Virus record (IMG/VR): IMGVR_UViG_3300042889_001272 | Coordinates: 62,001 to 126,000 of that record | Direction: 5' to 3' (one strand) | Length of the DNA stretch: 64,000 bases | In this document: in pieces, positions 1 through 64,000 of the stretch | How the letters are laid out: each line of letters begins with the position of its first letter | How positions within the stretch are numbered: the first letter of the stretch is position 1 | Notes under the pieces: model-generated | Seen by the model: only the letters and a program-made list of their open reading frames with translations | The model's database searches: none | Told to the model about the DNA's origin: nothing | Program-made: the position numbers and the translations under genes

Positions 1-1111
1 GGGCATTCCTTTACACGAACGTGCCAAACTTGCAGGCGTAGCAGTTGATGCTGTGTTTGACAGTGTCAGTATTGGCACAACATACAAAGCTAAACTAGCA
101 GAAGAAGGAATTATCTTTTGCAGTTTTACAGAAGCAGTACAAGATCATCCGGAACTAGTTAAAGAATATCTAGGATCAGTTGTGCCTCAAGGTGACAACT
201 GGTTTGCCTGCATCAATTCAGCAGTGTTCAGTGATGGTAGTTTTGTATATATTCCTGAAGGTAAACGATGCCCTTTGGAGTTAAGCACTTACTTTAGAAT
301 TAACAGTGCCGGTAGCGGTCAATTTGAACGCACCTTAATTATAGCAGACAAGGATAGTTATGTATCTTACTTGGAGGGATGTACAGCACCCCAACGTGAC
401 GAGAATCAGTTACATGCCGCAGTGGTCGAACTTATTGCCCTTGATAGGGCAGAGATTAAATATTCAACTGTACAAAATTGGTACCCCGGCAACGAACACG
501 GGATTGGCGGAGTCTACAACTTTGTCACAAAACGTGCCCATTGTCGAGGAATTAAAAGTAGAGTTAGTTGGACTCAAGTGGAAACAGGATCAGCCATTAC
601 CTGGAAGTATCCAAGTTGCATATTGCAAGGTGACGGGAGTACCGGAGAGTTTTACTCAGTGGCGGTTACCAAAGGCCATCAACAAGCTGACACTGGTACA
701 AAAATGATTCACATTGGTGCTAATACTCGCAGTAAAATTATCAGCAAGGGTATTAGCATAGGTAACAGCACGATGACTTATCGTGGACTTGTGCGAATGA
801 ATCCCGGTGCTAAAAATGCTCGTAACTATACGCAATGCGATAGTTTGATGATTGGCAATAACAGTCGTAGTAACACTGTGCCTTACACAGATTGCAGAAA
901 TGATTCAGCGCAGATTGAACACGAAGCGACAACTGGCAGAGTAAGTGATGAAGAATTATATTATCTAGCCACTAGAGGATTAGATCCTGAACAGGCAGCA
1001 AGTGCCATTGTAAACGGCTTTTGCCGTAGTGTATTAAACACATTACCTTTAGAATTTGCGGCGGAAGCGAATAAATTACTAGCAGTAACCATGGAAGGAA
1101 GCATAGGATGA
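1..1111 (+). CDS. sufB: Fe-S cluster assembly scaffold SufB (5'-truncated by window edge)
   Basis: Frame open from base 2 ([23 protein letters not shown]...); SufB motifs [61 protein letters not shown]. Confidence 0.96.
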
Positions 1112-1413
1112 ACTTAGAAGAGATTAAACAATTGGTAGAAACAAACAAGGTAGTACTGTTTATGAAAGGTACACCACAATTTCCAGAATGCGGATTTAGT
1201 CAGCAGGCCACAAAAATTTTACGGGCTTGTAATGTTGAACAATTTGAAAGTCGCAATGTTTTAGCCGACGAGGCTTTGAGATCAAACATCAAACAATTCA
1301 GCAATTGGCCCACTGTTCCACAATTATATATCAAGGGCGAATTTATTGGCGGCAGTGATATTATGATGGAAATGTACCAAGCTGGCGAACTGGAAGTTTT
1401 ATTAAATGATTAA
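1108..1413 (+). CDS. grxD: Monothiol glutaredoxin (Grx4/GrxD)
   Basis: [17 protein letters not shown] (CGFS motif), [21 protein letters not shown]. Confidence 0.93.
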
Positions 1414-2059
1414 AGTAAGCAATCTATCAGCAAGTATCGGCAATAAACAAATTTTAAACAAGATTAGTTTTACAGTAGAACCCGGAGAATGTTTGTTGAT
1501 CACAGGACCAAACGGCAGCGGCAAATCAACCTTGCTACATACTATTATGGGTAGACCAGATATTAATGCCACAGGTAGTATTAAAATTCGCAGTGGAGAA
1601 ATAATTGACATGCTTTGTCATGATCGTAGTCAAGCAGGAGTATTCATGGCGCATCAAAGTCCTCCTGCCATCGATGGTATCAACACTATGACATTGTTTA
1701 AAGAAATACAAAAAGTTCAAAACGTTGCAGGCAGTACCGGTGAATTAATTAAACTTACCAAGTCATTATTTAAATGGATTGGCTTGCCCGAAGGCTGGGA
1801 GAAAAGACAGTTCAATAATGGTGCCAGCGGCGGTGAGCGTAAAAAAAATGAACTCACACAGGCCGTATATCTACAAGGCAAAACACAAGTCTTACTATTG
1901 GACGAACCCGACAGCGGATTAGAACAAAGCAGCCGTCAAAAAATAATTGATTTAATTCAAGAAACTAAAAATCGACGCGGATGTGTATTATTAGTCACAC
2001 ATGATAAAGAACTACAAGAATTATATAGTGCTAACAAATTGGATTTAAGTAATGCGTAA
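1406..2059 (+). CDS. sufC: Fe-S assembly ABC ATPase SufC
   Basis: Walker A GPNGSGKST, signature GASGGERKKNE, Walker B LLLDEPDSG; operon position. Confidence 0.87.
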   Translation: MIKVSNLSASIGNKQILNKISFTVEPGECLLITGPNGSGKSTLLHTIMGRPDINATGSIKIRSGEIIDMLCHDRSQAGVFMAHQSPPAIDGINTMTLFKEIQKVQNVAGSTGELIKLTKSLFKWIGLPEGWEKRQFNNGASGGERKKNELTQAVYLQGKTQVLLLDEPDSGLEQSSRQKIIDLIQETKNRRGCVLLVTHDKELQELYSANKLDLSNA

Positions 2060-2483
2060 AGTATATTTAGATGCTGACAGTTTGGATTTAGTATTGGTTC
2101 CTACACGACCCGAGTATGAATTTGTATTCATTCAGACTGAAGGTAAATGTATTGCTAACATCAAACTAAAACCTTTTCCCGATACAAAATTCAAAGTTAA
2201 GATTTATATCTACGCAGAAGGCACCAGCGAAGTAGATTGTGTTTGTACATTAGATGTACCTAAAGATGTCAGCGGAGTTGAAACAGATATTCAAATTCGC
2301 AGTTGGCCTTTTGATAAGAGTAAAATTAAAGCTCGTCCTGAAATGTTTATTGCTAATAGTAATATTATTGCTAATCATGGCAATGCTCTGGGAACATTAA
2401 AACCTGAGGATAATTATTATCTTGCCAGTAGAGGTATCACTGATTACAAAGAATTAGTTAAACAAAGTTTATTAAATGCGTGA
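2052..2483 (+). CDS. sufD: Short SufD-like protein (143 aa)
   Basis: KARPEMFIANSNIIANHGNALGTLKPEDNYYLASRGI resembles the SufD C-terminus (PxLeI..ddV.asHgat.G...lfYL.SRGi); lies between sufC and sufS. Confidence 0.65.
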   Translation: MRKVYLDADSLDLVLVPTRPEYEFVFIQTEGKCIANIKLKPFPDTKFKVKIYIYAEGTSEVDCVCTLDVPKDVSGVETDIQIRSWPFDKSKIKARPEMFIANSNIIANHGNALGTLKPEDNYYLASRGITDYKELVKQSLLNA

Positions 2484-3660
2484 ATATTTTCCTTTCTTCA
2501 AACGTAGACAAGATATAATTTATCTCGACAGTGCAGCCACAAGTCAAACTTTGTACACCGTTGTCGAAGATATGCAAGATTTTATGTTGAGTAATAAAAG
2601 CAATGCACATCGAAGCGGCAATAGCATGGGCACTTATGTTGACCAACAATATCAATCTAGCAAAGAACTCATAGGCAAATGGTTAAACATTAACAAACCC
2701 GAACAGCGTATTGTGTTTAACAGTGGCACGACACAGGGATTGAATGATGCCGCGTCAATGATTATGTGTGCAATGTCATCCGGTGTAGTATTTATTGGCA
2801 TCGATAGTCATCACAGTTTAATCTTGCCCTGGACACAGTCTGGTAATTCTAAATGGCGAGTTGTTTTCATTGAGTTAGACAAAGATGGCCGTTTAGATCT
2901 AAATGATTTAAAAACAAAAATTAAAGAAGAACCAATGGCTTTGGCAAAAGTCATTGCTGTAAATGCCGTTAGCAATGTACTTGGCCTAGTCAACGATTTA
3001 GATGGCATTAAAAAGATTGCTTTAGAATATGCCGCAGTAAGTTTAATCGATGCCAGTCAAGTCGTTAGTAAGCGTCGAATAGACATCAGTGGCTTTGATT
3101 TTGTTGCTTGGAGTTGGCACAAAGTTTACGGACCCATGGGTCTAGGATGCTTGCTCATAGACCCAGTGTGGCTAAACTTCAATCCAGTTCGCCCCGGAGG
3201 AGGAACAGTCACCAGTGTAAGCATGGATTCAGTGACTTGGCAAACCAATGCCGGCAAGTTTGAAAGTGGTACACAGAATCTTGCGGCTATTTGCACATTG
3301 CCTAAACTCGTTAATTGGTTAATCGAACATCAAGATGAAATAGAATCTCATGATATTGGACTTGCTAGAATCACTAATGACCACATATCCTTGGCACAAT
3401 TTACTCCGGTTAGTCGAACAGACTCCGGACTGATCTGCTTAGATCCGGTTGTTGGCGCAGTAGAAGATTATACAATGATGTTGGATGCCAAGAACATTAT
3501 GATTCGTAGTGGAAAATTGTGTGCCGAACCACTGATAGCACAAATTAGTAATAATGGCCTGTTAAGACTAAGCTGGGCTTGTTATACCACCAGACAAGAA
3601 ATAGAACAAGCATTTGACAGCTTGGGAGACATACATGCAAGACTTTCAAAACATGTTTAA
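2476..3660 (+). CDS. sufS: Cysteine desulfurase SufS (class V PLP enzyme)
   Basis: IYLDSAATSQ, SNAHRSG, LIDASQ, SWHKVYGPMGLG (PLP lysine), FESGTQN, RSGKLCAEP (catalytic Cys). Confidence 0.88.
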   Translation: MREYFPFFKRRQDIIYLDSAATSQTLYTVVEDMQDFMLSNKSNAHRSGNSMGTYVDQQYQSSKELIGKWLNINKPEQRIVFNSGTTQGLNDAASMIMCAMSSGVVFIGIDSHHSLILPWTQSGNSKWRVVFIELDKDGRLDLNDLKTKIKEEPMALAKVIAVNAVSNVLGLVNDLDGIKKIALEYAAVSLIDASQVVSKRRIDISGFDFVAWSWHKVYGPMGLGCLLIDPVWLNFNPVRPGGGTVTSVSMDSVTWQTNAGKFESGTQNLAAICTLPKLVNWLIEHQDEIESHDIGLARITNDHISLAQFTPVSRTDSGLICLDPVVGAVEDYTMMLDAKNIMIRSGKLCAEPLIAQISNNGLLRLSWACYTTRQEIEQAFDSLGDIHARLSKHV

Positions 3661-4009
3661 AGATTTATTTGAACTAGATGATGCCATGGACAAGTACGAA
3701 TGGATCATGGAATATGATGCCATTACCAAACCTGTGTTTACTGTTGTTAAGTCAGATGCAAATTTAGTTCAAGGTTGCACTAGTAATTTATGGGTTGAAA
3801 AGATTGATGAATGTATCTATTGCTATGGCGAAAGTTTAATTGTGCAGGGCATTGCATCAATGATCTGCGATTGGTTCAATCAAGCAAATAAAAAACAACA
3901 AATGGACTTTAGCTTAAATACACTTACTAATATAGGATTAGCACCATTGCTAAGTATGGGTAGACAAAACGGTGTTGCTAATTTAATAGCAAAGATTAAA
4001 ACATTATGA
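3653..4009 (+). CDS. sufE: Sulfur acceptor SufE
   Basis: NLVQGCTSNLW, GESLIVQGIA, LSMGRQNG; start moved to ATG 3653, which overlaps the sufS stop. Confidence 0.82.
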   Translation: MFKDLFELDDAMDKYEWIMEYDAITKPVFTVVKSDANLVQGCTSNLWVEKIDECIYCYGESLIVQGIASMICDWFNQANKKQQMDFSLNTLTNIGLAPLLSMGRQNGVANLIAKIKTL

Positions 4010-4185
4010 ACGAACTCGAAACTTTGTTGAAAATGCATGACTGGGGTCATGCGGGATACATTACTCGGCCAGCAGTGGATCAAGCCATGCGAGCTAATGC
4101 AGGTGCAGAAGCCACTGCACTATGGGAAAAATACTGTCCTTGGAGTGAGACTAACGGCGGATACATTGCCTGGAGCAAACAATGA
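4006..4185 (+). CDS. Small hypothetical protein (59 aa), not in ORF track
   Basis: ATG 4006 to TGA 4185 (MNELETLLKMHDWGHAGY...IAWSKQ); ATGA overlaps with both neighbours indicate translational coupling. Confidence 0.6.
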   Translation: MNELETLLKMHDWGHAGYITRPAVDQAMRANAGAEATALWEKYCPWSETNGGYIAWSKQ

Positions 4186-4541
4186 ACGAACAAATTGAAC
4201 AAGGTATTGTTGCTGGTTTAAAAACAGTATACGATCCGGAGATCCCAGTAAATATCTATGACTTGGGATTGATATACAAAATTGACGTTGATGATGTCGA
4301 TGTTAAAATTTTAATGACACTGACATCAGCATTTTGTCCCAGTGCGGAAGAGATTCCAGCAGAGGTGCGGGTTGTGGTAGAAAACGCTTTAAAAGAGTTA
4401 AATACTACGAGAACTATTTCAGTAGAAGTAGTGTTTGATCCTCCGTGGACTCCTGAAAGAGTATCCGAAGAGGCAAGATTAGAAATGGGAATGTACGATT
4501 ATGATCAAGAAAATTCTAGCCTGGATCACTGGCAAGAGTGA
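4182..4541 (+). CDS. sufT: DUF59/SufT-type Fe-S maturation protein
   Basis: LKTVYDPEIPVNIYDLGLIY, MTLTSAFCP, VFDPPWTPERVSEEARLEMG. Confidence 0.88.
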   Translation: MNEQIEQGIVAGLKTVYDPEIPVNIYDLGLIYKIDVDDVDVKILMTLTSAFCPSAEEIPAEVRVVVENALKELNTTRTISVEVVFDPPWTPERVSEEARLEMGMYDYDQENSSLDHWQE

Positions 4542-4866
4542 TACAGCAGTGGCAGAAGCCGCTCCTTATAAAGTTGAAGTAGTTACACCAAAAGCAGAAG
4601 AAATTCCACTTGGTACAGAAGCAACAATTATTGCAGTTTCGCATTCAGACATGCCGATTAATGCTTTAACAGTTGAAGTTGTTCCAAACGCAGTGGTACC
4701 AGCCGCAATTGAAACTTCTACAGTTACAGTTAAAGCAAAATATAAAAAAGCTGACTTGACTGCAATGACTAAAGCACAGTTAATGGAACTTGTTACAAAA
4801 CATGGTGTAGAAGTTAAAGCTCGCAGTACCAAAGAAGAACTAGTAAAAGTATTAGTAAAAGTATGA
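4501..4866 (+). CDS. Hypothetical protein with C-terminal HeH/LEM- or Rho-N-like helical domain
   Basis: C-terminal DLTAMTKAQLMELVTKHGVEVKARSTKEELVKVL. Confidence 0.55.
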   Translation: MIKKILAWITGKSDTAVAEAAPYKVEVVTPKAEEIPLGTEATIIAVSHSDMPINALTVEVVPNAVVPAAIETSTVTVKAKYKKADLTAMTKAQLMELVTKHGVEVKARSTKEELVKVLVKV

Positions 4867-5192
4867 TAGTTCTCACTGTCACCGACGAAGCCAAGAAGCA
4901 TATTATTGACATGTTGGATCGGTCCAATATGCCAGCAGTTCAGCTTGGTTTAGAAGCTCAGGGTTGTAATGGATACATGTATACCTGGACACCCATTTCT
5001 GATGCCTACGGTGAAGTAATAGAGCTTGACGACACACATAGTATAGTGTATAATAAATCTATTGTGCCACATATCATAGACAGCGTGGTAGAGATTGAAA
5101 AAACTGGATTTAATTCTAGATTAGTTTTGAACAATCCCAACGTTGCTTATGCGTGTGGTTGTGGCGAAAGTGTAAACTTTAAAAATGACTGA
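4863..5192 (+). CDS. sufA: A-type Fe-S carrier (IscA/SufA/HesB family)
   Basis: LTVTDEAKKHI, QGCNGYMY, NNPNVAYACGCGESV (three conserved Cys). Confidence 0.88.
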   Translation: MIVLTVTDEAKKHIIDMLDRSNMPAVQLGLEAQGCNGYMYTWTPISDAYGEVIELDDTHSIVYNKSIVPHIIDSVVEIEKTGFNSRLVLNNPNVAYACGCGESVNFKND

Positions 5193-5412
5193 ACCTGATT
5201 TAAACAAACAATTAAATGAGTTGATTGAACGTGAACGTGAGATTCTTAAAAAGATGAATGTTGCACGCCGCGCAGGCGTCAGCGAGGGTATTATCAGTCA
5301 GCTGACATATATGTTAGACGAAGTGCAATTTGCACAACAAGACATTAGAGCCAAGCAGGCTGCTGGCACAGGCAAAGACAATGATTTTGGTAGTTTTATC
5401 AGTATCGGATAA
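5185..5412 (+). CDS. Hypothetical protein
   Basis: ORF coupled to its neighbours; coiled-coil-like. Confidence 0.6.
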   Translation: MTEPDLNKQLNELIEREREILKKMNVARRAGVSEGIISQLTYMLDEVQFAQQDIRAKQAAGTGKDNDFGSFISIG

Positions 5413-5891
5413 TGTTAGACAACAAAGGCAATATGTACGTTGAAGAAGATGACATCATTGAATTAATGCTGTTGAATAGGCAAGCAAAAATTCTTCCTCG
5501 CAATATTCAAAGTTTTAAAATATTTGAATCAACTTGTAAATCGTATGGAATTAAAAATCCATTCGAGTTAGACAGTTCCACAGAAGATATAACTTGGAAT
5601 ATGCCCGAAGAGTATCGCAGACTCGATATTAGACAACATATAGAATCTAACTATACGTTGAGTAATATGCAGTTGGCAAGAGTTAATTTAGAATTAGATG
5701 AATTTGAAAAAAGAAACTTAACTGATCTATTAAGATTTTTAGTTTATTTTATCGACACAGTAAGAAAAAACAATATTGTCTATGGTGTTGGCCGAGGTAG
5801 TAGTATCGCAAGTTATGTATTATATTTGCTTAAAGTGCATCGTATAGATAGCATTAAATATAATTTAGATATCAAGGAATTTTTAAAATGA
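5412..5891 (+). CDS. DNA polymerase III alpha (DnaE)-like fragment
   Basis: RVNLELDEF...FLVYFIDTVRKNNIVYGVGRGSSIASYVLYLLKVHRIDSIKYNL matches the DnaE GxGRGS..GSlvaY.LgIt.iDP.ky.L segment; stops before the PDID catalytic motif. Confidence 0.7.
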   Translation: MLDNKGNMYVEEDDIIELMLLNRQAKILPRNIQSFKIFESTCKSYGIKNPFELDSSTEDITWNMPEEYRRLDIRQHIESNYTLSNMQLARVNLELDEFEKRNLTDLLRFLVYFIDTVRKNNIVYGVGRGSSIASYVLYLLKVHRIDSIKYNLDIKEFLK

Positions 5892-6268
5892 GTAATCATA
5901 GAACAGCCAGAGGTAGAGAATTTAATATGCAGGGTTTTGTCTCAGATAAAGGACAGACAACTGCTGTTGGAAACTCTAATAGAAATGCTCAGGGAGATTT
6001 ACTAGGCCGAGGAGGTAAAATTGTTGCCAACTCGAAAGAAATAACAAACGCTGTCTATAATAATAACAAAAGACCGGCCAGTAAAACAGTGAAGATTAAT
6101 CCCATGGAGCAGGAAATCAGCCGCAAGGATATCATAGGCGCTGACGGTGTTGGCCGTGTTGAAATAACATATGCAGACGGCAGCGTAGAGATTCAAACTA
6201 AAGAAGATGCTGTTGCGCCTTCTAAGCCATTAGATTTTGATTTTAACAATATTAGCAAGGAACTATAA
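5888..6268 (+). CDS. Hypothetical protein
   Basis: Coupled ORF; no recognised motif. Confidence 0.65.
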   Translation: MSNHRTARGREFNMQGFVSDKGQTTAVGNSNRNAQGDLLGRGGKIVANSKEITNAVYNNNKRPASKTVKINPMEQEISRKDIIGADGVGRVEITYADGSVEIQTKEDAVAPSKPLDFDFNNISKEL

Positions 6269-6639
6269 TGAAGGTTAGACCATTACCAGGTAATATTTTT
6301 GCCGTACTAGAACAGGGCGAACGTGTGACTAAAGGCGGTATCGTACTCAAAGACGATAACGGTAAAATGGAAGGTATTCGCCCACGTTGGGGCCGAGTAT
6401 GGCAGGTCTCTGAAGATATCACAGATGTTAAAATTGGTGACTGGATTCTCTGCGAACACGGACGTTGGACCATGACCATTGAAATTAAAGATGATGCTGG
6501 TGAAACATTTAAATTTCAAAAGATTGATCCCAACGGTATTCTTATGGTGTCGGATCATAAACCCAATGATTCAATGTTTGGCGAAGGTTTCGACGCCAGT
6601 GCTCCTGCTCATCGAGCCGAAGACTTCGGCGCTAGATAA
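6268..6639 (+). CDS. groES: Co-chaperonin GroES (Cpn10)-like
   Basis: MKVRPLPGNI, TKGGIVL, GRVWQV, DVKIGDWIL. Confidence 0.8.
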   Translation: MKVRPLPGNIFAVLEQGERVTKGGIVLKDDNGKMEGIRPRWGRVWQVSEDITDVKIGDWILCEHGRWTMTIEIKDDAGETFKFQKIDPNGILMVSDHKPNDSMFGEGFDASAPAHRAEDFGAR

Positions 6640-6642
6640 GTC

Positions 6643-6671
6643 TTGACATTCGTCAGGGCTTAGTATATAAT
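6643..6671 (+). promoter_or_regulatory. sigma70-type promoter
   Basis: TTGACA (6643) - 17 nt - TATAAT (6666). Confidence 0.85.
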
Positions 6672-6677
6672 AATACT

Positions 6678-7619
6678 ATGACTACACAAAATTATCTCTG
6701 GGTTGAGAAGTATAGACCCGCCACTATTAAAGACTATGTTTGGATTAATCCTAGTCAAAAACTTATGGTCGAGGGCTGGGTTAAAGATAAAAATATTCCG
6801 CACTTGCTATTAAGCGGACCGCCTGGCACAGGAAAAACTACTTTAGCCAAAGTTCTATGCAATGAACTAGAAGTTCAAAAGGCGGACATCATGTTTATTA
6901 ATGCCAGTCACGAAACTGGTGTTGATAACCTGCGTGAGAAAGTCGGTAACTTCTGTCGCAGTATGAGCTTTGGTGACTTTCGTGTTATTATACTTGACGA
7001 GGCAGATTATCTAAGTCCTAATGCACAGGGTGTACTGCGTGGTATGTTAGAGCAGTACAGTAATGTAGCAAAGTTTATTCTAACTTGCAATATGCCACAT
7101 AAGGTCATGCCAGCGTTGCATAGTCGTTGTCAGGGGTTTAGTTTCAACAACTTAGATGAAACAGATTTTACAGTTAGATTAGGACAAATCCTAGCCGATG
7201 AAGGCTGTGACTTTGATGTAGACACGTTAACTAATTTTGTTAAAGCAACATATCCGGATCTGCGTAAAGCAATTAACACAGCGCAACAATACAGCCGCAG
7301 TGGTAAGTTAGAAATGCCAGGTGCTGGTCAAAGTACAGACAGCAGTGAGTGGAAGTTAGAAGCCATTGCGTTATTTCAAAATGGCAAAGTTAGACAAGCA
7401 CGTGAAATGATCTGTAAGAAAATTACATTAGAGGAATACGAAGAAGTTTATAAGTTCTTGTATCGTAATTTAGCGTTTTGGGGTGACGATGAAGACACAC
7501 AAGATGCAGCCATTATCATCATTAAAGAAGGAATGGTGAATCACAGTTTGTGTGCTGACCCTGAAATCAATTTAAGTGCTACTATTGTCAAACTAGACCG
7601 TATGCGCCGCGGATTATAA
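6678..7619 (+). CDS. Clamp loader AAA+ subunit (RFC small / T4 gp44-like)
   Basis: LWVEKYRP, GPPGTGKTT, IILDEAD, SRC motif, DLRKAIN. Confidence 0.9.
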   Translation: MTTQNYLWVEKYRPATIKDYVWINPSQKLMVEGWVKDKNIPHLLLSGPPGTGKTTLAKVLCNELEVQKADIMFINASHETGVDNLREKVGNFCRSMSFGDFRVIILDEADYLSPNAQGVLRGMLEQYSNVAKFILTCNMPHKVMPALHSRCQGFSFNNLDETDFTVRLGQILADEGCDFDVDTLTNFVKATYPDLRKAINTAQQYSRSGKLEMPGAGQSTDSSEWKLEAIALFQNGKVRQAREMICKKITLEEYEEVYKFLYRNLAFWGDDEDTQDAAIIIIKEGMVNHSLCADPEINLSATIVKLDRMRRGL

Positions 7620-7659
7620 AGTAAAGTGGACTAACCCCAAGTTAACTATTACTTACAAT

Positions 7660-8385
7660 TTACTCTTCACCGTAAATCTTTAATACCTCAGCTACAGCGG
7701 CGTGGCGTTCTACGTCACATCGCTCGAACTCTACTACACCTATCATCTTTGACGATGATTTCTTTAGTCGTGCAGTAAAATCTCTTAATCCGTTTTCTTC
7801 AAAACCGCGATCATGCTGGGCCAAGTCGCCAGTTGCAAAGATTCTACTTGCATCACCAATACGAGTCAAAAGCATTTTCATTTGACTTGGCGTAGCGTTC
7901 TGCATTTCGTCTGCTAGAATGATTGATTTTTTAAATGTTCTTCCCCTCATGTAGGCTAAAGGAGCTACCTCGATTACATTCTCCTCGATCATATTCTCTA
8001 TGTATTTCGGAGCCCAATATTCTTCGAATACGTCGAATATAGGTCGAGTCCACGGAGCCATCTTTTCGATTAATGTGCCAGGCAAAAAGCCGTGTTGTTC
8101 GTCGACACTGACTGCTGGTCTTGTAATAATAATCTTTTCAATTCTGCCAGCTTTTAGTTCGCGAATAGCCATCATACAAGCTAATAGAGTCTTGCCCGTT
8201 CCGGCAGGACCCACTGCAAATACAATACTTTTTCTTTGATCTTCTAAAAGCGCAAGATAGTCTTCTTGTCTAATATTCTTAGGCAAGATTTCTACATGTC
8301 GACTGCGGTCCTTACGGAACTTTTCAATGTGCAGAACAGATGCGTGTTCTTGTGGTTGAACACGTTTTTGTTGTCGTTTCGTCAT
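7660..8385 (-). CDS. phoH: PhoH family ATPase
   Basis: GPAGTGKT, ITRPAV, GFLPG, APLAYMRGRT, DEMQN, TGDLAQHD; start at ATG 8385 with a GGAGG SD. Confidence 0.92.
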   Translation of the reverse strand: MTKRQQKRVQPQEHASVLHIEKFRKDRSRHVEILPKNIRQEDYLALLEDQRKSIVFAVGPAGTGKTLLACMMAIRELKAGRIEKIIITRPAVSVDEQHGFLPGTLIEKMAPWTRPIFDVFEEYWAPKYIENMIEENVIEVAPLAYMRGRTFKKSIILADEMQNATPSQMKMLLTRIGDASRIFATGDLAQHDRGFEENGLRDFTARLKKSSSKMIGVVEFERCDVERHAAVAEVLKIYGEE

Positions 8386-8517
8386 TCTAATACCTCCAAT
8401 TTGGATTTGATTAGTTAGACTTGGGGTTTGTTTGTCCACAAAAGTATTTAACCAACTTGTCATTTTGAGCAAAGATATATGCACAAAAACGGTAAATACT
8501 AGAAACAGGAATATTCT

Positions 8518-9198
8518 ATGTCATTGATTACAAAAAGCACGTATTTAAGAGGCCCAAAGGGCGATATTGGACTACAAGGACCACGCGGTGACCGCGGTCT
8601 ATCCGGTGCCCTAGGTCCACAAGGCCCACAAGGGGAAACATCCGTTCCCGCTAGCACTGACGATATATTAGAAGGCTTTAATAATCTATTTTTTACCAAC
8701 GAAAGAGCTGATGCAAGAGTTACCATTGGTATTAATAATTTAATCAACAGTGCTCCTAATTCATTAGACACATTAAATGAATTAGCCACTGCTTTAAACA
8801 ATGATTCAAATTTTGGCAGCACAGTTGTTACTAGTTTGGCAGGCAAATTGGCTATTGCAGGCGGCACGATGACTGGTGCATTAATATTAAATGCTGATCC
8901 TATTACAGAATTGGGTGCAGCCACAAAGCAATATGTAGATAATTTATCTACATCAGATATAGCAGAATCAACTAATTTATATTTTACAACGGTACGAGCA
9001 CGTAATAGTATTAATGTCACAGGAAGTTTAAGCTATAACAGCGAAACCGGAATTATTAGCTATGTAACTCCACTTACTGTAGCAAGCATTGGTAATCATA
9101 GCACTTCTGATCTAGCAGAAGGTTCGAATCTGTATTTTACAGAGCAACGAGTACTAAACGTTATAGAACAAGCTAATATGGACGGCGGCGAATATTAA
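8518..9198 (+). CDS. Collagen-like virion fibre/decoration protein
   Basis: GXY run (GPKGDIGLQGPRGDRG...), APNSLDTLNELATAL and GGTMTGAL motifs, three DxxEGxNLYFT-type repeats; TAAATA at 8493. Confidence 0.7.
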   Translation: MSLITKSTYLRGPKGDIGLQGPRGDRGLSGALGPQGPQGETSVPASTDDILEGFNNLFFTNERADARVTIGINNLINSAPNSLDTLNELATALNNDSNFGSTVVTSLAGKLAIAGGTMTGALILNADPITELGAATKQYVDNLSTSDIAESTNLYFTTVRARNSINVTGSLSYNSETGIISYVTPLTVASIGNHSTSDLAEGSNLYFTEQRVLNVIEQANMDGGEY

Positions 9199-9219
9199 TC
9201 TATAAGCATAAATATTACT

Positions 9220-9774
9220 ATGATTGATATCGACACAATATACACAACACTAGACGATGTTTACGGCAGCGAAAACATTCTAGACATTCTCGTTGAATTT
9301 GAACGTATCTTTGATCAACTTGACATCTATGTATTCAAGAATTGGATCAAGGGTGAAATCGTTGAAGGTCCGAAGATCGACCGCTACTGGATTACAGTTA
9401 CATTAATGTATCCTTACAAAATGATGCCAGATCCAGCAGGTGCAGAACGTCTAATGGATCGAGGCTGTAAAGTTTGGTATGGACAGGATACGCTACAGCA
9501 CGTTGCTAACATCCGAGGTCCAGAAAGCTACGAAACAGATGAAGAAGGACACTTAGAGCCAAAGTTAATTAAAAGTCCAGTATGGACAGTTAAAGTAACT
9601 ATGCCACGTCACTTTGTCGATGAAATTCAAACAAACAAAGTTGAAGCAGGTAATCAAACCATTGACATGGATGAAGTAACCAGTGCTTATGACGAAAACT
9701 TAAATGATGCCGAAGTAGCAAAAGGTAATGCCGCAGATGAAACCCAAGAACCAGCACCACAACAACCTCAGTGA
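9220..9774 (+). CDS. Conserved phage hypothetical protein
   Basis: Clean ORF; late-promoter-like TAAATA at 9209. Confidence 0.7.
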   Translation: MIDIDTIYTTLDDVYGSENILDILVEFERIFDQLDIYVFKNWIKGEIVEGPKIDRYWITVTLMYPYKMMPDPAGAERLMDRGCKVWYGQDTLQHVANIRGPESYETDEEGHLEPKLIKSPVWTVKVTMPRHFVDEIQTNKVEAGNQTIDMDEVTSAYDENLNDAEVAKGNAADETQEPAPQQPQ

Positions 9775-10312
9775 AAGCCTATTCGAAGACGACCTTAAAT
9801 GGTTAGTCGACGATGGTGTTCTCATTGACATGCACAAAACTAAATTAGGTGCCAACAAAGATTATATCGTATTGGCTATCATTGTCAATGACAGAACTCC
9901 TGCACATGATCTAGCAAGTTTTATTGAAAACTCTGTGTATGATTTTGAAGATGTAGAAGTCAGCAGTGCCACTGATACAAAAGGTCGATATTTGATTTAT
10001 GTTGAATTAAATCGTGATCCTGGTGCATTTAAAACTATTAACGGTATTTTAAATGACAGTAAAAAATTAACAGGCATTGAAGAATGGAAATTCAAAGGCA
10101 TGGGAATGTCTAACATGGTTCCCTTTGACGAAGAAACATTTAATTCTTCTATTATAGTTGACCCCATTGAATATGATCGACTTCATCCCGAAGTTGAAGA
10201 AACTACAAAAGAAGAACCAAGCACAGAAGCCGAACCCAGCGAAGAAGAAATGCAACAAGAAGCAGTAAGAGAATCTATCAAAAATAGATTAAAATTTTTA
10301 ATGAGTTATTAA
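9728..10312 (+). CDS. Hypothetical protein
   Basis: ORF; start uncertain (9728 or 9737). Confidence 0.65.
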   Translation: MPQMKPKNQHHNNLSESLFEDDLKWLVDDGVLIDMHKTKLGANKDYIVLAIIVNDRTPAHDLASFIENSVYDFEDVEVSSATDTKGRYLIYVELNRDPGAFKTINGILNDSKKLTGIEEWKFKGMGMSNMVPFDEETFNSSIIVDPIEYDRLHPEVEETTKEEPSTEAEPSEEEMQQEAVRESIKNRLKFLMSY

Positions 10313-10315
10313 TTA

Positions 10316-10540
10316 ATGAGCAAAGAAGAAACAATTAAACTTGAAGGACAAGTTATAGAATGTTTGCCAAACGCAACATTTAGAGTTAAGTTAAACAGCA
10401 CACAGACAGTTATCACAGCAGTGATCAGTGGCAAGATTAGAAAACATAATATCAATATTTTAAATCTTGATAGAGTGGAAGTAGAAATGAGCCCTTACGA
10501 TTTAACTAAAGGCAGAATTACCTTTAGATTCAAAGGATAA
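10316..10540 (+). CDS. infA: Translation initiation factor IF-1
   Basis: [56 protein letters not shown]. Confidence 0.95.
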
Positions 10541-10544
10541 ATTT

Positions 10545-11003
10545 ATGTGGATATTTGAATGGTTGCCAGATGCAGTAATTCATACTATATTTCTAGTAGG
10601 AGCAGTTGGCGTATTTGCTGGCTTTATTTTAACATTCATTCCGTTTGTTAAGCAATACAAAATAGCAATACAAATTGCCAGTATCTTTATATTTGCCTTG
10701 GGTGTTTACTTGGAAGGCGGATTAGCAGACAACAAAGAATGGACTGCAAAAGTCAAAGAATTAGAATTAAAAATTGCAGTTGCTGAAGAGAAAAGCAAAA
10801 CTGCCAATGTCATTGTCGAAGAAAAGATTGTTACGAAAACTCAAATCGTCAAACAAAAGGGCAAGGACATTATTCAATATATTGACAGAGAAGTTGTTAA
10901 GAACAACGAAATCATTAAGTATGTTGAGAATTGCCCAGTTCCAAAATCAATTATTGACGCTCACAATCAAGCCGCTACAATGAATCAAGGAGATAAAAAA
11001 TGA
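10545..11003 (+). CDS. Putative inner-membrane spanin (Rz-like)
   Basis: N-terminal hydrophobic helices followed by coiled-coil; directly upstream of a lipoprotein gene. Confidence 0.6.
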   Translation: MWIFEWLPDAVIHTIFLVGAVGVFAGFILTFIPFVKQYKIAIQIASIFIFALGVYLEGGLADNKEWTAKVKELELKIAVAEEKSKTANVIVEEKIVTKTQIVKQKGKDIIQYIDREVVKNNEIIKYVENCPVPKSIIDAHNQAATMNQGDKK

Positions 11004-11269
11004 AATACCTAATATTAAGTTTAGCTATTTTATTATCTGCTTGTTCAACGGTGGTTCCAGTCAAGCAAAAGTTTCCAGAAGCACCGGCGAAACTAATGAC
11101 CAAATGCCCGAATCTAAAAACAGTCGAAGGCGATAAAGTGTCAATCACCGACATGCTCAAAGTAGTAGTCGAAAACTATTCTACATATTACCAATGTGCA
11201 GTTGTCACAGACGGTTGGCAGGAATGGTATCAAATACAAAAGATTATTTCCGATCAAGCTGCCAAATAA
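11000..11269 (+). CDS. Putative outer-membrane spanin lipoprotein (Rz1-like)
   Basis: Signal peptide with lipobox LLSA-C; Pro-rich P..P..LMTKCP.L segment. Confidence 0.65.
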   Translation: MKYLILSLAILLSACSTVVPVKQKFPEAPAKLMTKCPNLKTVEGDKVSITDMLKVVVENYSTYYQCAVVTDGWQEWYQIQKIISDQAAK

Positions 11270-11308
11270 TATAATAGCACTGAATTAACGTTTCGATATA
11301 TTAAATAG

Positions 11309-11337
11309 TTGACAATAAACTAACTATTTGTTATACT
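11309..11337 (+). promoter_or_regulatory. sigma70-type promoter
   Basis: TTGACA (11309) - 17 nt - TATACT (11332). Confidence 0.8.
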
Positions 11338-11376
11338 AGTCGTAACACTACGTTTCTGTGCTATTTAAGGATTATT

Positions 11377-13578
11377 ATGGAAGACAATCAACATCACTCA
11401 ATCAATGAGATTTTAGAACAAGCATTTAAACTTGCTCTACATCGCGAACACGAATATGTTACACTGGAACATTTAACTATTGTACTTCTGGAAAATGAAG
11501 AAATTCGAGAATACTGTAAATTGATGACAGCTATTCCAGATGCAATTATAGACGATTTAACAGTGTTTTTAACCGGGCAAGATTATCTAGTAGTTGCCGG
11601 TTTAACTCGTCCACGTAAAACACAAACATTAGAGCGAGCATTTAATCGTGCATTTACACAAGCCATCTTTAATGGTCGTGCAGGTATTGCTCCACAAGAC
11701 ATGTTACTGAGTATTCTCAGTGAACGTAATAGTCATGCCTGCTATTACCTAGCACAGCATAATGTTAGTAAAGAAACATTCTTAGAAGTACTAGGGAAAA
11801 ATGCAAAGCAAGAAACTAAAGTTAAAAATAGTGCTGAAAAGATTTTAAATGAGTTTTGTATTAATTTAAACGAGGAAGCAAAAAATCTAAAAATCGATCC
11901 ATTAATTGGACGTAATCGAGAAGTTGAAAAACTTACACAGATTCTTGCTCGACGTAAAAAAAGAAATGCTATTCTGGTAGGCGAACCTGGTGTGGGTAAG
12001 ACCGCTATTGTAGAAGGTCTTGCTCGCAAGATTCATGAGAAAACTGTGCCGCACACACTCAAGGATTGTATAATTTATAGCTTAGACATGGGCGCATTAA
12101 TGGCAGGCACAAAATATCGAGGTGACTTCGAGGAACGTGTTAAACAAGTTATTGATGCATTAGAATCCCGCACAGATGTAATCTTATTCATTGATGAAAT
12201 TCACACAATGGTAGGCGCTGGTGCCGCTGGAAATAGCAACACGGACATGGCTAACTTGCTTAAACCTGCGCTGACCCGGGGCAAAGTACAGATAGTTGGC
12301 GCCACTACCTACGAAGAATATCGTGAAACAATTGAGCCAGAACGTGCTCTTGCTCGCCGTTTTACCAAACTTGATGTGGAAGAAATGTCACCCGAAGATT
12401 GCAAGAACATGCTTCACTGCATCATGCCCGAATATGAAAAATATCACGACATTGATGTCGACAGTGATGCCATTGACGCAGTAGTTGATTTAACTGTTGA
12501 ACACATGCACGACAAGTATCTGCCTGACAAAGCCATTGATATTTTAGACAGTGCCATGGCTAAAATAAAAGTCGACAGTAGAGAAACTTTAGTAACATTA
12601 TTTCATGTTAAACAAGAAATCAGTGCTCAAGCTAAAGTTCCTATGGAACAACTTAATACTCAAATTGAACCAATGAACTTGGACTATGAATCACAGATCA
12701 AACGGTTTGTTTTTGGACAAGATCAAGCTGTGGAAAAATTATTAGACAGTGTATATATTGCCAAAGCGGGGTTAAAGGATTTAACTAAACCGATGGGTAG
12801 TTATTTGTTTGTGGGACCAACCGGTGTTGGTAAAACAGAACTTGCAAATCAACTTGCATCCAGCTTGGGTATGCATCTTCTTCGCTATGACATGAGCGAG
12901 TACATGGAAAGTCATAAAGTTGCTAGTTTAATTGGTGCGCCGCCGGGCTATGTTGGCTATGGCGAAGGCGGCACAGGTGCAGGTAAACTCATCAATGATT
13001 TAGAAGAACATCCCAGTTCGGTGCTGTTATTAGACGAAGTTGAAAAGGCTCATCCAGATGTTCTTAATATTTTGTTAGGCGTCATGGATAATGGCATGCT
13101 TACCAGTAGTGGTGGCAAGACTGTGAGTTGCCGTAATTTGATTCTTATCATGACCAGTAACTTGGGTGCCCGTGATGGAGAACGAAATAAAATTGGTTTC
13201 AATAACAGCATCAATGGCACAGCCAGCCTTGAAGCAGTTAATAAACACTTTACTCCGGAGTTCCGCAATCGTTTAGATGCTATTATAGAATTTAACAGAC
13301 TTACAACTGAACAAATTACACCAATTGCCATCAAGTTTGTCAATGAGCTCAACGATCTATTGGCTGCTAAAAATATTACTCTTACATTGAATAATTCAGC
13401 GTTAGATCGTTTAGTAGCAGAAGGCTTTGACGAAAAAATGGGGGCCCGTCCAATGAAGCGTTTAATTGCGGATAAAATTAAAAAGCCTTTAAGTAAGCGT
13501 ATTGTCTTTGAAAATCTCAGCAACTGTAGCTTGGTAGTTTCGCACAACGGTGTTGATTATGAACTTAATAATACCTAA
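11377..13578 (+). CDS. clpA: ATP-dependent Clp protease ATPase subunit ClpA-like
   Basis: HEYVTLEHL N-domain; two AAA modules GEPGVGKT / FIDEIH and GPTGVGKT / LLDEVEKAHPDV; GARPMKR. Confidence 0.92.
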   Translation: MEDNQHHSINEILEQAFKLALHREHEYVTLEHLTIVLLENEEIREYCKLMTAIPDAIIDDLTVFLTGQDYLVVAGLTRPRKTQTLERAFNRAFTQAIFNGRAGIAPQDMLLSILSERNSHACYYLAQHNVSKETFLEVLGKNAKQETKVKNSAEKILNEFCINLNEEAKNLKIDPLIGRNREVEKLTQILARRKKRNAILVGEPGVGKTAIVEGLARKIHEKTVPHTLKDCIIYSLDMGALMAGTKYRGDFEERVKQVIDALESRTDVILFIDEIHTMVGAGAAGNSNTDMANLLKPALTRGKVQIVGATTYEEYRETIEPERALARRFTKLDVEEMSPEDCKNMLHCIMPEYEKYHDIDVDSDAIDAVVDLTVEHMHDKYLPDKAIDILDSAMAKIKVDSRETLVTLFHVKQEISAQAKVPMEQLNTQIEPMNLDYESQIKRFVFGQDQAVEKLLDSVYIAKAGLKDLTKPMGSYLFVGPTGVGKTELANQLASSLGMHLLRYDMSEYMESHKVASLIGAPPGYVGYGEGGTGAGKLINDLEEHPSSVLLLDEVEKAHPDVLNILLGVMDNGMLTSSGGKTVSCRNLILIMTSNLGARDGERNKIGFNNSINGTASLEAVNKHFTPEFRNRLDAIIEFNRLTTEQITPIAIKFVNELNDLLAAKNITLTLNNSALDRLVAEGFDEKMGARPMKRLIADKIKKPLSKRIVFENLSNCSLVVSHNGVDYELNNT

Positions 13579-14224
13579 ATTTGTCAAGCAATTTTCCATT
13601 GAAAGAAAATACTATAAAAAGTACTTCTATAAAATAGTTCTCAAAGTTGACGAAAGTAAACCCGGAGTTCCTAGGATAAGTCGTCCTTACGGATTTACTG
13701 CATTGTATGGCGCACGTCTGGATCTTTTAAAAGAAATCACTGCCTTGCCAATTCAAGATGCTGATTGTAAAATTCGCAGTGAAAATAAGTGGGTCAGCGT
13801 GTTTACCAATGACACTGAATTCATTGAATTATTATTTAGAGACTTGGGACATCGTATCGCTGAATACCACAGACCTGTCAGCGACGAACACAAAGATGTC
13901 ATAGATCAAAATCGACGGATTCGAGTTAGAAAACGGCTATTCGAAAATGACTTCAAATATAAAGTTTATTTTACTCAAGACTGGAAGTACAGAACAGATC
14001 AGTATGTTGATGTTAAAAATTGGTTGTATGGATTGGATAATACCAATGGTGTTCGCTGGGAAGTCAACAAAACACTAAGACAATATTTTGATAGTATTCC
14101 GGGATATAAGGGTTATACGGCAGCGGTTTATTTAAATGAACCAGAAGACTTGATGATATGTCAAATGCGCTTTCACAGCGAGATTCAATACATCGAGGAA
14201 GCCGTGCTTATTGACAGTTTGTAA
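13559..14224 (+). CDS. Hypothetical protein
   Basis: ORF; ATG at 13559. Confidence 0.7.
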   Translation: MNLIIPKFVKQFSIERKYYKKYFYKIVLKVDESKPGVPRISRPYGFTALYGARLDLLKEITALPIQDADCKIRSENKWVSVFTNDTEFIELLFRDLGHRIAEYHRPVSDEHKDVIDQNRRIRVRKRLFENDFKYKVYFTQDWKYRTDQYVDVKNWLYGLDNTNGVRWEVNKTLRQYFDSIPGYKGYTAAVYLNEPEDLMICQMRFHSEIQYIEEAVLIDSL

Positions 14225-14245
14225 GCTGATTTTCGTAGAAATACC

Positions 14246-14278
14246 AAAAGGTGTAATTTCGGTTACACCTTTTCTTTT
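14246..14278 (+). terminator. Intrinsic terminator
   Basis: AAAAGGTGTAA-TTTCGG-TTACACCTTTT stem followed by a T-rich tail. Confidence 0.85.
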
Positions 14279-14304
14279 GACTAAATACTGTAACGGAGAA
14301 TAAA

Positions 14305-14478
14305 ATGGCAAAGATCCAAGAAGAACTAATTGTTATTAAACTTAGCAAACTACACAAGGATAGTCAAACACAAACTTCTAACCTAGCCGGCGACGATGTT
14401 GTTATCGGATTAGAAGCGGTTGTACAGGAATTGGTGGGCGCTGATGTAATTGTAGAGGTCATACAAGACAATGAATAA
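14305..14478 (+). CDS. Small hypothetical protein (57 aa), not in ORF track
   Basis: TAAATA at 14282, GGAG SD, ATG 14305: MAKIQEELIVIKLSKLHKD...VIQDNE*. Confidence 0.7.
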   Translation: MAKIQEELIVIKLSKLHKDSQTQTSNLAGDDVVIGLEAVVQELVGADVIVEVIQDNE

Positions 14479-14839
14479 TACCACTGTAGCAACATTAATG
14501 TTGGGCGATGACGAAGTCGATCAACTCAGCGATCCACTGCGCGGCGACGGTTATTATGGCTATAGAGATGGCAGTCAAACAATAGCAGTTACTTTTAATA
14601 ATTTTATAGGTAGAATTCAAATCGAAGCAACATTAGAGATTAATCCAACTGAACAAGATTGGTTCCCAGTTTGGATGAATCGTGCGACTCCGTACAAACA
14701 ATATGCAGCCGCTACCAACGGAACCGAAAGCTTCAGTGTTCGCGGTAATTTTGTTTTGATACGATTTAGAAAAATGCGTAGTTATTTGAGCGGCACATCA
14801 TCAGTAGGTGATATTACTAAAGTAATGTTGAGTATTTAA
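14471..14839 (+). CDS. Hypothetical (probably virion) protein
   Basis: Coupled ORF in a late operon; beta-rich. Confidence 0.65.
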   Translation: MNNTTVATLMLGDDEVDQLSDPLRGDGYYGYRDGSQTIAVTFNNFIGRIQIEATLEINPTEQDWFPVWMNRATPYKQYAAATNGTESFSVRGNFVLIRFRKMRSYLSGTSSVGDITKVMLSI

Positions 14840-14842
14840 AAT

Positions 14843-18241
<3,399 letters not shown>

Positions 18242-18250
18242 GGGTAAAAA

Positions 18251-20251
18251 ATGACAATTAATGCTTGGAAAACTAATTTTATAGGATTAAACAAGCCAGC
18301 TAAAGTACTTTCGGGTACTGCGAATTCTGTGGTATCACTGAGTTCGTGGCCATATGCTAACAGCAGTGATGATCCGTATTGGAGTGGTGGTGCTAACCCA
18401 CAATACTATCGCTGGCAAGTTTCTTTTACTGTTGCGGAAAGAACACATGGTAGTAATTTAACTCGTACACCTTTTAGATTTGATGCTCAAGATATTGAAG
18501 TAGGTGACTTTGTTGGAGGAGCCGCGGACGGTAAAGTTCTGCAAATTATGAGTGTTATATCTAAAACAAACAGCGAAGTAGTTGCTGTTGTCGAGGATAG
18601 ACTTCGTTATAATACATTCAGGGATCCAAACGGTTTAGGTATTTTTAACGCACCAGGTCCTGTTATCTTCTTCCAGATCAATGAACTGGGATTCCCAATG
18701 TTGGATCCTATTCCGGGAGATGCTGCCGCAGACTTCTTTACCAACGTAATGAGTAGATTCCAGTACATGAATCCGCTGACAAATTATTTGTTGGAACAGG
18801 CTAATCATAATTTTGAACAAGGTGATGCAATCTGTATCGAAGATGGTGTATTTGCATTAAGCAATGAAGACAATATTGGCAGATTCATTGGTACCGTGAT
18901 ATTTCCAGGCCCTGGACCAGATCAATTTATTCTACGACCAGCCAATGGTATCATTGACTTTGTTCCAGGACTCCCTGGCAACATTGGAGATTATATATAT
19001 CCTAGTTTGAATGGCACAGGAGATTTAACAACCAACGATAACAGTCGTCGTCCAATTTACATGAAGATTGCCGATGCTATTACAACATCAACTACCGGCA
19101 CGGGCATAGATCCCGCTGGTACAGACGGAGATATAGTTGAAATTAACAGAGTTCAAGTTACATTGGCTAGTGGCAATGGTACATATGATGTGGAAGATGC
19201 TGTTACATTAATTAATGCACAAACTACCGAACACAAAGTAACCGCAGTTAAAGTTGGTGCTGCCACCGAAGTATTCAGCGACATAGCCGGACAAGGTAGT
19301 GCATATGGTATTATTGCTGGCTATACTCCTTTCAGCGCAAGTATTAACGGAGTAACAATCAACTTTACAACAACTACCAATGGTAGTGCAGCCTATGGCG
19401 ATCCAATCGTAGCCGATGCCAACGATATGGTCTTTGATATTAATGCTGCCAAGATCACAGACATTGTTGCCAGTGTAGTCAATGGCAGCGATATTAAACT
19501 ACGTCATAATGCAGGCGGCGCAATTACTATTGTAAATATTACACCAGATGTAAGTGGTAATAACTTTGCCGGCGCAGTCTCTTTATCTAGTTTGCCGGAA
19601 AGCACACCTGCAAACACAACAACATCTGCACTGCGATTAATGCGCTTAGATGGTGGCCCTTTAACTATACGAGACTTTGCTGGTTCATTCTTAGACACGG
19701 CAGGAGTGTTAAGTGGACAAAACGGTCGCTATGCACTGGGCCTAAACATTGAACAAGGTCTACGTTCTAGTGGCACTGCGGTTGTTGCAAATATCATGGC
19801 ACGTAATGCATTAAATGCATTGGTCGGAGATAATTGCTATGTCATAGATGATGGCAATGGTGACTGGGCTACATTTACCTATGATGGACAACAATGGATT
19901 AAAGTCGGTGGCGAGCGAAGTGTTGCAACAGATGCAAGAACATTAGTATTAGATGTAGATTTAAGTACAACAACAGGCACACAGAGTATTGGGTTTATCA
20001 CAGCAGACAGAACCGTTATTGGTGTTAGAGTATTAGTGACTACTACTTCACCTTCAGATGCAGAAGTTACTGTAGGAACTAGAGCAAATACTTCGGAATT
20101 TGCACAGCCAAGAGATAGTATATTATCAGAAATTGGACAATATACTACTAACCCAAATTATAGAACAACAGCCTACACAGAAGTCGTAGCAGAAATTACT
20201 AATCCAACACCGGGTGCTGGACAGTTTACAATTATATTAACATACGTATAA
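18251..20251 (+). CDS. Putative virion structural protein
   Basis: Long beta-rich, Gly/Thr-rich ORF downstream of the fibre gene. Confidence 0.6.
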   Translation: MTINAWKTNFIGLNKPAKVLSGTANSVVSLSSWPYANSSDDPYWSGGANPQYYRWQVSFTVAERTHGSNLTRTPFRFDAQDIEVGDFVGGAADGKVLQIMSVISKTNSEVVAVVEDRLRYNTFRDPNGLGIFNAPGPVIFFQINELGFPMLDPIPGDAAADFFTNVMSRFQYMNPLTNYLLEQANHNFEQGDAICIEDGVFALSNEDNIGRFIGTVIFPGPGPDQFILRPANGIIDFVPGLPGNIGDYIYPSLNGTGDLTTNDNSRRPIYMKIADAITTSTTGTGIDPAGTDGDIVEINRVQVTLASGNGTYDVEDAVTLINAQTTEHKVTAVKVGAATEVFSDIAGQGSAYGIIAGYTPFSASINGVTINFTTTTNGSAAYGDPIVADANDMVFDINAAKITDIVASVVNGSDIKLRHNAGGAITIVNITPDVSGNNFAGAVSLSSLPESTPANTTTSALRLMRLDGGPLTIRDFAGSFLDTAGVLSGQNGRYALGLNIEQGLRSSGTAVVANIMARNALNALVGDNCYVIDDGNGDWATFTYDGQQWIKVGGERSVATDARTLVLDVDLSTTTGTQSIGFITADRTVIGVRVLVTTTSPSDAEVTVGTRANTSEFAQPRDSILSEIGQYTTNPNYRTTAYTEVVAEITNPTPGAGQFTIILTYV

Positions 20252-20261
20252 GGATTTAATT

Positions 20262-20822
20262 ATGCCAAAAATGGAAGAAGACGATATTATTGACACGGGC
20301 AGATTGCCGCAGATTGCCGCAACTAGAGGACCGCCTGGACCAGAGAGTTCATTCAGTGGAGGATTTGGAGGATCATCAAATGGCTTTGGAAACACATCAT
20401 CGAGCGGGTCTTCAGCATATGGCTCACCTGCGGCAGGAGGATTCGGCTCATCCAGTTCGTATGGTTCATCAGCACCAAGCAACTTTGCATCAGCACCAGT
20501 TAACAATACCAGCGGACAAGCCGCAGGAGCAATGCATGCCGGTGGTGAATCAACTGTTGCCCTAGACAAAGATGCACAAGATTGGATCAACAAAAAATGG
20601 CGACCAGTTATGGGTTGGATCTATATGCTGACTTGTACTATGGACTTTGTTATATTCCCAATCTTATGGAGTTTATTACAAGCTCTAAGTAAAGGTGCAG
20701 TAACAAGTCAATGGCAACCACTGACACTACAAGGTGCTGGACTGTATCACATTGCCATGGGTGCTGTTCTTGGTATTGCCGCTTATGGTCGAACAAAAGA
20801 AAAAGTTGAAGGCAAAGCGTAA
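20262..20822 (+). CDS. Putative holin (3TM/GTA-holin-like) with Gly/Ser-rich N-terminus
   Basis: WINKKWRPVMGWIY...FVIFPILW...WQPLTL...YHIAMGAVLGIAAYGRTKEK. Confidence 0.6.
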   Translation: MPKMEEDDIIDTGRLPQIAATRGPPGPESSFSGGFGGSSNGFGNTSSSGSSAYGSPAAGGFGSSSSYGSSAPSNFASAPVNNTSGQAAGAMHAGGESTVALDKDAQDWINKKWRPVMGWIYMLTCTMDFVIFPILWSLLQALSKGAVTSQWQPLTLQGAGLYHIAMGAVLGIAAYGRTKEKVEGKA

Positions 20823-20830
20823 GTAACACT

Positions 20831-21187
20831 ATGATAATAGATGAATTTGACCACTACTTTAGATTATGCTTAAATCGAACACTTAGCAGTGAAGAAGCTC
20901 GAGCATATCTAATGGTGGTCAATGAACTTGCGGATGTTGAACCAGAAGATGACGATACTGTAATGGTTTATCATTTAGACGACAAAGAAGAAGATGGCAA
21001 TCCACATTGTTATGATGTTCGATTAGCCGAGAGCATAGACGCAGAGCAAGGAGACCAAATCCTTGCCAGTCTAGAAGAAATGTTCCCTGATGATGATTTC
21101 GACTGTGAAAGCAGTATGGAAACAGTCGAAGAACAAAGTTACTTACACAATGCTGTAATGGAACAATTAAGTAAAAAATTATTCTAA
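20831..21187 (+). CDS. Acidic hypothetical protein
   Basis: ORF. Confidence 0.65.
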   Translation: MIIDEFDHYFRLCLNRTLSSEEARAYLMVVNELADVEPEDDDTVMVYHLDDKEEDGNPHCYDVRLAESIDAEQGDQILASLEEMFPDDDFDCESSMETVEEQSYLHNAVMEQLSKKLF

Positions 21188-21214
21188 ATAACGATTCTGC
21201 ATTTTAAATAGTAG

Positions 21215-21577
21215 ATGGAACGCATCTACGAACTACCTATTTCATTTACATTTGAGCAAGTTATTGCATTTGGAAATCTAACTGGAGATAATAGCCCTGT
21301 TCATAGTATAGATGGAGTTGTACAAGGCGGATTTATTTTAAGTATGTTACCACAATGGTTAAAAATGACCAATGATGGACAGGAATTCATTAAAGATTCA
21401 AAACAAGCTGTAAGCATAATGCTAGATGTTAAATTTAGAAACAAATTAATTTCAAACCAAAATATTTTTGTTAAATTTACATACACTCCAAATACAAGAT
21501 TCACTAAAATACTTTGGAAAATATATGACAACGAAAAAGAGTATTGTAGCGGTAATTGGATAATTCATAAAATTTGA
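21215..21577 (+). CDS. MaoC-like hot-dog fold dehydratase/hydratase
   Basis: FTFEQVIAFGNLTGDNSPVH (D-x4-H hydratase motif), VVQGGF, VKFRNKL. Confidence 0.65.
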   Translation: MERIYELPISFTFEQVIAFGNLTGDNSPVHSIDGVVQGGFILSMLPQWLKMTNDGQEFIKDSKQAVSIMLDVKFRNKLISNQNIFVKFTYTPNTRFTKILWKIYDNEKEYCSGNWIIHKI

Positions 21578-21602
21578 CATAAATTGAATTATAGTGTATA
21601 AT
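21574..21602 (+). promoter_or_regulatory. sigma70-type promoter
   Basis: TTGACA (21574) - 17 nt - TATAAT (21597). Confidence 0.85.
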
Positions 21603-21609
21603 ATATACT

Positions 21610-22629
21610 ATGACTAAACGAATTGGTTTTGCTTGCAAATGGATTGACCACCCAGAACAAGTCGATGGAATTAAACCCAAAGACAATGCTAAAAAATATA
21701 ACACTGGCAGTACTACTATCACTTGGCTTAACCGTCAAACTCGTGAAGTAGCTGAACAAAAGTTATGGGACCTAATGGTTCAAAATCTCGAAGCTACACG
21801 TAAACTCGTAGAAAGAGTAGGACAACTTGAAGAAAATCTTAGGATGGTGCGCCTTGGCAGTGATCAGCTACCTGCTTATACCGAACCCAGCTGGAGTTAT
21901 TTCTGGCGCAGGCCAGATGTTATGGACTACTGTAGTAGAGTTTTTTCGAGTATTGGTGACATTGCTAGGACTACTGCTGTTCGCCTTAGCTTTCATCCTG
22001 GACAGTTTTGTGTTCTTGCTAGCGAAACTCCTGGAATTGTTGACCGGAGCATAGAAGAATTTGAATATCACACAGACATGGCTCGCTACATGGGCTATGG
22101 CCGTACGTTTCAAGACTTTAAGATTAATGTGCATATCGCAGGCCGTCGTGGTCCTCAAGGTATTAAAGATGTTATGCAACGTTTAACACCAGAAGCACGA
22201 AACATGATTACCATCGAGAACGATGAGATTTCTTGGGGCATTGACTCGAGCATAGAATTAGTGGATACTTGTGCATTAGTACTTGACATCCACCACCATT
22301 GGATTAAAACAGGAGAATATATTGAAAACAATGACGACCGTATTAAAAGGATTAGTGATAGCTGGCGCGGTGTGCGCCCTGTTATTCACTATAGTCTCAG
22401 CAGGGAAGATTATCTTGTCGAACACACCCGACACGAACGTCCCGCCTATGATGCGCTGATGGCTAGTGGCTACAAGCGCGGCAAGCTCAGAGCGCACAGT
22501 GATTTCTATTGGAATGACGCAGTAAATAACTGGGCCATAACACACAGCTCATGGGCAGATATTATGTGCGAAGCCAAGGGTAAAAACCTTGCCAGCTTTA
22601 AATTAAAGGAATTATTAAATGGAGTTTAG
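21610..22629 (+). CDS. uvsE: UV damage endonuclease UvsE/UVDE
   Basis: RIGFACK, RLSFHPGQFCVLAS, INVHIAG, ITIENDE, LVLDIHHH, HYSLSR, AHSDF, DIMCEAKGKNLA. Confidence 0.9.
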   Translation: MTKRIGFACKWIDHPEQVDGIKPKDNAKKYNTGSTTITWLNRQTREVAEQKLWDLMVQNLEATRKLVERVGQLEENLRMVRLGSDQLPAYTEPSWSYFWRRPDVMDYCSRVFSSIGDIARTTAVRLSFHPGQFCVLASETPGIVDRSIEEFEYHTDMARYMGYGRTFQDFKINVHIAGRRGPQGIKDVMQRLTPEARNMITIENDEISWGIDSSIELVDTCALVLDIHHHWIKTGEYIENNDDRIKRISDSWRGVRPVIHYSLSREDYLVEHTRHERPAYDALMASGYKRGKLRAHSDFYWNDAVNNWAITHSSWADIMCEAKGKNLASFKLKELLNGV

Positions 22630-23932
22630 ATTTGTTATTAGGGACGATATCAATGTTCGAGCAAGATCATTGATTGATTTGAAATATAAAGATTATTCTA
22701 AAGAAGATATAGGTCGTGCTGTGGCATTTTATTTGGACTTGATATTAGATTCCAAATATGAAAAAATAGCAGTTGGATTTGGAAATTTATCTTTACTGTC
22801 AGTGGCATTCATGTTGGCATTGCACAAAAGCGGTAAAGAATATACCATGGTCTATCATGACGGCACATTTAACTTTAATGACTACAGTCATTTATATTCT
22901 CATTTATTTTTTACTGGTGTACCTGATATTAACGGTGTTAAAAAATTAGATGAAATTGTCAAAGATGAAATTATCAAAATTGATCCAAGTAGTATTACAT
23001 TAACTGATTTTTTAGAAAGTTCTGCATTTTCATATTACAAACAAGATGATTTAGTATTTGATTATAACAAGAATAAAAAAGTTAATATTGTCAATCATAT
23101 TAAAGCCAACGATGTTGCATTACTGTATACCACAGAAAAGATAGAAGGCAGTAGCATTTCCGCCGCCATGCAAAATTACTTTATTGAAGACGATTATGTA
23201 GTTATGTTTCGGCCATTTAGTCATTTAGGTGTTGGTACACTGTCTATCTATCCAGCATTTTTTAAAGTTAAAAATATTTCAATATGTACATTTCCTCTTG
23301 ATTGGGCCGAAGAATATCATAAGGCTACTCACATTCATATTGCAAAACAAATGATGGATTATAAATGTGATTTGCCAAAAAAATTAAGAATGCTGACTTC
23401 GGGCGGTTATAATTTTAATTCCGAATGTGTTAACTATGTGACCAGCAGATCAGAAATTGAAAACATTATAGATTGTTTTGGTACTGCTAAATGCCCTCCT
23501 CCGATGGCAATTAGACACACATTAAAAGATACAAACTTTGAATGGATCAATGAATTTATCAGGCTTGGTATTGACGAAGGCACTAATCAATTGATGTTTT
23601 CTGCTGATCAGGACATGGTATTCAATGAAATGCCTGGTTCATTGGGAAATAGTATAACAACTGATGATACCATTGAATTATTGGATAATGGCCGTAGATT
23701 TTCTTTAACTGGAAAGGTAATTCTTACAATAAGAATGGCACATGTATTATATGAGCTTAAAGATTTTGAACGCTTGTTCTCAGAACGCAGTGGCATTGAT
23801 GATTTCAATATAAAATTTGAAGTAATTGACGGATTAAAAAATCCAGTTCTTTATGTAAATGAAAAAGATTTTGATCACGCAAACGCTGTTTTTAATAAAT
23901 TTTTCATCGAATCTAAATTAAAAATTAAATGA
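22619..23932 (+). CDS. Divergent adenylate-forming (AMP-binding/acyl-CoA synthetase-like) protein
   Basis: PFSHLGVGTL, LRMLTSGG, IIDCFGTAKCPP, TDDTIE, LTGK resemble degenerate ANL motifs; AT-rich. Confidence 0.45.
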   Translation: MEFRFVIRDDINVRARSLIDLKYKDYSKEDIGRAVAFYLDLILDSKYEKIAVGFGNLSLLSVAFMLALHKSGKEYTMVYHDGTFNFNDYSHLYSHLFFTGVPDINGVKKLDEIVKDEIIKIDPSSITLTDFLESSAFSYYKQDDLVFDYNKNKKVNIVNHIKANDVALLYTTEKIEGSSISAAMQNYFIEDDYVVMFRPFSHLGVGTLSIYPAFFKVKNISICTFPLDWAEEYHKATHIHIAKQMMDYKCDLPKKLRMLTSGGYNFNSECVNYVTSRSEIENIIDCFGTAKCPPPMAIRHTLKDTNFEWINEFIRLGIDEGTNQLMFSADQDMVFNEMPGSLGNSITTDDTIELLDNGRRFSLTGKVILTIRMAHVLYELKDFERLFSERSGIDDFNIKFEVIDGLKNPVLYVNEKDFDHANAVFNKFFIESKLKIK

Positions 23933-24078
23933 CCAACGAACAAGTATTAGAATTGTATTCAGCAATGGAAGCAGAATTTGGTGAGTTGCCAAACTTTGAA
24001 CACTATCCTCGACAATTCATTTATTATTATAAACTTTTTAGATTGATTCAGAATGTTCAAAAACCTAATCCTAAGTAA
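23929..24078 (+). CDS. Small hypothetical protein (49 aa), not in ORF track
   Basis: ATGA overlap with the upstream stop; MTNEQVLELYSAMEAEFGELPNFEHYPRQFIYYYKLF... Confidence 0.6.
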   Translation: MTNEQVLELYSAMEAEFGELPNFEHYPRQFIYYYKLFRLIQNVQKPNPK

Positions 24079-24673
24079 TATATTTGACGATTTCGCAGAT
24101 ACACTGCCATCAAAGCGTGGCAAAGAACCTTCATTAAAAAACATTGTAGATACTATTTACAAAGATAGTACACAAGAACAAGGTCCGTGGATTGCCGGCG
24201 GCATGGGACGTCAACTTGCAGTCGATCCCACTTGTCAAGAGTTCGCTGATATTGATGTATGGTTCTCAGGGCCCACTATCTACGAACAATGTATGATTAG
24301 ATTGAACAATACATTTGGTAATTATATGTATGAAACATTTAGCAGTGACAACGCTAAAACATATACAATCGGTGATTATAAAGTTCAGTTAATTCGTAGA
24401 GCATACTATGATAGCCTAGACGATGTGTTTGATAGTTTCGACTTTACCTGCTGTCAAGTTGCTGTGGATCAAAACTTTAAATTGTCTGGGCCTGGATTAG
24501 ATGATGCTAGAAACAATGTTCTTAAACTAAACAAATTGGATCACCGCGGGTTCTTGGCACGTTATGCCAAGTATGTGGGCTATGGCTATGTTATGCCCAA
24601 CGAAGAATTTTTAGACATTATCAACAATGAAGAAATCAATTATGAATTTGACGCAACAACTCTTGGATACTGA
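24053..24673 (+). CDS. Nucleotidyltransferase (CCA/poly(A) polymerase head-like)
   Basis: PWIAGG, DIDVWF, FDSFDFTCCQVA. Confidence 0.6.
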   Translation: MFKNLILSNIFDDFADTLPSKRGKEPSLKNIVDTIYKDSTQEQGPWIAGGMGRQLAVDPTCQEFADIDVWFSGPTIYEQCMIRLNNTFGNYMYETFSSDNAKTYTIGDYKVQLIRRAYYDSLDDVFDSFDFTCCQVAVDQNFKLSGPGLDDARNNVLKLNKLDHRGFLARYAKYVGYGYVMPNEEFLDIINNEEINYEFDATTLGY

Positions 24674-25034
24674 GCTAGGGCAAGCGGCTTTAATTAGCAA
24701 ACTTAGCGGCAGGCCTGCCCATGTCTTCGATGATATATTTGCTTGGAACGGTAAAGTTGTAGATCGTGCCACTGCCGTTATTGCTTTATTAAAAGTGTAT
24801 AATCAAGTGCCGGTCAGCGACGGCGTTAAAATAAGTGTATTTGAAAAATACGCAAATAGATTTGATGCTATCAAGGAAAGTGATTTCTTCATTGATGTTT
24901 ATTTTGACGACACTCGCGACCCTACTAGAGAAGCAAAAATCTGGTTTAATAAAGTCTGTACAGCAATCAAAGGAGATGTTACAGAATTATCTTCTGACAA
25001 AATTAAAGATATTTTGGTTACATTACATAGTTAA
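24627..25034 (+). CDS. Hypothetical protein
   Basis: ORF; start uncertain. Confidence 0.55.
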   Translation: MKKSIMNLTQQLLDTELGQAALISKLSGRPAHVFDDIFAWNGKVVDRATAVIALLKVYNQVPVSDGVKISVFEKYANRFDAIKESDFFIDVYFDDTRDPTREAKIWFNKVCTAIKGDVTELSSDKIKDILVTLHS

Positions 25035-25071
25035 ATTAGTGATCAATCACTAATAAAGTATGATAAAAATG

Positions 25072-25100
25072 TTGCACTGCCGCATAAATAATGTTATAAT
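25072..25100 (+). promoter_or_regulatory. sigma70-type promoter with nested TAAATA late element
   Basis: TTGCAC (25072) - 17 nt - TATAAT (25095); TAAATA at 25085. Confidence 0.65.
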
Positions 25101-25159
25101 AAACACATAGCGTCTAAGATAGAGCTATTTTATTACTTGCTTACATTAAGGAGAAAATT

Positions 25160-25435
25160 ATGTTTACAGTAGATCAATCAGTAGATACCATTCAAAATGG
25201 TAAAAAACAATTCGTTAAGACATTTGTTCAGAACGAGACAGCGGCAACAGCGATGAATGAGTTCATTGATGCACAAGCTGATTACACAAAGAAAGCTGCC
25301 AAAGTTGGCATGGATACATTCACAGTATTGGCCAGCGAAACAACTAAAGCCATGCAGAATGCCATGAAATTTGACTACACCAAGTTCGGTGAAGGCATTA
25401 TGAAGGCTTACACAGCTAACACAAATAAGAAATAA
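25160..25435 (+). CDS. Small amphipathic helical protein, possibly phasin-like
   Basis: AGGAG SD; Ala/Thr/Lys-rich all-helical pattern (AMNEFIDAQADYTKKAAK). Confidence 0.5.
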   Translation: MFTVDQSVDTIQNGKKQFVKTFVQNETAATAMNEFIDAQADYTKKAAKVGMDTFTVLASETTKAMQNAMKFDYTKFGEGIMKAYTANTNKK

Positions 25436-25455
25436 TTAAATTTCACTTTGTGACC

Positions 25456-25493
25456 AATCCTTGCTAAATAACATATTAGCAAGGATTTTTTTT
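25456..25493 (+). terminator. Intrinsic terminator overlapping a late promoter
   Basis: 12-bp stem AATCCTTGCTAA / TTAGCAAGGATT followed by a T run; TAAATA at 25465. Confidence 0.7.
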
Positions 25494-27320
25494 ATGCGTT
25501 TTAACGAATTAACAGAACAATCACAATTAGATGAATTTCAATTGAATCCGACTGGTGCATTAGCCAGCATTATTAGATGGGGTGCTGAAAATCCAGCCGT
25601 GCTGGCGGCATTGGGTATTGCAGCCGGCGGCGGCGCATTCGCATTAACAAGTGGTGCAGCCGCACTAGGTCCATTGATGGCTGCTGTTACTTCTATTAAT
25701 GCGGGACAAGGCGCATTAGGTTTACTTAGTCTAGATAAACTCAAAGATTTAATTCAACAAAATCCCAGTCAGGCAGAAGGTTACATTAAAAAGTTAATTT
25801 ACAAATATGTAGGTGATCAATCAGACGTTGAAGAATTTGAAAAACTACACGCACAAACTGCTTATAAAGGTGAAACAGAATTCCGATGGAGAGCAGAAAA
25901 TTGGCCAGTAACAATGGACAAGAATGCCGCCGAAAGTTATTTAGAAAAGAATGACAAATATTGGTTGGATACTTACAATCAACCGCAAGGTGTGGCGGAA
26001 GGCGGCAGCGATTACGAAGAGTTACAGGACAAAATAGAGTGGTTAATGGGTGCGCCAAATTATCTAAAATCTGACGAGGCCAGAGAAACAGCAGCCTATA
26101 CACCAGATACTGATTCTGTCTGGGCCGGTTATCGTGATGACCAATTGACTAAGAAAAATGAATCAGTAACCGAAGCAAAGAGCTTACATAAGCGTGTTAA
26201 AATCGTCAAAGGACCGTATGCCGGAAAGTACGGCTGGATCCGCGAAATCAAACATGGCGCCTACAAAGGTGCGCCAAAAACATATTATGTCGATGTTGAA
26301 GGCGGTGGACAAGCTAACAACTTATCATCAAGTGAGTTGCGTTTGGCAAAAGAGCAAAATGTAACTGAATCCCAAGAAGATATGACTCCGAATTGGGCCA
26401 AGTATGTACTGGATCAAATTTACAACAGTGATGGCGCAGTCACACTGACTGACCTGTTTGACGAAGGTATCCCGGGCTTGCACGACATGTTCATGGCAAC
26501 TGCTAAAGCACATGGCCTTGATCCAGAAGAAGAATTTGAAGATGTTCAACATGAACTAACTGTAGAATTAGAAGATATCATCAAAGGTGGCCATGGATTG
26601 GACGAAGGCTATTACGATCTTAACAGTGATCTTCCAGGAATGGAACCAATTGACTTTTCATCTAATCCAAGTTTTAAAGATCTTATTACTCGTTATACAC
26701 AACTTGTATATCAAGGTCATGCCAGTGAAACAAGCCCAGAAGAAGATCAAGAACACGACGAGATCGAACAGTATGTTGCCAAACGTTTCGGTGAAAAAGG
26801 TTCTGCACATTTACAAAAAGCAGGCGAAGTTAGTTATTGGGGTCGAGATGACGGTAAAGGTAGCGGACACATTCGTTCCAGCAACTTAGGTCGTCCAAAT
26901 CAACCAGGTGGTAATTTCCGCACAACAAAATCAGGCAAGATGCACGGTCAAGATGTTAAAATGATGAAGAACAAAGTTGCAGATAGATTAGGTCGTCATC
27001 CTGAACCATCATTACCAGAAGGTAGATATGATAACCGCGATGCTTATCAACGTGATTATGACAACAGTGTAGCAGGTATGGGCAAGCGCCAATCTTATGC
27101 TTATAGTCAAGACGGCGGTGCCAACGATGAAGGATGGAACAATTATAAAGAACCAGAACCTAAGCGTAAAATTTACTCTTTGCAAATCAACGGAAAAACA
27201 TGGACACAGGATGGCAATACTGTTACGTTCTTTACACGAGAACGTGCAGAATCTGCAAAAAATTCTATACTGAACAAGCGTCCAGAAACAAAAATTGTAG
27301 TAATGGTACAAGAAGTTTAA
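25494..27320 (+). CDS. Modular putative internal head polyprotein
   Basis: Starts MRFNELTE (ATG 25494); modules joined by QGVAEG, ESVTEA, QNVTES, LDEG, LPEG. Confidence 0.7.
   Translation: MRFNELTEQSQLDEFQLNPTGALASIIRWGAENPAVLAALGIAAGGGAFALTSGAAALGPLMAAVTSINAGQGALGLLSLDKLKDLIQQNPSQAEGYIKKLIYKYVGDQSDVEEFEKLHAQTAYKGETEFRWRAENWPVTMDKNAAESYLEKNDKYWLDTYNQPQGVAEGGSDYEELQDKIEWLMGAPNYLKSDEARETAAYTPDTDSVWAGYRDDQLTKKNESVTEAKSLHKRVKIVKGPYAGKYGWIREIKHGAYKGAPKTYYVDVEGGGQANNLSSSELRLAKEQNVTESQEDMTPNWAKYVLDQIYNSDGAVTLTDLFDEGIPGLHDMFMATAKAHGLDPEEEFEDVQHELTVELEDIIKGGHGLDEGYYDLNSDLPGMEPIDFSSNPSFKDLITRYTQLVYQGHASETSPEEDQEHDEIEQYVAKRFGEKGSAHLQKAGEVSYWGRDDGKGSGHIRSSNLGRPNQPGGNFRTTKSGKMHGQDVKMMKNKVADRLGRHPEPSLPEGRYDNRDAYQRDYDNSVAGMGKRQSYAYSQDGGANDEGWNNYKEPEPKRKIYSLQINGKTWTQDGNTVTFFTRERAESAKNSILNKRPETKIVVMVQEV
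25986..26003 (+). repeat. GVAEG junction repeat, copy 1
   Basis: CAAGGTGTGGCGGAAGGC. Confidence 0.9.
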
Positions 27321-27321
27321 T

Positions 27322-27720
27322 ATGAGACTAAATGAATTCTTAGACAACGATGTTCCTGAAATAGGCGACATTTTAGAAGTAGAGATAGGCGACGAAGTTG
27401 TTGAAACTGTGATCACTGCCATAGACAATGGTGACTACATCTGTGAAACAGACAACAACACTAGTATGTCATTGCTTGAAGCAGAATATCACGGACGCAA
27501 AGTAAAATTGGGCAAACCCATGCCAGGCGATGTTAAAAAATCAAAAGTCTATGTTAGAAATCCTAAAACAGGTAAAGTAATCAAAGTAAACTTTGGTGAT
27601 CCTAATATGCGTATTAAAAAATCTAACCCTGCACGTCGTAAGAGTTTTAGAGCAAGACACAACTGTGCCAATCCCGGGCCGCGAACTAAAGCCCGTTACT
27701 GGAGTTGCAGTAAGTGGTAA
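27322..27720 (+). CDS. Putative internal head protein with basic C-terminal module
   Basis: MRLNEF start; LLEAEYHGRKVKL...KVNFGDPNM...RRKSFRARHNC...ARYWSC. Confidence 0.7.
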   Translation: MRLNEFLDNDVPEIGDILEVEIGDEVVETVITAIDNGDYICETDNNTSMSLLEAEYHGRKVKLGKPMPGDVKKSKVYVRNPKTGKVIKVNFGDPNMRIKKSNPARRKSFRARHNCANPGPRTKARYWSCSKW

Positions 27721-27737
27721 ACATTATAAATAATACT

Positions 27738-28187
27738 ATGAAAAAACTATTAATCTTAACCCTGCTAGCTATTAGCTCATTTGCATTTGCACAAACTGCA
27801 CCTAAAGAAAAACCCATGGTCATATATGACTGGAAAATAAACCGTGTTGTAGATGGTGACACAGTAGAAGTGGCCACACCTTGGGTACCAGATCCATTAC
27901 CTAAAAAGATCAGCATTCGTGTATTTGGGGTAGACACTCCGGAAAAAGGACACAGAGCGTTATGTCCCAGCGAAGCACAGCGTGGCGAAGCCGCCAGTGC
28001 ATTTACTAAAAAAGTTATCACAGAAAGCAAGACTGCCCGAGTGGCAGTCTTGAGCTGGGACAAATACGGTGGCCGTATGCTGGGCGATATCATTTTAGAT
28101 AATAATGTTAGCCTACGTGCGCTATTAATCAAGAATGGTTTTGCTCGAGAATACTATGGCGAAGCCAAGCAAAGTTGGTGTAATTAA
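27738..28187 (+). CDS. Thermonuclease (SNase-like) with signal peptide
   Basis: MKKLLILTLLAISSFAFA; RVVDGDT, IRVFGVDTPE, DKYGGRMLG, LIKNGFAR; TATAAATA at 27725. Confidence 0.88.
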   Translation: MKKLLILTLLAISSFAFAQTAPKEKPMVIYDWKINRVVDGDTVEVATPWVPDPLPKKISIRVFGVDTPEKGHRALCPSEAQRGEAASAFTKKVITESKTARVAVLSWDKYGGRMLGDIILDNNVSLRALLIKNGFAREYYGEAKQSWCN

Positions 28188-28199
28188 TTAAAATTTAAC

Positions 28200-28228
28200 T
28201 TGATATTTCATATGCTTTATGTTATAAT
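28200..28228 (+). promoter_or_regulatory. sigma70-type promoter
   Basis: TTGATA (28200) - 17 nt - TATAAT (28223). Confidence 0.75.
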
Positions 28229-28239
28229 AGTTGCACGAA

Positions 28240-28318
28240 ACACTCTACCTTAGGACCTTTGCGTTATAAGAGTGTAGGCGGCTGCTGCCTAGAATGTAAG
28301 TTACGCCAGACTTCATTC
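28240..28318 (+). promoter_or_regulatory. Structured 5' leader (candidate cis-regulatory RNA)
   Basis: Three consecutive stems: ACACTCT/AGAGTGT, TAGGC/GCCTA, GAATG-AAGT/ACTT-CATTC. Confidence 0.55.
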
Positions 28319-28343
28319 AAAGTGAGCATTAATTTTGGATATT

Positions 28344-29087
28344 ATGTTTACAGAAAAAGTCACTTGGGTTCATCACTGGAGTGATCGTACATTTAGTTTT
28401 AAATGCACTCGCAGTACAGCATTTAGATTTGTTGCCGGCGAATTTGCCATGATTGGCTTAATGATTGATGGCAAACGTGTGATCCGTGCATACAGTATAG
28501 TAAGTCCTCCCTGGAGTGAGGAACTGGAATTTCTCAGTATTAAAATACAAGACGGTGAATTAACCAGCAAACTTCAACACATAGAAGTTGGCAGTGAAGT
28601 CGTAGTCATGCCCAAATGCACAGGCACATTAGTAAATTCTGCATTAACACCTGGCGGAGAATTATGGATGCTGGCCACTGGTACAGGGCTTGCGCCATTC
28701 ATGAGTTTGATTCGTGATTTAGAAACACTGGAAACTTGGACGAAGATTCATATTGTACATAGTGTTAGACATAGTTCAGATTTAGCGTATAATGTAGACT
28801 TATCAACAGCGTTCAAACTTCATCCGGTAGATGGAGAGTTGCACGACTTGGTTGATGCTGTATTGGAATATCATCCTATACTTACTGGGCAAGGTGAACC
28901 CAGAATCGGCTATCAATTAACCACAGGCATGCTAAAGATTAACACTGACATAGATAAAATAATGCTATGCGGCAATTTAGAATTTAATCATCAAGTCTCC
29001 GATTGGTGCGAAGCTCGGGGTATGATGGAAGGAAGTATCCGTGAACCAGGAACATTTGTAGTAGAAAGAGCATTCGTAGAAAAATAA
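28344..29087 (+). CDS. fpr: Ferredoxin(flavodoxin)-NADP+ reductase
   Basis: FVAGEFAMIG, RAYSIVS, GELTSKL, LWMLATGTGLAPFMS, MLCGN, FVVERAF. Confidence 0.92.
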   Translation: MFTEKVTWVHHWSDRTFSFKCTRSTAFRFVAGEFAMIGLMIDGKRVIRAYSIVSPPWSEELEFLSIKIQDGELTSKLQHIEVGSEVVVMPKCTGTLVNSALTPGGELWMLATGTGLAPFMSLIRDLETLETWTKIHIVHSVRHSSDLAYNVDLSTAFKLHPVDGELHDLVDAVLEYHPILTGQGEPRIGYQLTTGMLKINTDIDKIMLCGNLEFNHQVSDWCEARGMMEGSIREPGTFVVERAFVEK

Positions 29088-29102
29088 GCAATAAATACTA
29101 CT

Positions 29103-29954
29103 ATGAAGACAGCAATCATAGTTAATGGAATGTGTCGACAAACATTAGTATCGTCAATGTCTTGGGACATATTTCCTTTTGAAGCTGATTGGTATCTTAG
29201 TACTTGGGATTACACACAAGAAACATATTTTCCAGACTCATTCACAAGCAAGAAAGAAATCGACAATATTAGGCATTTTTTTAAGCACATAGAAATAAAC
29301 AATTACGAAGAATATTTTACAAATTTTATAATTAAAGGTCGCGTCAACCCAATGTTTCGAAGTTTTAAATTATTAGATTCTATTAGAGATATAATTTTAT
29401 CACAGAAGTATGAAAGAATTATTATATTTCGACCAGATTTATACTTTAAAAAATTAGAACATCTTAATAATAATGACTTTGAAATTAATAATAACACAGT
29501 TAGAATTTTAGGAAGACATGAACCAGATAGTTTCTATGATAGAAAAAGAAGCACAGCAGATGATGTATTTTTTGTAATGCCCACTAATATATTTAAGATG
29601 TATTCAGATTTAAATTATATGTCTGAATTAAATGACAAATTTAATATTAGATCCGATGTACATAAATTAACATTTCATTTTTTCGACTCTTTGGGTTGTA
29701 ATGTAAAACTCATAGAAAAAATTAGATCGACTATTGTACGTAAGGACGCCGGCGACTATTATACAGAACATAACAATATCGATTTTACAATAATTGCAAG
29801 AATATTCGACAAAATGTATGATGAAAAAGATATGACAGGTGTTGGAAAGTTTTGGTGGCAATTTAATAAAATTATTATACATGAGCCAGCAGATCCAGAA
29901 AAGATTAGAATATCACAAGAGACTGGTGGAATTTTGAAATTAAGGAAACAATGA
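29103..29954 (+). CDS. AT-rich hypothetical protein, possibly glycosyltransferase-like
   Basis: ADWYLSTWD, IIFRPDLYF, DDVFF; TAAATA at 29092. Confidence 0.45.
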   Translation: MKTAIIVNGMCRQTLVSSMSWDIFPFEADWYLSTWDYTQETYFPDSFTSKKEIDNIRHFFKHIEINNYEEYFTNFIIKGRVNPMFRSFKLLDSIRDIILSQKYERIIIFRPDLYFKKLEHLNNNDFEINNNTVRILGRHEPDSFYDRKRSTADDVFFVMPTNIFKMYSDLNYMSELNDKFNIRSDVHKLTFHFFDSLGCNVKLIEKIRSTIVRKDAGDYYTEHNNIDFTIIARIFDKMYDEKDMTGVGKFWWQFNKIIIHEPADPEKIRISQETGGILKLRKQ

Positions 29955-30484
29955 AAACATTGATATTAGTAGCGTTACCGGAAGAGTTAGATAAGAATTT
30001 AGTAGATTGCCCTGTTGTTTATACAGGTGTAGGTGTGGCAAATGCCGCGATGCATACAACGTTGGCTTTACTTAAACATCGCCCTGACTTAGTTATTAAC
30101 TATGGCAGTGCTGGCAGTTTAAAAGGTATCACAGGATTAAACAGCGTAGCCAGTGTTTGTCAACGGGATGCTGATTGCAGTCCACTTCGCCAAAGAGGTT
30201 ACATGTTAGGCGAAAATGTGTTATACTATCACAGTGAAGAAGTAGGCGTTAGAGTAGGAAGTGGTAATAACTTTGTCACAGATCCTGATGCTTGGACACT
30301 TGAGCATTGTGATTTAGTGGACATGGAACTTTGGAGTATTGCTAAAGTCTGCGATCATGTTAAGATACCGTGGATAAGCCGTAAGTGGGTCAGCGACAAT
30401 GCTGACGGAGATGCTGGTGCAACATGGGAAGATGCACTACTAGCTGGACAAACAGAATTTGTTAATTGGTTTAATAACCGTTAA
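29951..30484 (+). CDS. MTA/SAH nucleosidase-like (PNP_UDP_1 family)
   Basis: LILVALPEE, YTGVGVANAA, VINYGSAG, GSGNNF, VDMELWSIAKVC, KWVSDNADG. Confidence 0.8.
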   Translation: MKTLILVALPEELDKNLVDCPVVYTGVGVANAAMHTTLALLKHRPDLVINYGSAGSLKGITGLNSVASVCQRDADCSPLRQRGYMLGENVLYYHSEEVGVRVGSGNNFVTDPDAWTLEHCDLVDMELWSIAKVCDHVKIPWISRKWVSDNADGDAGATWEDALLAGQTEFVNWFNNR

Positions 30485-30499
30485 TAATTACTTTTAATT

Positions 30500-30960
30500 T
30501 ACACATATGTTTGATTAGCGATGGCTAATCCCTATTGAGGTTGTACAGATTGTGCTGTGCCGTCGGAGTCTTAGGTTGTGTACGTCAGGAACTAACGAAA
30601 GGTTCTAAAAGATTGCGGCTCTGTGAAAAAGATACAACCGCAGATATTCACAGTTTCGCTGTATGGGATTGTGGAGTCACCGCTGACAGTCAAGTCTTGA
30701 GTAAGGGGTACCGGTCAACCGCCTCTGTTTTAATTAAATCTCATCAATACAGTATGAAAACGAACTCACGAAATGTTTTTATTTTTTGCCGGTTAACGGC
30801 AAATTATGACTTGAATCTACGAAATATTAAACCAGTGTTAAATCAAAATTCAAAACAATAAAGAGAATAGAAAATTGTTTCGAATACGAAGTATGAAGAA
30901 ACAATGTGCAGAGCACATACTAAGATGCGTGTAATATATGGATAGTTACGACTATCAGAT
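30500..30960 (+). ncRNA. Candidate large structured non-coding RNA (or origin-like element)
   Basis: ~500-nt gap in dense coding sequence with many hairpins (GATTAGC-GATG-GCTAATC, TGCGG/CCGCA, TTTGCCG-GTTAA-CGGCAAA, ATGTGC-AGA-GCACAT, GATAGT-TACG-ACTATC); strand not established. Confidence 0.5.
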
Positions 30961-30986
30961 AAATATTCATAATTACAGGAGCTTTT

Positions 30987-32396
30987 ATGTCAACAGATAA
31001 CTTTGGCGCATTAGGCGCAGACTTTTTTATAAGAACATTTGACAAGAGCTCGTTGATGAGTCAGTCAGATCTAGATCAACTCATTCAATATGTACAATTA
31101 ACCACAACGATTATAGCCGTAGGAGAATTTACTCCCGGTGTACAACAAAGTGTTTGGATGATACTTGAACGTGTAGATGTGCCATCAGCGCCAGGATACA
31201 CAGTAACTAACAACACAGAAGTTACAATGACTTCCGGCGGCTTGGTGACAATTGACTCGATACCGTGGACAAAGATAACAGGCAAGCCAAGTATCCCAAC
31301 AGATATTAACGATCTAACAGACACAGGTGGTCTGTTAGCAAATACAGGTGACTTTACATTCACTGGCGGTACTGCTAGTTTGCCGGCAGACAGTACTATG
31401 ATTCTTGATACTTTTCAAGTTGGTGGAAACAAGCAATCTACTTTAACTCTAAGTACTGCTACAATATCCAGTTTAGATGCTGGAAATAATCTAAGACTTA
31501 GAACTGGTTATGGAACTGGATTTGAAAAAGATTGGATACTTGGCGCTGATGGTTCTATTAGATTCCCCGATGCCAGTGTACAGACAACTGCTTATACTGG
31601 CAGTGATCATGCAGCCTATGAAATAACAAACACAAGTCCAGAAGGCTCTATATATTCTGTTAGCGTAGGCACTGATGGCGTTGTTAGTATGGTTACAAGT
31701 CGTGGTGGCATTGAGTTTGGCGCCATGCCAGAAGTTGGCGGACCAACACACTTCCACATTATGCGACCTGCTGGTGATAATGGTACAGACTTGTACTTCG
31801 GTGACGACTACAACTATGTTCTTCAACGCCCATCCGCATACGGCGGCGCCCCAGCATACGGTGTAGAGATTGGTGCCAACGATAATAATGGTGGTGCTCA
31901 ACAGGTATGGCGTTTTGGCACAGACGGCCACTTAACATTGCCAGCAGGTGGCGATATTAAAGACAGTACAGGTGCTAGTGTATTAGGTGGTGGTTTCAGT
32001 GGTGACTATGATGACTTAACCAACAAGCCAACATACAGAATAGCTGTGCCAACTGGCACAGGCCCTGGTGGCAACTTGCAAGCAGATTCACTGGCACTGG
32101 CTGGTCTTAATCCTGTTACAGATATACCATCAACTTGGGGTGGCGACTTGATACTTCAAGGTGGTGTAGGTGGCGCCAACAGCGACTTATATGGTGAAGT
32201 TAGAATCAAAAGCGGCCAGATTGGTGCAAATTATGAATGGCACTTTACCACTGATAAAAAGATTAAACTACCAGCAGGTGGTAGCATTGTTGACAGCACT
32301 GGTGCAAATGTATTTGTTTCTTTGACTACTCTCAAACAAGTTGTTGCAGACAGTACAGACTTTGCTGATTTTCAAACTAGAATTGCAGGTATGTAA
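30987..32396 (+). CDS. Putative tail fibre/virion protein
   Basis: WTKITGKP, repeated W.FG.DG.L.LPAGG.I.DSTGA motifs, DYDDLTNKP; TAAATA at 30960. Confidence 0.65.
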   Translation: MSTDNFGALGADFFIRTFDKSSLMSQSDLDQLIQYVQLTTTIIAVGEFTPGVQQSVWMILERVDVPSAPGYTVTNNTEVTMTSGGLVTIDSIPWTKITGKPSIPTDINDLTDTGGLLANTGDFTFTGGTASLPADSTMILDTFQVGGNKQSTLTLSTATISSLDAGNNLRLRTGYGTGFEKDWILGADGSIRFPDASVQTTAYTGSDHAAYEITNTSPEGSIYSVSVGTDGVVSMVTSRGGIEFGAMPEVGGPTHFHIMRPAGDNGTDLYFGDDYNYVLQRPSAYGGAPAYGVEIGANDNNGGAQQVWRFGTDGHLTLPAGGDIKDSTGASVLGGGFSGDYDDLTNKPTYRIAVPTGTGPGGNLQADSLALAGLNPVTDIPSTWGGDLILQGGVGGANSDLYGEVRIKSGQIGANYEWHFTTDKKIKLPAGGSIVDSTGANVFVSLTTLKQVVADSTDFADFQTRIAGM

Positions 32397-32412
32397 TAGA
32401 CCCTAGCATAAT

Positions 32413-32436
32413 AAAAGCCCCTTGCGGGGCTTTTTT
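32413..32436 (+). terminator. Intrinsic terminator
   Basis: AAAAGCCCC-TTGC-GGGGCTTTTTT. Confidence 0.9.
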
Positions 32437-32503
32437 ACGACTATAATTTATATCAATTAAATGTTTTATTTCTAATAAATACTAGTTATATATTGGAGTT
32501 AGT

Positions 32504-33286
32504 ATGATATTAAATGAGGGCGGTGATGTATTTGCAGACACCGAAGAATATGACCAAAAAGAAGCAACCGCTTTACAGGCTGTTGTAGATAAGGAATTAT
32601 CTTCTATTGGTCTATCATCCGTTATGATTGGCAGCGGTTTTCATCCTACTCCTGGACAAATGAGCGGGGATTTGGATCTACAAATAGAATTACAAGATAT
32701 CATTGATCGCTTCGATGTACAACCTGACCCTGCTGTTAAAAAAGATACTATAGAAAATGCTGCCCGCAGAACGCTGGCAGCACATCTACAAAGTAAAGGA
32801 TATCAAACAAAACGAGCAGGTATAAATGTTTTTATTCGTGTTCCTTATCAAGGTAAGTTTTATCAAGTAGACTTGGAATGTATATATAAGGTAGCAAAAG
32901 TAAGCAAATATCATCAGCATAAAATTCCTCAAGGTAGTACATACAAAGGCGTGGGCAAACAAATAATGATATCTATGTTGGCCAAAGAAAAAAATATGAT
33001 GTGGAGTGGTTGGGAAGGTTTATTTCAACGTACTCCTGATAATAAAAAAGGCGACATGGTCGCCGATGACTTTGATGATATAGCAAAAGTATTACTCGGG
33101 CCGCAATATGGTGAAGAAGATTTAGGCAGTGTAGAATCTATATTGGCTGCGCTGCCAAGTGCAAAAGCACAAGATTTATTGGCCAGGGCCAAGGCCGACA
33201 AAGCATGGAAAGAACGTGTGCCACGTGTAGAAAGTCTGCGTGTTGGCACCAATGAATGGTTCCGTAATATGATGAACAAGTTATGA
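32504..33286 (+). CDS. Pol-beta-superfamily nucleotidyltransferase-like protein
   Basis: MILNEGG start; GS...SGDLDL and FYQVDL motifs; TAAATA at 32476. Confidence 0.55.
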   Translation: MILNEGGDVFADTEEYDQKEATALQAVVDKELSSIGLSSVMIGSGFHPTPGQMSGDLDLQIELQDIIDRFDVQPDPAVKKDTIENAARRTLAAHLQSKGYQTKRAGINVFIRVPYQGKFYQVDLECIYKVAKVSKYHQHKIPQGSTYKGVGKQIMISMLAKEKNMMWSGWEGLFQRTPDNKKGDMVADDFDDIAKVLLGPQYGEEDLGSVESILAALPSAKAQDLLARAKADKAWKERVPRVESLRVGTNEWFRNMMNKL

Positions 33287-33942
33287 AAATAAACGACATT
33301 TTACGCGAGTACGACCAAGACTCTGCCAATAGTAAACAAATCATAGCAAAGCTGAAACAACTTGGATACAAGAGTGTTGGCAGCGGATATGATGCAACTG
33401 TATGGACCAAAGAAGAAGGCAGTGTTATTAAAATCATTATGCCGCAGGAGTTGTCTCGAGCAGAAGGAGACGCATCGTTTTTAGGGTTTTATGAGTTTTA
33501 TACTACACATAAGAAGTCACCATTCCTGCCAAGATTTATCAGCATTGGTGGCGCCGATCATACTGTGTTTACACTCAATGGAGTAGACTATAGACAAATA
33601 TCAATGGAGAATCTTGAACCCATTGCTAATAACAGCTTTATGGAACAGATGGTGTGGGCACTCAGTGACTTGTCCATTATACCTTTTATGAAATGGAGAG
33701 ACGCTAAAGAGCAACTGCTTAACTCTGAGTTTTGGACAAATTTTGAAGGACCAGGTAGAGAAAGCGACATCGTAAAAGGACTAAGTAATTCGGCAGTAGA
33801 GAAGATGTATGCAAGTTTATTTGCAGTGATGCAAGAGCTTTTTCAATTTGGAAAAAGTCAAGGACTGGGTTGGGATTTACACACTGAAAATGTTATGCGT
33901 CGAGGTGATACACCAGTTATCACTGACCCGTTTACCGGATAA
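33283..33942 (+). CDS. Kinase-like protein (protein kinase/APH fold)
   Basis: MKINDILRE start; GSGYDATVW, VIKII, WDLHTENVM, VITDP. Confidence 0.65.
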   Translation: MKINDILREYDQDSANSKQIIAKLKQLGYKSVGSGYDATVWTKEEGSVIKIIMPQELSRAEGDASFLGFYEFYTTHKKSPFLPRFISIGGADHTVFTLNGVDYRQISMENLEPIANNSFMEQMVWALSDLSIIPFMKWRDAKEQLLNSEFWTNFEGPGRESDIVKGLSNSAVEKMYASLFAVMQELFQFGKSQGLGWDLHTENVMRRGDTPVITDPFTG

Positions 33943-33946
33943 TAGT

Positions 33947-34375
33947 ATGCTAATTAAAGAACTAACAGAAAACGAAGAGCCAACAAGAATCAAACTAGCT
34001 GACAATTCAGCCGCCAAGTCTTGGATTCAAAAAGTCTATAATTTATATCCGCAACAGTTTCAAAACAACCACGTCATGCCCATGGGTGGTCAAGGCGATG
34101 ATCAACAGTTTGCCATGTTTGAACTTGTTCCAAGTTTTAGCAAACGTGGTGCAGTGGAAGTAAAATGGTTTCAAGCATATCCGCTACGTGCAGGAGTAGG
34201 CAGTCGTGCCATGAAAGAATTACAGAGCTTGGCCAGTGAAGATGGTATTTCACTTACATTATTCCCGTGGGATAAAGGACAAGTCAGTCAAAGTAAGCTA
34301 ACCAAGTTCTACCAAGGTCGGGGATTTAAGCCCGCTGTCAAAGGCAGCAAAAGTATGCAATGGAGTCCTGAATGA
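33947..34375 (+). CDS. GNAT acetyltransferase-like protein
   Basis: Starts MLIKELTE (ATG 33947); RAGVGSRAM acetyl-CoA motif A, LTKFYQGRGF. Confidence 0.6.
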   Translation: MLIKELTENEEPTRIKLADNSAAKSWIQKVYNLYPQQFQNNHVMPMGGQGDDQQFAMFELVPSFSKRGAVEVKWFQAYPLRAGVGSRAMKELQSLASEDGISLTLFPWDKGQVSQSKLTKFYQGRGFKPAVKGSKSMQWSPE

Positions 34376-35520
34376 GATTATTGGAACTAAAAGAATTAAT
34401 GGAAGCAGTGGATCCCAAGCTGGGTCGTGCTTTTAATCACTTAGAGGATCTTGTATTCTTCTATGGTAGTGCTGGTACTATTGAAGCATTGGAACATTTA
34501 AAAGATATGAACACAGAACAAGGTAGTTCGAGTGTTCGTATGAAGTGGGACGGCAATCCTCAAATTTACTGGGGTCGTGAGCGTGGTGTATTTGTTCCTC
34601 CGCATGGTCATAATCAGTGGAGTCGAAAAGCAATGCCTGCTAATCCAACGGATGTATCAGACTTTATTATGTCTAGTGGTAAAGCGGTTACTCCGGAAGA
34701 AGTCAGTGCGAGACAACAGTTTGCAGATAAGTTTGCCAGTTTAGCACCATTATTTGAACCAGGCACTCCTGCAGACTTGGATGGCAACAGCACATTCTAT
34801 GTCTATGCTGATGCACTATTCTTATCACCACCCGAGTTAAAGGACGGAGTTTATAGTTTCAATCCTAATCCAAAAAGTCAAACAACATATCATGTGCGAG
34901 CAGACAGTGATCTAGGACGTAGAATTGCAGGTGCAGAAGTTATGGTTGTTGGCCATGCTTACTTTACTGAACACGGCGCACCTGATTCAGCACAAATTCC
35001 TATCAAAGACTTTACAATGTTTAATGCTAATCCAAAACTAATTGTCCTGGGTCCAATATATAATGTAGCACCAGTTAAAGTTGATAATACAATGATTCAA
35101 CAAGTAGAGAATCATATCAAGCAACATGCAAATCAAGTTGATACATTCCTACAAAGTGTTGCAGGTTTAAGTGACTTAAAACAAATCATTTATAACTATG
35201 TAAATCAAAGTGCTAAGGCAAAACAATTAGATAGTTTAAGTGCTAATCACTTCTTCCAATGGATGACTTCAAAAGTCAGTGCTCCGAAACAAGCAAAGAT
35301 CAAAGAATTAAATTCTGCACAGGGCAATGTATTAGAAGAGATATTTAAAATTGTTCGTGCTATACAAATATTAAAAGACAATGTCATTGACCAAATTGAG
35401 TCAGGACCTCGAGCAGATATCTGGGACACCAACGGCGAAGGTCGTGTGCGTTATGCAGATGGAAATAAACAATTCGGCAACGTGAAGTTTGTACCGAGAA
35501 AGCGTTGGACACCACAATGA
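34372..35520 (+). CDS. Ligase-like nucleotidyltransferase (KxDG motif)
   Basis: MRLLELKE start; NHLEDL, VRMKWDGNP, GEGRV, VKFVPR. Confidence 0.55.
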   Translation: MRLLELKELMEAVDPKLGRAFNHLEDLVFFYGSAGTIEALEHLKDMNTEQGSSSVRMKWDGNPQIYWGRERGVFVPPHGHNQWSRKAMPANPTDVSDFIMSSGKAVTPEEVSARQQFADKFASLAPLFEPGTPADLDGNSTFYVYADALFLSPPELKDGVYSFNPNPKSQTTYHVRADSDLGRRIAGAEVMVVGHAYFTEHGAPDSAQIPIKDFTMFNANPKLIVLGPIYNVAPVKVDNTMIQQVENHIKQHANQVDTFLQSVAGLSDLKQIIYNYVNQSAKAKQLDSLSANHFFQWMTSKVSAPKQAKIKELNSAQGNVLEEIFKIVRAIQILKDNVIDQIESGPRADIWDTNGEGRVRYADGNKQFGNVKFVPRKRWTPQ

Positions 35521-35915
35521 GAATAAACGAATTAGATACAGCAAAACCAAAGACCAATGCAAAACAATTGCCTGGTTATGATAGTTCCAATCCCTTACAC
35601 TCTACTTGGAGTCGCGTGTACAGTAGGCAAACATATGAAGCTAAAAGAAAAGGTTTTGCAGTGAATATAACAGCAGCCGATGCATGGGAAGTTATTAATA
35701 AACAAGGATGGCGATGTGCTTTAACTGGAGTGGCGTTTGTTCCAGCCGGTGCTGCCAGTCCAAATCAAGCTAGTTTAGATAGAATAAATTCCAACCAAGG
35801 TTACATACATGGTAATATTCGCTATGTAACATATCGTGTAAATATGTTTAAGAAAGATTGGCCGGATGATGTATTTTTTGCTCTTTGCAAACAAATTGCG
35901 GCACACGTAGGATAA
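35517..35915 (+). CDS. HNH-like endonuclease
   Basis: MRINEL start; WRCALTG, SLDRINSNQGYIHGNIRYVTYRVN. Confidence 0.6.
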   Translation: MRINELDTAKPKTNAKQLPGYDSSNPLHSTWSRVYSRQTYEAKRKGFAVNITAADAWEVINKQGWRCALTGVAFVPAGAASPNQASLDRINSNQGYIHGNIRYVTYRVNMFKKDWPDDVFFALCKQIAAHVG

Positions 35916-35923
35916 AAGAAATT

Positions 35924-38482
35924 ATGAAAATAAATCAAGTATTAGTAGAATCAGCAAGCGCAACAGTGGCGTTTGCTTTTGGCAGATTTAATCCTGCACA
36001 TCAAGGACATATTGAAGTATGGCGCACAGTGGAACAAGCTGGCGCAAATTGGTTCATTGGAACCAATGCCACTACCATTGGTCCTAATGATCCACTTACA
36101 TTCCAACAAAAATCTGCTTGGATGGAAGAAATTTATCCTCCTATCTCTGGACATATTGTTCCTGAACAAAGCGTATTGACATTGGCAGCTTACATCTTTA
36201 AGAAGACACGTAAGAATGAACGTGCCACGGTAGCTTATATTACTGATGAAACCGATTGGGCTTGGAGTGGTAAGTTATTAAATCAATACAATGGTGTCGA
36301 AGGTGTTCACGGTTATTACAAGTTTGCACAGATTATTCATGAGCCAAGCCCACGTGTAAGTAGTGCCACAGCATTACGTGATGCGGCTCGTGCCGATGAC
36401 AAGGTTGCGTTCTATCATGCCAGTGGAACTGATCCTAAATCAAAGGTCGCTGGACTAACATACTTTGACACAGTTAAACAAGCAGTTGAGAAATATCCAT
36501 TGCCAGTTAAACGTGGACAAAAAGTTAAAGAGCCTATTGTGGCGGAAGGCTCGGACGATGTTGCTAGTGCTACACCAGCAAAAAACGAACGCGGAAGATT
36601 CACGGCGTGGGATGATGATGAACCGATGCGTTTGAAATGTGAAGATGGTGAGTTTAGAACCATACAAGAAATCAATATGCTTAGACAGAAAATAGGAATG
36701 AAACCTTTTTCTATCAAAAGTCAGCAAGGTGTGGCGGAAGGTAACTTAAACGAATTTGCACCTGGTGCTGGCGATGAAGGTGGCGGCGAAGATCCATACA
36801 AGTACCCCAAGCCAGAGCGGTATCGTCGTAGTGTAGATTTCTTTGGTCAGTTTGAAGCAGATCATTTTGATCGTGAAGACATGGATGACGCCAAGGGCGA
36901 GTTCAAAGGCTATTGGGGCAAAGATCAAATTGCCTATTTTAAATTTGATAACCCCAAGCGCACAGGCAGCGATGACCCGGGCATGGGCTGGTACTATGAA
37001 CCCCAGTTGAGCGGTCATGGTGATAATACCAGTGTGACACCTGCTGTTGATAATACCGAACAACGCAAGCAACAAGAATTAAGCATGATTCGTGCGTTTT
37101 TAAAATCTGGCAATCGACCAAATCCAGACAGTCAAATTTATAATTTAATGAAACGACATGGTATAGCGGAAAGCGACGAAGATCGTATAGCATACAAATT
37201 ACAATGGCCCGAACTTGTCAACAAAGTTAACAGTGCAATGAGGGCCATGGGTTGGAAAGGCCAACGTAAAGACGATGGTTCTTTTATGTTCATCACTAAA
37301 GGCCAACTCGACGATGAGTTTTACATTGTTATTATAGACAACAAAGGCAATGACATGTTTACCTATGCATTAGGCACAGTCGAAGAAGGTTCCCCACATA
37401 TCGGCGAACAAGATACATTGCCCAATACAGAAGCTAGCATAAGTGAATTGATGAATTCTATTAGGGAAGGATTTGGATTAAATGAAAATGCTGAACAACC
37501 TAATAATCCATATGGTTACAAAGTAGGTCAAACAGTCAAACTACATAACAAGCTACAGGGTCGTGTAATTGATATTTTCGATGACAGTATCGAAGTATTA
37601 TTAACTGACGGGCGCACTGTTACGGTGAACTTCCGTGACGCTGAAGTTCTAGGAGAGCACAGTGTAGCCGAAGCAGAACAACAAACTGTGGCCAAGACCT
37701 GGGATCAAATGACAAGTCAAGAGAAACTAAGTGGTGTTAAAGGTCGCACAGTATGGAATGAAAAAACACAGAGATATTACACAGTGTTTGATGTTCCAAT
37801 AAAACAGCCCACAGACGAAGCAAGTTTAGCAACTATGCGTGATTACTTTGCTGGTGATCAAAATGCTCAAGATCCTACTACGCTGGCAAAACAACGTACT
37901 TGGTTTGATAAAACTAAAGATAAAAACGGGCGTGCCATTGTAGATAAAAGATTTAGAAGTCCAGAAGAATTTCGACTATGGTTAAAACAAAACAAATTAA
38001 AACAAATTTCCGGCGTTAAAGAAGATGAAGAGCAGGGAGAAGTTGAACAACAAGGACAACTTATTCCATGGCCGGCAGGTACTGCTAAAGTTCATGTCAG
38101 CGATGTATACGATTGGTATAAGCTAGGACAAGTTATCAGTGATTTAGATGATGCTAATCCTGAAGCATTTGGACAAGGTGCTCCGCAGACAGTTATTGCT
38201 TTTGGCAGCGAAGAAGAAGAAAGCAAACTAATGCCAATGTTAAAGCGTTTAGGTCTGCGTATAGATGATATAGATCCTGCGGGCGCCGAATTAGATGAAG
38301 CATATCACGCAGGAGAACTTTATGAATACTTAAAGAAAGTTCATGGCAAGTGGGCATTAGTAAGTAAAAGCAATCCAAAGAAAGTATTACAATACTATCG
38401 TGGCGGAGATGAAAAACCCAGTGATGAATGGGTTAATAAAGTAGAACGTCGTGTACATAGCTTTGAAAGTAAAAAGAAATGA
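35924..38482 (+). CDS. Cytidylyltransferase-like (HxGH) enzyme fused to multiple small modules
   Basis: Starts MKINQVLVE (ATG 35924); FGRFNPAHQGH, RVSSATALR; C-terminal modules joined by IVAEG, QGVAEG, HGIAES, HSVAEA, LDEA. Confidence 0.7.
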   Translation: MKINQVLVESASATVAFAFGRFNPAHQGHIEVWRTVEQAGANWFIGTNATTIGPNDPLTFQQKSAWMEEIYPPISGHIVPEQSVLTLAAYIFKKTRKNERATVAYITDETDWAWSGKLLNQYNGVEGVHGYYKFAQIIHEPSPRVSSATALRDAARADDKVAFYHASGTDPKSKVAGLTYFDTVKQAVEKYPLPVKRGQKVKEPIVAEGSDDVASATPAKNERGRFTAWDDDEPMRLKCEDGEFRTIQEINMLRQKIGMKPFSIKSQQGVAEGNLNEFAPGAGDEGGGEDPYKYPKPERYRRSVDFFGQFEADHFDREDMDDAKGEFKGYWGKDQIAYFKFDNPKRTGSDDPGMGWYYEPQLSGHGDNTSVTPAVDNTEQRKQQELSMIRAFLKSGNRPNPDSQIYNLMKRHGIAESDEDRIAYKLQWPELVNKVNSAMRAMGWKGQRKDDGSFMFITKGQLDDEFYIVIIDNKGNDMFTYALGTVEEGSPHIGEQDTLPNTEASISELMNSIREGFGLNENAEQPNNPYGYKVGQTVKLHNKLQGRVIDIFDDSIEVLLTDGRTVTVNFRDAEVLGEHSVAEAEQQTVAKTWDQMTSQEKLSGVKGRTVWNEKTQRYYTVFDVPIKQPTDEASLATMRDYFAGDQNAQDPTTLAKQRTWFDKTKDKNGRAIVDKRFRSPEEFRLWLKQNKLKQISGVKEDEEQGEVEQQGQLIPWPAGTAKVHVSDVYDWYKLGQVISDLDDANPEAFGQGAPQTVIAFGSEEEESKLMPMLKRLGLRIDDIDPAGAELDEAYHAGELYEYLKKVHGKWALVSKSNPKKVLQYYRGGDEKPSDEWVNKVERRVHSFESKKK
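36538..36550 (+). repeat. GVAEG junction repeat, copy 2
   Basis: TGTGGCGGAAGGC. Confidence 0.85.
36719..36742 (+). repeat. GVAEG junction repeat, copy 3
   Basis: AGTCAGCAAGGTGTGGCGGAAGG; 23 nt identical to 44407-44429. Confidence 0.9.
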
Positions 38483-38736
38483 GATCCGTAAATCAAAGTT
38501 ATACAACTATTGATATCATTGTCGATGAATTTGACGAACAAATTATTGATATGTTAAAACAACGGTATCCTGCTTTATCTATTGCAAGAGTAAATGCTAC
38601 TAGATTTAACAAAGATTCTACTAACTTGTTAAAGTTTTATCTATATCATTGGATATTTGATAACTATGAATCTGCTATCGTTGACATTAATAATTATTAC
38701 AATAAATATACTATTAGCACGAAAGTCGTAGCATGA
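38479..38736 (+). CDS. AT-rich hypothetical protein
   Basis: Coupled ORF lacking the shared N-terminal tag. Confidence 0.45.
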   Translation: MRSVNQSYTTIDIIVDEFDEQIIDMLKQRYPALSIARVNATRFNKDSTNLLKFYLYHWIFDNYESAIVDINNYYNKYTISTKVVA

Positions 38737-40949
38737 AATATCTAGAACTAAAAGAACAACTACTCAACGAAATTAATATGAGCCCCAGTGCTTTACGCCG
38801 TGCTGCCAAAGACATTGGTGCTAAGGCAGGCATGGAATTTGAAATGATTGTTCCCGGTGCTGCCGAAAGCGAAGAAGGTGATGACTATCAAGAACCAGAC
38901 TACGACAGTGATGAAAGCATTCGCAGTATTCAAGATGCCTATGATTTCTTCTACGATGGTGATTTTAATAGCCGTAGAGATGCAGAGCGCCTACGTGATC
39001 AAATGACAGACAACTACACTGATTGGCTGGGCACTCAATCTGGGGATCGCTGGGAATCTGATAAAGAAGAAATGATATATGATTGGCTGCGCTACAATGC
39101 CGCGCCCAGCGATGTATTTGGTATACTAGAAGTAGCTGCCAGCGCCAGCGGAGATTATCCTGATCCCTCTAAAGAAGATTACAGAAATGCTGCCGCCAAA
39201 GTAGCTGAAGATAGAATAGATCCATGGTATGACGATGCTTATCAAGATTTTACTGACAATTTCTACAGAGATGCAGACATGGAAAGTGAATGGCTCGAAC
39301 ATGAAGCTATAGAAAGTATGGTCGACGTTGAACAGAATTATAACATTGTTTGGCCACATTATCATAATCCGGATAACTCAGGCGGTGATGTTAGTATACA
39401 AGATGCCGCAGACAGTTTCAGTAATGCCATTGGTAAAGAAGTACAGGCCAGCGACAATTATCACAGTCGTAGTATAACAAGACCCAGTGCCACAGAATTA
39501 CACTATGTTGTGGAACCTGACGGTAGCTTAGAAGCAGATGAACCCGGAGATGGCGGTTTAGAATTTGTCAGTCCAGCATTGCCCATAGATGAATTATTAG
39601 ATGACTTGAAAAAAGTTAAAGCATGGGCAGATAAGTTTGGCTGTTATACAAATGACAGCACAGGTTTGCACATCAACGTCAGTGTTCCAAAATGGCAAGG
39701 TGATTTGCAAAATCTAGACTATGTTAAACTTGCTATTTTAATGGGCGACGAATATGTTTTAGAAAACTTTGGACGCAGTGGTAATACCTATGCCAAAAGC
39801 GCACTAAAGATTGTTAAAGATAATATCACACAGCGTCCAGAAGATGTCAAACGTTTGTTAGACACTATGAAAGAGCACTTAAACACCAGCGCCGCAAAAT
39901 TAATACACAGTGGCGCCACTAGTAAATACACCAGCGTTAATACCAAAGATGGTTACATTGAATTCCGTAGTCCAGGTGGTGATTGGTTAAACAGTAACTT
40001 TGATAAGATTGAATCTACATTATTACGTTTTGTTGTAGCCATGGATGCTGCCGCAGACGAAACAAAATACAAAGAAGAATACGCCAAGAAACTTTATAAG
40101 TTATTAGCAGGCAATGACAAAGATACTACAAATACCATGGTTTACTTTGCCAAATATGCCGCAGGTGAATTGCCTCAGAGCGCATTAAAGAGTTTTATTA
40201 AACAAGCACAGTTTGAACGTAAGGCAGGCAAAGAACCCAATGGTAAAAAAATGTGGTATCGTGTTGACAAAGAAGGACGTGGTAAGAGTGGTGCAAGCAT
40301 TGAAGTTGTTGCTAGATCAAAAGAAGAGGCATTAGAAAAAGCAGCCAGTAATTGGAGTTTAAAGCTAAGTGCATTAACTGCGGCCGCTGTTTATCCAGTT
40401 CGCCCCTATGAAGAGCAACGCTACGAAATATTTAATTTAAACACAAACAATAGCGTAGAAGATGCTGAAGGTATTACTAATGATAGAGATGCATTAGTGC
40501 GTTTGCAGGATTACATTGAACATGGTCCTCACGGATTACAACGTGGACAAGCAACAGATATGTTTGGCATAAGACGAGTTGGCGGAGATGGCGAACCTAT
40601 ACAACCAAATCCAATTCGTGCTACTGTAGGCGCTCCACAACCTGCTGGTAGTGTTGGACAATCAACTCCTAGACCTATTCCCGGTGTTATTGATATTGAG
40701 CCTGATATAGAACAGAACTTTACACCTGTACCAGGTAGCACAACAAACTTACAGCAACAACGTGCAACACCCGGCACGTTTACAGGTGCTTGGAAAGTAA
40801 TGAATGTCGACACTGGACAAGAATTATATAGATTCAGCGGCATTGGTAATTCGCAGTCAGATGCTAATGGTGTCGCTTTACAATGGATAAGACAACATGC
40901 CCCGAACACAGACTTGGTACAAATTGAAGTTGTGCCCATAATGAGCTAA
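38733..40949 (+). CDS. Putative amidoligase (COOH-NH2 ligase type 2) with C-terminal modules
   Basis: MKYLELKE start; GMEFE, VEPDGSL, GLEFVSP, STGLHINVS, IEFRSPGG. Confidence 0.7.
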   Translation: MKYLELKEQLLNEINMSPSALRRAAKDIGAKAGMEFEMIVPGAAESEEGDDYQEPDYDSDESIRSIQDAYDFFYDGDFNSRRDAERLRDQMTDNYTDWLGTQSGDRWESDKEEMIYDWLRYNAAPSDVFGILEVAASASGDYPDPSKEDYRNAAAKVAEDRIDPWYDDAYQDFTDNFYRDADMESEWLEHEAIESMVDVEQNYNIVWPHYHNPDNSGGDVSIQDAADSFSNAIGKEVQASDNYHSRSITRPSATELHYVVEPDGSLEADEPGDGGLEFVSPALPIDELLDDLKKVKAWADKFGCYTNDSTGLHINVSVPKWQGDLQNLDYVKLAILMGDEYVLENFGRSGNTYAKSALKIVKDNITQRPEDVKRLLDTMKEHLNTSAAKLIHSGATSKYTSVNTKDGYIEFRSPGGDWLNSNFDKIESTLLRFVVAMDAAADETKYKEEYAKKLYKLLAGNDKDTTNTMVYFAKYAAGELPQSALKSFIKQAQFERKAGKEPNGKKMWYRVDKEGRGKSGASIEVVARSKEEALEKAASNWSLKLSALTAAAVYPVRPYEEQRYEIFNLNTNNSVEDAEGITNDRDALVRLQDYIEHGPHGLQRGQATDMFGIRRVGGDGEPIQPNPIRATVGAPQPAGSVGQSTPRPIPGVIDIEPDIEQNFTPVPGSTTNLQQQRATPGTFTGAWKVMNVDTGQELYRFSGIGNSQSDANGVALQWIRQHAPNTDLVQIEVVPIMS

Positions 40950-40950
40950 T

Positions 40951-42030
40951 ATGAGACTACTAGAATTAAAAGAAGATAAATCATACCAACCTACTAGCAT
41001 TGATGTAGGTGACGAAGTACTTGTGGGTAAGTTTAAAAATCGCAGAGCAGAAGTTAAAGGGTTTACCACTGATGATAATAATCAGCCTGTGCTAAAAACT
41101 TCCAAAGGTGATCAACATTTATTCAAGCCACGCATTGCTAAACTTATGCCCAACGAGGTTAATGAAGATTCCGGTAACAGCCTTCAAACTATTATTCAAT
41201 CCTTTGTCAATAGTCCTTTAGGACAAAAATATAAACAATACGATTGTAAAACTGTAACCAGAGCATTTGTACAATGGACAGAACAAAATAAGATTTCAAC
41301 GCAGGTAGTTTCATTGGCTCCTCCCAGTGCTGATTTTATTGCAAAGAATCCAAGATATAAAGGCAAGAGTGGACAGGGCGATGGACACATTATGCCTATA
41401 GTAAATGGCAATGCCATTGACTTCACTGTTAGACAATTTGGTGTTAGTAGACCTTTTAACAATCCACTAGTAACGCCAACCAATAGTCTGCCAGCAGTAT
41501 ACGGCAAATTCGGATATTTTACAGACAAGCCTGAATGGTTTTTAGGAGGCAAGTCCCATTGGATTGGTGCATTGAACGCAATACCAAAAGAAATCTTTAA
41601 TCAAAATTTTGGCGATGAAATGTTAGAGCATACTATGACAGAAAACTTTGCCGATGGTCGAGTAAAAGGTAAGAGTAGTCCTGGACGTGTTAAGCGTAGT
41701 GGCGCAAGCTGTGACGGAAGTGTCTCTGATCTAAGATCAAAAGCAAAAGATGCCAGTAGTGAACGTGCTAAAATGTATCACTGGTGTGCTAACATGAAAA
41801 ACGGCCGTGCTAAAAACGAATCAGAAATGTTAGAAGATTTAAACGTTATATGGAAAGATGTATTAGAAGCAGGTGTATATAAAGGTTATCCTTGTACCAA
41901 AGACTGTAGCGGACATGCCGCAGGCGATCGTTGGGCAGATGCTAGAGATATAACAGATCCCAACGAGTGCCCTTACAGTAACAACAGTTTCTGGGAAGGC
42001 TGTCTAGCGCATACCGATGAACAAGAATAA
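40951..42030 (+). CDS. Modular putative internal head polyprotein
   Basis: MRLLELKE start; modules separated by VNED, MTENF, MLED, VLEA. Confidence 0.65.
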   Translation: MRLLELKEDKSYQPTSIDVGDEVLVGKFKNRRAEVKGFTTDDNNQPVLKTSKGDQHLFKPRIAKLMPNEVNEDSGNSLQTIIQSFVNSPLGQKYKQYDCKTVTRAFVQWTEQNKISTQVVSLAPPSADFIAKNPRYKGKSGQGDGHIMPIVNGNAIDFTVRQFGVSRPFNNPLVTPTNSLPAVYGKFGYFTDKPEWFLGGKSHWIGALNAIPKEIFNQNFGDEMLEHTMTENFADGRVKGKSSPGRVKRSGASCDGSVSDLRSKAKDASSERAKMYHWCANMKNGRAKNESEMLEDLNVIWKDVLEAGVYKGYPCTKDCSGHAAGDRWADARDITDPNECPYSNNSFWEGCLAHTDEQE

Positions 42031-42047
42031 CGAATAAATATACTATT

Positions 42048-43403
42048 ATGCGATTACTAGACCTTAAACTAACAGAAGCGGCACTTAGTGCAGGCGAACT
42101 AACAAAATACTTTGACTCTGAAACAGAGCCGACAAAGTGGAAACGTCTTAACGTTTTCTTAAACAAAGTCCTACAAAAAGAACCATTCGAATTAGTAGAT
42201 GGCAGCACAGCATTAGTTAATACATCTGAATACAAACGTATAGCAGATATTTTTAATTTAGGAACTGTGCCAAGTAATTTTAAAGTTGACACAGATAAAG
42301 GCCCAATGGGTTTAAGTAAGTTTTTTAAATCAGCAGAACTGGGAGGCAAGGGTGCTGGCGGCGCCGGTTTGTCTAACAAAGGTGAAGTCAGTGAGGGTAT
42401 TCTAGGTGCTAGTTTATTTGCTAAACTTATAGCAAGGACTCGTGGTAAGATTGATATTATCAGTGGTAATGACATTTGGAACGTCATTGACATGTTAAAT
42501 CAAACACAGGAAGATCATTACGGTGTTAAAGTTAAAGATGCTAGTAAATCTGCTGTTAATGATAGTATTCAATATACATTAAAGTTAAAGCCAGGACCAT
42601 ATGCAGACTTAATGGACGAAGCAAAACGAGCATTGTTAAGTGATGTAACTAACAGCGCAGTAGCATATGCTAATAGTGCAGATGCTCAAGCATACTGTGA
42701 ATATTTTTACTTAAATGGTAAGCCGGATATTATTCATGTTATTACAGACGGTATCAGCGGAAGCACTACTAAGAAATCTGACATTGAAGTTGTTGTCACA
42801 GATCCAAAAACTGGTAAAACTACACATCAACAACTTAACATTAGTCTTAAAGCAGGCAGTGACCAAATGGGTCAAGTCGGTCAAGGTGATGTTGGCGAAG
42901 AATTTGATGCTCAGAAGAAACTATGGAACTCTTTTGGCATTGACATCGAATCAAGCAGAGCTGAATTTAATAAAGTATTAGAGAAAAAAGGTTTAATAGC
43001 AGCCATAGAATCTATCTATCGTGATGCTGCCACATTCCTTCAAGACTTGTTAGCAGGCAGTTTTGATGATGCCGAATACTTGTTTTTAAAAGACTTGGTA
43101 AAAGGCATTGACTATTTTGCTACATTAAACGATCCCTCAGTTATTTTAGTTAGTTTAGAGCGCGGAACTTATGAAGTTATGAGCTTTGCTAACTTAGAAA
43201 AACAATTAAATAACATTGATTTAGACGCTAGTTATAACGAAAACTCTGCTACTCCTCAGATAGAAATATTTGATAAAAATAGTGGCAGTCAGTTATTTAG
43301 AATAAGAACAAAACGTGAAACTAAAAAGGGCGGTGGCATTTATGTCCGTAATTACATTGAAAAAGGTCCTTTGTTAAAACAGTTGACCAGCATCAAGAAG
43401 TAA
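42048..43403 (+). CDS. Possible PD-(D/E)xK nuclease-fold protein
   Basis: MRLLDLKLTE start; SEGILG...KSDIEV...NISLKAG spacing; TAAATA at 42035. Confidence 0.45.
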   Translation: MRLLDLKLTEAALSAGELTKYFDSETEPTKWKRLNVFLNKVLQKEPFELVDGSTALVNTSEYKRIADIFNLGTVPSNFKVDTDKGPMGLSKFFKSAELGGKGAGGAGLSNKGEVSEGILGASLFAKLIARTRGKIDIISGNDIWNVIDMLNQTQEDHYGVKVKDASKSAVNDSIQYTLKLKPGPYADLMDEAKRALLSDVTNSAVAYANSADAQAYCEYFYLNGKPDIIHVITDGISGSTTKKSDIEVVVTDPKTGKTTHQQLNISLKAGSDQMGQVGQGDVGEEFDAQKKLWNSFGIDIESSRAEFNKVLEKKGLIAAIESIYRDAATFLQDLLAGSFDDAEYLFLKDLVKGIDYFATLNDPSVILVSLERGTYEVMSFANLEKQLNNIDLDASYNENSATPQIEIFDKNSGSQLFRIRTKRETKKGGGIYVRNYIEKGPLLKQLTSIKK

Positions 43404-43439
43404 TACGTTATATTGACATAAATTGGCATAAATAAACAT

Positions 43440-43649
43440 ATGAAAATAAAAGAACTTATCAGCGAAGACGGCAGCGCAGGCGGTATTAGCAGTGGCGCTA
43501 TAGCTTCTGCTCCAGCCAGCAATTTGTTTGCTGTACCTATGAAACGCAATATGGCAATGACTCGCAAGCGACCTAAAAAGGAAGCTGAAGAATTTAAAAC
43601 TAAAAAAGATAAGTCTAATGTTTTAGAAAATGGAACTAACAATGGATAA
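43440..43649 (+). CDS. Small putative internal head protein
   Basis: MKIKELISE start; TAAATA at 43429. Confidence 0.65.
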   Translation: MKIKELISEDGSAGGISSGAIASAPASNLFAVPMKRNMAMTRKRPKKEAEEFKTKKDKSNVLENGTNNG

Positions 43650-45024
43650 GCAAAGAGCCAGACAGCTTTATGAACTAGCAGATCGTTTAAGCAAGCTAGA
43701 CATTAATTCGCTGTCAGAACAACAATTAGAACAACGTAATACAATGATTTCTAAGTTGCAAGAAGAAGTTAAAACAATTAAAGAGTTTGCTCCTGACGAT
43801 GGCGACGATGGCGCAGGTGGCGAAGAAGATACATTACACAAATATGCCCGTATGTGGTATAATGGCAATGAAACTACACAACAACAAGTTGAAAAAATAT
43901 TAGACCGTATGGGTTGGGAAATTGGCGAATTAGAATCAGAAGAAGGTGGCGCTTTTGTTGTACAATCAGGTGACGAAAATGGTAATAGTTATATTGGCTT
44001 TGCAGTCGCTGACTTGTTAGAAGGTATTACTGATAATAAAGACGCTGGCGAATATGATCAAGAAGGCGATATGGCTCGTCAAGATCTTGCCACTGCCGCT
44101 AATGCCGCAGAAGAATTACGCAGTATTTTAGACAGCGATGAGAACTTGCCAGAATGGGTTCAATCAAAGATTACTAAAGCAGTTGACTATTTAGATACTG
44201 TTCGTGATTATATGAAAAGTAAAGATCAAGATGTAACAGAAGCTTCACAGCGAGTTGATTCACTGGTCACTGACGCATTAAAAATAATGCGTGGTTCATC
44301 AATGAATGATGCTGTTCAAGCATTAAAGACTGTGCTTGGTGATAGAGAATACAATGGCCGACGCAATCATTACAATTTCTATGTTAGACAAATCATGGAT
44401 ATGTATAGTCAGCAAGGTGTGGCGGAAGGCGTTGAGGAATCCAATGTAAAGATTTTACAAAAGTTGCTTGCAGACGAAGGTTACACTTATCCAATTGGAA
44501 TACTAAGTCGAAGATTAAAACTTCTTTCCACAAATCAATCAAAAGTGCTTGCGAGATTGTTTGTGAATGCTCAAAGGGCACAAGATGAAGAATTAAAACT
44601 TGAATTGATTGATAAAATTGATGGTGTAATTTCCAGGGAAGCAGAGAGAAGAAGCGATCCATGGAAAGGTGTGGCGGAAGGCGTTGCAGAAACTTTGTCA
44701 ATGGACGAAGCCAAAAAAGTGCTACGTCATTATGGTGCTGATAATTTCAAAACAACCAGCAACGAATTGCATTTTTATAAAAACGGCCGCCCATTCAGTG
44801 TTGACTTGATCATGAACGATGATGCAACTCGCAGTGTAAGTCTAAGCCAGTTAAATTCAGCTACTCGTAGATTAAAAGGCCAAGGTGTGACTGAAACTAA
44901 AAAGACAAGCCCAAAACTCACGCCAGTTAATATCAAAAAAACTGACCCAGTCAGTGAAGAAATAAATACAGAAGCATACGAAAGACTACAAAAGGTTTTC
45001 GCATTTAAGAATTATGAAAGTTAA
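43630..45024 (+). CDS. Modular polyprotein with GVAEG junctions
   Basis: Junctions IKEFAP, LLEG, QDVTEA, QGVAEG, KGVAEG, QGVTET; start 43630 or 43642. Confidence 0.7.
   Translation: MELTMDKQRARQLYELADRLSKLDINSLSEQQLEQRNTMISKLQEEVKTIKEFAPDDGDDGAGGEEDTLHKYARMWYNGNETTQQQVEKILDRMGWEIGELESEEGGAFVVQSGDENGNSYIGFAVADLLEGITDNKDAGEYDQEGDMARQDLATAANAAEELRSILDSDENLPEWVQSKITKAVDYLDTVRDYMKSKDQDVTEASQRVDSLVTDALKIMRGSSMNDAVQALKTVLGDREYNGRRNHYNFYVRQIMDMYSQQGVAEGVEESNVKILQKLLADEGYTYPIGILSRRLKLLSTNQSKVLARLFVNAQRAQDEELKLELIDKIDGVISREAERRSDPWKGVAEGVAETLSMDEAKKVLRHYGADNFKTTSNELHFYKNGRPFSVDLIMNDDATRSVSLSQLNSATRRLKGQGVTETKKTSPKLTPVNIKKTDPVSEEINTEAYERLQKVFAFKNYES
44407..44434 (+). repeat. GVAEG junction repeat, copy 4
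   Basis: AGTCAGCAAGGTGTGGCGGAAGGCGTTG. Confidence 0.9.
44666..44686 (+). repeat. GVAEG junction repeat, copy 5
   Basis: AAGGTGTGGCGGAAGGCGTTG; 21 nt identical to 44414-44434, 252 nt apart. Confidence 0.9.
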
Positions 45025-45026
45025 TT

Positions 45027-46433
45027 ATGAAACTATTTGAACTATATCAACAAAATACCCTACAAGGTACTAATAACTTAAAACAGATCTCAGAAGCTGT
45101 GGCCAATAAGACTGGTGCAGTTATTACTGTAGGTAACACTCAAGTTAGACTTGGCATTAACAGTGCTAAGTACGTTCTTGGTTTATATGAAACCGCAGTT
45201 GCCAATGGCACCAGCGAACAATTCTTAGAAGGCCTGGCCAATCTAAATCCAACAATGGTCATGGAAAACGATAACACAATGCGTCACATTGTCAGCAAGT
45301 TCAAGCATGAAGTTAAAAACTTCTTAGCTGGTGATGATATGAGCGATGACTTATATCATGCATTGTATGACTACTACAGCGACCACGGTGAAATGCCATA
45401 TGGTATTGCTAAAGCTCGCGACGGTGATCCTTATGAATGGGTTCACATGAGATTCGATCGTGATGTACATGATTACGTTGGCGGCAACAATCCAGATGTT
45501 CCAGCATTACCACAAGCAAATATGTCAATGATGCCGCGTCAAGAAAGCATGTACGAAGCATCTACTATCAATGGTAAAGTACAAGACCCTAAAAGCCTAA
45601 CTTGGAAACAAACTAGTATGAGCTATGAAAAAGCTGTAGAAAAATACGGTAAAGACAAAGTCAGAAAAGAAGGTAAAAATCGTATAGGCAACGAAGTAAT
45701 TGCAGTACATGTTCCGCTAGAGGAAAGCAATATGTATGAATCTAAGAAAACAAAGATGAAAGAAGGATGGGATGAGATGATGGCCGCCGTTCGAGCCAGT
45801 GCTCAAGATGAAAAAAGTGCTACTGGTAAGTTTTCCAGATCAAAGAATCCTGACTCAGGCGGAACAGTTTATAGCCGCAAATATAATGCAGACACGGGTC
45901 AATCCATTGAGCCAACTAAAGATCCAGAAGGTAAATCTCCTATCAAGCGTAGTGTAGGTCGTCCTAATGCTGGAGTTACAGGCTCAGATGAAGCAGGAAC
46001 TAAATTTGGCGATTATTCAAGCTGGTATCATAAATCCAAACGCACACACGGCGATCGTAAAATTGTTGGCGGTAGAACTGGTGCTATGGCAGTTATTGAA
46101 AAAGGTAAAAAATATCTAGTAGTCGGTAAGTGGGAAAACGACGAAGGTGTTATGTTTGATAAACCCAGTGAATTGGTTACATTAGATGCATTGAAATCTT
46201 ACAAAAGCGGTAAAGGTCGTCCGAAGAAAGTTCGTGAATGGATTGAAACTCTGCGTTTTGTATCTGAGGGTGAAACAACTAAAACAGCAACTGGTATTAA
46301 ACATAGTGCTAAAGGCAAATATGGCGCCAGTGAGGAAGAAGAAAAAGAACCGGAAAGTCTAAACAAAAGTTTGACCAGCAAGTTAGATAAGAGTATGGGC
46401 ATTAAACACGATCACGGAAATAAAAAGAAATGA
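45027..46433 (+). CDS. Modular putative internal head polyprotein
   Basis: MKLFEL start; ISEA, VMEN, MYEA, LEES, MKEG, VSEG junction-like sites. Confidence 0.65.
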   Translation: MKLFELYQQNTLQGTNNLKQISEAVANKTGAVITVGNTQVRLGINSAKYVLGLYETAVANGTSEQFLEGLANLNPTMVMENDNTMRHIVSKFKHEVKNFLAGDDMSDDLYHALYDYYSDHGEMPYGIAKARDGDPYEWVHMRFDRDVHDYVGGNNPDVPALPQANMSMMPRQESMYEASTINGKVQDPKSLTWKQTSMSYEKAVEKYGKDKVRKEGKNRIGNEVIAVHVPLEESNMYESKKTKMKEGWDEMMAAVRASAQDEKSATGKFSRSKNPDSGGTVYSRKYNADTGQSIEPTKDPEGKSPIKRSVGRPNAGVTGSDEAGTKFGDYSSWYHKSKRTHGDRKIVGGRTGAMAVIEKGKKYLVVGKWENDEGVMFDKPSELVTLDALKSYKSGKGRPKKVREWIETLRFVSEGETTKTATGIKHSAKGKYGASEEEEKEPESLNKSLTSKLDKSMGIKHDHGNKKK

Positions 46434-46810
46434 AAATTGCTGAAATTCTTAGTGAGATGAAATGTTGGCCTGGACATCGAAAAGTCGGCACACAACCTGG
46501 CACAGGTAAGAATAAAGGCAAGCGTGTCAACGACTGCGAAAAGATCAAAGAAGAATTAGATGACGATCAAAAGCGTGTAGGACAAGTCGGTGCAAAAGAA
46601 AAAGCAAAAAAGATTGGAACAGTATTAGGCACAGCTCCTAAGCAACATTCATTTAAAGGTCGATTAGTAGGTGAGTCTGAAATAAAAGAAGTTGCTCCTC
46701 CTGGTATGGAAGACTGGATCAAAGATCGTAAAGCAGACTTCAAAAAGCGTTATGGCGATAAGTGGGAAGAACGTTTATACGCCACTGCTTGGAAACAGCA
46801 TAATAAGTAA
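46430..46810 (+). CDS. Small modular putative internal head protein
   Basis: MKIAEILSE start; IKEE, IKEVAPPG junctions. Confidence 0.65.
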   Translation: MKIAEILSEMKCWPGHRKVGTQPGTGKNKGKRVNDCEKIKEELDDDQKRVGQVGAKEKAKKIGTVLGTAPKQHSFKGRLVGESEIKEVAPPGMEDWIKDRKADFKKRYGDKWEERLYATAWKQHNK

Positions 46811-47221
46811 ATGACACATTGGCAAGAATACATTCGCAGTAGTTATGAATTGATTCTTGACGCAGAGGGTAAGACTGCTACTTACTTAAACGAACCGTTA
46901 GAATACTATCTAGTTAACTTAATGGCCAAGTGGTTTGACAAACCTAATATTCCTCCCGATACTCCTGTGGCAATACTAATGCTCACTGCCATGCAAAATC
47001 CTAGAAAAGAAAACTTATCGGAAGTGGCAGATATTTGTTTATTCTACGACAGCTTTAAAATAAAACAACGCAAATGGCCTACGCTTAAATACTACAAAGA
47101 CATGGGTACTACGGCATACGGAATGGCTTATGTTGCTAGCAATGATAATGTATACAGTCAACTAGAAAACAGCTTTGATATGTGTAGTAGGATTTTATCT
47201 AATACTATTAAACAAGTCTAA
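46811..47221 (+). CDS. Hypothetical protein
   Basis: ORF. Confidence 0.65.
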   Translation: MTHWQEYIRSSYELILDAEGKTATYLNEPLEYYLVNLMAKWFDKPNIPPDTPVAILMLTAMQNPRKENLSEVADICLFYDSFKIKQRKWPTLKYYKDMGTTAYGMAYVASNDNVYSQLENSFDMCSRILSNTIKQV

Positions 47222-47308
47222 CTATAGTATGAGTCAATTTTATATAAAAAACTTTAAGTATTTAAGTATTAGTCAATAGAACTAAATATACTTATAGGAT
47301 AACATATC

Positions 47309-47749
47309 ATGGATGAATTAGTACAATCAATGAAAAAGGCACTGGCAGATACATTTGCCTTTTATTTAAAAGCACACGGCTTTCACTGGAACGTAGAAGG
47401 TCGCACATTCTGTCAAGACCACCAAATGTTTAGTAACATCTACGAAGAAGTATACGGCAGCATCGATCAATTCGCAGAAGAAATTCGTGCTATGGATGCT
47501 TATGCTCCGGCAAGTTTTGTTCGCTTCAGTGAACTAACTAGTATCGAAGACGAAGTTAAAATTCTTAATGCCCAGGGTATGTTCGAGAAATTACTAGCAG
47601 ATAACTCCGTTGTATTAGCCAGTGTTGAACAAGCATACGCATTAGCTGAAGCAGCCGGTAATCATGGATTGAGCAACTTCTTAGCAGAGCGCCAAGATGC
47701 ACATGCCAAACATGGTTGGATGTTGAGATCTACACTAAAACAAAGATAA
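47309..47749 (+). CDS. dps: Dps / DNA-binding ferritin-like protein
   Basis: YLKAHGFHWNVEG, DHQMF..IYEE, DQFAEEIRA, KHGWMLRS; TAAATA at 47283. Confidence 0.92.
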   Translation: MDELVQSMKKALADTFAFYLKAHGFHWNVEGRTFCQDHQMFSNIYEEVYGSIDQFAEEIRAMDAYAPASFVRFSELTSIEDEVKILNAQGMFEKLLADNSVVLASVEQAYALAEAAGNHGLSNFLAERQDAHAKHGWMLRSTLKQR

Positions 47750-47995
47750 ATGAATCCTACAATCAAAGAGTTAGTTCGGACTGAGCTAACTAAAAATCAA
47801 ATCCTTGCCCTTGAGTCTTTTATTTCAGATCGGGGCGAGGAAATTTTCAAAAACAGCAATCTACTCAAAGTCATTAACCGCAGTGACTTTGATGCTGTGC
47901 CCAACGAATTGGCAAAATGGGTCGTAGACAATGGAAAACGTTGTCCCGAACTTGCCGAACTTCGTGAAAAAGAAATATCCTTGTTTACCAAATAA
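47750..47995 (+). CDS. Truncated GH24 lysozyme-like protein (C-terminal lobe only)
   Basis: LTKNQILALESF..DRG...FKNSNLLKVIN..DFDAVPNELAKWV..NGKRCPEL..LREKE..LF parallels the lysozyme C-lobe; catalytic N-lobe absent. Confidence 0.55.
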   Translation: MNPTIKELVRTELTKNQILALESFISDRGEEIFKNSNLLKVINRSDFDAVPNELAKWVVDNGKRCPELAELREKEISLFTK

Positions 47996-47998
47996 CAC

Positions 47999-48027
47999 TT
48001 GACTGATGATGCGTGATACTATATAAT
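47999..48027 (+). promoter_or_regulatory. sigma70-type promoter
   Basis: TTGACT (47999) - 17 nt - TATAAT (48022). Confidence 0.8.
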
Positions 48028-48056
48028 AGTATAACACATTTTATTAAGGAGTGTTT

Positions 48057-48314
48057 ATGGAACCGCGTATGTTTTCTGGCGATGAGAAAGCCAAAATTAA
48101 AAAACTATTTGCTGAAGGCATTCAAGTCTTGAGTGAAGTTAATGCACTCAACGAAGGACTAACTGAAACTATCAAAGCCATTGCTGAAGAACTTGATATG
48201 AAACCCAGTGTACTTAAAAAAGCATTGCGTATCGCTTACAAAAATGAGTTTGCAAAAGAACAAGATGCATTCACTGAAGTAGAAGAAGTATTGCAAGTAG
48301 CAGGCCATCTTTGA
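48057..48314 (+). CDS. dsDNA-binding protein (T4 DsbA/GapR-like)
   Basis: AAGGAG SD; LNEGLTETIKAIAEELDMKPSVLKKALRIAYK helical pattern. Confidence 0.55.
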   Translation: MEPRMFSGDEKAKIKKLFAEGIQVLSEVNALNEGLTETIKAIAEELDMKPSVLKKALRIAYKNEFAKEQDAFTEVEEVLQVAGHL

Positions 48315-48598
48315 TCAAATTCCTAAAAGAACAAACGTGGCAGTTCTGGTTTGAATGGATTGCCACAGCTATATTAATAATTGGTGTTTACCAATCTTCT
48401 TTTAATATATTTCCATCTTACTTATGGTTTTCTTTTGTAGGAAACTTGTGTTGGATGGTGCTAGGAATTGTTTGGAAAAAATGGAGTTTGTTTGTTGTTG
48501 AATTGATCATTGTTGGTATATACTTTGTAGGATTAGTAAATGAATACTTAAAGGACGAAGTAGAAATGATTATGGCATTGATTAGGACTGTAATATGA
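48311..48598 (+). CDS. Small membrane protein (PnuC-like half?)
   Basis: TTG start; three hydrophobic helices, GNLCWMVLG..WKKWSL. Confidence 0.45.
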   Translation: MIKFLKEQTWQFWFEWIATAILIIGVYQSSFNIFPSYLWFSFVGNLCWMVLGIVWKKWSLFVVELIIVGIYFVGLVNEYLKDEVEMIMALIRTVI

Positions 48599-51240
48599 GT
48601 TATGTTGACGCAGTTTATGTAAAAGATAAAGACCTTATCAATGTCGTAGAGCGAGTTGACGGTGTGAGAAAGTTTAAAAGTTTCCCGGCACATTACTTGT
48701 TTTACTATCAAGACAACAAAGGTCAATACATGGGTATTGATGGCAAGAGACTGACTAAAGTTGCTGTAAATAGCAACAAGGCCTTTGAAAAAGAAAAGCG
48801 TATTTACGGACATAAACAACTTTATGAAAGTGATATCAAACCTGTTAACCGTTGTTTGGAAACAAATTATCTAAACAGTGATGCGCCAAAAGTCAACAAG
48901 GCATTCTTCGACATTGAAGTTGCTTATAATAAGATCAAGGGCTTTGCTGATCCCAGCGATCCTTTTAATCCCATCACTGCTATCTCTGTACACTGCGGCT
49001 GGCTAGACAAACTAATCACTTTAGTTATTAAGCCAGACAAAATGGCACAAGATCAAGCAGAAGCTATTGTAGCTCGCTTTGATAACACTATTCTTTGTAG
49101 CACTGAAGAAGAAATGTTGGACATGTTTCTAAGTCTAATTGAAGACGCCGATATTGTCAGTGGTTGGAACAGTGGCGGATATGACATTCCTTACACAGTG
49201 AATCGTGTTATCAAACTAATGGGCTCTGATCATAGTCGTAGATTTTGTTTGTGGAATGCCAAACCTAAAAAGCGTGAATATGAACGCTATGGCAAAATCA
49301 GTGCTACATACGATCTCATTGGTCGTGTGCATTTAGACTATCTTGATTTATATCGCAAGTTTACATATCACGAACTTCATACATATCGTCTTGACTATGT
49401 AGGTGAGATTGAATTAGGTGAAAATAAAATTCAGTATGAAGGCACATTGGATCAACTGTATAACAATGACTTTGAAAAGTTCATTGCTTATAATAGACAA
49501 GATACTATGTTACTGTACAAGATGGATGCCAAGCTACAATATATTGACTTGGTTAATGTATTGGCACATGCGAATACCGTTACGTTCCTTACCACAATGG
49601 GTGCGGTTGCTATGACCGACCAAGCTATTATCAATGAAGCTCACGGAAGAGGAGTAATGGTAATGGATCGTAAGCGTGGTGATGGCATTGAAACACAAGC
49701 GGCAGGTGCGTATGTTGCTTACCCAGAAAAAGGTGTTCATGACTGGATCGGTAGCATGGACTTGAACAGTCTGTATCCAAGTTTGATTCGTGCTCTTAAT
49801 ATGAGTCCAGAAACAATTATTGGACAAGTGCGCCAACAACAAACTAAACCAGAAATTAAAGCATGGTTAGACAGTGGTAAAGGCTTTGCTGACTATTGGG
49901 ATGGTAAGTTTGCTGTTCACGAGTACAATGAGATTGTTGCCAAGAACAAAGGCTACAACATTGTCATCGACTGGGAGAATGGTACTAGCACAGAACTCAG
50001 TGCGGCAGAAGCATATGACTTGATTTACTTGCAAGGCAATCCTTGGATGCTAACTGCCAATGGTACAATCTTTACCTACGAGAACCAAGGAGTTATTCCC
50101 GGATTGCTGACTCGTTGGTATGCCGAACGTAAAGAACTACAAGCAAAAGCCAAAGAAGCATATGGCACTGATATGTTCGAGTATTGGGACAAGCGACAGT
50201 TAGTTAAGAAAATTAATTTGAACTCGTTGTATGGCGCTTTGCTTAATGCAGGAAGTAGGTTTTTCGATCTTCGTCTTGGACAAAGTACAACGTTGCTAGG
50301 TCGTAGTGTTGCTCGACACATGGCGGCCCAAGTTAATGCCGTATTTGATGGTGACTACAATCATAAAGGTCGAACTATTATCTATGGTGACACTGACAGT
50401 TGTTACTTTAGTGCTTATCCTGTGTTCAAAGGTCAAATTGACAGAGGTGAAATTGATTGGACTCGTGATAAGATCATTGAGCTATATGACATGGTTGCCG
50501 ACGAAGTCAATGCCACCTTTCCACAGTTTATGAACACAGCATTTAACTGTCCCACTAACTTGGGCGAGATTATCAAAGCTGGTCGAGAAGTTGTTGCTAG
50601 TAAAGGCTTGTTCATTACTAAAAAGCGTTATGCTGTTCTTATCTATGATAAAGAAGGTAAACGCAAAGACAAAGATGGAAGCCTTGGCGAGATCAAAGCC
50701 ATGGGTCTTGACTTAAAGAGAGCAGATACTCCTGAATTTATGCAACGGTTCTTGGAAACAATTCTTCTAATGGTTCTTAACGGACAGGACAAGCAAGACG
50801 TTATTGATGCTATCAATGAATTCAGAACGGCATTTAAAAGTCGTCCGGGCTGGGAGAAAGGTACACCCAAGCGTGTTAACAACTTAACTAAACATACTGA
50901 AGTCTTTGAAAAGACTGGCAAGTGCGGAGTTGGACATGCTATGGCAGCTATCAATTGGAATAGATTTAAGAAGGCACATGGTGACCAAGCAAGTTTGGAT
51001 ATTACAGATGGTATGAAAGTTATTGTCTGCAAGTTAAAATCTAACCCCATGGGCATCACAAGTATTGCTCATCCAATTGACGAAATGAGATTGCCAGAAT
51101 GGTTTAAGGACATGCCTTTCGACCATGGCGCAATGGAAGAAACAATCATCAACAATAAAGTGGAAAACTTAATTGGTGTTCTTGATTGGGATATTCGAGC
51201 AAGTGATCAAACAAACACCTTCGAAAGTTTGTTTGCGTAA
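48595..51240 (+). CDS. Family B DNA polymerase
   Basis: Exonuclease FFDIE, GWNSGGYD, YNRQD; polymerase DLNSLYPS, KINLNSLYG, YGDTDS. Confidence 0.95.
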   Translation: MSYVDAVYVKDKDLINVVERVDGVRKFKSFPAHYLFYYQDNKGQYMGIDGKRLTKVAVNSNKAFEKEKRIYGHKQLYESDIKPVNRCLETNYLNSDAPKVNKAFFDIEVAYNKIKGFADPSDPFNPITAISVHCGWLDKLITLVIKPDKMAQDQAEAIVARFDNTILCSTEEEMLDMFLSLIEDADIVSGWNSGGYDIPYTVNRVIKLMGSDHSRRFCLWNAKPKKREYERYGKISATYDLIGRVHLDYLDLYRKFTYHELHTYRLDYVGEIELGENKIQYEGTLDQLYNNDFEKFIAYNRQDTMLLYKMDAKLQYIDLVNVLAHANTVTFLTTMGAVAMTDQAIINEAHGRGVMVMDRKRGDGIETQAAGAYVAYPEKGVHDWIGSMDLNSLYPSLIRALNMSPETIIGQVRQQQTKPEIKAWLDSGKGFADYWDGKFAVHEYNEIVAKNKGYNIVIDWENGTSTELSAAEAYDLIYLQGNPWMLTANGTIFTYENQGVIPGLLTRWYAERKELQAKAKEAYGTDMFEYWDKRQLVKKINLNSLYGALLNAGSRFFDLRLGQSTTLLGRSVARHMAAQVNAVFDGDYNHKGRTIIYGDTDSCYFSAYPVFKGQIDRGEIDWTRDKIIELYDMVADEVNATFPQFMNTAFNCPTNLGEIIKAGREVVASKGLFITKKRYAVLIYDKEGKRKDKDGSLGEIKAMGLDLKRADTPEFMQRFLETILLMVLNGQDKQDVIDAINEFRTAFKSRPGWEKGTPKRVNNLTKHTEVFEKTGKCGVGHAMAAINWNRFKKAHGDQASLDITDGMKVIVCKLKSNPMGITSIAHPIDEMRLPEWFKDMPFDHGAMEETIINNKVENLIGVLDWDIRASDQTNTFESLFA

Positions 51241-51325
51241 CTAAATAGAATACGCGACATGCTTGGCGCATGTCGTATCAAAGGTCAACTTAATCGTGTT
51301 TTGGTAACATGGATAGTTATAATAG

Positions 51326-51354
51326 TTGACACTACAACCTAAATACGCTATACT
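51326..51354 (+). promoter_or_regulatory. sigma70-type promoter with nested TAAATA
   Basis: TTGACA (51326) - 17 nt - TATACT (51349); TAAATA at 51340. Confidence 0.8.
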
Positions 51355-51373
51355 AGCGTATAGGAGAGAAATA

Positions 51374-52111
51374 ATGAAAGACGCAATTTTTGATATCGTG
51401 CGACACACAGCCAGCCTCGGCTTCTTTGACTTGGCAAAGATCACAGGCACTGATGCTAGCACAGAAATATGGACCTGTGACGAAAAACGTAACGTAGTCC
51501 TTGAAGCCGAATTAAAGAATCCAGTGGCATCCTTGATTGGTGAAGTTGGTTTAGGTAATTTAAGTTTCTTAAATGGTTTAACTGGTCTTTATAATAAAGA
51601 TGGCGTTGAAGTCGAAGTATCTACAGTAAGTAAAAATGGTGCAGAGATTCCAGATTACTTTATCTTTAAAGATGCTGATGGCAACAACGACAAGTATCGT
51701 TTGATGAGTAAAGAAATCATCGACACACAACTGCAACAAAGCAAGTTTAAAGGTGTTAAGTGGGATATTAGCTTTGAACCAAAGAAAAGTAAAGTAAGTG
51801 AAATGAGTCAGAAGGCAGGTATCTATTCTGCATTAGAGCCTACATTTACTGTTAAGACAGAAAACAATGATCTTGTTTTCATCTTCGGTAGTGACACAGG
51901 TGGCAGTCACTTTGGACGTATGACCTTTGCAAGTAATGTAACAGGCTCTATGAAAGAAGGTTATTCTTGGCCCATTGACAAGTTTTTGAGTATTCTTAAA
52001 CTTGGTATGAGTGGCGAATGTAAAGTACAATTCTGTCAAGTGGCTTGTATGATTACCATTGACAGCGGCACTGGTGTTTATAACTACATCTTGCCGGGAC
52101 ATACTCGTTAA
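51374..52111 (+). CDS. Putative sliding clamp (T4 gp45-like)
   Basis: AGGAG SD and ATG 51374; ~245 aa alternating alpha/beta; follows PolB; C-terminal GVYNYIL. Confidence 0.55.
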   Translation: MKDAIFDIVRHTASLGFFDLAKITGTDASTEIWTCDEKRNVVLEAELKNPVASLIGEVGLGNLSFLNGLTGLYNKDGVEVEVSTVSKNGAEIPDYFIFKDADGNNDKYRLMSKEIIDTQLQQSKFKGVKWDISFEPKKSKVSEMSQKAGIYSALEPTFTVKTENNDLVFIFGSDTGGSHFGRMTFASNVTGSMKEGYSWPIDKFLSILKLGMSGECKVQFCQVACMITIDSGTGVYNYILPGHTR

Positions 52112-52120
52112 GGAATTATT

Positions 52121-52348
52121 ATGGTTACTAAAAAACTTACCCCAGTTAAACCAGAAGCATCAGAACCTGATTCGATTCAGGCGGCAATGTTATTAGAACT
52201 GCAAAAGCACACCGAATACATGCATCGCATGGATTGGAAACTATGGATGATTATGAATATGTTTCGTACTATCGGTGAAGAAAATGGTTATACATTCAGT
52301 GTTGTACACAGGGACGAAGACGACATAGATCCACGTCGAGAGGTATAA
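52121..52348 (+). CDS. Hypothetical protein
   Basis: ORF; DWKLW motif similar to DWKFW in the next gene. Confidence 0.6.
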   Translation: MVTKKLTPVKPEASEPDSIQAAMLLELQKHTEYMHRMDWKLWMIMNMFRTIGEENGYTFSVVHRDEDDIDPRREV

Positions 52349-52349
52349 T

Positions 52350-52631
52350 ATGACAGATAATCAAACAGAAAAAATTATATCCCTTCTTGAAAATATAGAA
52401 AAGCATCTTCAAGCAATCGATTGGAAATTTTGGAATTTGCATCAACAGTTTGATAAAGAGAAAACAAATCTCGATGTGGAAAATACTGAAAAACCAATCG
52501 AAGAAATAATTGTCAACGATGAACTAGAAAGTCTTGCAGAAATAGTCAGTGCTCCGGCCACTGTTCCTGAGCCTGAAAGACCTGTAGTAAAGCACACGCT
52601 GAAATATCCAAGTATCGAGGTTTTGAAATGA
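52350..52631 (+). CDS. Hypothetical protein
   Basis: ORF; HLQAIDWKFW. Confidence 0.6.
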   Translation: MTDNQTEKIISLLENIEKHLQAIDWKFWNLHQQFDKEKTNLDVENTEKPIEEIIVNDELESLAEIVSAPATVPEPERPVVKHTLKYPSIEVLK

Positions 52632-53002
52632 AAAAAATGATTTGGGTTACCTTTCAAAAAGAAGGCATACACAAGTATCCAGCAGCTCTAACTGATCCTA
52701 ACTTGGCTACTGGCGATGAATATGATGTCAGCTTTCTTGGCTATCCCCACAGACATACATTTCATTTCAAAGTATCCATTGAAGTATTTCATGATGATCG
52801 TGACATTGAATTTATTCAATTCAAACGCTGGTTGGAAAATCTTTATAAAGGTGCTATACTAGCATTAGACTTTAAAAGTTGCGAGATGATCGCAGAAGAT
52901 TTGTACACACAAATTAATGCTCGCCATCCCGGTAGAGCAGTGACAATAGAAGTAAGTGAGGACGGTGAAAATGGATGCTACATTCAATTTGAACAGAAGT
53001 AA
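52628..53002 (+). CDS. queD: QueD-like (6-carboxytetrahydropterin synthase, T-fold) protein
   Basis: GYPHRHTFHF, IEFIQFKR, KSCEMIAEDL, VSEDGEN; context with folE, queE and a TGT-fold gene. Confidence 0.65.
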   Translation: MKKMIWVTFQKEGIHKYPAALTDPNLATGDEYDVSFLGYPHRHTFHFKVSIEVFHDDRDIEFIQFKRWLENLYKGAILALDFKSCEMIAEDLYTQINARHPGRAVTIEVSEDGENGCYIQFEQK

Positions 53003-53048
53003 GGTGAGAACAGTGCATAACAATAATAATTCTTATGTTAGTCGTGCT

Positions 53049-53372
53049 ATGATCAATATCAACGATATCAAATATGATTTGTTGAAGATCAGTGAAATGT
53101 ACGATGGAGTGTTACAAGATGGTCTTGGACACATTGCCGCAGACATGTTCTGGAAATATCTACAAGATATGTGTGACCAACGTTGGATGCACAGTTTCGA
53201 AATTACAGAGATTGTGTTGAAAGAACACAGTTACACATACGACATTAATATCCAAATTACTAATGATCGTACTCCAAAGAAATTAAAGATCCATGTGGGT
53301 CTTTATAAGAGTGCATGGTTTGACTTGTCTAAGTCAATGAAAAATACAGCAAACGGTTACGTAAATGCTTAA
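53049..53372 (+). CDS. Hypothetical protein
   Basis: ORF; start uncertain (53004 GTG or 53049 ATG). Confidence 0.55.
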   Translation: MININDIKYDLLKISEMYDGVLQDGLGHIAADMFWKYLQDMCDQRWMHSFEITEIVLKEHSYTYDINIQITNDRTPKKLKIHVGLYKSAWFDLSKSMKNTANGYVNA

Positions 53373-54927
53373 TCATAAAACCCGTGTAGATTTAAAAACT
53401 CGCAATAAAGACTATGCAGTCTTTTTGCCAAGTATCAGCGGGTTCTATCAAACCTTTATTAGTAAACAACAAAAAGAAGAATTCGTTCCTTTGAATAGAA
53501 TTCCAAAAGAGTTTGAAAACGGTATTGAAGGTATGAACTTCCTTAACAAGGAACAGGCATATTTTTACTACCCCGATGCGCTATATTCTGCAGGTCACGC
53601 ACAGTTAGATGTGACCAAAAGCTATGTTGAAGAATCCATGGTTCAACAACGTGATAAAACTAACCCCGATAGTTTTATCCTTGGCGACAGTGGCGGGTTC
53701 CAGATTGGTAAAGGTGTTATTAACTTTGACTGGCAGCACTTCTGGGAGAAGCAGGGCGATGCAGGTTATGTAGGTGCCGCGGATAAAACCCGTATGGCAA
53801 TTCTTAACTGGCTAGAGTTCACTGCTGATTATAGCATGGTACTTGACTTGCCAACTTGGAGTGCCGCGCCTATTAACCAAGCACGTACAGGACTTAAAGA
53901 CTTTGGCGATTGCCTACGTGGAACATTGTTTAACAACGATTTCTTCTTAAAACATCGTCAGGGTAAGACTAAGTTCCTAAACGTGCTACAAGGTGGTACT
54001 AATGAGGATGCTGACACTTGGTATGAAGCTGTCAAGCATTATCCATTTGAAGGCTGGGCCATGGGTGGTAATAACATGAAGGACGCAGACTTGATGTTAC
54101 GTAGACTTGTCAAACTACGTGATGAAAAATTACTGGAACCAGGACGCGATGTTATTCACTTCTTGGGTACTAGTAAACTTGAATTGGCTTGTTTGTTAAC
54201 TGCGGTTCAACGCAATTTACGTGAGCACGTTAATCCTAATATGAAGATTACGTTTGACTGTGCTAGTCCATTTTTAGCCACTGCTTATGGTCAGGCTTAC
54301 ACACAGCACGTTCATCGTAATAATCGTTTTAGTTACATTATGGATAAGGCCATTGATGACAGACGTCTTGCTGGTAGTGATACGCCATGGCCTTGGAATA
54401 GTCCTGTGGGCGAGCGTATGACCATGGGCGATGCTTGTTACTATAAGCCAGGTGATTTGAATAAGTTGGGTAAAGAAAGTAGAACATCTTGGGATAGTTT
54501 TGCTTACTTCTTAATGATGGGACATAACGTGTATCAACACATTGAATCAGTGCAACGTGCCAATGCGTTAAATGATACTGCCTGTGTTTTACATAAACCT
54601 GACCCTGGACATTGGCATCCTACTAAAGGCACCAACGGTGAACTTAGTAACTGGGTTCCACGCAATGTTATCTACATCACAGAATTAGTTAATCGTGTGT
54701 TTACCAGTGAAACACCTTTTACTGAACTTGATAGAGCTTCTAAGTTACTTGCCGACTTTAACAATAAGAAAACTCTTAAGACCAATGCCAAAGCCAACAA
54801 CATGCTTTTCGAAATTAAAGATTCGAAAACAGGCGAAAAGATCATTGACAAAGGCAGCGACAACGATTCTGCCATCGTTGATGACTGGGATCTAACCGAA
54901 GCCGAAAATATTTTAAAAGCCGCATAA
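53365..54927 (+). CDS. TGT-fold transglycosylase (DpdA-like, probably inserts 7-deazaguanine into DNA)
   Basis: LGDSGGFQ catalytic motif, MVLDLP, LNVLQG, GWAMGG, IHFLGTS, TFDCAS. Confidence 0.75.
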   Translation: MLNHKTRVDLKTRNKDYAVFLPSISGFYQTFISKQQKEEFVPLNRIPKEFENGIEGMNFLNKEQAYFYYPDALYSAGHAQLDVTKSYVEESMVQQRDKTNPDSFILGDSGGFQIGKGVINFDWQHFWEKQGDAGYVGAADKTRMAILNWLEFTADYSMVLDLPTWSAAPINQARTGLKDFGDCLRGTLFNNDFFLKHRQGKTKFLNVLQGGTNEDADTWYEAVKHYPFEGWAMGGNNMKDADLMLRRLVKLRDEKLLEPGRDVIHFLGTSKLELACLLTAVQRNLREHVNPNMKITFDCASPFLATAYGQAYTQHVHRNNRFSYIMDKAIDDRRLAGSDTPWPWNSPVGERMTMGDACYYKPGDLNKLGKESRTSWDSFAYFLMMGHNVYQHIESVQRANALNDTACVLHKPDPGHWHPTKGTNGELSNWVPRNVIYITELVNRVFTSETPFTELDRASKLLADFNNKKTLKTNAKANNMLFEIKDSKTGEKIIDKGSDNDSAIVDDWDLTEAENILKAA

Positions 54928-55811
54928 TGAAAGCACTTATAATTGGTCTAGGTTTCGGCCAGGCTGTTTATCTGCCTGTGCTAACTCAACTTGGTTATGA
55001 AGTAATTACTGTTGACATGGATACATCTAAAGGTGCTGATTTTTCAGACATTGAAGATGCTATTCGTGTTCACAGTAAATTTGATACTGTGAACATATGT
55101 ACTCCAAACTTTACGCATATCAAATTAGCAAGAGCTGTGGCTCCTCACGCGAATATTGTATTTGTTGAAAAGCCAGGTGTTGTTAACAGCGAAGCATGGC
55201 GATGGCTTTGTGCTGATTATCCCGGGACTCGTTTTATGATGGTAAAGAATAATCAATATCGTGATACTATTACACAGTTTAAAACACTTGCAGATCAAAG
55301 TCATACTGTTAGGGTTGTTTGGAATAATAAAAATCGTATTCCAAATCCAGGTAGTTGGTTTACTACAAAGGAACTGGCCTTTGGTGGTGTTAGTCGAGAT
55401 TTGATACCTCATATGTTAAGTTACTATGTAGCATTGACAGACTACACAAAAGGTAATAAACTATATGGTAACGCAACACAAAGACATGAACTCAAAGATC
55501 TTATTGATACTGATTATGGTAGCGTCAATCATGATGGCACTTACAATGTCGACGACTTCTGTGAATTTGAATTCAAAAACGGAGATACTACTTGGATATT
55601 AACTGCCAATTGGAAAGATGACAAAGCAGATGATGTTTATATTAGTTTTGACATGAAGAATTCTGCTGTTAGACATAAGTTAGGATTATGTCCAGAATCT
55701 GCATACAAAGCAATGATAGAAAACGCTGTTACAAACCTAAATAATGATATGTTCTGGAAAGAACAATTACAACAGGATCTTTGGATTCACCGACAAATAG
55801 AAAACTTATGA
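54927..55811 (+). CDS. Gfo/Idh/MocA family oxidoreductase
   Basis: IIGLGFG, ICTPNFTH, VFVEKP, GGVSRDLIPH. Confidence 0.8.
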   Translation: MKALIIGLGFGQAVYLPVLTQLGYEVITVDMDTSKGADFSDIEDAIRVHSKFDTVNICTPNFTHIKLARAVAPHANIVFVEKPGVVNSEAWRWLCADYPGTRFMMVKNNQYRDTITQFKTLADQSHTVRVVWNNKNRIPNPGSWFTTKELAFGGVSRDLIPHMLSYYVALTDYTKGNKLYGNATQRHELKDLIDTDYGSVNHDGTYNVDDFCEFEFKNGDTTWILTANWKDDKADDVYISFDMKNSAVRHKLGLCPESAYKAMIENAVTNLNNDMFWKEQLQQDLWIHRQIENL

Positions 55812-56956
55812 ACGCACGATCAATAACACGTAATACTCTAGCTGGTATTACTACTAGTCTTGCTATGGTGCCGGAAGTTGTTGCCTTTGCGCTGTTAGCA
55901 CACGTCAATCCTTTAGTGGGATTATATGCCGCAGTAATACTGGGATTAGTCACTGCTATATTTGGCGGACGTCCCGGACTTATCAGTGGAGGCGCCGGTA
56001 GCCTTGCAGTTGTCAGCGTGGCATTAGTAATCACACACGGAGTTGAATATCTATTTGCTTGTATTGTACTCATGGGCATTATACAATTCGCATTTGGTGC
56101 ATTTAAGTTAGGCAAGTTAATTAAATTAGTTAGTCCTAGTGTAATGACTGGTTTTGTCAACGGCTTGGCACTAGTAATTTTTACAGCACAGTTTCATCAA
56201 ATTCCTACACAAGGATTTGAATTGTATTATATGTTAGGTTTAATTGTAGTTACAATAGTTGGCGTAATTGTTGCTCCTATGATTACACGACATATTCCTG
56301 GTAGTTTGTTGGGCATTGTTCTTGTAACTGCTGTGGTATATATCTTTGGTATCAGTACAAAGACAGTGGGAGACATTGCACATATCAGCGGAGCATTACC
56401 TAGTTTCCATTTGCCCGATGTTCCTTTTACATTAGAAACACTACAGATAGTATTACCTTATAGTTTGATCCTTGCGGCAATTGGTTTGATTGAAACTTTA
56501 CTCACTGCTAACTTAGTAGATAAGACAATTGGCGGAGTTAATCAACCCAATAAAGAAAGCATAGCACAAGGTGCAGGTAATGTGTTGACAGGCCTGTTTG
56601 GTGGTATGGGAGGTTGTGCTATGATTGGACAAACAGTTATTAATTTAGAAGCCGGTGGACATCAGCGTTTGGCAGGGGTGGTTGAAGCATTAGCTATTCT
56701 TGCTTACATTGTATTTGCTAGTTTTATAATTGAATCGATTCCTATTGCGGCTTTAATTGGTGTAATGTGTGTGGTATGTTATCATACATTTGATTGGAAC
56801 AGTTTGAACTTTAAGGACAAACCTAAAGAAGATATTGCTGTCATGCTAACTGTCACTGTAACTACATTTATATTCAATTTGGCTTTTGCCGTTTTGTTAG
56901 GCATTTTGCTAACAAGTATGTTATACTACTGGAAACACGTTAAAGAAGCAACATGA
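55808..56956 (+). CDS. SulP/SLC26 family anion transporter lacking a STAS domain
   Basis: LAGITTSLAMVPEVVAFA, GLYAA, GGRPGLISG, NKESIAQGAGN, GGCAMIGQT. Confidence 0.88.
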   Translation: MNARSITRNTLAGITTSLAMVPEVVAFALLAHVNPLVGLYAAVILGLVTAIFGGRPGLISGGAGSLAVVSVALVITHGVEYLFACIVLMGIIQFAFGAFKLGKLIKLVSPSVMTGFVNGLALVIFTAQFHQIPTQGFELYYMLGLIVVTIVGVIVAPMITRHIPGSLLGIVLVTAVVYIFGISTKTVGDIAHISGALPSFHLPDVPFTLETLQIVLPYSLILAAIGLIETLLTANLVDKTIGGVNQPNKESIAQGAGNVLTGLFGGMGGCAMIGQTVINLEAGGHQRLAGVVEALAILAYIVFASFIIESIPIAALIGVMCVVCYHTFDWNSLNFKDKPKEDIAVMLTVTVTTFIFNLAFAVLLGILLTSMLYYWKHVKEAT

Positions 56957-57858
56957 CAAGAATATTACAAACAACAGGCACTGGCAATTTTACAGAAACA
57001 ACTTGGATTAATCCAAAATGCAGTGACGATGAAATTACTGTACAAAGTATTATGACCGGTGTATGTCGCAGTGACATTGATATGATGGAAGGCAACTTCG
57101 GTCCTTTGCCAATTAATATGCAAGGGCACGAAGGCTTGGGTCGAGTAATTAAAGTAGGTAAAAACATTGAAGATGTAGTTGTAGGGGATATCGTAGCTAC
57201 TAGAGGTGAACCTGCGTATGCAGACAAATACAATGTTCGTAATAGAGAATATGTTGTTGTGCCAGAAGCACATCCAAAATATATATTAGAACCAGTTGCC
57301 TGCGGGATTAATATTATCCAGCAGCCTATTAGAGAAATTGCAGAACGTGCTGGATCAACTAAACGTTTACTGATACTGGGCAGTGGTTTCCTTGCGTGGG
57401 TTGCTTTCAACACTATTCTAATACATCACTTGGATTTTGAAATCACAGTAGTAGGTAACAGCAATAAAGAACTATGGGGAGAAATCCTGCATCAAAACTA
57501 TCAAGGTACTTTTGATGTCATTATTGACTTGAGCAGTAAGATGGATGTTTTTGAGAAACCTATTCTAAATAATGAAGCATTAGTGGTGTTTGGAAGTCAA
57601 AAACAAGTTAGCACAGACTTCAGTAATTTACTTTGGAAGGCTTGTACAATGATATTCCCAAGTCCGAGAACCGAAAACTTTTATCATCGCATGAAAGATG
57701 CGGCTTACTGGATTGAGCAAGGTGATATTGTAGTTGACAGCTTCTGGACTCGAGCGTATAATAGAGACACTGAATGGCAACAAGCATTTGCTGATGGCCT
57801 TGACCGCCCTGCTGGTTATAGCAGGGGATACATTTATTGGAACGAAAATGGCAATTGA
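56953..57858 (+). CDS. MDR-family (alcohol/sugar) dehydrogenase
   Basis: TGVCRSD, GHEGLG, VVVGDIV, LEPVAC, ILGSGFLA. Confidence 0.8.
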   Translation: MTRILQTTGTGNFTETTWINPKCSDDEITVQSIMTGVCRSDIDMMEGNFGPLPINMQGHEGLGRVIKVGKNIEDVVVGDIVATRGEPAYADKYNVRNREYVVVPEAHPKYILEPVACGINIIQQPIREIAERAGSTKRLLILGSGFLAWVAFNTILIHHLDFEITVVGNSNKELWGEILHQNYQGTFDVIIDLSSKMDVFEKPILNNEALVVFGSQKQVSTDFSNLLWKACTMIFPSPRTENFYHRMKDAAYWIEQGDIVVDSFWTRAYNRDTEWQQAFADGLDRPAGYSRGYIYWNENGN

Positions 57859-58357
57859 CACAATGGGCCGTAAGGCAACAACTTATTTTATTGGCACGGA
57901 AGTAGAACGTACTGCTATGTATGGCGAACGTACATTGTTCGTAGTGGGCGTTCAGCCTGTGGATAAAATTGTTAGTCTACTCAATGAACATAAGTTACGT
58001 CATGTTTATCTTGGTACAAGTCAAAGTTTTACTCCCACAGACTACGATGACTGGAAAGCCTGGGATAAGATGATCATCGAATTGTTAGATGCAGGTTACT
58101 GGGTAACTCTTGACTTTGGAGTAGAATATGCTGATACTTTTAACGAAGAAGGTTGGAGTGAGTACAATACGTTTATTCCTATGATCAGTGTTAAACTTCC
58201 GTATATTAAATTATATAACTATAACGCTACACTAAAGATTGATGACACTACTTGGGGTCATAGCAATCCAGGTGTATGGTGTCATAGTCTGCACGACTTA
58301 ATGGACAGAAAAGTTTACACAGACTGGAAGGATTATGTCGGAGACGAAAATGTCTAA
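57848..58357 (+). CDS. Conserved phage hypothetical protein
   Basis: ATG 57848; FIGTEVERT...TLFVVG, KIDD..WGHSNPGVW. Confidence 0.65.
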   Translation: MAIDTMGRKATTYFIGTEVERTAMYGERTLFVVGVQPVDKIVSLLNEHKLRHVYLGTSQSFTPTDYDDWKAWDKMIIELLDAGYWVTLDFGVEYADTFNEEGWSEYNTFIPMISVKLPYIKLYNYNATLKIDDTTWGHSNPGVWCHSLHDLMDRKVYTDWKDYVGDENV

Positions 58358-59423
58358 AGTATTTTTAGTTGATTTAGAAGCAGTTAGCACTCGCTATACT
58401 GGACAGTGGAAAGATCACGTTCCACAATTACTTAAAGAGGCAGGACACGATGTCAACATTATATCAGGTCCTACGGACATTCCTAGTGCTACCACTCCTG
58501 GGGCATTTCTCAACTTTGGCGGAACTAATATCTACAAGGCTAGTCAAGTTGAACAATTGGGTCGTTTATTTTGTAACGGAACCATTCGCTCAGGTGATCA
58601 CTTTATCTTTACTGATGCTTGGCATCCGGGCATTATAAATCTAAAGTACATGAGTGAGTTGTTGGGTATTCCAGTAACCACACATGGACTGTGGCATGCT
58701 GGCAGTTATGATCCTCAAGACTTTCTCGGACGCTTAGTTGGAGATAAACCTTGGGTAAGGCATGCAGAGAAAAGTTTTTACCATGCGTTTGATCACAACT
58801 ACTTTGCCACAGACTTTCACATTGATATGTTCTGCTTAAATCTATTACGAACCTCATCGGGTTTTTATAAAGACTGGATCAATAGTGGAAAGATTGTTCG
58901 TACCGGTTGGCCCATGGAGTATATGGAAGATACGTTAACAATGTATAAGAACATGACCAAACGTGATCTTATTTTGTTTCCACATCGCATTGCTCCAGAA
59001 AAACAAGTTGAGATATTCCGAGACTTAGCTACACACTTACCACAATATGAATTTGTAGTGTGTCAAGATCAGCAACTTACCAAGCACCAGTACCATACAT
59101 TATTGAGTCAAGCTAAGATGGTGTTTAGTTGTAGTCTACAAGAGACATTAGGCATTGGATGTTACGAAGGTGCTGTAGTAGATGCTATCCCAATGGTACC
59201 AGATAGACTTAGTTATACAGAAATGTATTTTGATACATTTAAATATAAGAGTGAATGGACAGAGTCTTGGGATGCTTACAATGTCTATCGTCCAGACTTA
59301 TGTCGTGCTATTATTACCCACATGGATTATTACAATACTAGATTACAGCAACTTAAAGAACAAGCAAGTTATTTGACTATGAATTTCTTTAGCGCGAAAG
59401 ATTTATTAAATAATTTAAAATGA
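58350..59423 (+). CDS. GT-B glycosyltransferase
   Basis: FTDAWHP, GLWHAGSYD, FPHRIAPEKQ, LQETLGIGCYEG, PMVPDRLSYTE (GT4-like ExFG..xE signature). Confidence 0.75.
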   Translation: MSKVFLVDLEAVSTRYTGQWKDHVPQLLKEAGHDVNIISGPTDIPSATTPGAFLNFGGTNIYKASQVEQLGRLFCNGTIRSGDHFIFTDAWHPGIINLKYMSELLGIPVTTHGLWHAGSYDPQDFLGRLVGDKPWVRHAEKSFYHAFDHNYFATDFHIDMFCLNLLRTSSGFYKDWINSGKIVRTGWPMEYMEDTLTMYKNMTKRDLILFPHRIAPEKQVEIFRDLATHLPQYEFVVCQDQQLTKHQYHTLLSQAKMVFSCSLQETLGIGCYEGAVVDAIPMVPDRLSYTEMYFDTFKYKSEWTESWDAYNVYRPDLCRAIITHMDYYNTRLQQLKEQASYLTMNFFSAKDLLNNLK

Positions 59424-60328
59424 TTTATACTAGCCAAGATAATTGGTATAAATGGAGTTATGGCGACACTCTTTGGGGCAGGCAAGTCGGCAACTTAAAA
59501 TGGAATACCAGTTACAAATGTACAAATGTACAGCATGTTGGTTCGTTTAAAGAAGAAATGTTGGCGGCTGCTCGCAGTACAATGGACCACTTTAGTGGAT
59601 TAAAGCCATGTGTACATTTTAGTGGAGGCTTGGATAGTGAGTTGGTGTTACGTTCATATATCAATATAGGTGCTGATCCTATTGTAAACATCTTTAGGTT
59701 TGAAGATCACATCAATGAATATGACGTAAGTTATGCTATTGTTATATGCGAAATACTTGACGTAAAGTATAATATTATTGATTTTAATATTAAAAAGTTT
59801 TTTGAAAATGATGCTGAATCTATTAGTGATATATCGCAAATAGACAGGCCACGGGGACTTCCTCAATTAAAGTTTTTAGATTATACTGAAGGATTTTCTG
59901 TTTTAGGTATTGGCGATCCGAGATGGACTCGTAGTGTAAAAGATAATACTCCTTGGATATTACTCGATCAAGAGCATGATACTGGATGGGACAAATATAT
60001 TTTATACAAAGACATTCCTGCTATTGCACAATGGTTTAAATGGACTCCTGAATTGGTACTAGCATATACTGAACTAGATTGGTTTAAGAATCTTGTGATA
60101 AACAACAAGTGGACAGGCAGAGAAGGTGTGACATCTACTAAGATCACAGGATACCGAGAAGCATATCCTGACTTATTACAACGAGATAAAAAAACTGGTA
60201 TGGAACCCGTTGACATTTTAATAAATGAGTTTGAGAAATTTCTAGAAAAGAAAAATAATGGACTGATTTATAGGCAAGTAGTACCCAGGACATTAGAAGA
60301 ACTTAGGAAAGAAATATTAAATGATTAA
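59420..60328 (+). CDS. PP-loop (SGGxDS) ATP pyrophosphatase-like protein
   Basis: VHFSGGLDSELV; otherwise divergent; AT-rich. Confidence 0.5.
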   Translation: MIYTSQDNWYKWSYGDTLWGRQVGNLKWNTSYKCTNVQHVGSFKEEMLAAARSTMDHFSGLKPCVHFSGGLDSELVLRSYINIGADPIVNIFRFEDHINEYDVSYAIVICEILDVKYNIIDFNIKKFFENDAESISDISQIDRPRGLPQLKFLDYTEGFSVLGIGDPRWTRSVKDNTPWILLDQEHDTGWDKYILYKDIPAIAQWFKWTPELVLAYTELDWFKNLVINNKWTGREGVTSTKITGYREAYPDLLQRDKKTGMEPVDILINEFEKFLEKKNNGLIYRQVVPRTLEELRKEILND

Positions 60329-60641
60329 AATACAAAGTTATGGACCAGTGCCGAGCTGGTATCAAGTTGATCAAAGTTATAACCTTCCTAGCATTACCGG
60401 AGTAGTTCAATGGAATGGTGCTAGCAAATGTTTTGAAGTTAGCAACGGTGTTAGTTGGCAACGAATAGATAATACTGTACAAATTAGCAATACTTATGAT
60501 ATGAGTATGATTGCTCAATGGGCAATGAAGAAGATGCAAGAGGAAGAAGAAACTAAGAAACTGCGTAGTAAATACCCAGCACTAGATGAAGCATACAATC
60601 ACTTAGATTTGATTAAAGCATTAGTTACAGAACAAAAATGA
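60321..60641 (+). CDS. Hypothetical protein
   Basis: ORF. Confidence 0.6.
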   Translation: MIKIQSYGPVPSWYQVDQSYNLPSITGVVQWNGASKCFEVSNGVSWQRIDNTVQISNTYDMSMIAQWAMKKMQEEEETKKLRSKYPALDEAYNHLDLIKALVTEQK

Positions 60642-61108
60642 TATTCAATAAAGTTAAAGACTTAAAAGCCAAGGGACTAAAGATAGGAATTACCTTTAGT
60701 ACCTTTGACTTGCTTCACGCTGGACATATTGCTATGTTAGCTGAAGCAAAGAATCACTGCGATTATTTAATCTGCGGCATTCAAACTGACCCTACTATTG
60801 ATAGACCCGACAGCAAGAATCCTCCTGTTCAGAGTATTGTCGAAAGACAAATACAGTTGTCGGCAGTTCGCTATGTTGATGAAACTGTAGTATATCAAAC
60901 TGAAAAAGATTTAGAAGATATTTTACTTACATTGCCTATCGATGTTCGTATCCTAGGCATCGAATACGAACAAAAAGACTTTACTGGTAGAGATATTTGT
61001 TATGATAGAGGCATCGAGTTAATATTCAACAAACGAGATCATAGCTTCAGTTCGAGTAATTTGCGGAAACGTGTAGCACAGGCAGAACTAATCAAGGAAA
61101 TAAAATGA
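60638..61108 (+). CDS. Cytidylyltransferase (TagD/RfaE-like)
   Basis: STFDLLHAGH, YLICGIQTD, PVQSIVER, YVDE, RDHSFSSS. Confidence 0.88.
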   Translation: MIFNKVKDLKAKGLKIGITFSTFDLLHAGHIAMLAEAKNHCDYLICGIQTDPTIDRPDSKNPPVQSIVERQIQLSAVRYVDETVVYQTEKDLEDILLTLPIDVRILGIEYEQKDFTGRDICYDRGIELIFNKRDHSFSSSNLRKRVAQAELIKEIK

Positions 61109-61905
61109 AAATTGGTATTATAGGACATGGATTTGTAGGCAGAGCTATTGCCAATGCACATGATCGGGACAACTTGTTGATCAATGATCCAAAACTATTT
61201 GACAGTGCCAGTATTGAAGAAATCAAAGATAACACAGACTGGATATACATTGCGGTGCCTACACCTATGTCAGACGCAGGTGAATTGGACACTAGTATAT
61301 TAGAAACAGTGCTAGACAGTTTAATTGATTATAAAGGTCTGGTTATTTCTAAATGCACTGCATTGCCTGACTATTACATTTCAGCTAAAAAGCATTATAA
61401 TTTTAGACTCGTGCATGTGCCTGAATTTTTAACTGCTGCCAATGCCAACATAGACTATATGACTCCAGAGATGATTGTCATGGGCGGCGGCATCGACGAC
61501 TGTCATTATTATAAAGACGTTGTGGTACAAGCAGATAAAACAAATACCATGGCAACTAAATTCATTGCCACTGACATTGGAACAGCAAGCGCCATGAAAT
61601 ATTATGCCAATAGTTTCCTAGCAACTAAAGTTGTATTCAACAATCAATTTGCGGCATGGTGTACTAGTCAAGGTATCGATTGGAACAACTTATCTGCTAT
61701 TAGCAAATTAGATAAAAGATTGGGTAATACACATTGGGCGGTGCCGGGCCCTGACGGCATGTTTGGTTATGGCGGATATTGTTTCCCAAAAGATGTCAGT
61801 GCGCTAACACACAGTGAACACGGCGAATCATTGTCTTTATTAAAACATCAATTCGAAGTAAACGAAAAAATTAGGTCTATTAAATCGTTGACAGAACCTA
61901 AATAA
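61105..61905 (+). CDS. UDP-glucose/GDP-mannose dehydrogenase-like (no C-terminal domain)
   Basis: GIIGHGFVG, IAVPTP, VPEFL, MKYYANSFLATKV, GYGGYCFPKD. Confidence 0.82.
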   Translation: MKIGIIGHGFVGRAIANAHDRDNLLINDPKLFDSASIEEIKDNTDWIYIAVPTPMSDAGELDTSILETVLDSLIDYKGLVISKCTALPDYYISAKKHYNFRLVHVPEFLTAANANIDYMTPEMIVMGGGIDDCHYYKDVVVQADKTNTMATKFIATDIGTASAMKYYANSFLATKVVFNNQFAAWCTSQGIDWNNLSAISKLDKRLGNTHWAVPGPDGMFGYGGYCFPKDVSALTHSEHGESLSLLKHQFEVNEKIRSIKSLTEPK

Positions 61906-61916
61906 TACTGTATAAT
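61888..61916 (+). promoter_or_regulatory. sigma70-type promoter with nested TAAATA
   Basis: TTGACA (61888) - 17 nt - TATAAT (61911); TAAATA at 61899. Confidence 0.85.
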
Positions 61917-61963
61917 AATACAATATGGCAACTACCTCTGCCTTAACATAGGAGAAAATTATA

Positions 61964-62794
61964 ATGACAGCAACATTCAAAAAAAACGAATCCATTCATG
62001 GAACTTCCTTTGCGTTTAAAAAAGACAATATTGTCGACTCTACGGAAATCACAACCGTGAATGAAACAGGTCTGGACGCAATGGCAGGCGATGGTGGATA
62101 CCAAGAAGCGTATCTCGGTGATCATCTTCGATTTAAGATGAAACGTGAGGGCAAACGTTTTTGGGCAGGCGATAACATCAGCGATTACCTGCACGAAGGC
62201 GATATAGAAAAACTAATCGACGAAGCAACTCCAGCATTTGAACAAGTGCTAGATAGTTTGCTAATTGATCGTGAGAATGATCCTAACAGTAAAGGTACTG
62301 CAAGACGACTTGCTAAAATGTACTTTAATGAAATTATGGCAGGAAGATATGAACAAGCTCCAGACGCAACAGCATTTCCAAATGATTCGGCAGACCGTTA
62401 TGAAGGCATGCTCGTGGTTCGCAGTGAACTTCGTAGTATGTGTAGTCATCATCACCAACCCGTTACTGGGGTTGCTTATATTGGCATTATCGCGGCAGAG
62501 AAACTGATCGGTCTTAGCAAGTACACTCGTATCGCACAATGGTGTGCTAGGCGTGGTACTTTACAAGAAGAACTTTGCAATGACATTGCCCGTGAGATTA
62601 GCAAAGCTACTGATTCGGAAAACGTAGCTGTGTATATCCAGGCTGTTCATGGATGCTGTGAGAATAGGGGTATTATGGCACATAGCAGTTTGACTCAAAC
62701 TACTGTACTTAAAGGATTCTTTAAAGAAGATCCGGGTGCAAAGAAAGAATTCTTTGATAATATTAAACTACAACAGGAGTTTGCACCAAGATGA
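61964..62794 (+). CDS. folE: GTP cyclohydrolase I
   Basis: TARRLAKMY, SMCSHHHQP, IGLSKYTR, LQEEL, HGCCENRG. Confidence 0.92.
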   Translation: MTATFKKNESIHGTSFAFKKDNIVDSTEITTVNETGLDAMAGDGGYQEAYLGDHLRFKMKREGKRFWAGDNISDYLHEGDIEKLIDEATPAFEQVLDSLLIDRENDPNSKGTARRLAKMYFNEIMAGRYEQAPDATAFPNDSADRYEGMLVVRSELRSMCSHHHQPVTGVAYIGIIAAEKLIGLSKYTRIAQWCARRGTLQEELCNDIAREISKATDSENVAVYIQAVHGCCENRGIMAHSSLTQTTVLKGFFKEDPGAKKEFFDNIKLQQEFAPR

Positions 62795-62994
62795 AAGATC
62801 CAGTAATAGAATCCAAAGCCAATGAATTAAAGTCGTTGGTTGATCAAGTTAATCAAATTATGAGTGATCTACAAGACATGAATGTAGAAGTTAGAATTGC
62901 ATATATTGATAAAAATGAACATAATCCTACTAATGAAAAATTAAGACAGGGCATCAAACTTTGGCGAGTAGAAGAGCACAATGGCTACCTCTAA
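62791..62994 (+). CDS. Hypothetical protein
   Basis: Coupled ORF. Confidence 0.55.
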   Translation: MKDPVIESKANELKSLVDQVNQIMSDLQDMNVEVRIAYIDKNEHNPTNEKLRQGIKLWRVEEHNGYL

Positions 62995-63346
62995 TCCAGG
63001 TTACGGTGCTATTCCACCTGGGCCACCTGGGCCACCTGGGCCACCTGGGCCGCAAGGATTAAGCGGACAGATTCTAACTGCTAATGGTATGAATGGTAGT
63101 AATTGGTCGCCGCAACATACTAATGCTGTTCAAATTGGTAGTCCTGATCCTGTTATTACATTTAAATTAGACGGTGACATCGTAACCAAAGCAGGAACTA
63201 TTACAGCAGATGATTGGATTTCTGTTATCAAAGTTATGAAACAGTTGATCATGGATATGAGCCAAGATGAGGAATTAGTATCTAAATATCCATATATACG
63301 AGATGCGGCACATATATGGATGATTAACAAACTTAAAGGAGAATAA
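62981..63346 (+). CDS. Hypothetical protein with short (PPG)n tract
   Basis: IPPGPPGPPGPPGPQG. Confidence 0.6.
   Translation: MATSNPGYGAIPPGPPGPPGPPGPQGLSGQILTANGMNGSNWSPQHTNAVQIGSPDPVITFKLDGDIVTKAGTITADDWISVIKVMKQLIMDMSQDEELVSKYPYIRDAAHIWMINKLKGE
63014..63051 (+). repeat. Perfect 9-nt tandem repeat
   Basis: (CCACCTGGG)x4 plus CC. Confidence 0.95.
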
Positions 63347-63347
63347 T

Positions 63348-63608
63348 ATGGCAACACGCAAAAAGAAATCAGACAGTATTACTTTAGAAATGCCCGGCAC
63401 TATTGGGGGTGCAAAAATAGTATTTGCAGAACCCACAGTGGTCAAAGGTAGTCATTTAACTGTTACTACTCACTCAGATGGCAAAACTACACTGGCGTGG
63501 GATGACGAAGCATTGCTTAATGATGTACGTGCGGCATTACTAAAAGCAGAGAGTACCATTCCTGCAACCACAGAAACTACACCAAAGCGATCTAAAAAAT
63601 CAAAATAA
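63348..63608 (+). CDS. Hypothetical protein
   Basis: AAGGAG SD; ORF. Confidence 0.65.
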   Translation: MATRKKKSDSITLEMPGTIGGAKIVFAEPTVVKGSHLTVTTHSDGKTTLAWDDEALLNDVRAALLKAESTIPATTETTPKRSKKSK

Positions 63609-63609
63609 A

Positions 63610-63879
63610 ATGCCAGCGGTAAAACATCAGCAGATGAAAACACAACAACTGATTTCTCTTAATTTTTGGGAATCTAAACAATTAGAATATTGGCTGGCTG
63701 ACAATTTTCCAGATTGTCGAGTTCGTTGCCTTTATGATACTTGGTCCGGACATCCAGAAGTAGTCGAATGGTATGCCATAGAAGGTGATATAACAGTTGA
63801 CATGGAGTGCCTTCTGAAGTTAAAATACGGTAACAAATTAAAAAGCTCAAACGCAGGAATAAGACATGGACAAAATTAA
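63610..63879 (+). CDS. Hypothetical protein
   Basis: ORF. Confidence 0.45.
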
Positions 63880-64000
63880 AGTAAGCGAAATATTTTACAG
63901 CGCACAAGGCGAAGGTCGCTTTATTGGCGTACCCAGTGTGTTCTTTAGAACATTCGGCTGTAACTTTAAATGTGGCGGCTTTGGCTTGCCCGTAGGTCAA
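63866..64000 (+). CDS. queE: 7-carboxy-7-deazaguanine synthase QueE (3'-truncated by window edge)
   Basis: [36 protein letters not shown]; not in ORF track. Confidence 0.85.

Follow-up and report, generated by a model that had tools for sequence, protein, structure and literature searches.

A probable new family of structured noncoding RNAs, displaying one 7-nt sequence twice, in giant phages of lakes and estuaries

Large structured RNAs that combine many conserved nucleotides with pseudoknots are rare, and those whose function has come to light are ribozymes, riboswitches or RNA machines. Among smaller RNAs, the ToxI-type antitoxins consist of units bounded by the cleavage site of the toxin; type III toxin cleavage sites are A-rich, and phages carry ToxI mimics (pseudo-ToxI). 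GOLLD and ROOL, both associated with phages, assemble into multimers made of RNA alone (PMC12286853). Polynucleobacter-1 has been listed as possibly cis-regulatory (PMC2864571), and Fremin et al. (2023) predicted 10,006 candidate viral RNAs (PMC10690425).

The locus considered here belongs to an uncultured phage (IMG/VR record IMGVR_UViG_3300042889_001272). In the window, by which we mean the whole 64,000-nt stretch that was analysed, the longest run without a + strand ORF extends from 30485 to 30986 (502 nt), once a frame at 30535-30861 is discounted; the runner-up, 7620-7999 (380 nt), is occupied by a minus-strand ORF. The gap is bordered by the end of a + strand ORF for a 177-aa nucleoside-phosphorylase-like protein (29951-30484; PNP_UDP_1, Pfam PF01048, E=1.2e-14) and by the start of a + strand gene for a 469-aa protein (30987-32396), which has no family match and of which relatives share mainly residues 94-443. 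We consider it very probable that the gap holds a structured noncoding RNA (ncRNA) gene of a new family. The whole explanation that we favor, and hold to be likely, is a stand-alone ncRNA of ~418 nt, read from the + strand, that founds or joins a large phage-specific family outside Rfam and would act in trans.

An earlier note on this DNA had singled out the gap as the largest in the window, which it is, and had described its first half as richer in G+C than the flanks; indeed, G+C is 0.43-0.47 over 30500-30750 vs 0.29-0.35 on the 3' side. The three loop types that it reported can all be located: GAUG at 30520-30523 (hairpin 30513-30530), GAAA within the loops 30594-30600 and 30625-30633, and UACG at 30947-30950 (hairpin 30941-30956). 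Its limits were slightly off. The RNA would run from ~30501 to ~30918, the AT-rich second half is part of the same RNA, and the UACG hairpin falls outside the family-conserved part. Hairpin density alone is not above chance, because the folding energy is unexceptional by itself (z = -1.4, + strand). Support for the predicted structure comes from conservation and covariation in relatives, not from hairpin density.

That conservation is broad. The RNA is 80-92% identical at the nucleotide level among close relatives (n = 11), in which the flanking PNP protein is 69-92% identical, and homology across the family spans the whole length of the RNA. At least 120 IMG/VR contigs contain a 19-mer of hairpin H7, GGGGUACNGGUCAACCGCC, and at least 119 others contain a variant of it. 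A core model (R1; 145 positions covering H3-H5 and H7, built from 62 members) matches window positions 30584-30727 at 129.1 bits (E=5e-33), a match by construction since the window sequence is in the seed; independent members score 97-172 bits. The window element also bears both other marks of the family, the loop-to-strand pseudoknot and the identical 7-mers flanking hairpin H9. An 18-base pattern (17 specified bases) scanned across 185,579 prokaryote genomes gave 59 matches, about the chance expectation, and only three were true homologues, all on MAG contigs resembling binned phage DNA. BLASTN of the window's element and three other members against 50,697 cultured-phage records returned no match, and a 121-nt core query at E<=10 returned two chance matches only. 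Members with size estimates come from jumbo phages of ~350 kb, one of them complete at 346.9 kb; the record of the present phage is 235 kb, 66% complete. Judged by the collections searched, the family appears to be restricted to uncultured giant phages from lakes and estuaries, where it is abundant (two pattern scans put the number of contigs in the hundreds at least).

Covariance models of Rfam 15 gave no match at gathering thresholds across the whole window, only four chance-level matches (16-20 bits) in the element region at E<=10, and none at fourteen diverse family loci; the unmatched classes include tmRNA, RNase P, SRP, 6S, group I/II introns, GOLLD, ROOL, HEARO and T-box. ARAGORN detected no tRNA or tmRNA in the window, nor did it at the element of 26 family loci. 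Both searches agree with the earlier note, which had recognized no tRNA, tmRNA, RNase P, SRP or group I/II hallmarks. Its description of an unclassified large phage ncRNA is strengthened by the conservation, the compensatory changes, the absence from Rfam 15 and the lack of a protein-like frame. Our literature search found no description of this RNA; the candidates of Fremin et al. (PMC10690425) may include it.

Covariation, which the note had proposed as a check, is strong in the alignment of homologues. For 84 distinct core sequences, paired cells make up 96.9% of the total vs 83.3% in shuffles, and helices 1-4 of CM alignment A2 are 92.9-100% paired, percentages that are somewhat inflated by the fitting of the alignment to the structure. 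Both sides change in 23 of the 32 core pairs. The core covariation score of 0.382 compares with 0.148 in shuffles, is reached in 0 of 500 of them, and drops to 0.08 or less with slid partners. These results support a predicted fold of ~12 helices, a pseudoknot between a loop and a strand, and many G-U pairs that are specific to one strand. At eight pairs most members of the CM alignment have G-U or U-G, for which the other strand would give A-C mismatches. Because these conserved pairs work on the + strand only, we take that strand to be the RNA, and all features below are given on it.

The RNA can be read as a pseudoknotted 5' core (H1-H7, P2 and P6), followed by a 3' module of twin 7-nt sequences around H9, and then by H10 and H11. 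The 5' sub-domain (~85 nt; 30501-30581) comprises P1, H1, P2 and H2. P1 (30501-05/30577-81) is tentative, with a cognate vs non-cognate complementarity of only 3.7 vs 3.4. H1 (30513-19/30524-30), which carries the GAUG loop, reaches 6.5 vs 4.1 with 35 distinct duplexes. P2 (30531-34/30572-75) is found as CCUA/UAGG, CCCA/UGGG, CGCAAG/CUUGCG and UCAUCAA/UUGAUGA, with mutual information for 30532:30575, and the H2 hairpin lies at 30539-48/30555-64. The core helices H3-H5 (30588-30678) were assessed by pair counts on alignment A2, the window's pairs being checked base by base: H3 (30588-93/30601-06); H4 (30614-18/30638-42 and 30622-24/30634-36), with a conserved GUGAAAAAGAUAC loop; and H5 (30643-45/30676-78 and 30647-57/30665-75), with a 7-nt loop GCUGUAU and changes on both sides at 13 of 13 pairs. 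The pseudoknot joins CUGUAU of the H5 loop (30659-64) to AUACAG (30747-52). Its cognate complementarity averages 7.4 vs 5.6 for non-cognate combinations, and more than 14 compensating versions are seen, for example AUUUAUUAU/AUAAUAAAU, GUCUAUUC/GAAUAGAU, GCUGCUGAUC/GAUCAGUGGC and GCCGUAUU/AAUACGGU.

P6 pairs UGAG (30698-701) with CUCA (30740-43) and covaries as UGAG/CUCA, AGAG/CUCU and GGAG/CUCC. It encloses the nearly invariant H7 (30704-08/30722-26 and 30712-14/30719-21; loop UCAA), which contains the family 19-mer and whose first pair toggles between A-U (31 sequences) and G-C (50), and also a short variable hairpin. H9 (30785-91/30797-803), a conserved G+C-rich hairpin between the twin sequences, has a mean pair probability of 0.9-0.98 and shows UA/CG, GC/AU and GC/CG switches. 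An A-rich linker (30829-30875), variable in length and sequence among members, separates this module from H10 (30876-81/30898-903, with an inner GA/GAA loop and the stem 30884-87/30891-94; 6.1 vs 3.7, 40 distinct duplexes) and H11 (30904-09/30913-18; 6.9 vs 3.8, 30 distinct duplexes), the likely 3' end.

We placed the ends of the RNA by the promoter position and by the limit of family-wide conservation. A promoter scan detected a weak sigma-70-like site, TTGTTA-18-AATAAT (30459-30488), which overlaps the end of the PNP gene. The aligned site has the consensus TTGACA-17-TATAAT in two close relatives (L057 and L063) and is near-consensus in two others (TTGACT-17-TATAAT in L073, TAGACT-17-TATAAT in L072), and each of the relatives' promoters stops ~7 nt 5' of the conserved ACACA/UACAC start. 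We infer from these sites that the RNA is transcribed from its own promoter, consensus in close relatives and weak here. The scan found no + strand terminator-like site at the 3' end of the RNA, and no U-tract follows H11; since an intrinsic terminator is lacking after H11, transcription in this phage may continue into the next gene. The spacer before that gene (30919-30986) holds the UACG hairpin and a ribosome-binding site, AGGAG (30977-30981). It is conserved in the closest relatives only, and the family-wide alignment ends after H11. In freshwater and estuary metatranscriptome assemblies, relatives' contigs cover the RNA at 30497-30692, 30515-30750 and 30616-30762; these contigs lack strand, ends and level and may reflect DNA carry-over. 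Contigs of one metatranscriptome run (X4) also cover the genes flanking the RNA.

The neighborhood of the RNA changes from phage to phage. The PNP-like gene is an inconstant neighbor, since L057 and L063 have collagen-like and Mtd_N ORFs between it and the RNA, and its homologues in L066 and L068-L071 (~72% identity) have no RNA alongside. The 469-aa gene is not constant either and differs between close relatives. More broadly, the flanking genes vary between clades, with GIY-YIG and SbcCD-like neighbors in other members, and the next downstream ORFs lie on the opposite strand in most of the family. By this arrangement the element appears to be a stand-alone RNA gene. We also considered the template RNA of a diversity-generating retroelement and rejected it: the 235-kb record has no RVT_1, the element is conserved across phages rather than matched to a neighboring gene, and Mtd_N ORFs lie upstream in L057 and L063 only.

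The most distinctive property of the RNA lies in its 3' module. Module A (30756-30780) is a stem (30756-61/30775-80) with a 13-nt loop that contains ACUC and then a first 7-nt sequence, ACGAAAU (30768-30774). Module B (30805-30828) consists of UAUGAC, then AUCU and a second ACGAAAU (30819-30825). The two twins, which flank H9, are single-stranded and lie 51 nt apart here and 51-64 nt apart across members. In each of the 100-116 distinct members compared, the two match each other exactly, and their sequence differs from one member to another: the window's subfamily has 13 versions and a second subfamily at least 15 more (at least 28 in total). Position 6 is always A. On a tree of the remaining RNA the twin label changes at least 31 times; if the 3' module recombines as a block, this count of independent changes may be too high. 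The rule that the twins are the same within a molecule, different between molecules and switched many times provides a concrete, testable handle on function. It implies that one short sequence is read twice, in an RNA that looks reprogrammable.

No cis partner for the twins was detected. Their reverse complement is absent within the RNA, and no third column covaries with them. In the 10 kb on either side of 116 loci there is no excess of twin complements or extra copies (53 cognate vs 63 control), and across the 235-kb genome neither the 7-mer nor its complement departs from its expected frequency, and no such match extends into the flanks. Two complement sites close to each other, at 131,479 and 131,503, fall within an ORF on the minus strand and seem to be a coincidence. 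The H3 loop holds a third ACGAAA (30595), which in relatives does not track the twins. Box C/D, hammerhead, CsrA-sponge and anticodon-loop mimicry were compared with the twin motif by eye only and set aside, the residues that would be invariant in each varying among members.

The same genome encodes a second, divergent copy of the RNA, and this copy links the family to Polynucleobacter-1. The RF01718 motif (141 nt) lies directly 5' of the homologous core in the second copy (G000:C1:216,997-217,138; 77.2 bits, the sole match in the genome) and at 5 of 12 second-subfamily loci, membership being defined by the 141-position model at 37 bits or more. Thus, a larger phage RNA of the same superfamily probably has Polynucleobacter-1 as its 5' domain. 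The window RNA resembles Polynucleobacter-1 (RF01718; Weinberg et al. 2010, PMC2864571) in its freshwater and estuary habitat and as an orphan motif. It differs in having another 5' sub-domain (P1, H1, P2 and H2), and positions 30400-31050 give no RF01718 match even at E<=10. The Rfam model, for its part, is without the core, the pseudoknot, the twin-sequence module and H10/H11.

Our best guess for the function of the RNA is a scaffold that acts in trans and engages one partner twice. The conserved core would be the scaffold, and the twins would form an exchangeable address by which the same partner is engaged at two points. This partner might be another RNA, contacted through a short complementary stretch, or an RNA-binding protein or nuclease with sequence specificity, and the RNA would then serve as a bivalent decoy, sponge or adaptor during infection. 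We put forward such a bivalent mechanism tentatively. The RNA itself, the surrounding 10 kb and the 235-kb genome yielded no partner, so that it is the identity of the twins by itself that argues for this mechanism. Even stranger would be a pairing of the two identical strands with each other in parallel, which alone would require identity at every position.

Other readings of the twins are less probable. They could be identical cleavage sites at which a sequence-specific endoribonuclease, from the phage itself or a toxin of the host, would free a ~51-nt H9 unit as an antitoxin mimic or small-RNA precursor. The spacing of 51-64 nt around a conserved hairpin would suit this, as would the A-rich 3' side of the twins, the AAAU within ACGAAAU and the invariant A at position 6. 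As in the type III antitoxins ToxI, AntiQ and CptI, a short structured unit carries the same short A-rich sequence on both sides. Unlike them, it has no tandem array and no adjacent toxin gene, and it forms part of a 418-nt RNA whose large conserved core cleavage would leave unexplained. Type III antitoxins are recognized as tandem direct repeats beside a ToxN/AbiQ-family gene, and the element has no tandem full repeats; no gene for a ToxN/AbiQ-like or other RNase is its constant neighbor, and no metatranscriptome contig is joined or ends at a twin site. We regard cleavage as an unlikely account of the twins.

It is also improbable that the twin loops act as T-box-like specifiers, in which a codon plus A would pair with an anticodon plus U33 and the RNA would bind or shield one tRNA species in two copies. 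Each version of the twins can indeed be read as a triplet followed by the invariant A (AUG-A, AUA-A, GAA-A, ACG-A, GUC-A, GAC-A, GGC-A and others), and, as in the specifier loop of T-box Stem I, the variable triplet and conserved A sit on the 3' side of the loop just before the helix resumes. The 20 tRNAs of the phage include two tRNA-Glu(UUC), fitting GAA-A of the window copy, and one tRNA-Asp(GUC), fitting GAC-A of the second copy, but with that many tRNAs two such matches have a chance probability of ~0.1. The triplet register is not fixed relative to the flanks. Moreover, positions 1, 2 and 7 are coupled between the twins yet cannot pair with tRNA position 37 or 38, so the coupling reaches beyond four nucleotides, and there are two copies of the putative specifier, not one. 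The RNA has no Rfam T-box match and lacks a T-box sequence, an antiterminator, a Stem I platform and a downstream aminoacyl-tRNA synthetase gene.

A third reading, which we judge rather remote, is a self-assembling "ornate" RNA whose homo-oligomeric particles would use the twins as contacts between protomers. What recommends it is a large, highly structured, phage-borne RNA with no protein partner nearby. Like GOLLD and ROOL (400-800 nt), the element is large, multi-helix, pseudoknotted, phage-borne, stand-alone and found by comparative genomics, and GOLLD was found partly in lake metagenomes. Against this, the twins lack self-complementarity, and no loop complementary to them shows covariation with them. 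Unlike GOLLD and ROOL, which it matches in neither sequence nor structure (including by Rfam), the RNA is smaller, does not lie beside tRNA genes here and has a twin-sequence module; to our knowledge, no such module has been described for either.

We think it very unlikely that the RNA is a riboswitch-like leader acting in cis on the downstream gene, here the 469-aa ORF, even though no terminator separates H11 from that gene and the related Polynucleobacter-1 is a possible cis-regulator (PMC2864571). The downstream gene varies between close relatives, the ORFs that follow the RNA lie on the opposite strand for most of the family, the RNA has its own predicted promoter, and at 418 nt with ~12 helices it is far above known leaders in size.

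A DNA element, whether a replication origin, a packaging site or a recombination site, is a highly improbable alternative. The earlier note had offered a replication or packaging origin as its second possibility, and a large noncoding gap with many inverted repeats and two direct identical 7-mers does recall iterons or recombination cores. However, the conserved G-U pairs serve one strand only, and the long-range and pseudoknot pairings covary. The element contains no tandem repeats and only the two 7-mers, 51 nt apart. Cumulative GC skew, a check suggested for an origin, rises steadily through the element (~92,500) with no turn, its minimum and maximum lying at genome positions 26,790 and 144,924. 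An origin is thus not supported.

Finally, there is next to no chance that a 108-aa protein is made from the + strand frame at 30535-30861. This frame, which has a TTG start, is open only in the present phage: 10 of 10 distinct relatives carry 1-9 stops in it, and 6 of the 10 show length differences that are not multiples of 3. Variable columns have no third-position excess (45/36/34 by codon position), and the frame has no Pfam or PHROG match. Protein-like conservation of this frame, which the earlier note had named as a refutation of its ncRNA reading, is thus not seen. A recurring "...HRAYGEL" that resembles a conserved small peptide 3' of the core is translated hairpin H9 and changes as H9 covaries.

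Our preferred reading of the RNA as a bivalent scaffold acting in trans can be taken one step further, to a proposal that we regard as speculative and somewhat doubtful. The RNA may be a programmable bivalent adaptor or decoy, in which the pseudoknotted scaffold shows a 7-nt address twice and each lineage retunes that address to a lineage-specific partner. Such a partner could be, for example, the anticodon loop of a tRNA attacked by a host defence nuclease, or the recognition site of a sequence-specific host RNase toxin. If this proposal is true, jumbo phages would have in it a counter-defence, or a means of host takeover, made of RNA alone.

The element (about 30501-30918, ~418 nt) is a conserved, untranslated, + strand structured RNA that combines a pseudoknotted core with a twin-sequence module. 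Giant freshwater phages carry it widely, and Rfam does not contain it. It occupies a 502-nt gap running from the stop of a 177-aa nucleoside-phosphorylase-like gene (PNP; + strand, 29951-30484; Pfam PNP_UDP_1) to the start of a 469-aa gene (+ strand, 30987-32396) without a family match. The source is a 235,561-bp IMG/VR record, 66% complete by CheckV estimate, of which the window covers positions 62,001-126,000. Nearly all plausible genes of the window lie on the + strand, including those for a T4-type DNA polymerase, tail-fiber proteins, and a Lon-like protease. The gap is the window's longest stretch without a + strand ORF once its single ORF (30535-30861, 108 codons, TTG start) is set aside. 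The earlier note described this gap accurately: the hairpins it named are present, G+C is higher in the first half (0.43-0.47 over 30500-30750 vs about 0.29-0.35 further 3′), and the 64-kb window holds no tRNA or tmRNA. Since nothing about the predicted folding energy is exceptional (z = −1.4 for the + strand, −2.2 for the − strand), hairpins by themselves prove nothing. Elsewhere in the window, a 733-aa ORF (11377-13578) matches the phage ATP-dependent (Lon-like) protease family PHROG 4871 very strongly (E=4e-243). A 283-aa ORF two genes upstream of the RNA (29103-29954), without a family match, has a G+C of 0.20-0.31 against ~0.38 for the genome and may be recently acquired.

Conservation argues against a protein gene. 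Among loci retrieved via both flanking proteins, 11 distinct relatives carry the element at 80-92% nucleotide identity, with PNP proteins 69-92% identical. The 30535-30861 frame, whose protein-like conservation would by the earlier note's own standard have counted against its reading, is broken by one to nine stops in 10 of 10 distinct relatives. Its length differs by other than a multiple of three in six of these 10, its variable columns spread over codon positions 1/2/3 as 45/36/34, and it matches nothing in Pfam or PHROG. On these grounds a protein gene was rejected.

Covariation supports the structure. Averaging pair probabilities over 59 representatives, and computing mutual information on them, gave the helices, which were rechecked base by base and by cognate versus non-cognate complementarity. 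All lie on the + strand. From the 5′ end onward come a tentative P1 (30501-05/30577-81; complementarity 3.7 vs 3.4), H1 (30513-19/30524-30; 6.5 vs 4.1, 35 duplex versions), P2 (30531-34/30572-75; CCUA/UAGG, CCCA/UGGG, CGCAAG/CUUGCG, UCAUCAA/UUGAUGA), H2 (30539-48/30555-64), H3 (30588-93/30601-06), and H4 (30614-18/30638-42 and 30622-24/30634-36). The 7-nt loop of H5 (30643-45/30676-78 and 30647-57/30665-75) pairs with a downstream strand as a pseudoknot (30659-64/30747-52; 7.4 vs 5.6, more than 14 compensating versions). Then come P6 (30698-701/30740-43; UGAG/CUCA, AGAG/CUCU, GGAG/CUCC), the almost invariant H7 with its UCAA loop (30704-08/30722-26 and 30712-14/30719-21), the module A stem with the first twin in its loop (30756-61/30775-80), and H9 (30785-91/30797-803). 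The last two, on the 3′ side, are H10 (30876-81/30898-903; 6.1 vs 3.7), with an inner GA/GAA loop and stem 30884-87/30891-94, and H11 (30904-09/30913-18; 6.9 vs 3.8). In a covariance-model alignment of 84 distinct core sequences, standard pairs fill 96.9% of cells (83.3% when shuffled), and 23 of 32 core pairs change on both sides. The covariation score is 0.382 vs 0.148 in shuffles, none of 500 reaching it, and falls to ≤0.08 with partners slid by 1-3 columns. Such an alignment is fitted to its model, so that its pairing percentages lean toward structure. Sliding the partners and testing complementarity independently led to the same conclusion. At eight pairs most members have G-U or U-G, which would be A-C mismatches on the opposite strand. 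Thus, the + strand is the functional one and the molecule is RNA (formally also single-stranded + DNA). These strand-specific pairs, together with the covarying long-range pairs, tell against the earlier note's other suggestion, a replication or packaging origin. Cumulative GC skew keeps climbing past the element's genome position of 92,500; its extremes are at 26,790 and 144,924. There are no tandem repeats. A DGR template was rejected, there being no reverse transcriptase in the 235-kb record.

We infer that the RNA is transcribed by itself and acts in trans. Four close relatives with other genes ahead of the element (L057, L063, L072, L073) have a TTGACA-17-TATAAT or near-consensus promoter ending ~7 nt before its conserved 5′ end; the aligned position in the window holds a weaker TTGTTA-18-AATAAT overlapping the end of the PNP gene. 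Two of the four, L057 and L063, have a different gene after the RNA and, between PNP and RNA, an insertion with a collagen-repeat ORF and an Mtd_N (major tropism determinant N-terminal) ORF (L057:4558-5665, L063:4570-6031), each bringing a consensus TTGACA-17-TATAAT for the RNA. About 40 of the 63 other representatives have the RNA after SbcD/SbcC-like (gp47/gp46-type) genes plus a small SegE-like GIY-YIG ORF, with small ORFs and a baseplate-hub gene downstream on the opposite strand. A role as cis leader of the downstream gene is thus disfavored, since the downstream genes are variable or convergent. In these representatives, which are among loci L076-L195 (for example, L135:4760-5188 and L168:9152-9628), the SegE-like ORF (Pfam PF19835, E=6e-31) shares the RNA's strand and stops shortly before it. 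The RNA gene may simply neighbor a free-standing homing endonuclease, in the way that T4 segB is located among tRNA genes, or there may be a functional link between the two. No + strand terminator-like site was found after H11, so the 3′ end is placed by the limit of family-wide conservation only. Downstream of the RNA, ahead of the ribosome-binding site that serves the next gene, a perfect 6-bp hairpin (30941-30956; GAUAGU/ACUAUC, UACG loop) is kept in the closest relatives only. It could signal processing or termination, or belong to the leader of that gene. In three metatranscriptome libraries, which come from different studies, contigs cover relatives' RNA (30497-30692; 30515-30750; three within 30616-30762), with little else of the 5-kb stretch covered in two of the three. 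They give neither strand nor ends and could derive from DNA, and are loosely consistent with an abundant transcript.

The family is large. An invariant 19-mer, GGGGUACNGGUCAACCGCC (30705-30723), occurs in at least 120 IMG/VR contigs; 103 full-length flanks yielded 64 representatives (<90% identity), with homology over about 400-450 nt from the 5′ hairpin to the two 3′ hairpins. R1, a covariance model of the core (145 positions), finds 91 copies at 55-172 bits among the fetched loci. In this phage's own genome, R1 detects a second copy, which is very divergent (core G000:C1:217,130-217,269; 22 bits, E=3.6e-4 for the genome). That copy extends over G000:C1:216,997-217,490 (L256:1368-1860), in a gap with a + strand ORF on one side and a minus-strand ORF on the other. 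It has a variant hairpin, GGUACNGCGUAACCGCC, which at least 119 further IMG/VR contigs share, along with the same overall architecture. A pattern scan of 185,579 prokaryote species, one genome each, gave 59 matches, about the chance expectation. Only three of these proved to be true homologues, and each is on a MAG contig: two in a Haliscomenobacter bin (sp. EUL_031; L211 on ctg3, 148 kb, and L218 on ctg1, 183 kb) and one in a Flavobacterium bin (sp. EUL_072; L223 on ctg52, 6 kb). The three contigs resemble DNA of jumbo phages that was binned with Bacteroidota, a faint hint of the host at best. None of the cultured phages in INPHARED has the element. Carriers of known size are jumbo phages: one is a complete genome of 346,856 bp with terminal repeats, and for the others that have an estimate, extrapolation gives about 350 kb. 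Sequencing runs with related copies are labeled freshwater, estuary, or wastewater.

An Rfam search of the window returned no family, and the element itself is unmatched at E≤10. The nearest described entity is the orphan 141-nt motif Polynucleobacter-1 (RF01718), from Burkholderiales and freshwater/estuary metagenomes, which was listed without further study (Weinberg et al. 2010; PMC2864571). It matches the first 141 nt of the second copy, immediately upstream of the core (77 bits). Of 12 loci tested from the second subfamily, the relatives of that copy, 5 show the motif in this position too. Because the window's element does not match RF01718, it is not a member but a relative of the larger RNA that contains this motif; Polynucleobacter-1 is probably one alternative 5′ domain of an RNA superfamily. 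GOLLD and ROOL are likewise large, ornate, phage-borne RNAs, but the element matches neither. The family may be among the 10,006 candidate viral RNAs predicted in a 2023 IMG/VR screen (PMC10690425). The literature searched does not describe the full RNA, the pseudoknot, or the twin rule.

That rule concerns a 7-mer, X, which in the window is ACGAAAU (+ strand, 30768-74 and 30819-25). H9 lies between two similar modules, ...AUGAC...ACUC-X... and ...UAUGAC...AUCU-X..., and both X are identical in all 100-116 distinct members of the first subfamily, that of the window, across 13 versions (AGAUGAU, GGAUAAU, AGAUAAU, ACGAAAU, GGAUGAU, AGAUGAA, GGAUGAA, GGAUGAG, AGACGAA, AGAUCAA, ACAUGAA, GUCGGAA, and GAAUAAU). 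The rule also holds in the second subfamily with other cores, including AGUCAAG, UGUCAAG, UGCCAAG, GGAAAAG, UGGCAU, GACAUGU, GGCAAG, and AGCGAA. X-X positions are the strongest non-Watson-Crick couplings by mutual information, and they are parallel (constant offset), not antiparallel. On a maximum-likelihood tree of the remaining RNA, X changes label at least 31 times, with 16 changes at position 1 (A/G), 10 at position 5 (G/A), and position 6 invariably A. If the 3′ module recombines as a block, this number may be too high, but such exchange cannot create identity, and at least about 27 separate double changes are required to yield the observed versions. No complementary partner for X was found inside the RNA or within ±10 kb, and none of its complements in the 235-kb genome extends into the flanks. 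The second copy's twins, assigned partly by eye, are CGACAGG and UGACAAG, which share five of seven positions and stand two transitions apart; this difference would fit a shared complement that both reach by wobble pairing, or a constraint that has relaxed. A third ACGAAA, in the H3 loop (30595-30600), does not track the twins in relatives (ACGUCA in L073, ACGAGA in L072) and is taken as coincidence.

The identity rule implies that the same reader meets both 7-mers. We therefore favor, tentatively and as one doubtful possibility among several, a scaffold-plus-address model in which the RNA would act as a bivalent decoy, sponge, or adaptor. The simplest candidates for the reader are a short stretch of complementary RNA and a protein or nuclease with sequence specificity. 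Parallel pairing of the twin strands with each other would explain identity at all positions and suits the X-hairpin-X topology, but has little precedent. As a sub-variant, the twins could be specifier-like loops binding a tRNA anticodon plus U33: all X versions are readable as NNN-A, and the phage's two tRNA-Glu(UUC) and one tRNA-Asp(GUC) match GAA-A and GAC-A of its two RNA copies. Such matches have a chance of about 0.1, however, and the coupled flanking positions are left unexplained. The phage has 20 tRNA genes in two clusters (G000:C1:345-2472 and 28,437-35,483), none in the 64-kb window; they include the two tRNA-Glu(UUC) and two tRNA-Met(CAU). In another sub-variant, the twins would be two cleavage sites freeing the H9 unit, as in ToxI; neither a tandem array nor a constant nuclease neighbor is present. 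In a third, they would be contacts in a homo-oligomer like GOLLD or ROOL; no complementary loop covaries with the twins.

The earlier note's primary suggestion of an unclassified large phage ncRNA is supported by the covarying structure, the lack of an Rfam match, and a frame that is not protein-like. The element is well supported as a large phage ncRNA of a new family that has a link to an orphan Rfam motif, and this RNA carries an unusual, testable sequence rule in the identity of its twins.

Follow-up and report, generated by a model that had tools for sequence, protein, structure and literature searches.

Late-gene cluster of predicted capsid-tagged enzymes with a repair-like core in an uncultured T4-like giant phage

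In phage T4 the internal proteins and the enzyme Alt carry an N-terminal capsid-targeting sequence (CTS) that is processed by the gp21 prohead protease (PMC9026906, PMC3012670, PMC12373910). Alt is the precedent for an injected enzyme. Cleavage occurs after L/I-X-E, and a CTS of 10 residues suffices (PMC9026906). The polyvalent proteins of phages and conjugative elements are likewise predicted to be delivered with the DNA, and combine a truncated Ser/Thr kinase, GNAT, Pol-beta-fold NTases, peptidoglycan hydrolases and nucleotide-metabolism domains (Iyer et al. 2017, PMC5512222). In the T4-like cyanophage S-CREM2, non-structural proteins were detected in purified virions by mass spectrometry, among them a cytidylyltransferase and an APH/ChoK-like kinase (PMC10665884). 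A very small family-X polymerase limited to palm and thumb is paired with an ATP-type ligase in African swine fever virus (ASFV), as a virus-encoded minimal base-excision repair system. In bacterial LigD the polymerase and ligase modules are fused in one polypeptide, although the polymerase of LigD is of the primase type and not of family X.

The locus analysed here lies in a window of 64,000 nucleotides (positions 62,001 to 126,000 of IMG/VR record IMGVR_UViG_3300042889_001272) of a 235.6-kb genome of an uncultured T4-like giant phage. A preliminary description had reported six tightly coupled genes at 32504-38482, each with an N-terminal tag and a distinct catalytic motif, and this observation was confirmed. 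All six open reading frames, O1 to O6, are on the + strand, and their junctions are overlaps of 4 nt or gaps of 4 to 8 nt. The six motifs are present, and most are invariant in family alignments. However, the tagged cluster is larger than had been described and runs at least from 25494 to 46810.

The leader has the form M-[RK]-hydrophobic-x-[ED]-hydrophobic and ends in [LIV]-x-E. The strict pattern ^M[RK][LIFVY]x[EDQ][LIFVY] matched 13 of 293 crude genes of the genome. Twelve of these are among the 23 genes at 25.5-46.8 kb of the window, and only 1 is among the 270 genes elsewhere (Fisher p = 2.5e-14), while 0 of 1082 internal Met positions matched. The leader is thus not a chance occurrence. 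The single outside match is a small prohead-core gene of 70 aa in the gp67 position, between the portal and protease genes. O2, O4, O5 and O6 fit the strict pattern, whereas O1 (MILNE/GG; the slash marks the predicted cleavage point) and O3 (MLIKELTE) fit a looser form. The tag is not a DNA repeat, as codons differ and the upstream regions are unrelated, and it is conserved as a peptide pattern in orthologues down to 35% identity. Orthologues keep the pattern and an [LIV]-x-E directly before the conserved core, although the leader sequence itself drifts.

The leader behaves like a capsid-targeting propeptide of the T4 type. The genome encodes a gp21-type protease (PF03420, E 5e-25), a gp22-like scaffold and gp23 (PF07068), and the N-terminus of gp23 has five [LIV]xE sites, one of them just before the mature core. 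Some O1 orthologues begin exactly at the predicted cleavage point, with MGGNVF, and the leaders were disordered in both structure models obtained, those of O1 and O4. The motif AATAAATACTAGTT at 32474-32487 (+) resembles a late promoter and lies 30 nt upstream of O1. ATAAATA occurs 35 times on the + strand against 66 expected, and 25 of the 35 lie 11-80 nt upstream of gene starts. AATAAATACTA precedes both O1 and the portal gene at 29-30 nt, but its function as a T4-type late promoter is inferred. Untagged neighbours of the cluster are metabolic genes, and tagged genes for a cell-wall hydrolase and an HD_4 protein occur in related loci.

Virion association had been named beforehand as a point on which the interpretation would stand or fall. 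No direct proteomic or N-terminal sequencing data exist for this phage or a close relative, but a homologue of the O6 N-domain, S-CREM2 gp154 (hhalign prob 99%, E 2.4e-18), was found in purified virions together with a kinase. It has the similar leader MKNFSSFLTE/A and a similar C-terminal KOW/SH3-like element. In contrast, S-CREM2 has no O1 homologue, and its DUF6267 gene, a homologue of O4, is untagged, lies elsewhere in the genome and is not on the virion list. Packaging is therefore plausible but unproven. Compared with T4, the otherwise unrelated proteins also share a leader of about 5 to 15 residues ending in L/I-x-E, and the genes also sit in hypervariable loci. At least 14 genes are tagged rather than 4, and most encode sizeable enzymes (polymerase-, ligase-, NMNAT-, kinase-, GNAT- and amidoligase-like) rather than small inhibitors. 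The leader is described here as its own pattern and was not compared letter by letter with the CTS of T4.

Alternatively, these could be ordinary cytoplasmic late enzymes of repair or nucleotide metabolism, whose similar N-termini would reflect a translation-initiation preference or another intracellular role such as localisation or regulated proteolysis. AAA/AGA second codons and A/T-rich starts are common in well-translated genes, and the DUF6267 and cytidylyltransferase homologues of cyanophage P-HM1 lack the leader and sit among replication genes. The leader of O1 comprises only 5 residues, and complex prediction for the protease and the leader gave no answer. However, the pattern is absent from 269 of 270 other genes, including highly expressed structural ones, and the conserved acid at position 5 and the [LIV]xE at the junction are peptide features maintained with different codons. 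Together with the position of the one outside match and the S-CREM2 virion data, this makes the alternative appear unlikely.

The six genes are not equal members of one toolkit. O1, O4 and O6 are the conserved backbone, present in 43, 80 and 76 of 80 related loci, respectively, while O2, O3 and O5 are sporadic inserts. Structure prediction and fold searches had been proposed beforehand to check the enzyme assignments. O1 (32504-33286, 260 aa), described as an NTase, was modelled with AF2 at pLDDT 90.6 with residues 1-5 disordered, and the 50 best Foldseek matches were all Pol lambda/beta (E 1.6e-7). The VIA comparison gave Z 12 and an rmsd of 3.0 Å, with residues 10-211 of the model matching Pol beta 142-335. 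O1 thus has a minimal family-X DNA polymerase palm+thumb fold and is not a generic protein or RNA nucleotidylating enzyme. G43, S54-G55-D56-x-D58 and D123 are invariant in the family.

O4 (34372-35520, 382 aa; leader MRLLELKELME/A) belongs to DUF6267 (PF19782, E 2e-16). The model had a pLDDT of 89 with residues 1-19 disordered, and its best fold matches were RNA/DNA ligase adenylyltransferase domains at Z 5.5-5.9. K58-W-D-G61, D147, E356-G357 and K372 are invariant, motif I is present, and one homologue has an intein inserted right after KWDG. O4 is therefore regarded as a divergent ligase-like covalent nucleotidyltransferase with a helical insert, although the fold match is modest (Z < 6) and no OB domain is present. 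A separate, untagged canonical ATP DNA ligase exists in the genome, so O4 is not the replicative ligase.

The nearest structural neighbours of O4 are RNA ligases (REL1, T4 Rnl2, Rnl3, Trl1), so the substrate could be RNA. The O1-O4-O6 unit might then repair RNA, for example tRNAs cut by host anticodon nucleases, with O4 acting as an RNA ligase and O1 as a 3'-end adding or tailing enzyme, analogous to the T4 Pnkp/Rnl1 counter-defence. A weak profile hit of O1 in PDB was a terminal uridylyltransferase, and no recognisable PF09414 RNA ligase was found in the genome. On the other hand, the closest structures of O1 by a wide margin are templated gap-filling polymerases including the thumb subdomain, and not CCA-adding or poly(A) enzymes. 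No end-healing kinase/phosphatase of the Pnkp type was recognised; O2 has a protein-kinase fold and is sporadic. RNA repair is considered a less likely reading.

O6 (35924-38482, 852 aa; leader MKINQVLVE/S) consists of an N-terminal HxGH nucleotidyltransferase domain of about 190 aa and a variable, poorly modelled C-terminal extension with a KOW/SH3-like element (Atlas pTM 0.28 for the C-terminal part). It matched phrog_3041/395 'cytidyltransferase', and 25 of 27 family members hit PF01467. The best profile-to-PDB hits were the NMN adenylyltransferases (NMNATs) 1f9a, 1lw7 and 2qjt at E 8e-4 to 5e-3, but these matches cover only about 50 residues. H26-x-G-H29 and SSATALR are conserved, and many orthologues are only about 190 aa long. 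The role of the HxGH enzyme is unexplained. The preliminary description had mentioned NAD-related rescue as one possibility, and the unit could be a nucleotide or NAD+ counter-defence device in which the NMNAT-like enzyme rebuilds NAD+ and the other two nucleotidyltransferases act on small nucleotides or signalling molecules of NAD-depleting or cyclic-nucleotide defences. Proteins with the O1 domain occur fused to Tad3 (PF25185, a Thoeris inhibitor), to NUDIX plus CTP_transf_like and to NT5C-like domains, and ligase-family enzymes can use NAD+. However, the Pol X thumb and the ligase fold are typical of polymer-acting enzymes, and no Nampt-like partner was seen in the cluster. The fusions with Tad3 and NUDIX are also a small minority compared with the O1-O4 fusions, and this device is considered improbable.

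Of the 150 best O1-family representatives, 34 carry O4 in the same polypeptide, and at least 9 of these 34 also carry an HxGH domain. The repeated fusions point to nucleic-acid end repair or processing rather than modification of host macromolecules. As in ASFV, a very small palm+thumb polymerase is paired with an ATP-type ligase, the fusions in relatives recall LigD, and the ASFV ligase is among the structural matches of O4. There is, however, no detectable sequence relationship to those proteins, O4 lacks the OB and DNA-binding domains, and an HxGH enzyme is part of the unit. Relatives of O1, O4 and the O6 N-domain occur as multi-domain fusions of up to 1800 aa, and the domain repertoire is that of polyvalent proteins. 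In this window, by contrast, the domains are mostly separate genes, each with its own leader. No zincin-type processing peptidase was seen, and processing would be by the prohead protease. The Pol X-like, DUF6267 and HxGH trio was not found in the passages of PMC5512222 returned by term searches, which did not cover the full paper.

The kinase and GNAT assignments of the preliminary description also held. O2 (33283-33942, 219 aa; leader MKINDILRE/Y) is a minimal protein-kinase-like enzyme of the T7 gp0.7 / Kinase-PolyVal type and was found in only 3 of 80 related loci. It matched phrog_15752 (E 1.2e-5), its Atlas neighbours carry PF27024, with APH and Pkinase folds, and its homologues carry PF27024 or PF18762, the latter corresponding to the truncated Ser/Thr kinase of the polyvalent repertoire. 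G33 and G35 of the G-loop, K50, GWDLHTENVM and D215 are invariant. O3 (33947-34375, 142 aa), whose true start is at the internal MLIKELTENE, is GNAT acetyltransferase-like, contains the GVGSR motif and was found in 4 of 80 loci. The Atlas score to viral GNAT clusters was 0.95, and several of 172 homologues are named GNAT by JGI or carry PF13508/PF00583.

O5 (35517-35915, 132 aa; leader MRINELD) is an HNH/EndoVII-related small 'endonuclease' family protein that matched phrog_3322 (E 4e-19) and other HNH/EndoVII/Srd phrogs. The SLDR..GN..N motif is family-wide, but the whole family has Arg where HNH enzymes have the catalytic His, and O5 also lacks the N-terminal Zn-finger region of its relatives. 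Its assignment as a cutting enzyme was therefore not supported as worded. O5 occurs in only 5 of 80 loci, at exactly the O4/O6 junction, while near-identical genomes lack it. Relatives are annotated as endonucleases, and of 97 matching phage records, one lies inside a split polA gene (DNA polymerase I). O5 might thus be the remnant of a free-standing homing-endonuclease-type mobile gene rather than cargo with a host target. This remains a tentative possibility, because O5 carries the leader of the cluster (M[RK][IV]NELD in four variants), which almost never occurs by chance, because it lacks the Zn-finger region and shares the family's Arg in place of the catalytic His, and because T4 Srd-type non-nuclease proteins match the same region.

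The earlier interpretation, a pre-packaged toolkit that nucleotidylates, phosphorylates, acetylates, ligates and cuts host macromolecules before phage transcription begins, analogous to T4 Alt but much broader, is thus only partly supported. The explanation favoured here, with moderate confidence, is a late-expressed cargo locus. By analogy with the CTS of T4, the propeptide would bring each protein into the scaffolding core of the prohead, the gp21-type protease would cut it off after the Glu, and the mature enzymes would sit with the packaged DNA and enter the cell with it. Most likely the unit of O1, O4 and the O6 N-domain fills and seals breaks or gaps in nucleic acid at the very start of infection, and the target could be the phage's own damaged or attacked DNA. 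Since the genome already has PolB and a DNA ligase, a repair role would be partly redundant. The HxGH enzyme may supply or regenerate the nucleotide cofactor. The analysis itself established the tag and its clustering, its conservation as a peptide, the folds and catalytic motifs, the fusions and the presence of the protease, whereas packaging, cleavage, ejection, action before transcription and the substrate were inferred. In this view, the lineage-variable cassettes slotted between the backbone genes (the T7-0.7-like kinase, the GNAT, the HNH-like protein and an amidoligase, and in relatives a cell-wall hydrolase and a RelA/SpoT-type HD hydrolase) are takeover or counter-defence add-ons.

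The remaining tagged genes flank O1 to O6 and are also on the + strand. The amidoligase gene at 38733-40949 (738 aa; leader MKYLELKE) has an Amidoligase_2 domain (PF12224, E 1.8e-7) and is preceded by ATAAATA at 38701. Its tag is conserved in 6 orthologues, and O1-amidoligase fusions exist (proteins P0195 and P0226). Further tagged genes at 40951-42030, 42048-43403, 43440-43649, 45027-46433 and 46430-46810 have the leaders MRLLELKE, MRLLDLKLTE, MKIKELISE, MKLFELYQ and MKIAEILSE and matched only PHROGs of unknown function; one gene without the strict tag lies at 43630-45024. Upstream, at 25494-27720, two tagged genes encode proteins of 608 aa (MRFNELTE) and 132 aa (MRLNEFLD). They are separated from O1 by untagged metabolic genes, including a FAD/NAD oxidoreductase at 28344 and PNP_UDP_1 at 29951.

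The window is part of a single IMG/VR virus contig of 235,561 bp, of which it comprises bases 62001-126000. The contig has a G+C content of 38% and an estimated completeness of 66%. The virus is T4-like and encodes a portal protein, a gp21-type prohead protease (PF03420, E 5e-25, 85 bits), a gp22-like scaffold and a gp23 capsid protein (PF07068, E 3e-81) in the T4 order. A gp44 clamp loader and a gp43 PolB are located within the window. A megablast search of the region against GenBank phages gave no match, and no cultured phage in GenBank matches the region at the DNA level. A close homologue of O4 (P0014) lies on a 337,890-bp contig, which is consistent with the CheckV estimate of about 350 kb for the full genome of this phage type.

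All six ORFs of the preliminary description were found on the + strand, with 4-nt overlaps or gaps of 4-8 nt: O1 at 32504-33286, O2 at 33283-33942, O3 at 33947-34375, O4 at 34372-35520, O5 at 35517-35915 and O6 at 35924-38482. The observation of a tagged operon of six genes was thus confirmed, while its interpretation as a pre-packaged toolkit for modifying host macromolecules was only partly supported. The strict leader pattern, M-[RK]-hydrophobic-x-[EDQ]-hydrophobic at the first residue, was found in 13 of 293 crude genes. Twelve of these belong to the 23 genes between 25.5 and 46.8 kb of the window, compared to 1 of the 270 other genes (Fisher p = 2.5e-14), and none of 1082 internal methionines matched the pattern. 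The thirteenth tagged gene encodes 70 aa and lies between the portal and protease genes, the position of the T4 prohead-core gene 67. O1 (MILNE|GG) and O3 (MLIKELTE) carry looser versions of the leader. The tagged cluster therefore extends well beyond the span reported first, including 25494-27720 upstream and running to 46810 downstream. Untagged metabolic genes, an FAD/NAD oxidoreductase and a PNP_UDP_1 phosphorylase, sit in between. An untagged ORF of 149 aa inside the cargo region (27738-28187) starts with a lipoprotein-like signal peptide (MKKLLILTLLAISSFAFAQ).

The leader is shared by otherwise unrelated proteins, as in the T4-type internal head proteins that bear a CTS, and it is a peptide feature and not repeated DNA. 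Identical leaders use different codons, the 30 nt upstream are unrelated and upstream identity is at chance level, so that repeated DNA or mobile regulatory cassettes were rejected as an explanation. Eighty related loci from IMG/VR showed the same pattern in O4, O6, O1, O2 and the downstream genes, while the leader sequence itself drifts. In the orthologue sets an [LIV]-x-E lies immediately before the conserved core in every family, for example ...LVE|AKQLGRAFNHLED in O4, ...LFE|APGETVG..FGRFNPPHxGH in O6 and IL-x-E|GGNVF in O1. Some O1 orthologues start at MGGNVF, exactly at the predicted cut. The leaders are the only disordered N-terminal parts of the two AlphaFold models, those of O1 and O4; structure prediction was run without the P-HM1 and Melnitz rows in the alignment. 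In T4, gp21 cuts after L/I-X-E (PMC9026906), and the first 10 residues of IPIII suffice to load foreign proteins into the head (PMC9026906, PMC3012670). T-even internal proteins share nothing but that leader (PMC12373910). The gp23 N-terminus of the present phage also carries five [LIV]xE sites, one of them just before the mature core. Although the leader and the protease agree with the T4 scheme, cleavage itself was not tested, and prediction of a protease-leader complex gave no answer and is not used as evidence.

The heptamer ATAAATA is the core of T4-type late promoters. It is under-represented in the genome, with 35 copies observed and 66 expected, but 25 of the 35 copies lie 11-80 nt upstream of gene starts. 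AATAAATACTA precedes both O1 and the portal gene at 29-30 nt. Further copies precede the genes at 38733, 42048, 43440 and 45027, and the ORF with the lipoprotein-like signal peptide has its own copy 13 nt upstream. Across the whole genome, and in the window at 27725, 29090, 30958, 32474, 38701, 42033 and 43427, the heptamer sits 11-32 nt before many gene starts, which gives a usable map of putative late promoters.

Association with the virion had been named beforehand as a point on which the reading could fail. Presence in the capsid, N-terminal trimming and ejection into the host were not measured for this phage, and the only precedent is indirect. Mass spectrometry of purified virions of the T4-like cyanophage S-CREM2 detected a cytidylyltransferase (gp154), an APH/ChoK-like kinase and neighbouring hypothetical proteins (PMC10665884). 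S-CREM2 gp154 is homologous to the O6 N-domain family (hhalign probability 99%, E 2.4e-18) and begins with MKNFSSFLTE|A. A virion-detected protein of 237 aa next to it, gp156 (positions 6013-6723 of locus L090), has a classic small Pol-beta NTase motif (GG...SDIDL) and a leader-like MKKLISELK; it was considered as an O1 homologue, but this was rejected (hhalign E 0.14). The cultured Methylophilales phage Melnitz has adjacent DUF6267 and HxGH genes with the leaders MKKFSELTSE and MKKFSEIIE|A, while cyanophage P-HM1 has the same gene pair without leaders. A reading without packaging of the tagged proteins was retained as a rival.

Modelling and fold searches had been suggested at the outset to examine the proposed active sites. 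The O1 model (pLDDT 90.6) matched family-X DNA polymerases only. The top 50 Foldseek hits were all Pol lambda or Pol beta (E 1.6e-7), and the VIA comparison gave a Z score of 12 and an rmsd of 3 A, with O1 residues 10-211 on residues 142-335 of Pol beta, which is palm plus thumb; Pol lambda was matched over residues 375-575. The GS...SGD(L/M)D motif and a third carboxylate (G43, S54-G55-D56-x-D58 and D123) are invariant. The 8-kDa lyase domain and the helix-hairpin-helix fingers domain are absent, as the model aligns only from Pol beta residue 142 onward, and no Pfam, NCBIfam or PDB sequence match was found. O1 works like a minimal Pol X but is not a classified member. In tblastn searches against phages, O1, O2 and O3 gave no match. 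Single-sequence PDB searches with all six proteins yielded nothing usable, and the NCBIfam search gave only a sub-threshold cytidylyltransferase domain hit.

O4 belongs to Pfam DUF6267, a family of more than 1200 clusters that are all hypothetical; literature searches for DUF6267 and for 'cytitidyltransferase' found no paper. Motif I of the ligase and capping-enzyme superfamily, K58-W-D-G61 with the nucleotidyl-accepting lysine, is invariant, also in the P-HM1, Melnitz and S-CREM2 homologues. In one homologue (P0045) a mini-intein of about 150 aa (PF14890) is inserted exactly after KWDG, with Ser at +1. Foldseek searches with the O4 model (pLDDT 89) gave only E values of 0.15 or higher, and VIA and the motifs were relied upon instead. 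Adenylyltransferase domains of RNA and DNA ligases were the best long-alignment matches in both the guided and the unbiased fold searches, but only at Z 5.5-5.9, and short helical-bundle hits to the helical insert reached similar values (Z 5.0-5.2) in the unbiased search. D147, Y161/F163, E356-G357 and K372 are candidate residues for motifs III-V. No ligase Pfam family matched, and these data leave it undecided whether O4 has the adenylyltransferase fold with motifs III-V. The model has a helical insert of about 100 residues and ends after motif V, and it has no C-terminal OB domain of the kind present in DNA ligases and capping enzymes. O4 was rejected as the replicative ligase of the phage because a canonical, untagged ATP DNA ligase (PF01068) lies elsewhere in the genome. 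Repair of RNA was kept as a rival to repair of DNA.

O6 has an N-terminal HxGH nucleotidyltransferase domain of about 190 aa, in which the (G)RFxPxHxGH motif and the C-terminal S-x-T-x-x-R motif of the NMNAT (NadM/NadR) type are conserved as FGRFNP(P/A)HxGH and SSATALR. Of 27 family members, 25 hit PF01467, while the window protein itself scored 20.2 bits against a cut-off of 21. The closest solved sequences are NMN adenylyltransferases, but only over about 50 residues and at E 8e-4 to 5e-3, and specificity for NMN and ATP was not examined. A role in NAD or nucleotide counter-defence was considered as another rival reading. Many orthologues consist of the HxGH domain alone. The C-terminal 650 residues of O6 are variable and poorly modelled, and Atlas gave only weak leads with a pTM of 0.28, so that this part was left unassigned. 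The last 55 residues or so (residues 799-852, window 38320-38479) are 55% identical to a stretch in the 320-kb Stenotrophomonas phages CM1 and RAS14, suggesting a shared small C-terminal module.

O2 is a minimal kinase. The Gly-rich loop, the VAIK-type Lys, the catalytic D..N loop and the DFG-type Asp are all present, and G33, G35, K50, D198, N203 and D215 are invariant in 30 homologues, some of which carry PF27024 (T7 kinase) or PF18762 (Kinase-PolyVal). The protein ends 4 residues after the DFG-like D215 and has no C-lobe. O3 is GNAT-like according to Atlas and the annotations of its homologues. Its motif, L-R-A-G-V-G-S, is off by one from the consensus of the acetyl-CoA-binding motif A, Q/R-x-x-G-x-G/A, no direct Pfam hit was obtained and the protein was not modelled, so assignment to the GNAT acetyltransferases was neither secured nor excluded. 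O5 belongs to a phage 'endonuclease' family related to HNH, EndoVII and Srd profiles. This relationship rests on PHROG profiles only, without a Pfam HNH match. The catalytic general-base His of the HNH nucleases is missing, as the whole family has S-L-D-R/K where HNH enzymes have D-H, although the Asn residues are conserved. O5 also lacks the N-terminal zinc-finger region of its relatives. As a rival to a cargo function, O5 was considered as a mobile remnant.

O4 and O6 co-occur in 76-80 of the 80 related loci, and O1 lies directly upstream in 43. O2, O3 and O5 occur in only 3-5 loci, slotted between the backbone genes. A profile search with the O1 family found 915 clusters. Of the best 150 representatives, 34 carry the DUF6267 domain in the same polypeptide, 29 of them in the order O1-O4. 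At least nine of these 34 also carry an HxGH domain, one as leader-O1-O4-HxGH. Two representatives are fused to an amidoligase like the gene at 38733, and others are fused to GNAT, to NUDIX plus CTP_transf_like, or to Tad3, a Thoeris inhibitor. Among the O1-family representatives P0229, P0201 and P0195, the O1 domain is fused to Tad3 (PF25185), to an MTPAP-like NTase with CTP_transf_like and NUDIX domains (1802 aa), and to an NT5C-like domain with an amidoligase; these are giants resembling polyvalent proteins. Gene order plus repeated fusion shows that O1, O4 and the HxGH domain act together. A census of tagged ORFs in the 80 loci gave 29 families. They include leader-tagged genes (L036:2841-3635 and L014:3114-3659, both in related loci) for a cell-wall hydrolase with a peptidoglycan-binding domain (PG_binding_1) and for a RelA/SpoT-type HD_4 domain, a possible (p)ppGpp hydrolase. 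This repertoire overlaps the polyvalent proteins described by Iyer et al. (PMC5512222), but within the window the domains are separate genes and not joined in one polypeptide.

The best reading is a hypervariable, late-expressed, capsid-targeted cargo locus. In this view its conserved core is a polymerase-ligase-cofactor unit for mending or processing nucleic-acid ends at entry, around which lineage-specific takeover or counter-defence cassettes are placed. The leader with its clustering and conservation, the catalytic motifs, the fusions and the presence of the protease rest on the analysis itself, while packaging, cleavage and ejection are inferred, and neither the substrate (DNA or RNA) nor the role of the HxGH enzyme was assigned. 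A UV-damage endonuclease, UvdE (window 21610-22629, PF03851, E 1e-34), lies 10 kb upstream of the cargo cluster and fits a DNA-repair theme, but it is untagged. A more far-reaching possibility, which is considered tentative, is that a widespread clade of aquatic T4-like phages packs a three-enzyme repair kit into the capsid and injects it with the genome. The kit would be a minimal Pol X, a new ligase family (DUF6267) and an NMNAT-like cofactor enzyme, and nicks, gaps or UV/abasic damage in the incoming DNA, or damage inflicted by host defences, would be mended before any phage gene is expressed. This would be the first virion-borne DNA repair system in a bacteriophage and would assign a function to DUF6267.

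The packaging logic is known from T4, and the domain repertoire is known from polyvalent proteins. Capsid-targeted internal proteins are known almost only from T-even coliphages, where they are small inhibitors plus one enzyme (Alt). Here the same logic appears to load a whole set of enzymes in an abundant, uncultured lineage, with more than 1200 DUF6267 clusters and more than 900 O1-family clusters present in metagenomes. What is new is the scale and enzymatic nature of the tagged cargo in this lineage, the leader as a simple sequence rule for predicting virion cargo in these phages, and the Pol X-like/DUF6267/HxGH unit, for which no description could be found. The linkage of the three proteins by gene order and fusion makes an uncharacterised Pfam family, mentioned in no full-text paper, and a new minimal polymerase directly testable. 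If delivery is confirmed, it would show that phages can bring nucleic-acid repair or counter-defence enzymology into the cell ahead of gene expression, which is relevant to the survival of sunlight-damaged virions and to defence evasion. The small polymerase and ligase could also interest enzyme users.

Other genes of the window were recorded as well. SUF iron-sulfur assembly genes lie at 53-3660 and encode a SufBD core (PF01458, E 5e-78), a SufC-like ABC ATPase and a class-V aminotransferase/cysteine desulfurase. A ClpA/ClpB-type double AAA+ chaperone of 733 aa (AAA_2, AAA_lid_9, ClpB_D2-small) is encoded at 11377-13578. Several proteins (8518-9198, 14843-18241, 20262-20822 and 62981-63346), including one of 1132 aa with a Pfam Collagen hit, have collagen-like G-x-y repeats and are probably fibres.

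Follow-up and report, generated by a model that had tools for sequence, protein, structure and literature searches.

A shuffled multi-module protein of a T4-related jumbo phage is a putative head-targeted cargo polyprotein

An open reading frame encoding 852 residues lies at 35924-38482 on the plus strand of the window, which is the whole stretch of 64,000 nucleotides that was analysed. It runs from an ATG at 35924 to a stop codon at 38480-38482, and an identical copy is carried by a second IMG/VR contig (L004). We propose, with a probability of about 0.52, that a T4-related jumbo phage uses the product as a cargo polyprotein, targeted to the head and processed by a protease. The protein comprises two or more unrelated domains in eight to nine units, which are extensively rearranged among its relatives, and judged from these comparisons the pieces are evolutionarily independent units. 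Since the junctions between the units match the protease site of the protein's own leader, the precursor is probably cut apart inside the capsid, and we infer that the cargo would be packaged, cleaved, injected and active as effectors. The first-pass annotation had read the protein as a tagged passenger polyprotein. This reading was partly supported, by the independence of the modules, the existence of single-module genes, the alignment of leader with junctions and the presence of a T4-type protease, and it had to be corrected for one proposed site, LDE. The anti-restriction and anti-CRISPR roles that it suggested for the modules are candidate functions at most, as no module matched a known family in Pfam.

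Residues 10-208 (35951-36547, plus strand) form a nucleotidyltransferase domain with HxGH and ISSTxxR motifs, as judged from PHROG and Pfam matches, AF2 modeling and Foldseek. The folded core extends over approximately residues 11-195, and residues 196-208 consist of a basic tail and the VKE/IVAE junction. In sequence searches, the domain matched phrog_3041 (8.6e-12) and phrog_395 (6.4e-10), both labelled 'cytidyltransferase', and scored 20.1 bits against Pfam CTP_transf_like (PF01467), for which the gathering cut-off is 21; seven of 79 relatives matched this family at E ≤0.001, the best at 1.3e-6. A PDB sequence search with the domain gave nothing significant. Across 72 homologues, G28 and H29 of the H26-Q-G-H29 motif and S147, A148 and R152 of the ISSTxxR-type motif show no variation, and H26 reaches at least 90% conservation. 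Using the alignment of these homologues, AF2 was applied to the nucleotidyltransferase domain only and gave a model with a pLDDT of 89.6, in which disorder is confined to leader residues 1-10 and junction residues 202-210. Foldseek with this model returned 64 PDB matches at E ≤1e-3, and the 50 that were listed all belong to the HxGH nucleotidyltransferase superfamily, including NadM NMNAT (2qjo, E 6.5e-6, TM 0.51), PPAT and NadD. Taken together, the motifs, PHROG, AF2 and Foldseek bear out the earlier suggestion of an HxGH nucleotidyltransferase of about 200 residues, and on the basis of the model we confidently assign residues 11-195 to this class, nearest to NMN and phosphopantetheine adenylyltransferases; an NMNAT-like enzyme is a lead taken solely from the ranking of folds. 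Stand-alone homologues of 195-210 residues terminate at the end of the same domain. For the whole 852-residue protein, a single-sequence AF2 prediction reached a pLDDT of 35.8, and MAFFT alignments of module fragments against the full protein (A3) and the A+B part (A4) contained many misaligned rows and were excluded from folding.

The rest of the protein is a series of short passenger modules, all on the plus strand (a slash marks a predicted cut). Module a (residues 209-272, 36548-36739, 7.2 kDa) ends in QQGVAE and occurs separately elsewhere, at 93-96% identity in separate proteins and contigs (P0144, L015-L017). A second site, GNLNE/F (residues 273-277), and module A (residues 278-416, 15.9 kDa, ending HGIAE) occupy 36740-37171. 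Module A is the most widespread module with about 70 matches, and an ESM Atlas search with it returned nothing usable. Of 58 sites preceding it, 48 have L at P3, 55 have E at P1 and 55 have F at P1', and where module A comes first in a protein, LNEF serves as the leader (P0056, P0025, P0049). Module B (residues 417-521, 37172-37486, 11.9 kDa, ending GLNE) has about 60 matches and is preceded by KQGVAE/G or KQGVAE/A across unrelated contexts, and its ESM Atlas model is similar to viral proteins of about 100 residues that stand alone (TM 0.64-0.70) and to YbjN-like folds. Module S (residues 522-583, 37487-37672, 6.9 kDa, ending HSVAE) is SH3-like, with a weak Myosin_N SH3-like match at 6.3e-4, below the cut-off, and is found in relatives with or without B and C. 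Module C1 (residues 584-632, 37673-37819, ending TDE) stands alone directly after a leader in two proteins (P0011, P0012) and is joined straight to D in P0038, and module C2 (residues 633-700, 37820-38023, ending GVKE) begins with ASLATMRDYF, a start that follows xVDE/ in differing upstream contexts (P0037, P0047, P0055, P0071). Module D (residues 701 to about 805), the C-terminal tail (about 806-852) and the stop codon fill 38024-38482; matches to D stop at 805-815, and the tail is found separately in L036. Pfam searches with the separate modules gave nothing above the cut-off, the sub-threshold matches being Myosin_N SH3-like, DUF6301, GRASP55 PDZ-like and DUF5594, and no paralogous modules were found within the genome.

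A search of 1.84 billion proteins returned 653 relatives, 158 of them below 1e-30, which match different sub-ranges of the 852-residue protein at different positions. Their modules occur alone, reordered or fused to unrelated domains. In close relatives the nucleotidyltransferase head is 85% identical, yet the cargo behind it is CD, D..C or A, and modules of six other genes of the surrounding cluster are fused, in other phages, to modules of this protein (P0001). Complete genes consisting of a leader and a single module were also found for module D (P0149, P0127) and module B (P0110), so stand-alone homologues with their own tag, which had been named as the check on independence, do exist. The varied orders and partners and the single-module genes confirm that the modules are independent, as had been claimed.

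To place the boundaries, we compared homology breakpoints in 150 relatives, which cluster at residues 267-275, 411-419, 521-529, 578-583 and 700, and also at 632. The boundary sites are IVAE208, GVAE272, LNE277, GIAE416, LNE521, SVAE583, TDE632 and VKE700, TDE (630-632) being a degenerate form of the xVDE/ASL sequence of the family. Because the breakpoints coincide with these sites, eight of the nine x-x-E sites named beforehand are module boundaries; the ninth, LDE (790-792), lies inside module D at no boundary. An additional sub-boundary near residue 361 has no site, and the boundary between D and the tail likewise has no clear site. Considering that Glu makes up 8.1% of the residues, the protein could in principle be large but ordinary, with a single continuous fold and with x-x-E sites that arise by chance, and the looser pattern [LIV]xE is indeed only mildly enriched, 19 copies against 11.2 expected from shuffles (1.7-fold); LDE, as a listed site without a boundary, would also fit this explanation. 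The stricter pattern [IV]AE[GSA], however, occurs four times against 0.11 expected, with none of 5000 shuffles reaching four, the 14-nt core of the DNA box described below is present four times in the window where 0.00 copies would be expected, the homology of hundreds of relatives breaks off precisely at the sites, and modules are found as single genes. We regard a chance origin as hardly credible, and the relatives' breakpoints, architectures and junction alignments effectively refute it.

The protein begins with a nine-residue leader, MKINQVLVE (35924-35950, plus strand), which resembles the T4 capsid targeting sequence (CTS) and ends L-V-E/S. Among the 72 homologues, M1 is invariant and E9 is at least 90% conserved, and in the AF2 model of the nucleotidyltransferase, leader residues 1-10 have a pLDDT below 50. 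The same kind of T4-CTS-like leader is present on nearly all of the 150+64 relatives, with a family-wide consensus of M-[RKL]-[LIA]-x-[EQD]-[LIF]-[FLI]-E. When 293 ORFs of the genome were scored with a leader PSSM, the top 11 all fell in one cluster, the 852-residue gene ranking third, and outside the cluster the only such gene encodes 70 residues and lies between the portal and protease genes. This cluster spans 25494-46810 on the plus strand (about 21 kb, about 15 leader-bearing genes, about 6,800 residues), with genes starting, among other positions, at 25494, 27322, 33283, 33947, 34372, 35517, 35924, 38733, 40951, 42048, 43440, 45027 and 46430. A frameshift joining a 69-residue leader ORF to the next ORF (43440/43630) was considered and rejected, as an in-frame stop lies directly upstream.

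A head maturation protease of T4 type (phrog_207, 1.2e-58; genome positions 223773-224405), a portal protein (phrog_213) and a major capsid protein (MCP; phrog_138) are encoded in the genome, and the protein at the scaffold position matches the unannotated phrog_10922 (4.8e-85). The MCP is nearest to those of PA5oct, Vibrio 2.275.O and large Erwinia jumbo phages, and the phage is only distantly T4-like. The propeptide region of the MCP reads ...NIME/SASAGA and the leader region here ...LVE/SASATV. In the window, the T4 late promoter TATAAATA has one exact copy, fewer than the 6.7 expected; when a looser motif, NATAAATA, was scored in its place, late-promoter-like copies were located upstream of several genes of the cluster, of the portal gene and of three further genes in the late region.

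These features bear on whether the protein belongs to the virion at all. As a cytoplasmic multi-domain enzyme encoded in a hypervariable accessory region, it might use its leader, M-[KR]-x-x-[EQD]-[LIF]-x-E, for translation initiation context, intracellular targeting or degradation control. Such an explanation would suit the position of the cluster, more than 110 kb from the head genes and among metabolic genes, and the annotation of the relatives, which are all 'hypothetical protein' with no structural annotation. Megablast and tblastn searches against cultured phages gave only weak N-terminal matches, to Methylophilales phage Melnitz, and these searches, which included a neighbouring gene, found no homologue in a cultured phage with a virion proteome, which would also suit a non-virion protein. 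The neighbouring DUF6267 gene gave weak matches to Prochlorococcus phages only. Set against this explanation, T4 too has its IP and alt genes outside the head gene block. In addition, the only gene with such a leader outside the cluster lies between those for the portal and the prohead protease, the leader codons vary while the peptide is kept, the leader is disordered ahead of the fold, and it resembles the experimentally defined T4 CTS including the hydrophobic P3 and the Glu at P1 (PMC9026906). We therefore consider a non-virion role improbable.

The junctions carry a conserved motif between independent units, and the one at 202-210 is disordered beside the confident nucleotidyltransferase fold. 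In the unrelated flanks, the junction profile is E at P1, V/L/I/M at P3, G at P4 and Q at P5, with A/T/S/K/N at P2, a variation that is expected if the protease reads P3 and P1. G[IV]AE occurs seven times in the 74,346-residue proteome, six of them in three cluster genes, and such junctions are present in the cluster genes at 25494 and 43630 as well. When a module comes first in a protein, the final [IV]xE of its leader aligns column for column with the internal xVAE junction, as in MRASEFIKE/, MRIADIVTE/ and MKIAEIINVAE/, and some homologues keep a full internal leader, REMRAKEFIAE/. A complex prediction of the prohead protease with residues 255-295 gave a score of 0.00, which speaks neither for nor against cleavage. 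Against cleavage stands that many [LI]xE sites are left uncut by T4-like proteases.

A new observation at the DNA level is that an almost invariant 17-nt box, CAAGGTGTGGCGGAAGG (36725-36741, plus strand), encodes the QGVAEG junction. Its codons GGT GTG GCG GAA GGC are used in 27-33 of 34 contexts, against a background in which GTG accounts for 20% of Val codons and GCG for 8% of Ala codons. Conservation is sharply bounded at 17 nt, the flanks being unrelated, and the box is found in at least 120 IMG/VR stretches or viral contigs, with 102 of 103 copies in frame. A control motif inside module A, GWYYEP, is codon-conserved too. Internal translation starts at the junctions were considered and rejected, as the junctions of this protein have no start codon. 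The near-invariant, in-frame box points to junction-mediated cassette shuffling, and the box may act in recombination.

Since the codons of the main junction are nearly invariant, their conservation could be purely a matter of DNA, through recombination or common descent, and not of selection on a protease site. The protein would then be a polyvalent multi-domain cargo delivered intact, with at most its N-terminal leader removed and QGVAEG acting as flexible linkers or recombination boxes. The sharp 17-nt boundary of the conservation, together with the codons, points to such DNA-level spread; effectors of phages and plasmids that combine several domains and are delivered as one polypeptide have been described (PMC5512222), and some relatives carry ParB_N, Zeta toxin and GNAT domains, which are typical of polyvalent proteins. 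However, the variant junctions (GIAE, SVAE, GMAE, GVTE, GVSE, VKE, LNE) retain a hydrophobic P3 and a Glu at P1 although P2 and the codons differ, N-terminal leaders of varying codons align exactly on the junction [IV]xE, complete internal leaders occur, and a pure linker would not need an invariant Glu. Based on these features, delivery of an uncut protein seems rather unlikely. Tentatively, the QGVAEG/17-nt word might be dual-purpose, a recombination linker at the DNA level for a shared pool of hundreds of modules and a prohead-protease site at the protein level.

For the processed-cargo reading that we prefer, a mechanism can be proposed from T4, in which proteins reach the prohead core by means of a 10-residue CTS, CTS residues 8 and 10 (P3 and P1) are needed for processing, and foreign proteins fused to the CTS are packaged and processed (PMC9026906, PMC7411985, PMC3012670). 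The leader MKINQVLVE would dock the precursor on the prohead scaffolding core in the manner of the CTS of T4 IPI-III and Alt. The gp21-type prohead protease would then cut behind the Glu of [V/I/L]-x-E, both at the leader and at exposed inter-module junctions, the predicted sites being IVAE/G, QGVAE/G, LNE/F, GIAE/S, LNE/N, SVAE/A, TDE/A and VKE/D. Cleavage would yield an NMNAT/PPAT-like nucleotidyltransferase of 22 kDa together with seven or eight small proteins of 5-17 kDa, which would remain inside the capsid and, entering the host along with the DNA, serve as early effectors. The junction, usually one invariant 17-nt word, may supply microhomology for module swaps between carrier genes, and through such swaps related phages would come to carry different cargo sets on the same enzyme 'head'.

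If this reading is true, injected cargo can exceed a few small internal proteins and become a large, fast-recombining library (about 15 genes, dozens of modules) organised by two signals, leader and junction. It would provide a sequence rule for pre-packaged early effectors in uncultured jumbo phages, the candidates being anti-defence and host-takeover proteins and enzymes related to nucleotides or NAD, and would open hundreds of small orphan domains, whose route of delivery is defined, to functional screens. It could also serve as a natural model for packaging several cargoes in engineered T4-type capsids. A dual-purpose box would in addition amount to natural combinatorial loading and delivery of an effector library, with a phage-specific cocktail injected per virion, and the in-frame box is a clean test case for the old 'linker' model of phage mosaicism within coding sequence.

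Compared with known systems, the enzyme shares HxGH and ISSTxxR-type motifs and a Rossmann-like fold (Foldseek probability 1.0) with the HIGH/HxGH superfamily (NMNAT NadM/NadD, PPAT CoaD, cytidylyltransferases; PF01467), but its identity to them is only 10-17% with TM about 0.5 and a score under the Pfam gathering cut-off, and it belongs to a phage-only family whose members always have a leader. The box recalls the PeSL cassettes of T4-type genomes, short conserved DNA elements that border exchangeable modules in hyperplastic regions (PMC2839356). PeSLs, however, are intergenic promoter/stem-loop elements that move whole genes, whereas the box here is 17 nt, lies within ORFs in one reading frame and encodes the junction peptide. 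In phiKZ-like giants (phiKZ, 201phi2-1, SPN3US), a gp21-related protease also cuts after Glu in a three-residue motif, and many head proteins are described as substrates, some cut at several sites (PMC10052503, PMC7411985). Within the accessible text of these two reports, the motif is A/S/G-x-E, the cuts mostly remove long N-terminal propeptides, and neither shuffled module families nor a conserved junction box is reported; the phage here is moreover not phiKZ-like, its MCP being nearest to PA5oct and Vibrio 2.275.O.

Polyvalent proteins (Iyer, Burroughs, Anand, de Souza and Aravind 2017, PMC5512222), as far as the accessible text of that study describes them, resemble this protein in combining many unrelated small domains in one polypeptide, in extensive shuffling and in presumed delivery with the invading DNA. 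Processing is there ascribed mainly to built-in peptidase (MPTase) domains, whereas this protein has no peptidase domain and its junctions mimic the leader site of a prohead protease. PHROG and Pfam searches found none of the hallmark polyvalent domains in it (MuF, ART, MPTase, DarB-type helicase/methylase, ParB and others), and by Pfam no passenger module belongs to the catalogued polyvalent domain set or to any known family. T4 IPI, IPII, IPIII and Alt, whose CTS is processed by gp21, share the short N-terminal leader ending hydrophobic-x-Glu (PMC9026906, PMC3012670, PMC7411985), the gp21-type protease, scaffold core and gp23-type MCP, and a hypervariable cargo in which only the leader is conserved and which includes an enzyme, Alt in T4 and the nucleotidyltransferase here. 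The resemblance is one of leader only, as PHROG and Pfam searches with the protein gave no match to the IPI, IPII, IPIII or Alt families. While each T4 cargo protein is a single unit that is cleaved once, an ORF here can string together up to eight or nine units through internal leader-equivalent sites, the repertoire of about 15 genes and 6,800 residues in one cluster is far larger, and the junction has its own conserved DNA box.

The region at window 35924-38482 (+) is one uninterrupted ORF of 852 codons, whose product opens with the leader MKINQVLVE, a short peptide resembling the T4 capsid targeting sequence (CTS), and continues into a nucleotidyltransferase (NTase) head and a string of small modules. 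The ORF lies on an IMG/VR viral contig of 235.6 kb, estimated to be 66% complete, and an identical copy is present on a second contig (L004). The genome is that of a jumbo phage whose head genes are of the T4 type by PHROG matches: phrog_213 marks the portal (3.8e-109), phrog_207 the head maturation protease (1.2e-58) and phrog_138 the major capsid protein (1.9e-99), and the protein in the scaffold position matches the unannotated phrog_10922. The capsid protein is nearest, at ~66% identity, to those of Pseudomonas phage PA5oct, Vibrio phage 2.275.O, and large Erwinia and Sinorhizobium jumbo phages. In translation only, collagen-like G-x-y repeats appear in two ORFs, at window 8518-9198 (GPKGDIGLQGPRGDRG...) and 62981-63346 (GPPGPPGPPGPQG).

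Residues 10-186 of the target resembled PHROG 'cytidyltransferase' families (8.6e-12 and 6.4e-10), and the Pfam CTP_transf_like score of the head was slightly under the cut-off. A word search gave 64 NTase homologues, many of them stand-alone proteins of 195-210 aa with a basic tail that terminates precisely at the position of the target's first junction. In a 72-sequence alignment, G28 and H29 of H26-Q-G-H29 were invariant, as were S147, A148 and R152 (ISSTxxR type). The AlphaFold2 model built with this alignment had a pLDDT of 89.6, with values under 50 at residues 1-10 and 202-210 only; in this model, therefore, the leader and first junction are flexible and flank a compact fold. Foldseek placed the NadM NMN adenylyltransferase 2qjo first (E 6.5e-6, TM 0.51), followed by PPAT and NadD. 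By its predicted fold, the head belongs to the HxGH nucleotidyltransferase superfamily, and a role in NAD metabolism is no more than a lead. In the relative P0213, and in two of the sequences in alignment A2, the same head is joined to sigma-70 region 4 (Pfam 1.7e-16), possibly a passenger that is injected and interferes with transcription.

When 1.84 billion representative proteins were searched with residues 200-852, 653 relatives of 105 to 1,433 aa were obtained (158 below 1e-30), which matched differing sub-ranges at differing positions and never end to end. From a map of the best 150 of these 653 matches, we drew modules a (aa 209-272), A (278-416), B (417-521), the SH3-like S (522-583), C1 (584-632), C2 (633-700) and D (701 to ~805, then a tail). 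Homology breakpoints gathered at residues 267-275, 411-419, 521-529, 578-583, 632 and 700. The IVAE/GVAE/LNE, GIAE, LNE, SVAE, TDE and VKE sites that the first-pass annotation took as module boundaries fall at such breakpoints, but its LDE792 lies inside module D and marks no boundary. Module order varies widely, and the unrelated partners include sigma-70 region 4, GNAT, Zeta toxin, ParB_N and several DUFs. In close relatives, an NTase head ~85% identical carries different cargo, namely CD (L005), D...C (L007) or A (L008), and in other phages the target modules are fused with modules from six other genes of the leader-bearing cluster surrounding the target. A search for a duplicated module within the phage genome found none. 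The relatives P0149, P0127 and P0110 are complete genes with a leader and essentially one target module, and they sit inside tight arrays of further leader-bearing genes. The earlier proposal of independent modules, which stand-alone homologues with their own tag were to support, is therefore borne out by the varying orders, partners and positions; because the modules are shuffled, occur separately and are differently partnered, they do not make up one continuous fold in any evolutionary sense.

The residues preceding module starts, although taken from unrelated sequences, converge on K/Q-Q-G-V-A-E↓G/A/S (↓, presumed cut), with Glu at P1, V/L/I/M at P3 and a variable P2 (A, T, S, K, N). A second site, x-L-N-E↓F-A-P-G, always opens module A, with Glu at P1 in 55 of 58 cases. 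G[IV]AE occurs seven times in the whole genome, six of them within three cluster genes, and the target contains four [IV]AE[GSA] sites where 0.11 would be expected. As an explanation of the pattern, chance or artefact can effectively be dismissed. At the DNA level, the QGVAEG junction is encoded in frame by a 17-nt box, CAAGGTGTGGCGGAAGG, at window 36725-36741, the core of which recurs at 25989-26002, 44416-44429 and 44668-44681. The box is also found in the stretches L039-L118, and the 17-mer in at least 120 IMG/VR stretches. Its codons are almost always CAA GGT GTG GCG GAA GGC (GGT 33, GTG 31, GCG 30, GAA 33 and GGC 27 over 34 distinct contexts) and are rare for this 39% GC genome, where GTG makes up 20% of Val and GCG 8% of Ala codons. 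The conserved block, about 18 nt, has sharp edges and unrelated flanks on either side. Among the matches listed, 102 of 103 copies keep the QGVAEG frame within long ORFs, consecutive copies are separated by 50-229 aa, and ~30 of the 51 box ORFs with a visible 5' end bear a typical leader by eye (25 of 51 by a stricter pattern). Leader codons, unlike those of the box, vary while the peptide is conserved. Considering the near-invariant codons, the bounded block and its wide spread together with this variation, the box spreads as DNA. Microhomology for module exchange is the simplest reading, and the box may be a recombination linker for swapping modules. QGVAEG conservation is accordingly a weaker case for protease-site selection, and codons are likewise conserved in a control motif within module A. 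The main rival reading is a polyvalent protein delivered whole, with the junctions serving only as linkers and recombination boxes. We regard such delivery as rather unlikely, as P3 and P1 are retained even in the non-box junctions GIAE, SVAE, GMAE, GVTE, VKE, LNE and VDE.

Nearly all relatives begin with the same leader type (MKITQVLVE, MRAKEFIVE, MRASEFIKE, MLLRELFE and others), which is similar to the T4 CTS. In T4 IPIII, head targeting needs only the first 10 residues, and processing requires residues 8 and 10 (P3 and P1) (PMC9026906). When a module stands first in a protein, the leader's last [IV]xE falls on the internal xVAE column (P0068, P0110 and P0131 for B; P0056, P0025 and P0049 for A). 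NTase homologues P0163, P0168, P0180, P0186, P0189, P0190 and P0201 have an entire leader, with its Met, inside the protein at a junction (REMRAKEFIAE↓); it is a fossil of in-frame fusion between two leader-bearing genes, which shows that the strings arise by such fusion. When a leader position matrix derived from the relatives' N-termini was scored on 293 genome ORFs, ranks 1-11 all fell within one 21-kb cluster, window 25494-46810. Rank 12 was a gene of 70 aa lying between those for the portal and the prohead protease, an interval occupied in T4 by small core proteins. The capsid propeptide presumably ends at ...NIME↓SASAGA, as placed from the T4 gp23 cut position, and this resembles ...LVE↓SASATV of the target. 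Beside these observations, a leader role unconnected with the capsid seems improbable.

The cluster comprises ~15 co-oriented genes, all opening with CTS-like leaders (MRFNELTE, MRLNEF, MKINDILRE, MLIKELTE, MRLLELKE twice, MRINEL, MKYLELKE, MRLLDLK, MKIKELISE, MKLFEL and MKIAEILSE), and its ~6,800 aa in total are putative head cargo. A 219-aa leader-bearing protein at window 33283-33942, a candidate injected kinase, weakly matched phrog_15752 'protein kinase; inhibitor of host transcription' (1.2e-5). The gene adjoining the target upstream (35517-35915, leader MRINELDTA) matched endonuclease, endonuclease VII and HNH PHROGs (3.9e-19); its matches to the Srd anti-sigma and sigma-70 decoy families were weaker. 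At 38733-40949, a 738-aa protein with the leader MKYLELKE carries an Amidoligase_2 domain (1.8e-7), and on another contig a 994-aa amidoligase-like gene follows a single-module gene. For the ORF at 33848-34375, the listed TTG/ATG starts are probably wrong; P0033 and P0044 start at a Met internal to it (MLIKELTENEEP, window 33947), 5 nt past the preceding stop, which restores a typical leader. NATAAATA motifs, a T4-type late-promoter word and probably that of this phage, precede four genes of the late region, that for the portal among them, and several genes of the cluster. Genome-wide, NATAAATA lies 11-30 nt 5' of many start codons, and the exact word TATAAATA is depleted in the window (one, at 27725, vs 6.7 expected).

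Taken all together, we favor, at a probability of about one half, the reading that the target is a head-targeted precursor cut by a gp21-type protease, with its pieces injected. The leader would bring the precursor into the prohead core, and cleavage at the leader and junctions would free the nucleotidyltransferase (22 kDa) along with seven or eight small proteins (5-17 kDa), to be injected together with the DNA; we infer that the protein is packaged, cut and injected, as we do any role against host defences. In the literature searched, we found no description of many leader-site-separated modules strung behind an enzyme, of a shuffling family this large or of an in-frame junction box. As proposed here, the target shares a CTS plus gp21 protease with the T4 IP/Alt cargo, although by sequence it is no member of those families. 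It is similar in appearance to the polyvalent proteins that Iyer et al. described (PMC5512222), yet it lacks the hallmark domains of that class. Its several sites recall the multi-site processing in phiKZ-like heads (PMC10052503).

What the first reader, a model, noticed from the sequence alone, without database searches (positions are those of the whole stretch)
44414..44686. 84-codon module bracketed by a perfect 21-bp direct repeat
Seen: AAGGTGTGGCGGAAGGCGTTG at 44414 and 44666, 252 nt apart (a multiple of 3), flanking a helical module (EESNVKILQKLL...RRSDPW). Recombination between the copies would delete it cleanly and keep the frame. Inference: this is the clearest, possibly most recent, cassette insertion with duplication of the junction.
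Basis: partly seen in the sequence, partly recalled or inferred. Interest (0 to 1): 0.7.

Follow-up and report, generated by a model that had tools for sequence, protein, structure and literature searches.

The report
Swappable protein module between conserved linkers
The 21-bp repeat is two copies of a short in-frame linker that giant lake phages place between interchangeable small protein domains; the 84-codon piece is one such domain, recently slotted in, and the linker looks like both a recombination joint and a capsid-protease cutting site.

Summary
A perfect 21-mer lies at 44414 and 44666, 252 nt apart, in frame in one gene (43630-45024, 464 aa) of a T4-superfamily jumbo phage from lake water.

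The repeat was not made by the insertion. It is a family-wide inter-module linker, peptide (Q/K)GVAEG with core CAAGGTGTGGCGGAAGGC:
- It also sits in two other genes of this genome.
- It occurs in at least 120 IMG/VR stretches, almost always in frame, between about 80 unrelated flanking modules.
- It uses rare codons. A synonymous control made from common codons was found only 12 times.

The cassette reading holds:
- A syntenic orthologue (L090) lacks exactly these 252 nt.
- The closest relatives lack 468 nt (this module and the next).
- Another contig (L089) carries the module at 179/180 nt identity, then diverges completely inside the linker.

All six module boundaries read [V/I/L]-x-E. Glu is near-invariant at that position (189 E against 3 D). 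All six fall in low-confidence stretches of the structure model. The genome encodes a T4 gp21-type prohead protease, whose known motif is L/I-X-E.

Best reading: a mosaic, probably capsid-processed polyprotein whose linkers double as recombination joints. Cleavage is inferred, not shown. The module's own function is unknown.

The parts
43630..45024 (+). Host gene (P0001, 464 aa): a string of seven modules, N1-M2-M3-M4-M5-M6-C
   Evidence: ORF and translation. 1258 homologues in a mosaic family. The AF2 model shows domains on a string, pTM 0.31.
43630..43785 (+). N1 (aa 1-52): conserved helical N-terminal module ending I-K-E, possibly a propeptide
   Evidence: Shared by 58 of 121 relatives. Alignment ends cluster at aa 48-50. 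pLDDT dips at aa 54-63.
43786..44022 (+). M2 (aa 53-131), ends L-L-E
   Evidence: Found in 50 relatives. Boundary cluster at aa 135. pLDDT below 50 at aa 115-142.
44023..44241 (+). M3 (aa 132-204), ends V-T-E; the most widespread module
   Evidence: Found in 100 relatives. Matches phrog_32745. Also present in hypothetical proteins of T4-like cyanophages.
44242..44427 (+). M4 (aa 205-266), ends with the left linker SQQGVAE
   Evidence: Found in 94 relatives. 38 alignments end at aa 266.
44414..44434 (+). Left copy of the 21-bp repeat (linker, core 44413-44430)
   Evidence: Shares 23 nt with the copy in gene 35924-38482 (family D7).
44428..44679 (+).
   Evidence: Absent from the 120 best homologues. 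A search of 1.84 billion representatives gave only 3 hits. The model has four main helices, pLDDT 77. Missing as exactly 252 nt in L090. 179/180 nt identical in L089.
44666..44686 (+). Right copy of the 21-bp repeat (linker, core 44665-44682)
   Evidence: The homology with L089 ends inside it, right after GAAG.
44680..44895 (+). M6 (aa 351-422): alpha/beta module ending GQGVTE
   Evidence: Aligns over residues 1-71 in most of the 18 relatives that carry it, at different positions, and twice in three of them. pLDDT about 95.
44896..45024 (+). C (aa 423-464 plus stop): conserved C-terminal module
   Evidence: Shared by 58 relatives. 27 alignments start at aa 418.
25986..26002 (+). Third copy of the linker core, in frame (PQGVAEG) in gene 25494-27320
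36725..36741 (+). Fourth copy of the linker core, in frame (QQGVAEG) in gene 35924-38482. The module before it (36545-36741) occurs in the orthologue of P0001 in L090.
   Evidence: 92% nt identity over 197 nt, ending at the linker.

Best explanation
The gene encodes a mosaic beads-on-a-string protein of a jumbo T4-superfamily phage. It is made of small, independently folding modules (about 50-85 aa). Each module is followed by a short linker of the form G-[V/I/M]-[A/T/S]-E-[G/A/T]. The 84-codon piece (M5) is one such module. It entered between M4 and M6 by recombination within linkers, so a canonical linker now lies on each side; that is the 21-bp direct repeat.

The linker has two roles. At the DNA level it is an 18-20 nt patch of identity shared by otherwise unrelated modules, in several genes and many phage genomes, and crossovers there swap, insert or delete whole modules without breaking the frame. 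This role is supported by two breakpoints that end at or inside a linker core (L089, L090) and by 33 of 34 in-frame spacings. At the protein level it matches the L/I-X-E site of the T4 gp21-type prohead protease that this genome encodes. The protein is therefore probably taken into the prohead and cut into separate small proteins, like T4 internal proteins, giving a rapidly reshuffled set of packaged and perhaps injected factors. This second role is inferred.

What M5 itself does is unknown.
For: Cassette status:
- One exact 252-nt gap in the syntenic orthologue L090.
- The closest relatives, and a contig in lake run X3, lack 468 nt, which is M5 plus M6.
- L089 is 179/180 nt identical up to the linker and unrelated after it.
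- M6 recurs as a discrete unit in 18 proteins.
- A module of gene 35924-38482 sits in the L090 orthologue at 92% nt and ends at the linker.

Linker as a DNA element:
- All four genomic copies use the same codons. The chance of that for one instance is 7e-4 from genome codon usage.
- In 53 non-redundant linkers, GGT is used 51/53, GTG 40/51, GCG 39/53 and GGC 26/29 times, against backgrounds of 0.48, 0.18, 0.08 and 0.34 (Fisher 1e-13 to 1e-28 for the first three; GGC not tested).
- The exact 18-mer occurs in at least 120 IMG/VR stretches, 100 of 101 in frame, with flanks falling into 78-79 unrelated clusters.
- A synonymous control made from the most frequent codons occurs in only 12 stretches.
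- 33 of 34 spacings between copies are multiples of 3.

Protease-site reading:
- All six boundaries are [V/I/L]-x-E.
- Alignment ends lie within 3 aa of such a motif in 46% of cases, against 19% at random.
- Glu is preferred over Asp 189:3, although the two are equally common overall. In T4, Asp at that position blocks processing (PMC9026906).
- Peptidase_S77 scores 85 bits and a gp23-type capsid gene is present.
- The T4 motif is L/I-X-E.
- All six junctions fall in low-pLDDT stretches.
Against: - No cleavage data exist. [V/I/L]-x-E is a short, common motif.
- P0001 lacks the T4-like N-terminal targeting signature (MK..E..) that twelve neighbouring genes have.
- The gene lies about 115 kb from the head-gene cluster.
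- A protease-linker co-fold gave no answer.
- No 252-nt deletion joint was seen in four lake metagenomes, but only contigs were available, not reads.
- Conservation at the nucleotide level is stronger than recombination by short homology alone easily explains.
Confidence: 0.6

Rival explanations
1. The modules are exchangeable cassettes and the linkers are recombination joints, as above. But the protein is not cleaved. It works as one multi-domain 'polyvalent' protein, and the linker peptide is only a conserved exposed connector.
For: There is no direct evidence of cleavage. Polyvalent phage proteins with many shuffled domains are known, and some are packaged uncut (PMC5512222). P0001 has no CTS-like start.
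Against: A plain connector would tolerate Asp, yet Glu outnumbers Asp 189:3. The residue three before the cut is always V/I/M/L. A gp21-type protease is encoded.
Confidence: 0.22
2. A dedicated DNA-level system: a sequence-specific nuclease or recombinase recognises the 18-bp core and drives in-frame cassette capture and loss, working like an integron or shufflon for protein domains.
For: Nucleotide identity is very strong and uses rare codons. Conservation falls to background immediately outside the core. Homology breaks off exactly inside the core.
Against: The core has no dyad symmetry (read from the sequence). No recombinase was looked for or found next to the loci. Drifted linkers (GVTET and others) are common and use ordinary codons. 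No excision joints appear in the metagenome contigs.
Confidence: 0.1
3. The nucleotide conservation serves translation or RNA: rare GTG-GCG codons and Shine-Dalgarno-like AAGGTG/GGAAGG would pause ribosomes between domains to help folding.
For: Rare codons and purine-rich SD-like strings sit exactly at domain boundaries.
Against: This does not explain the exact breakpoints or the presence and absence of modules. Many working linkers use common codons. It could coexist with the main reading.
Confidence: 0.05
4. Trivial origins: an assembly chimera at a repeat, a tandem domain duplication, or a target-site duplication of a mobile element.
For: A direct repeat flanks an insert.
Against: Independent assemblies are identical across both copies. 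M5 is unrelated to M4 and M6 apart from the linker. M5 encodes only an 84-aa helical domain. The 'duplicated' sequence exists as single copies at more than 100 other sites.
Confidence: 0.03

Closest known systems
T4 internal proteins (IPI-III, Alt) with capsid targeting sequence, processed by prohead protease gp21
   Same: Small, diverse, non-essential proteins are carried in the head. They are cut after Glu in L/I-X-E. The conserved short coding sequence has been proposed as an evolutionary device for bringing new proteins into capsids (PMC9026906). This genome has the same protease and capsid families. Twelve neighbouring genes start with MK/MR..E..-type peptides that resemble the T4 CTS (CTS sequence in PMC8442874).
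   Different: Here many cargo modules are strung in one reading frame and separated by internal sites, so it is a polyprotein rather than one CTS per gene. The site is conserved as DNA with rare codons. P0001 itself has no CTS-like start. Cleavage is untested.
Polyvalent proteins of phages and conjugative elements (Iyer et al. 2017, PMC5512222)
   Same: They are multi-domain, extensively mosaic proteins thought to be packaged and delivered with the DNA, and some are proteolytically processed.
   Different: Those proteins are defined by recognisable conflict domains (MPTase, ART, ParB and others). None was detected here (Pfam). No conserved inter-domain linker is described for them: the word 'linker' has 0 occurrences in that paper.
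Conserved-motif recombination in T-even tail-fibre adhesins (gp38 glycine-rich motifs, gp37 motifs)
   Same: Variable segments are separated by short conserved motifs. Exchanges occur within or near these motifs and give chimeras (PMC3157838).
   Different: The gp38 motifs form part of one folded core and keep a fixed order. Here the units are whole independent domains that change in number, order and host gene.
Multiply cleaved head and ejection proteins of phiKZ-like giant phages (201phi2-1, phiKZ, SPN3US)
   Same: Many head proteins are cut after Glu at short motifs, often at several sites per protein (PMC9026906; PMC5694885).
   Different: The motif there is S/A-X-E, the phage lineage is different, and there is no report of shuffled cassettes or of a nucleotide-conserved site.
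Integron cassettes and shufflons (own knowledge)
   Same: Discrete units are bounded by a short repeated DNA site and are gained, lost and reordered.
   Different: Those units are whole genes or 3' gene ends moved by a dedicated recombinase at sites with inverted-repeat structure. Neither feature is seen here.

Membership tests
Substrate of a T4 gp21-type (Peptidase_S77) prohead protease | The genome encodes the protease | tested here: met
   PF03420 scores 85.1 bits, E 5e-25, at G000 223773-224405, between the portal and the scaffold/gp23-type capsid genes.
Substrate of a T4 gp21-type (Peptidase_S77) prohead protease | An L/I-X-E motif at the cut sites, with Glu required | tested here: met
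   All six module boundaries are [V/I/L]-x-E. E outnumbers D 189:3. V and M are accepted here in addition to the L/I of T4.
Substrate of a T4 gp21-type (Peptidase_S77) prohead protease | The protein is actually cleaved and located in the capsid | not testable with these tools
   No proteomics is available and the co-fold gave no answer.
T4-like internal protein with N-terminal capsid targeting sequence | A ~10-residue N-terminal CTS (T4: MKTYQEFIAE) ending in the cleavage motif | tested here: not met
   P0001 starts MELTMDKQRAR. Twelve neighbouring genes do carry M[RK][LIF]x[ED][LIF] starts.
Polyvalent proteins (Iyer et al. 2017) | Several known conflict or effector domains in one polypeptide | tested here: not met
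   Pfam gives no family for P0001. PHROGs gives only one family of unknown function. Fold searches found nothing.
Target-site duplication of a mobile element | The repeat is created by the insertion, and the element carries its own mobility function | tested here: not met
   The same core pre-exists as single copies in at least 120 viral stretches and in two other genes. M5 is an 84-aa helical domain only.
Tandem repeat / duplicated domain | Adjacent units are homologous | tested here: not met
   M5 compared with M4 and M6 shares only the 5-6-residue linker.
Site-specific recombination cassette (integron/shufflon-like) | A recombinase plus a site with inverted-repeat core | tested here: inconclusive
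   The core shows no dyad symmetry (read from the sequence). No systematic search for an associated recombinase was made.

The most novel reading that the evidence does not exclude
The 18-bp core (CAAGGTGTGGCGGAAGGC) is a true DNA-level site of a domain-shuffling system in freshwater giant phages. It would be maintained because an enzyme or a recombination pathway acts on it, so that these phages assemble and re-assort in-frame polyproteins of small injected factors on demand. That would be an integron-like logic applied to protein domains, coupled to release of the domains by the capsid protease.
Probability: 0.12. Interest if true: 0.9.

Novelty: new variant of a known kind. Interest (0 to 1): 0.68.

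Why it matters
The result shows a simple and apparently undescribed way in which giant phages build and rebuild proteins. One short linker keeps the reading frame, offers a patch of DNA identity for swapping whole domains between genes and genomes, and probably marks where the capsid protease cuts the domains apart. The family is large: more than 1250 proteins, and about 80 distinct modules on each side of the exact core in one limited sample. If the modules are packaged or injected factors, this is a natural combinatorial library in a phage-host arms race. It also makes two questions testable: how phage hypothetical proteins diversify, and what gp21-type proteases accept as substrates. The linker gives a ready search key for cataloguing such modules in metagenomes.

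Tried and rejected
- Function of M5: Pfam and PHROGs, the ESM Atlas, and Foldseek against PDB, BFVD and AFDB clusters on the M5 and whole-protein models gave nothing above noise.
- Protease with linker peptide: the co-fold returned 'no answer' and is not evidence either way.
- A 252-nt deletion within the same population: four lake runs showed a 468-nt skip and many contig breaks at the linkers, but no 252-nt skip. Only Logan contigs were available, not raw reads.
- M5 in IMG/VR by back-translated patterns: this found only the same phage again.
- Per-codon conservation around M4: too few DNA loci, five distinct, so I used the peptide-defined linker codon test instead.
- A T4-type late promoter (TATAAATA) occurs once in the window, away from the gene. 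A TAAATATACT motif precedes three nearby genes but could not be tied to structural genes.
- Literature: a search for the peptide motif and the DUF names of neighbouring genes found nothing relevant.
- Rejected origins: assembly chimera, tandem duplication and target-site duplication (see rival explanations).
- The opposite-strand ORF 44393-44701 was given no weight. No test was run on it; it lies wholly inside the gene.

Full report
**Observation**

The 21-mer is present exactly at 44414-44434 and 44666-44686. A 3-mismatch search of the window finds only these two copies plus a partial copy at 25987, with none expected in 100 shuffles.
- Both copies lie in frame in one ORF, 43630-45024 on the + strand (464 aa, P0001).
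- The spacing is 252 nt, or 84 codons.
- The arrangement is not an assembly error. An IMG/VR contig from another sample is identical over the gene (L005). A contig from lake run X2 covers 44261-44762, including both copies, without a difference.

**Setting**

The window is bases 62001-126000 of a 235.6-kb IMG/VR virus record that is estimated 66% complete.
- The record encodes a family-B DNA polymerase, a Peptidase_S77 (T4 gp21-type) prohead protease, a scaffold and a gp23-type major capsid protein.
- The capsid protein is 64-68% identical to those of cultured jumbo phages such as PA5oct, Vibrio phage 2.275.O and Sinorhizobium phage Phosso.
- The sequence is held by lake-water metagenomes.

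**The repeat is a linker, not a by-product of insertion**

The 17-nt core CAAGGTGTGGCGGAAGG occurs four times in the whole record. All copies are on the + strand and in frame as (Q/K)GVAEG: twice in P0001, once in gene 25494-27320 and once in gene 35924-38482. These three proteins are otherwise not similar.

P0001 has 1258 database relatives. About half of the best 120 share its N-terminal and C-terminal modules, but between those ends they carry different numbers and orders of internal modules, with lengths of 255-538 aa. Local alignments to P0001 begin and end in tight clusters at residues 48-50, 135, 198-208, 266-271, 346-348 and 418-422. This defines seven modules: N1, M2, M3, M4, M5, M6 and C. 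Every boundary reads [V/I/L]-x-E:
- I-K-E
- L-L-E
- V-T-E
- V-A-E
- V-A-E
- V-T-E

M6 aligns over residues 1-71 in most of the 18 relatives that carry it, at different positions, and twice in three of them.

**The 84-codon module (M5) is a cassette**

- It is absent from all 120 best homologues.
- The closest relatives (92% and 87% aa; P0004 and P0006, loci L006-L010) go straight from the M4 linker to the C module, so they lack M5 and M6. A contig in lake run X3 shows the same 468-nt skip.
- L090 is a syntenic locus, 83-89% nt identical over window 41864-48388. It aligns with M4 and with M6 plus C, with a single gap of exactly 252 columns. Its one linker there (QQGVTEGVAE) uses different codons at 6 of 21 positions. 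That is more diverged than the flanks. This fits replacement by two canonical linkers in the window's lineage better than a recent deletion in L090.
- A search of 1.84 billion representative proteins with M5 alone found three proteins. Two have about 50% identical copies in other architectures. The third (P0125, contig L089) is 179/180 nt identical to window 44502-44681, up to and including the 16-nt linker core. It becomes unrelated at once afterwards and continues with modules known from other family members.
- In the lake metagenomes the depth over M4 and M6 is several times that over M5, and contigs break at the linkers. This is expected if M4 and M6 are shared by co-occurring phages and M5 is private to this one.
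- Exchange also crosses genes. A 197-nt module that lies in gene 35924-38482 of this phage, ending at its linker, lies in the P0001 orthologue of L090 at 92% identity.

**The linker is conserved as DNA**

- GTG and GCG supply only 14% and 7% of Val and Ala codons in this genome, yet all four copies use them. One instance would do so with probability 7e-4.
- In 53 non-redundant G[VI]AE[GAST] linkers from the window and related loci:

| Codon | Linker use | Background frequency |
|---|---|---|
| GGT | 51/53 | 0.48 |
| GTG | 40/51 | 0.18 |
| GCG | 39/53 | 0.08 |
| GGC (final) | 26/29 | 0.34 |

  Fisher tests on the first three give 1e-13 to 1e-28; GGC was not tested.
A synonymous 18-mer built from the most frequent codons is found in 12.
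- Of 101 copies examined, 100 read QGVAEG in open frames with a median length above 500 aa. Sequence information drops to background immediately outside the core. The 50 residues on either side fall into 78-79 unrelated clusters.
- Of 34 spacings between neighbouring copies, 33 are multiples of three, and many are 150-225 nt. A single module bracketed by two identical cores is therefore a common arrangement, not a peculiarity of this gene.

**The linker is also constrained as a peptide**

- In 121 family proteins, [QKR]G[VIM][ATSN]E occurs 189 times and the Asp version 3 times, although Glu and Asp are equally frequent overall.
- T4 gp21 cuts after Glu in L/I-X-E, and Asp at that position of the IPIII targeting sequence blocks processing (PMC9026906).
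- An AlphaFold model of P0001 has pTM 0.31. It shows confident separate domains and low-confidence stretches at all six junctions: residues 54-63, 115-142, 203-206, 261-293, 346-351 and 421-437.
- M5 modelled alone has four main helices at pLDDT 77, with poorly defined linkers.
- The capsid protein's N-terminal region carries the same kind of motif (L-L-E, V-M-E, V-L-E, I-M-E) ahead of the conserved core. Which of these sites is used is my inference.

**Interpretation**

Shown:
- M5 is an exchangeable cassette.
- The repeat is the family's standard linker.
- Homology breakpoints fall in the linker.
- The linker is conserved beyond what its peptide requires.

Inferred:
- Recombination between linkers moves the modules. 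The precedent is conserved-motif exchange in T-even adhesins (PMC3157838).
- The linkers are prohead-protease sites, so the product is a polyprotein cut into small head-internal, possibly injected, proteins like the T4 internal proteins.
- Twelve of fifteen genome-wide M[RK][LIF]x[ED][LIF] gene starts cluster at window 25.5-46.4 kb. A cyanophage protein carrying M3 starts MKTFKQLREE. Both resemble the T4 targeting sequence MKTYQEFIAE (PMC8442874). This supports a capsid-cargo neighbourhood, but P0001 itself lacks such a start.

Unknown: the function of M5 and of every other module.

**Novelty**

The ingredients are known: gp21 processing, internal proteins, polyvalent proteins and motif-mediated shuffling. 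I found no description of in-frame cassettes joined by a nucleotide-conserved protease-site linker. I file it as a new variant of a known kind.

Noticed in passing
window 25494, 27322, 33283, 34372, 35517, 35924, 38733, 40951, 42048, 43440, 45027, 46430 (+ strand gene starts): Twelve genes in a 21-kb stretch begin with M[RK][LIF]x[ED][LIF], for example MKINQVLVES, MKIAEILSEM and MRLLELKE. Most have [LIV]-x-E within the first 11 residues, like the T4 capsid targeting sequence. Only three other such starts exist in the 235-kb record, and one of them is a 70-aa gene between the portal and the protease. This may be a large cluster of capsid-cargo genes.
   Followed up: partly
window 36545-36741 and 45603-45715; L090 3204-3400 and 3591-3703: Modules that lie in two other genes of this phage (35924-38482 and 45027-46433) occur inside the P0001 orthologue of a related phage, at 92% and 76% nt identity. 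Cassette exchange therefore crosses gene boundaries.
   Followed up: partly
window 15979-16845 (ORF 14843-18241) and 63014-63058: Collagen-like G-X-Y coding repeats with a 9-nt period lie in a 1132-aa fibre-like protein. That protein shares segments with ORF 8518-9198 and with a 1442-aa protein at G000 228896-233224. A short run of CCACCTGGG repeats lies near the window's end.
   Followed up: no
window 38703, 42035, 47283: The exact motif TAAATATACT lies 13-30 nt upstream of three gene starts (38733, 42048, 47309). It may be a phage promoter. It could not be linked to the structural genes.
   Followed up: partly
window 35924-38482, 38733-40949, 34372-35520, 47309-47749: Neighbouring genes carry weak or clear enzyme-like parts: a cytidylyltransferase-like N-terminus with an HxGH motif, fused to linker-separated modules; Amidoligase_2; DUF6267; and a ferritin-like gene, named from the annotation of the syntenic L090.
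   Followed up: no
G000 145422-161100 and 179252-180652 (outside the window, - strand): A family of about eight paralogous ~400-aa proteins lies in tandem (20-33% identity), one of them a fused double copy.
   Followed up: no
window 44413-44430 and the other cores: Part of the core, GGTGTGGCGGAAGG, has four GG runs separated by 1-3 nt, which is the formal pattern of a two-layer G-quadruplex. Linkers ending in Ala lose the fourth run, so this may mean nothing.
   Followed up: no
P0057, P0081, P0084 (relatives): Some family members carry two copies of the M6 module, 71-80% identical to the window's M6. Module duplication therefore occurs as well as exchange.
   Followed up: no
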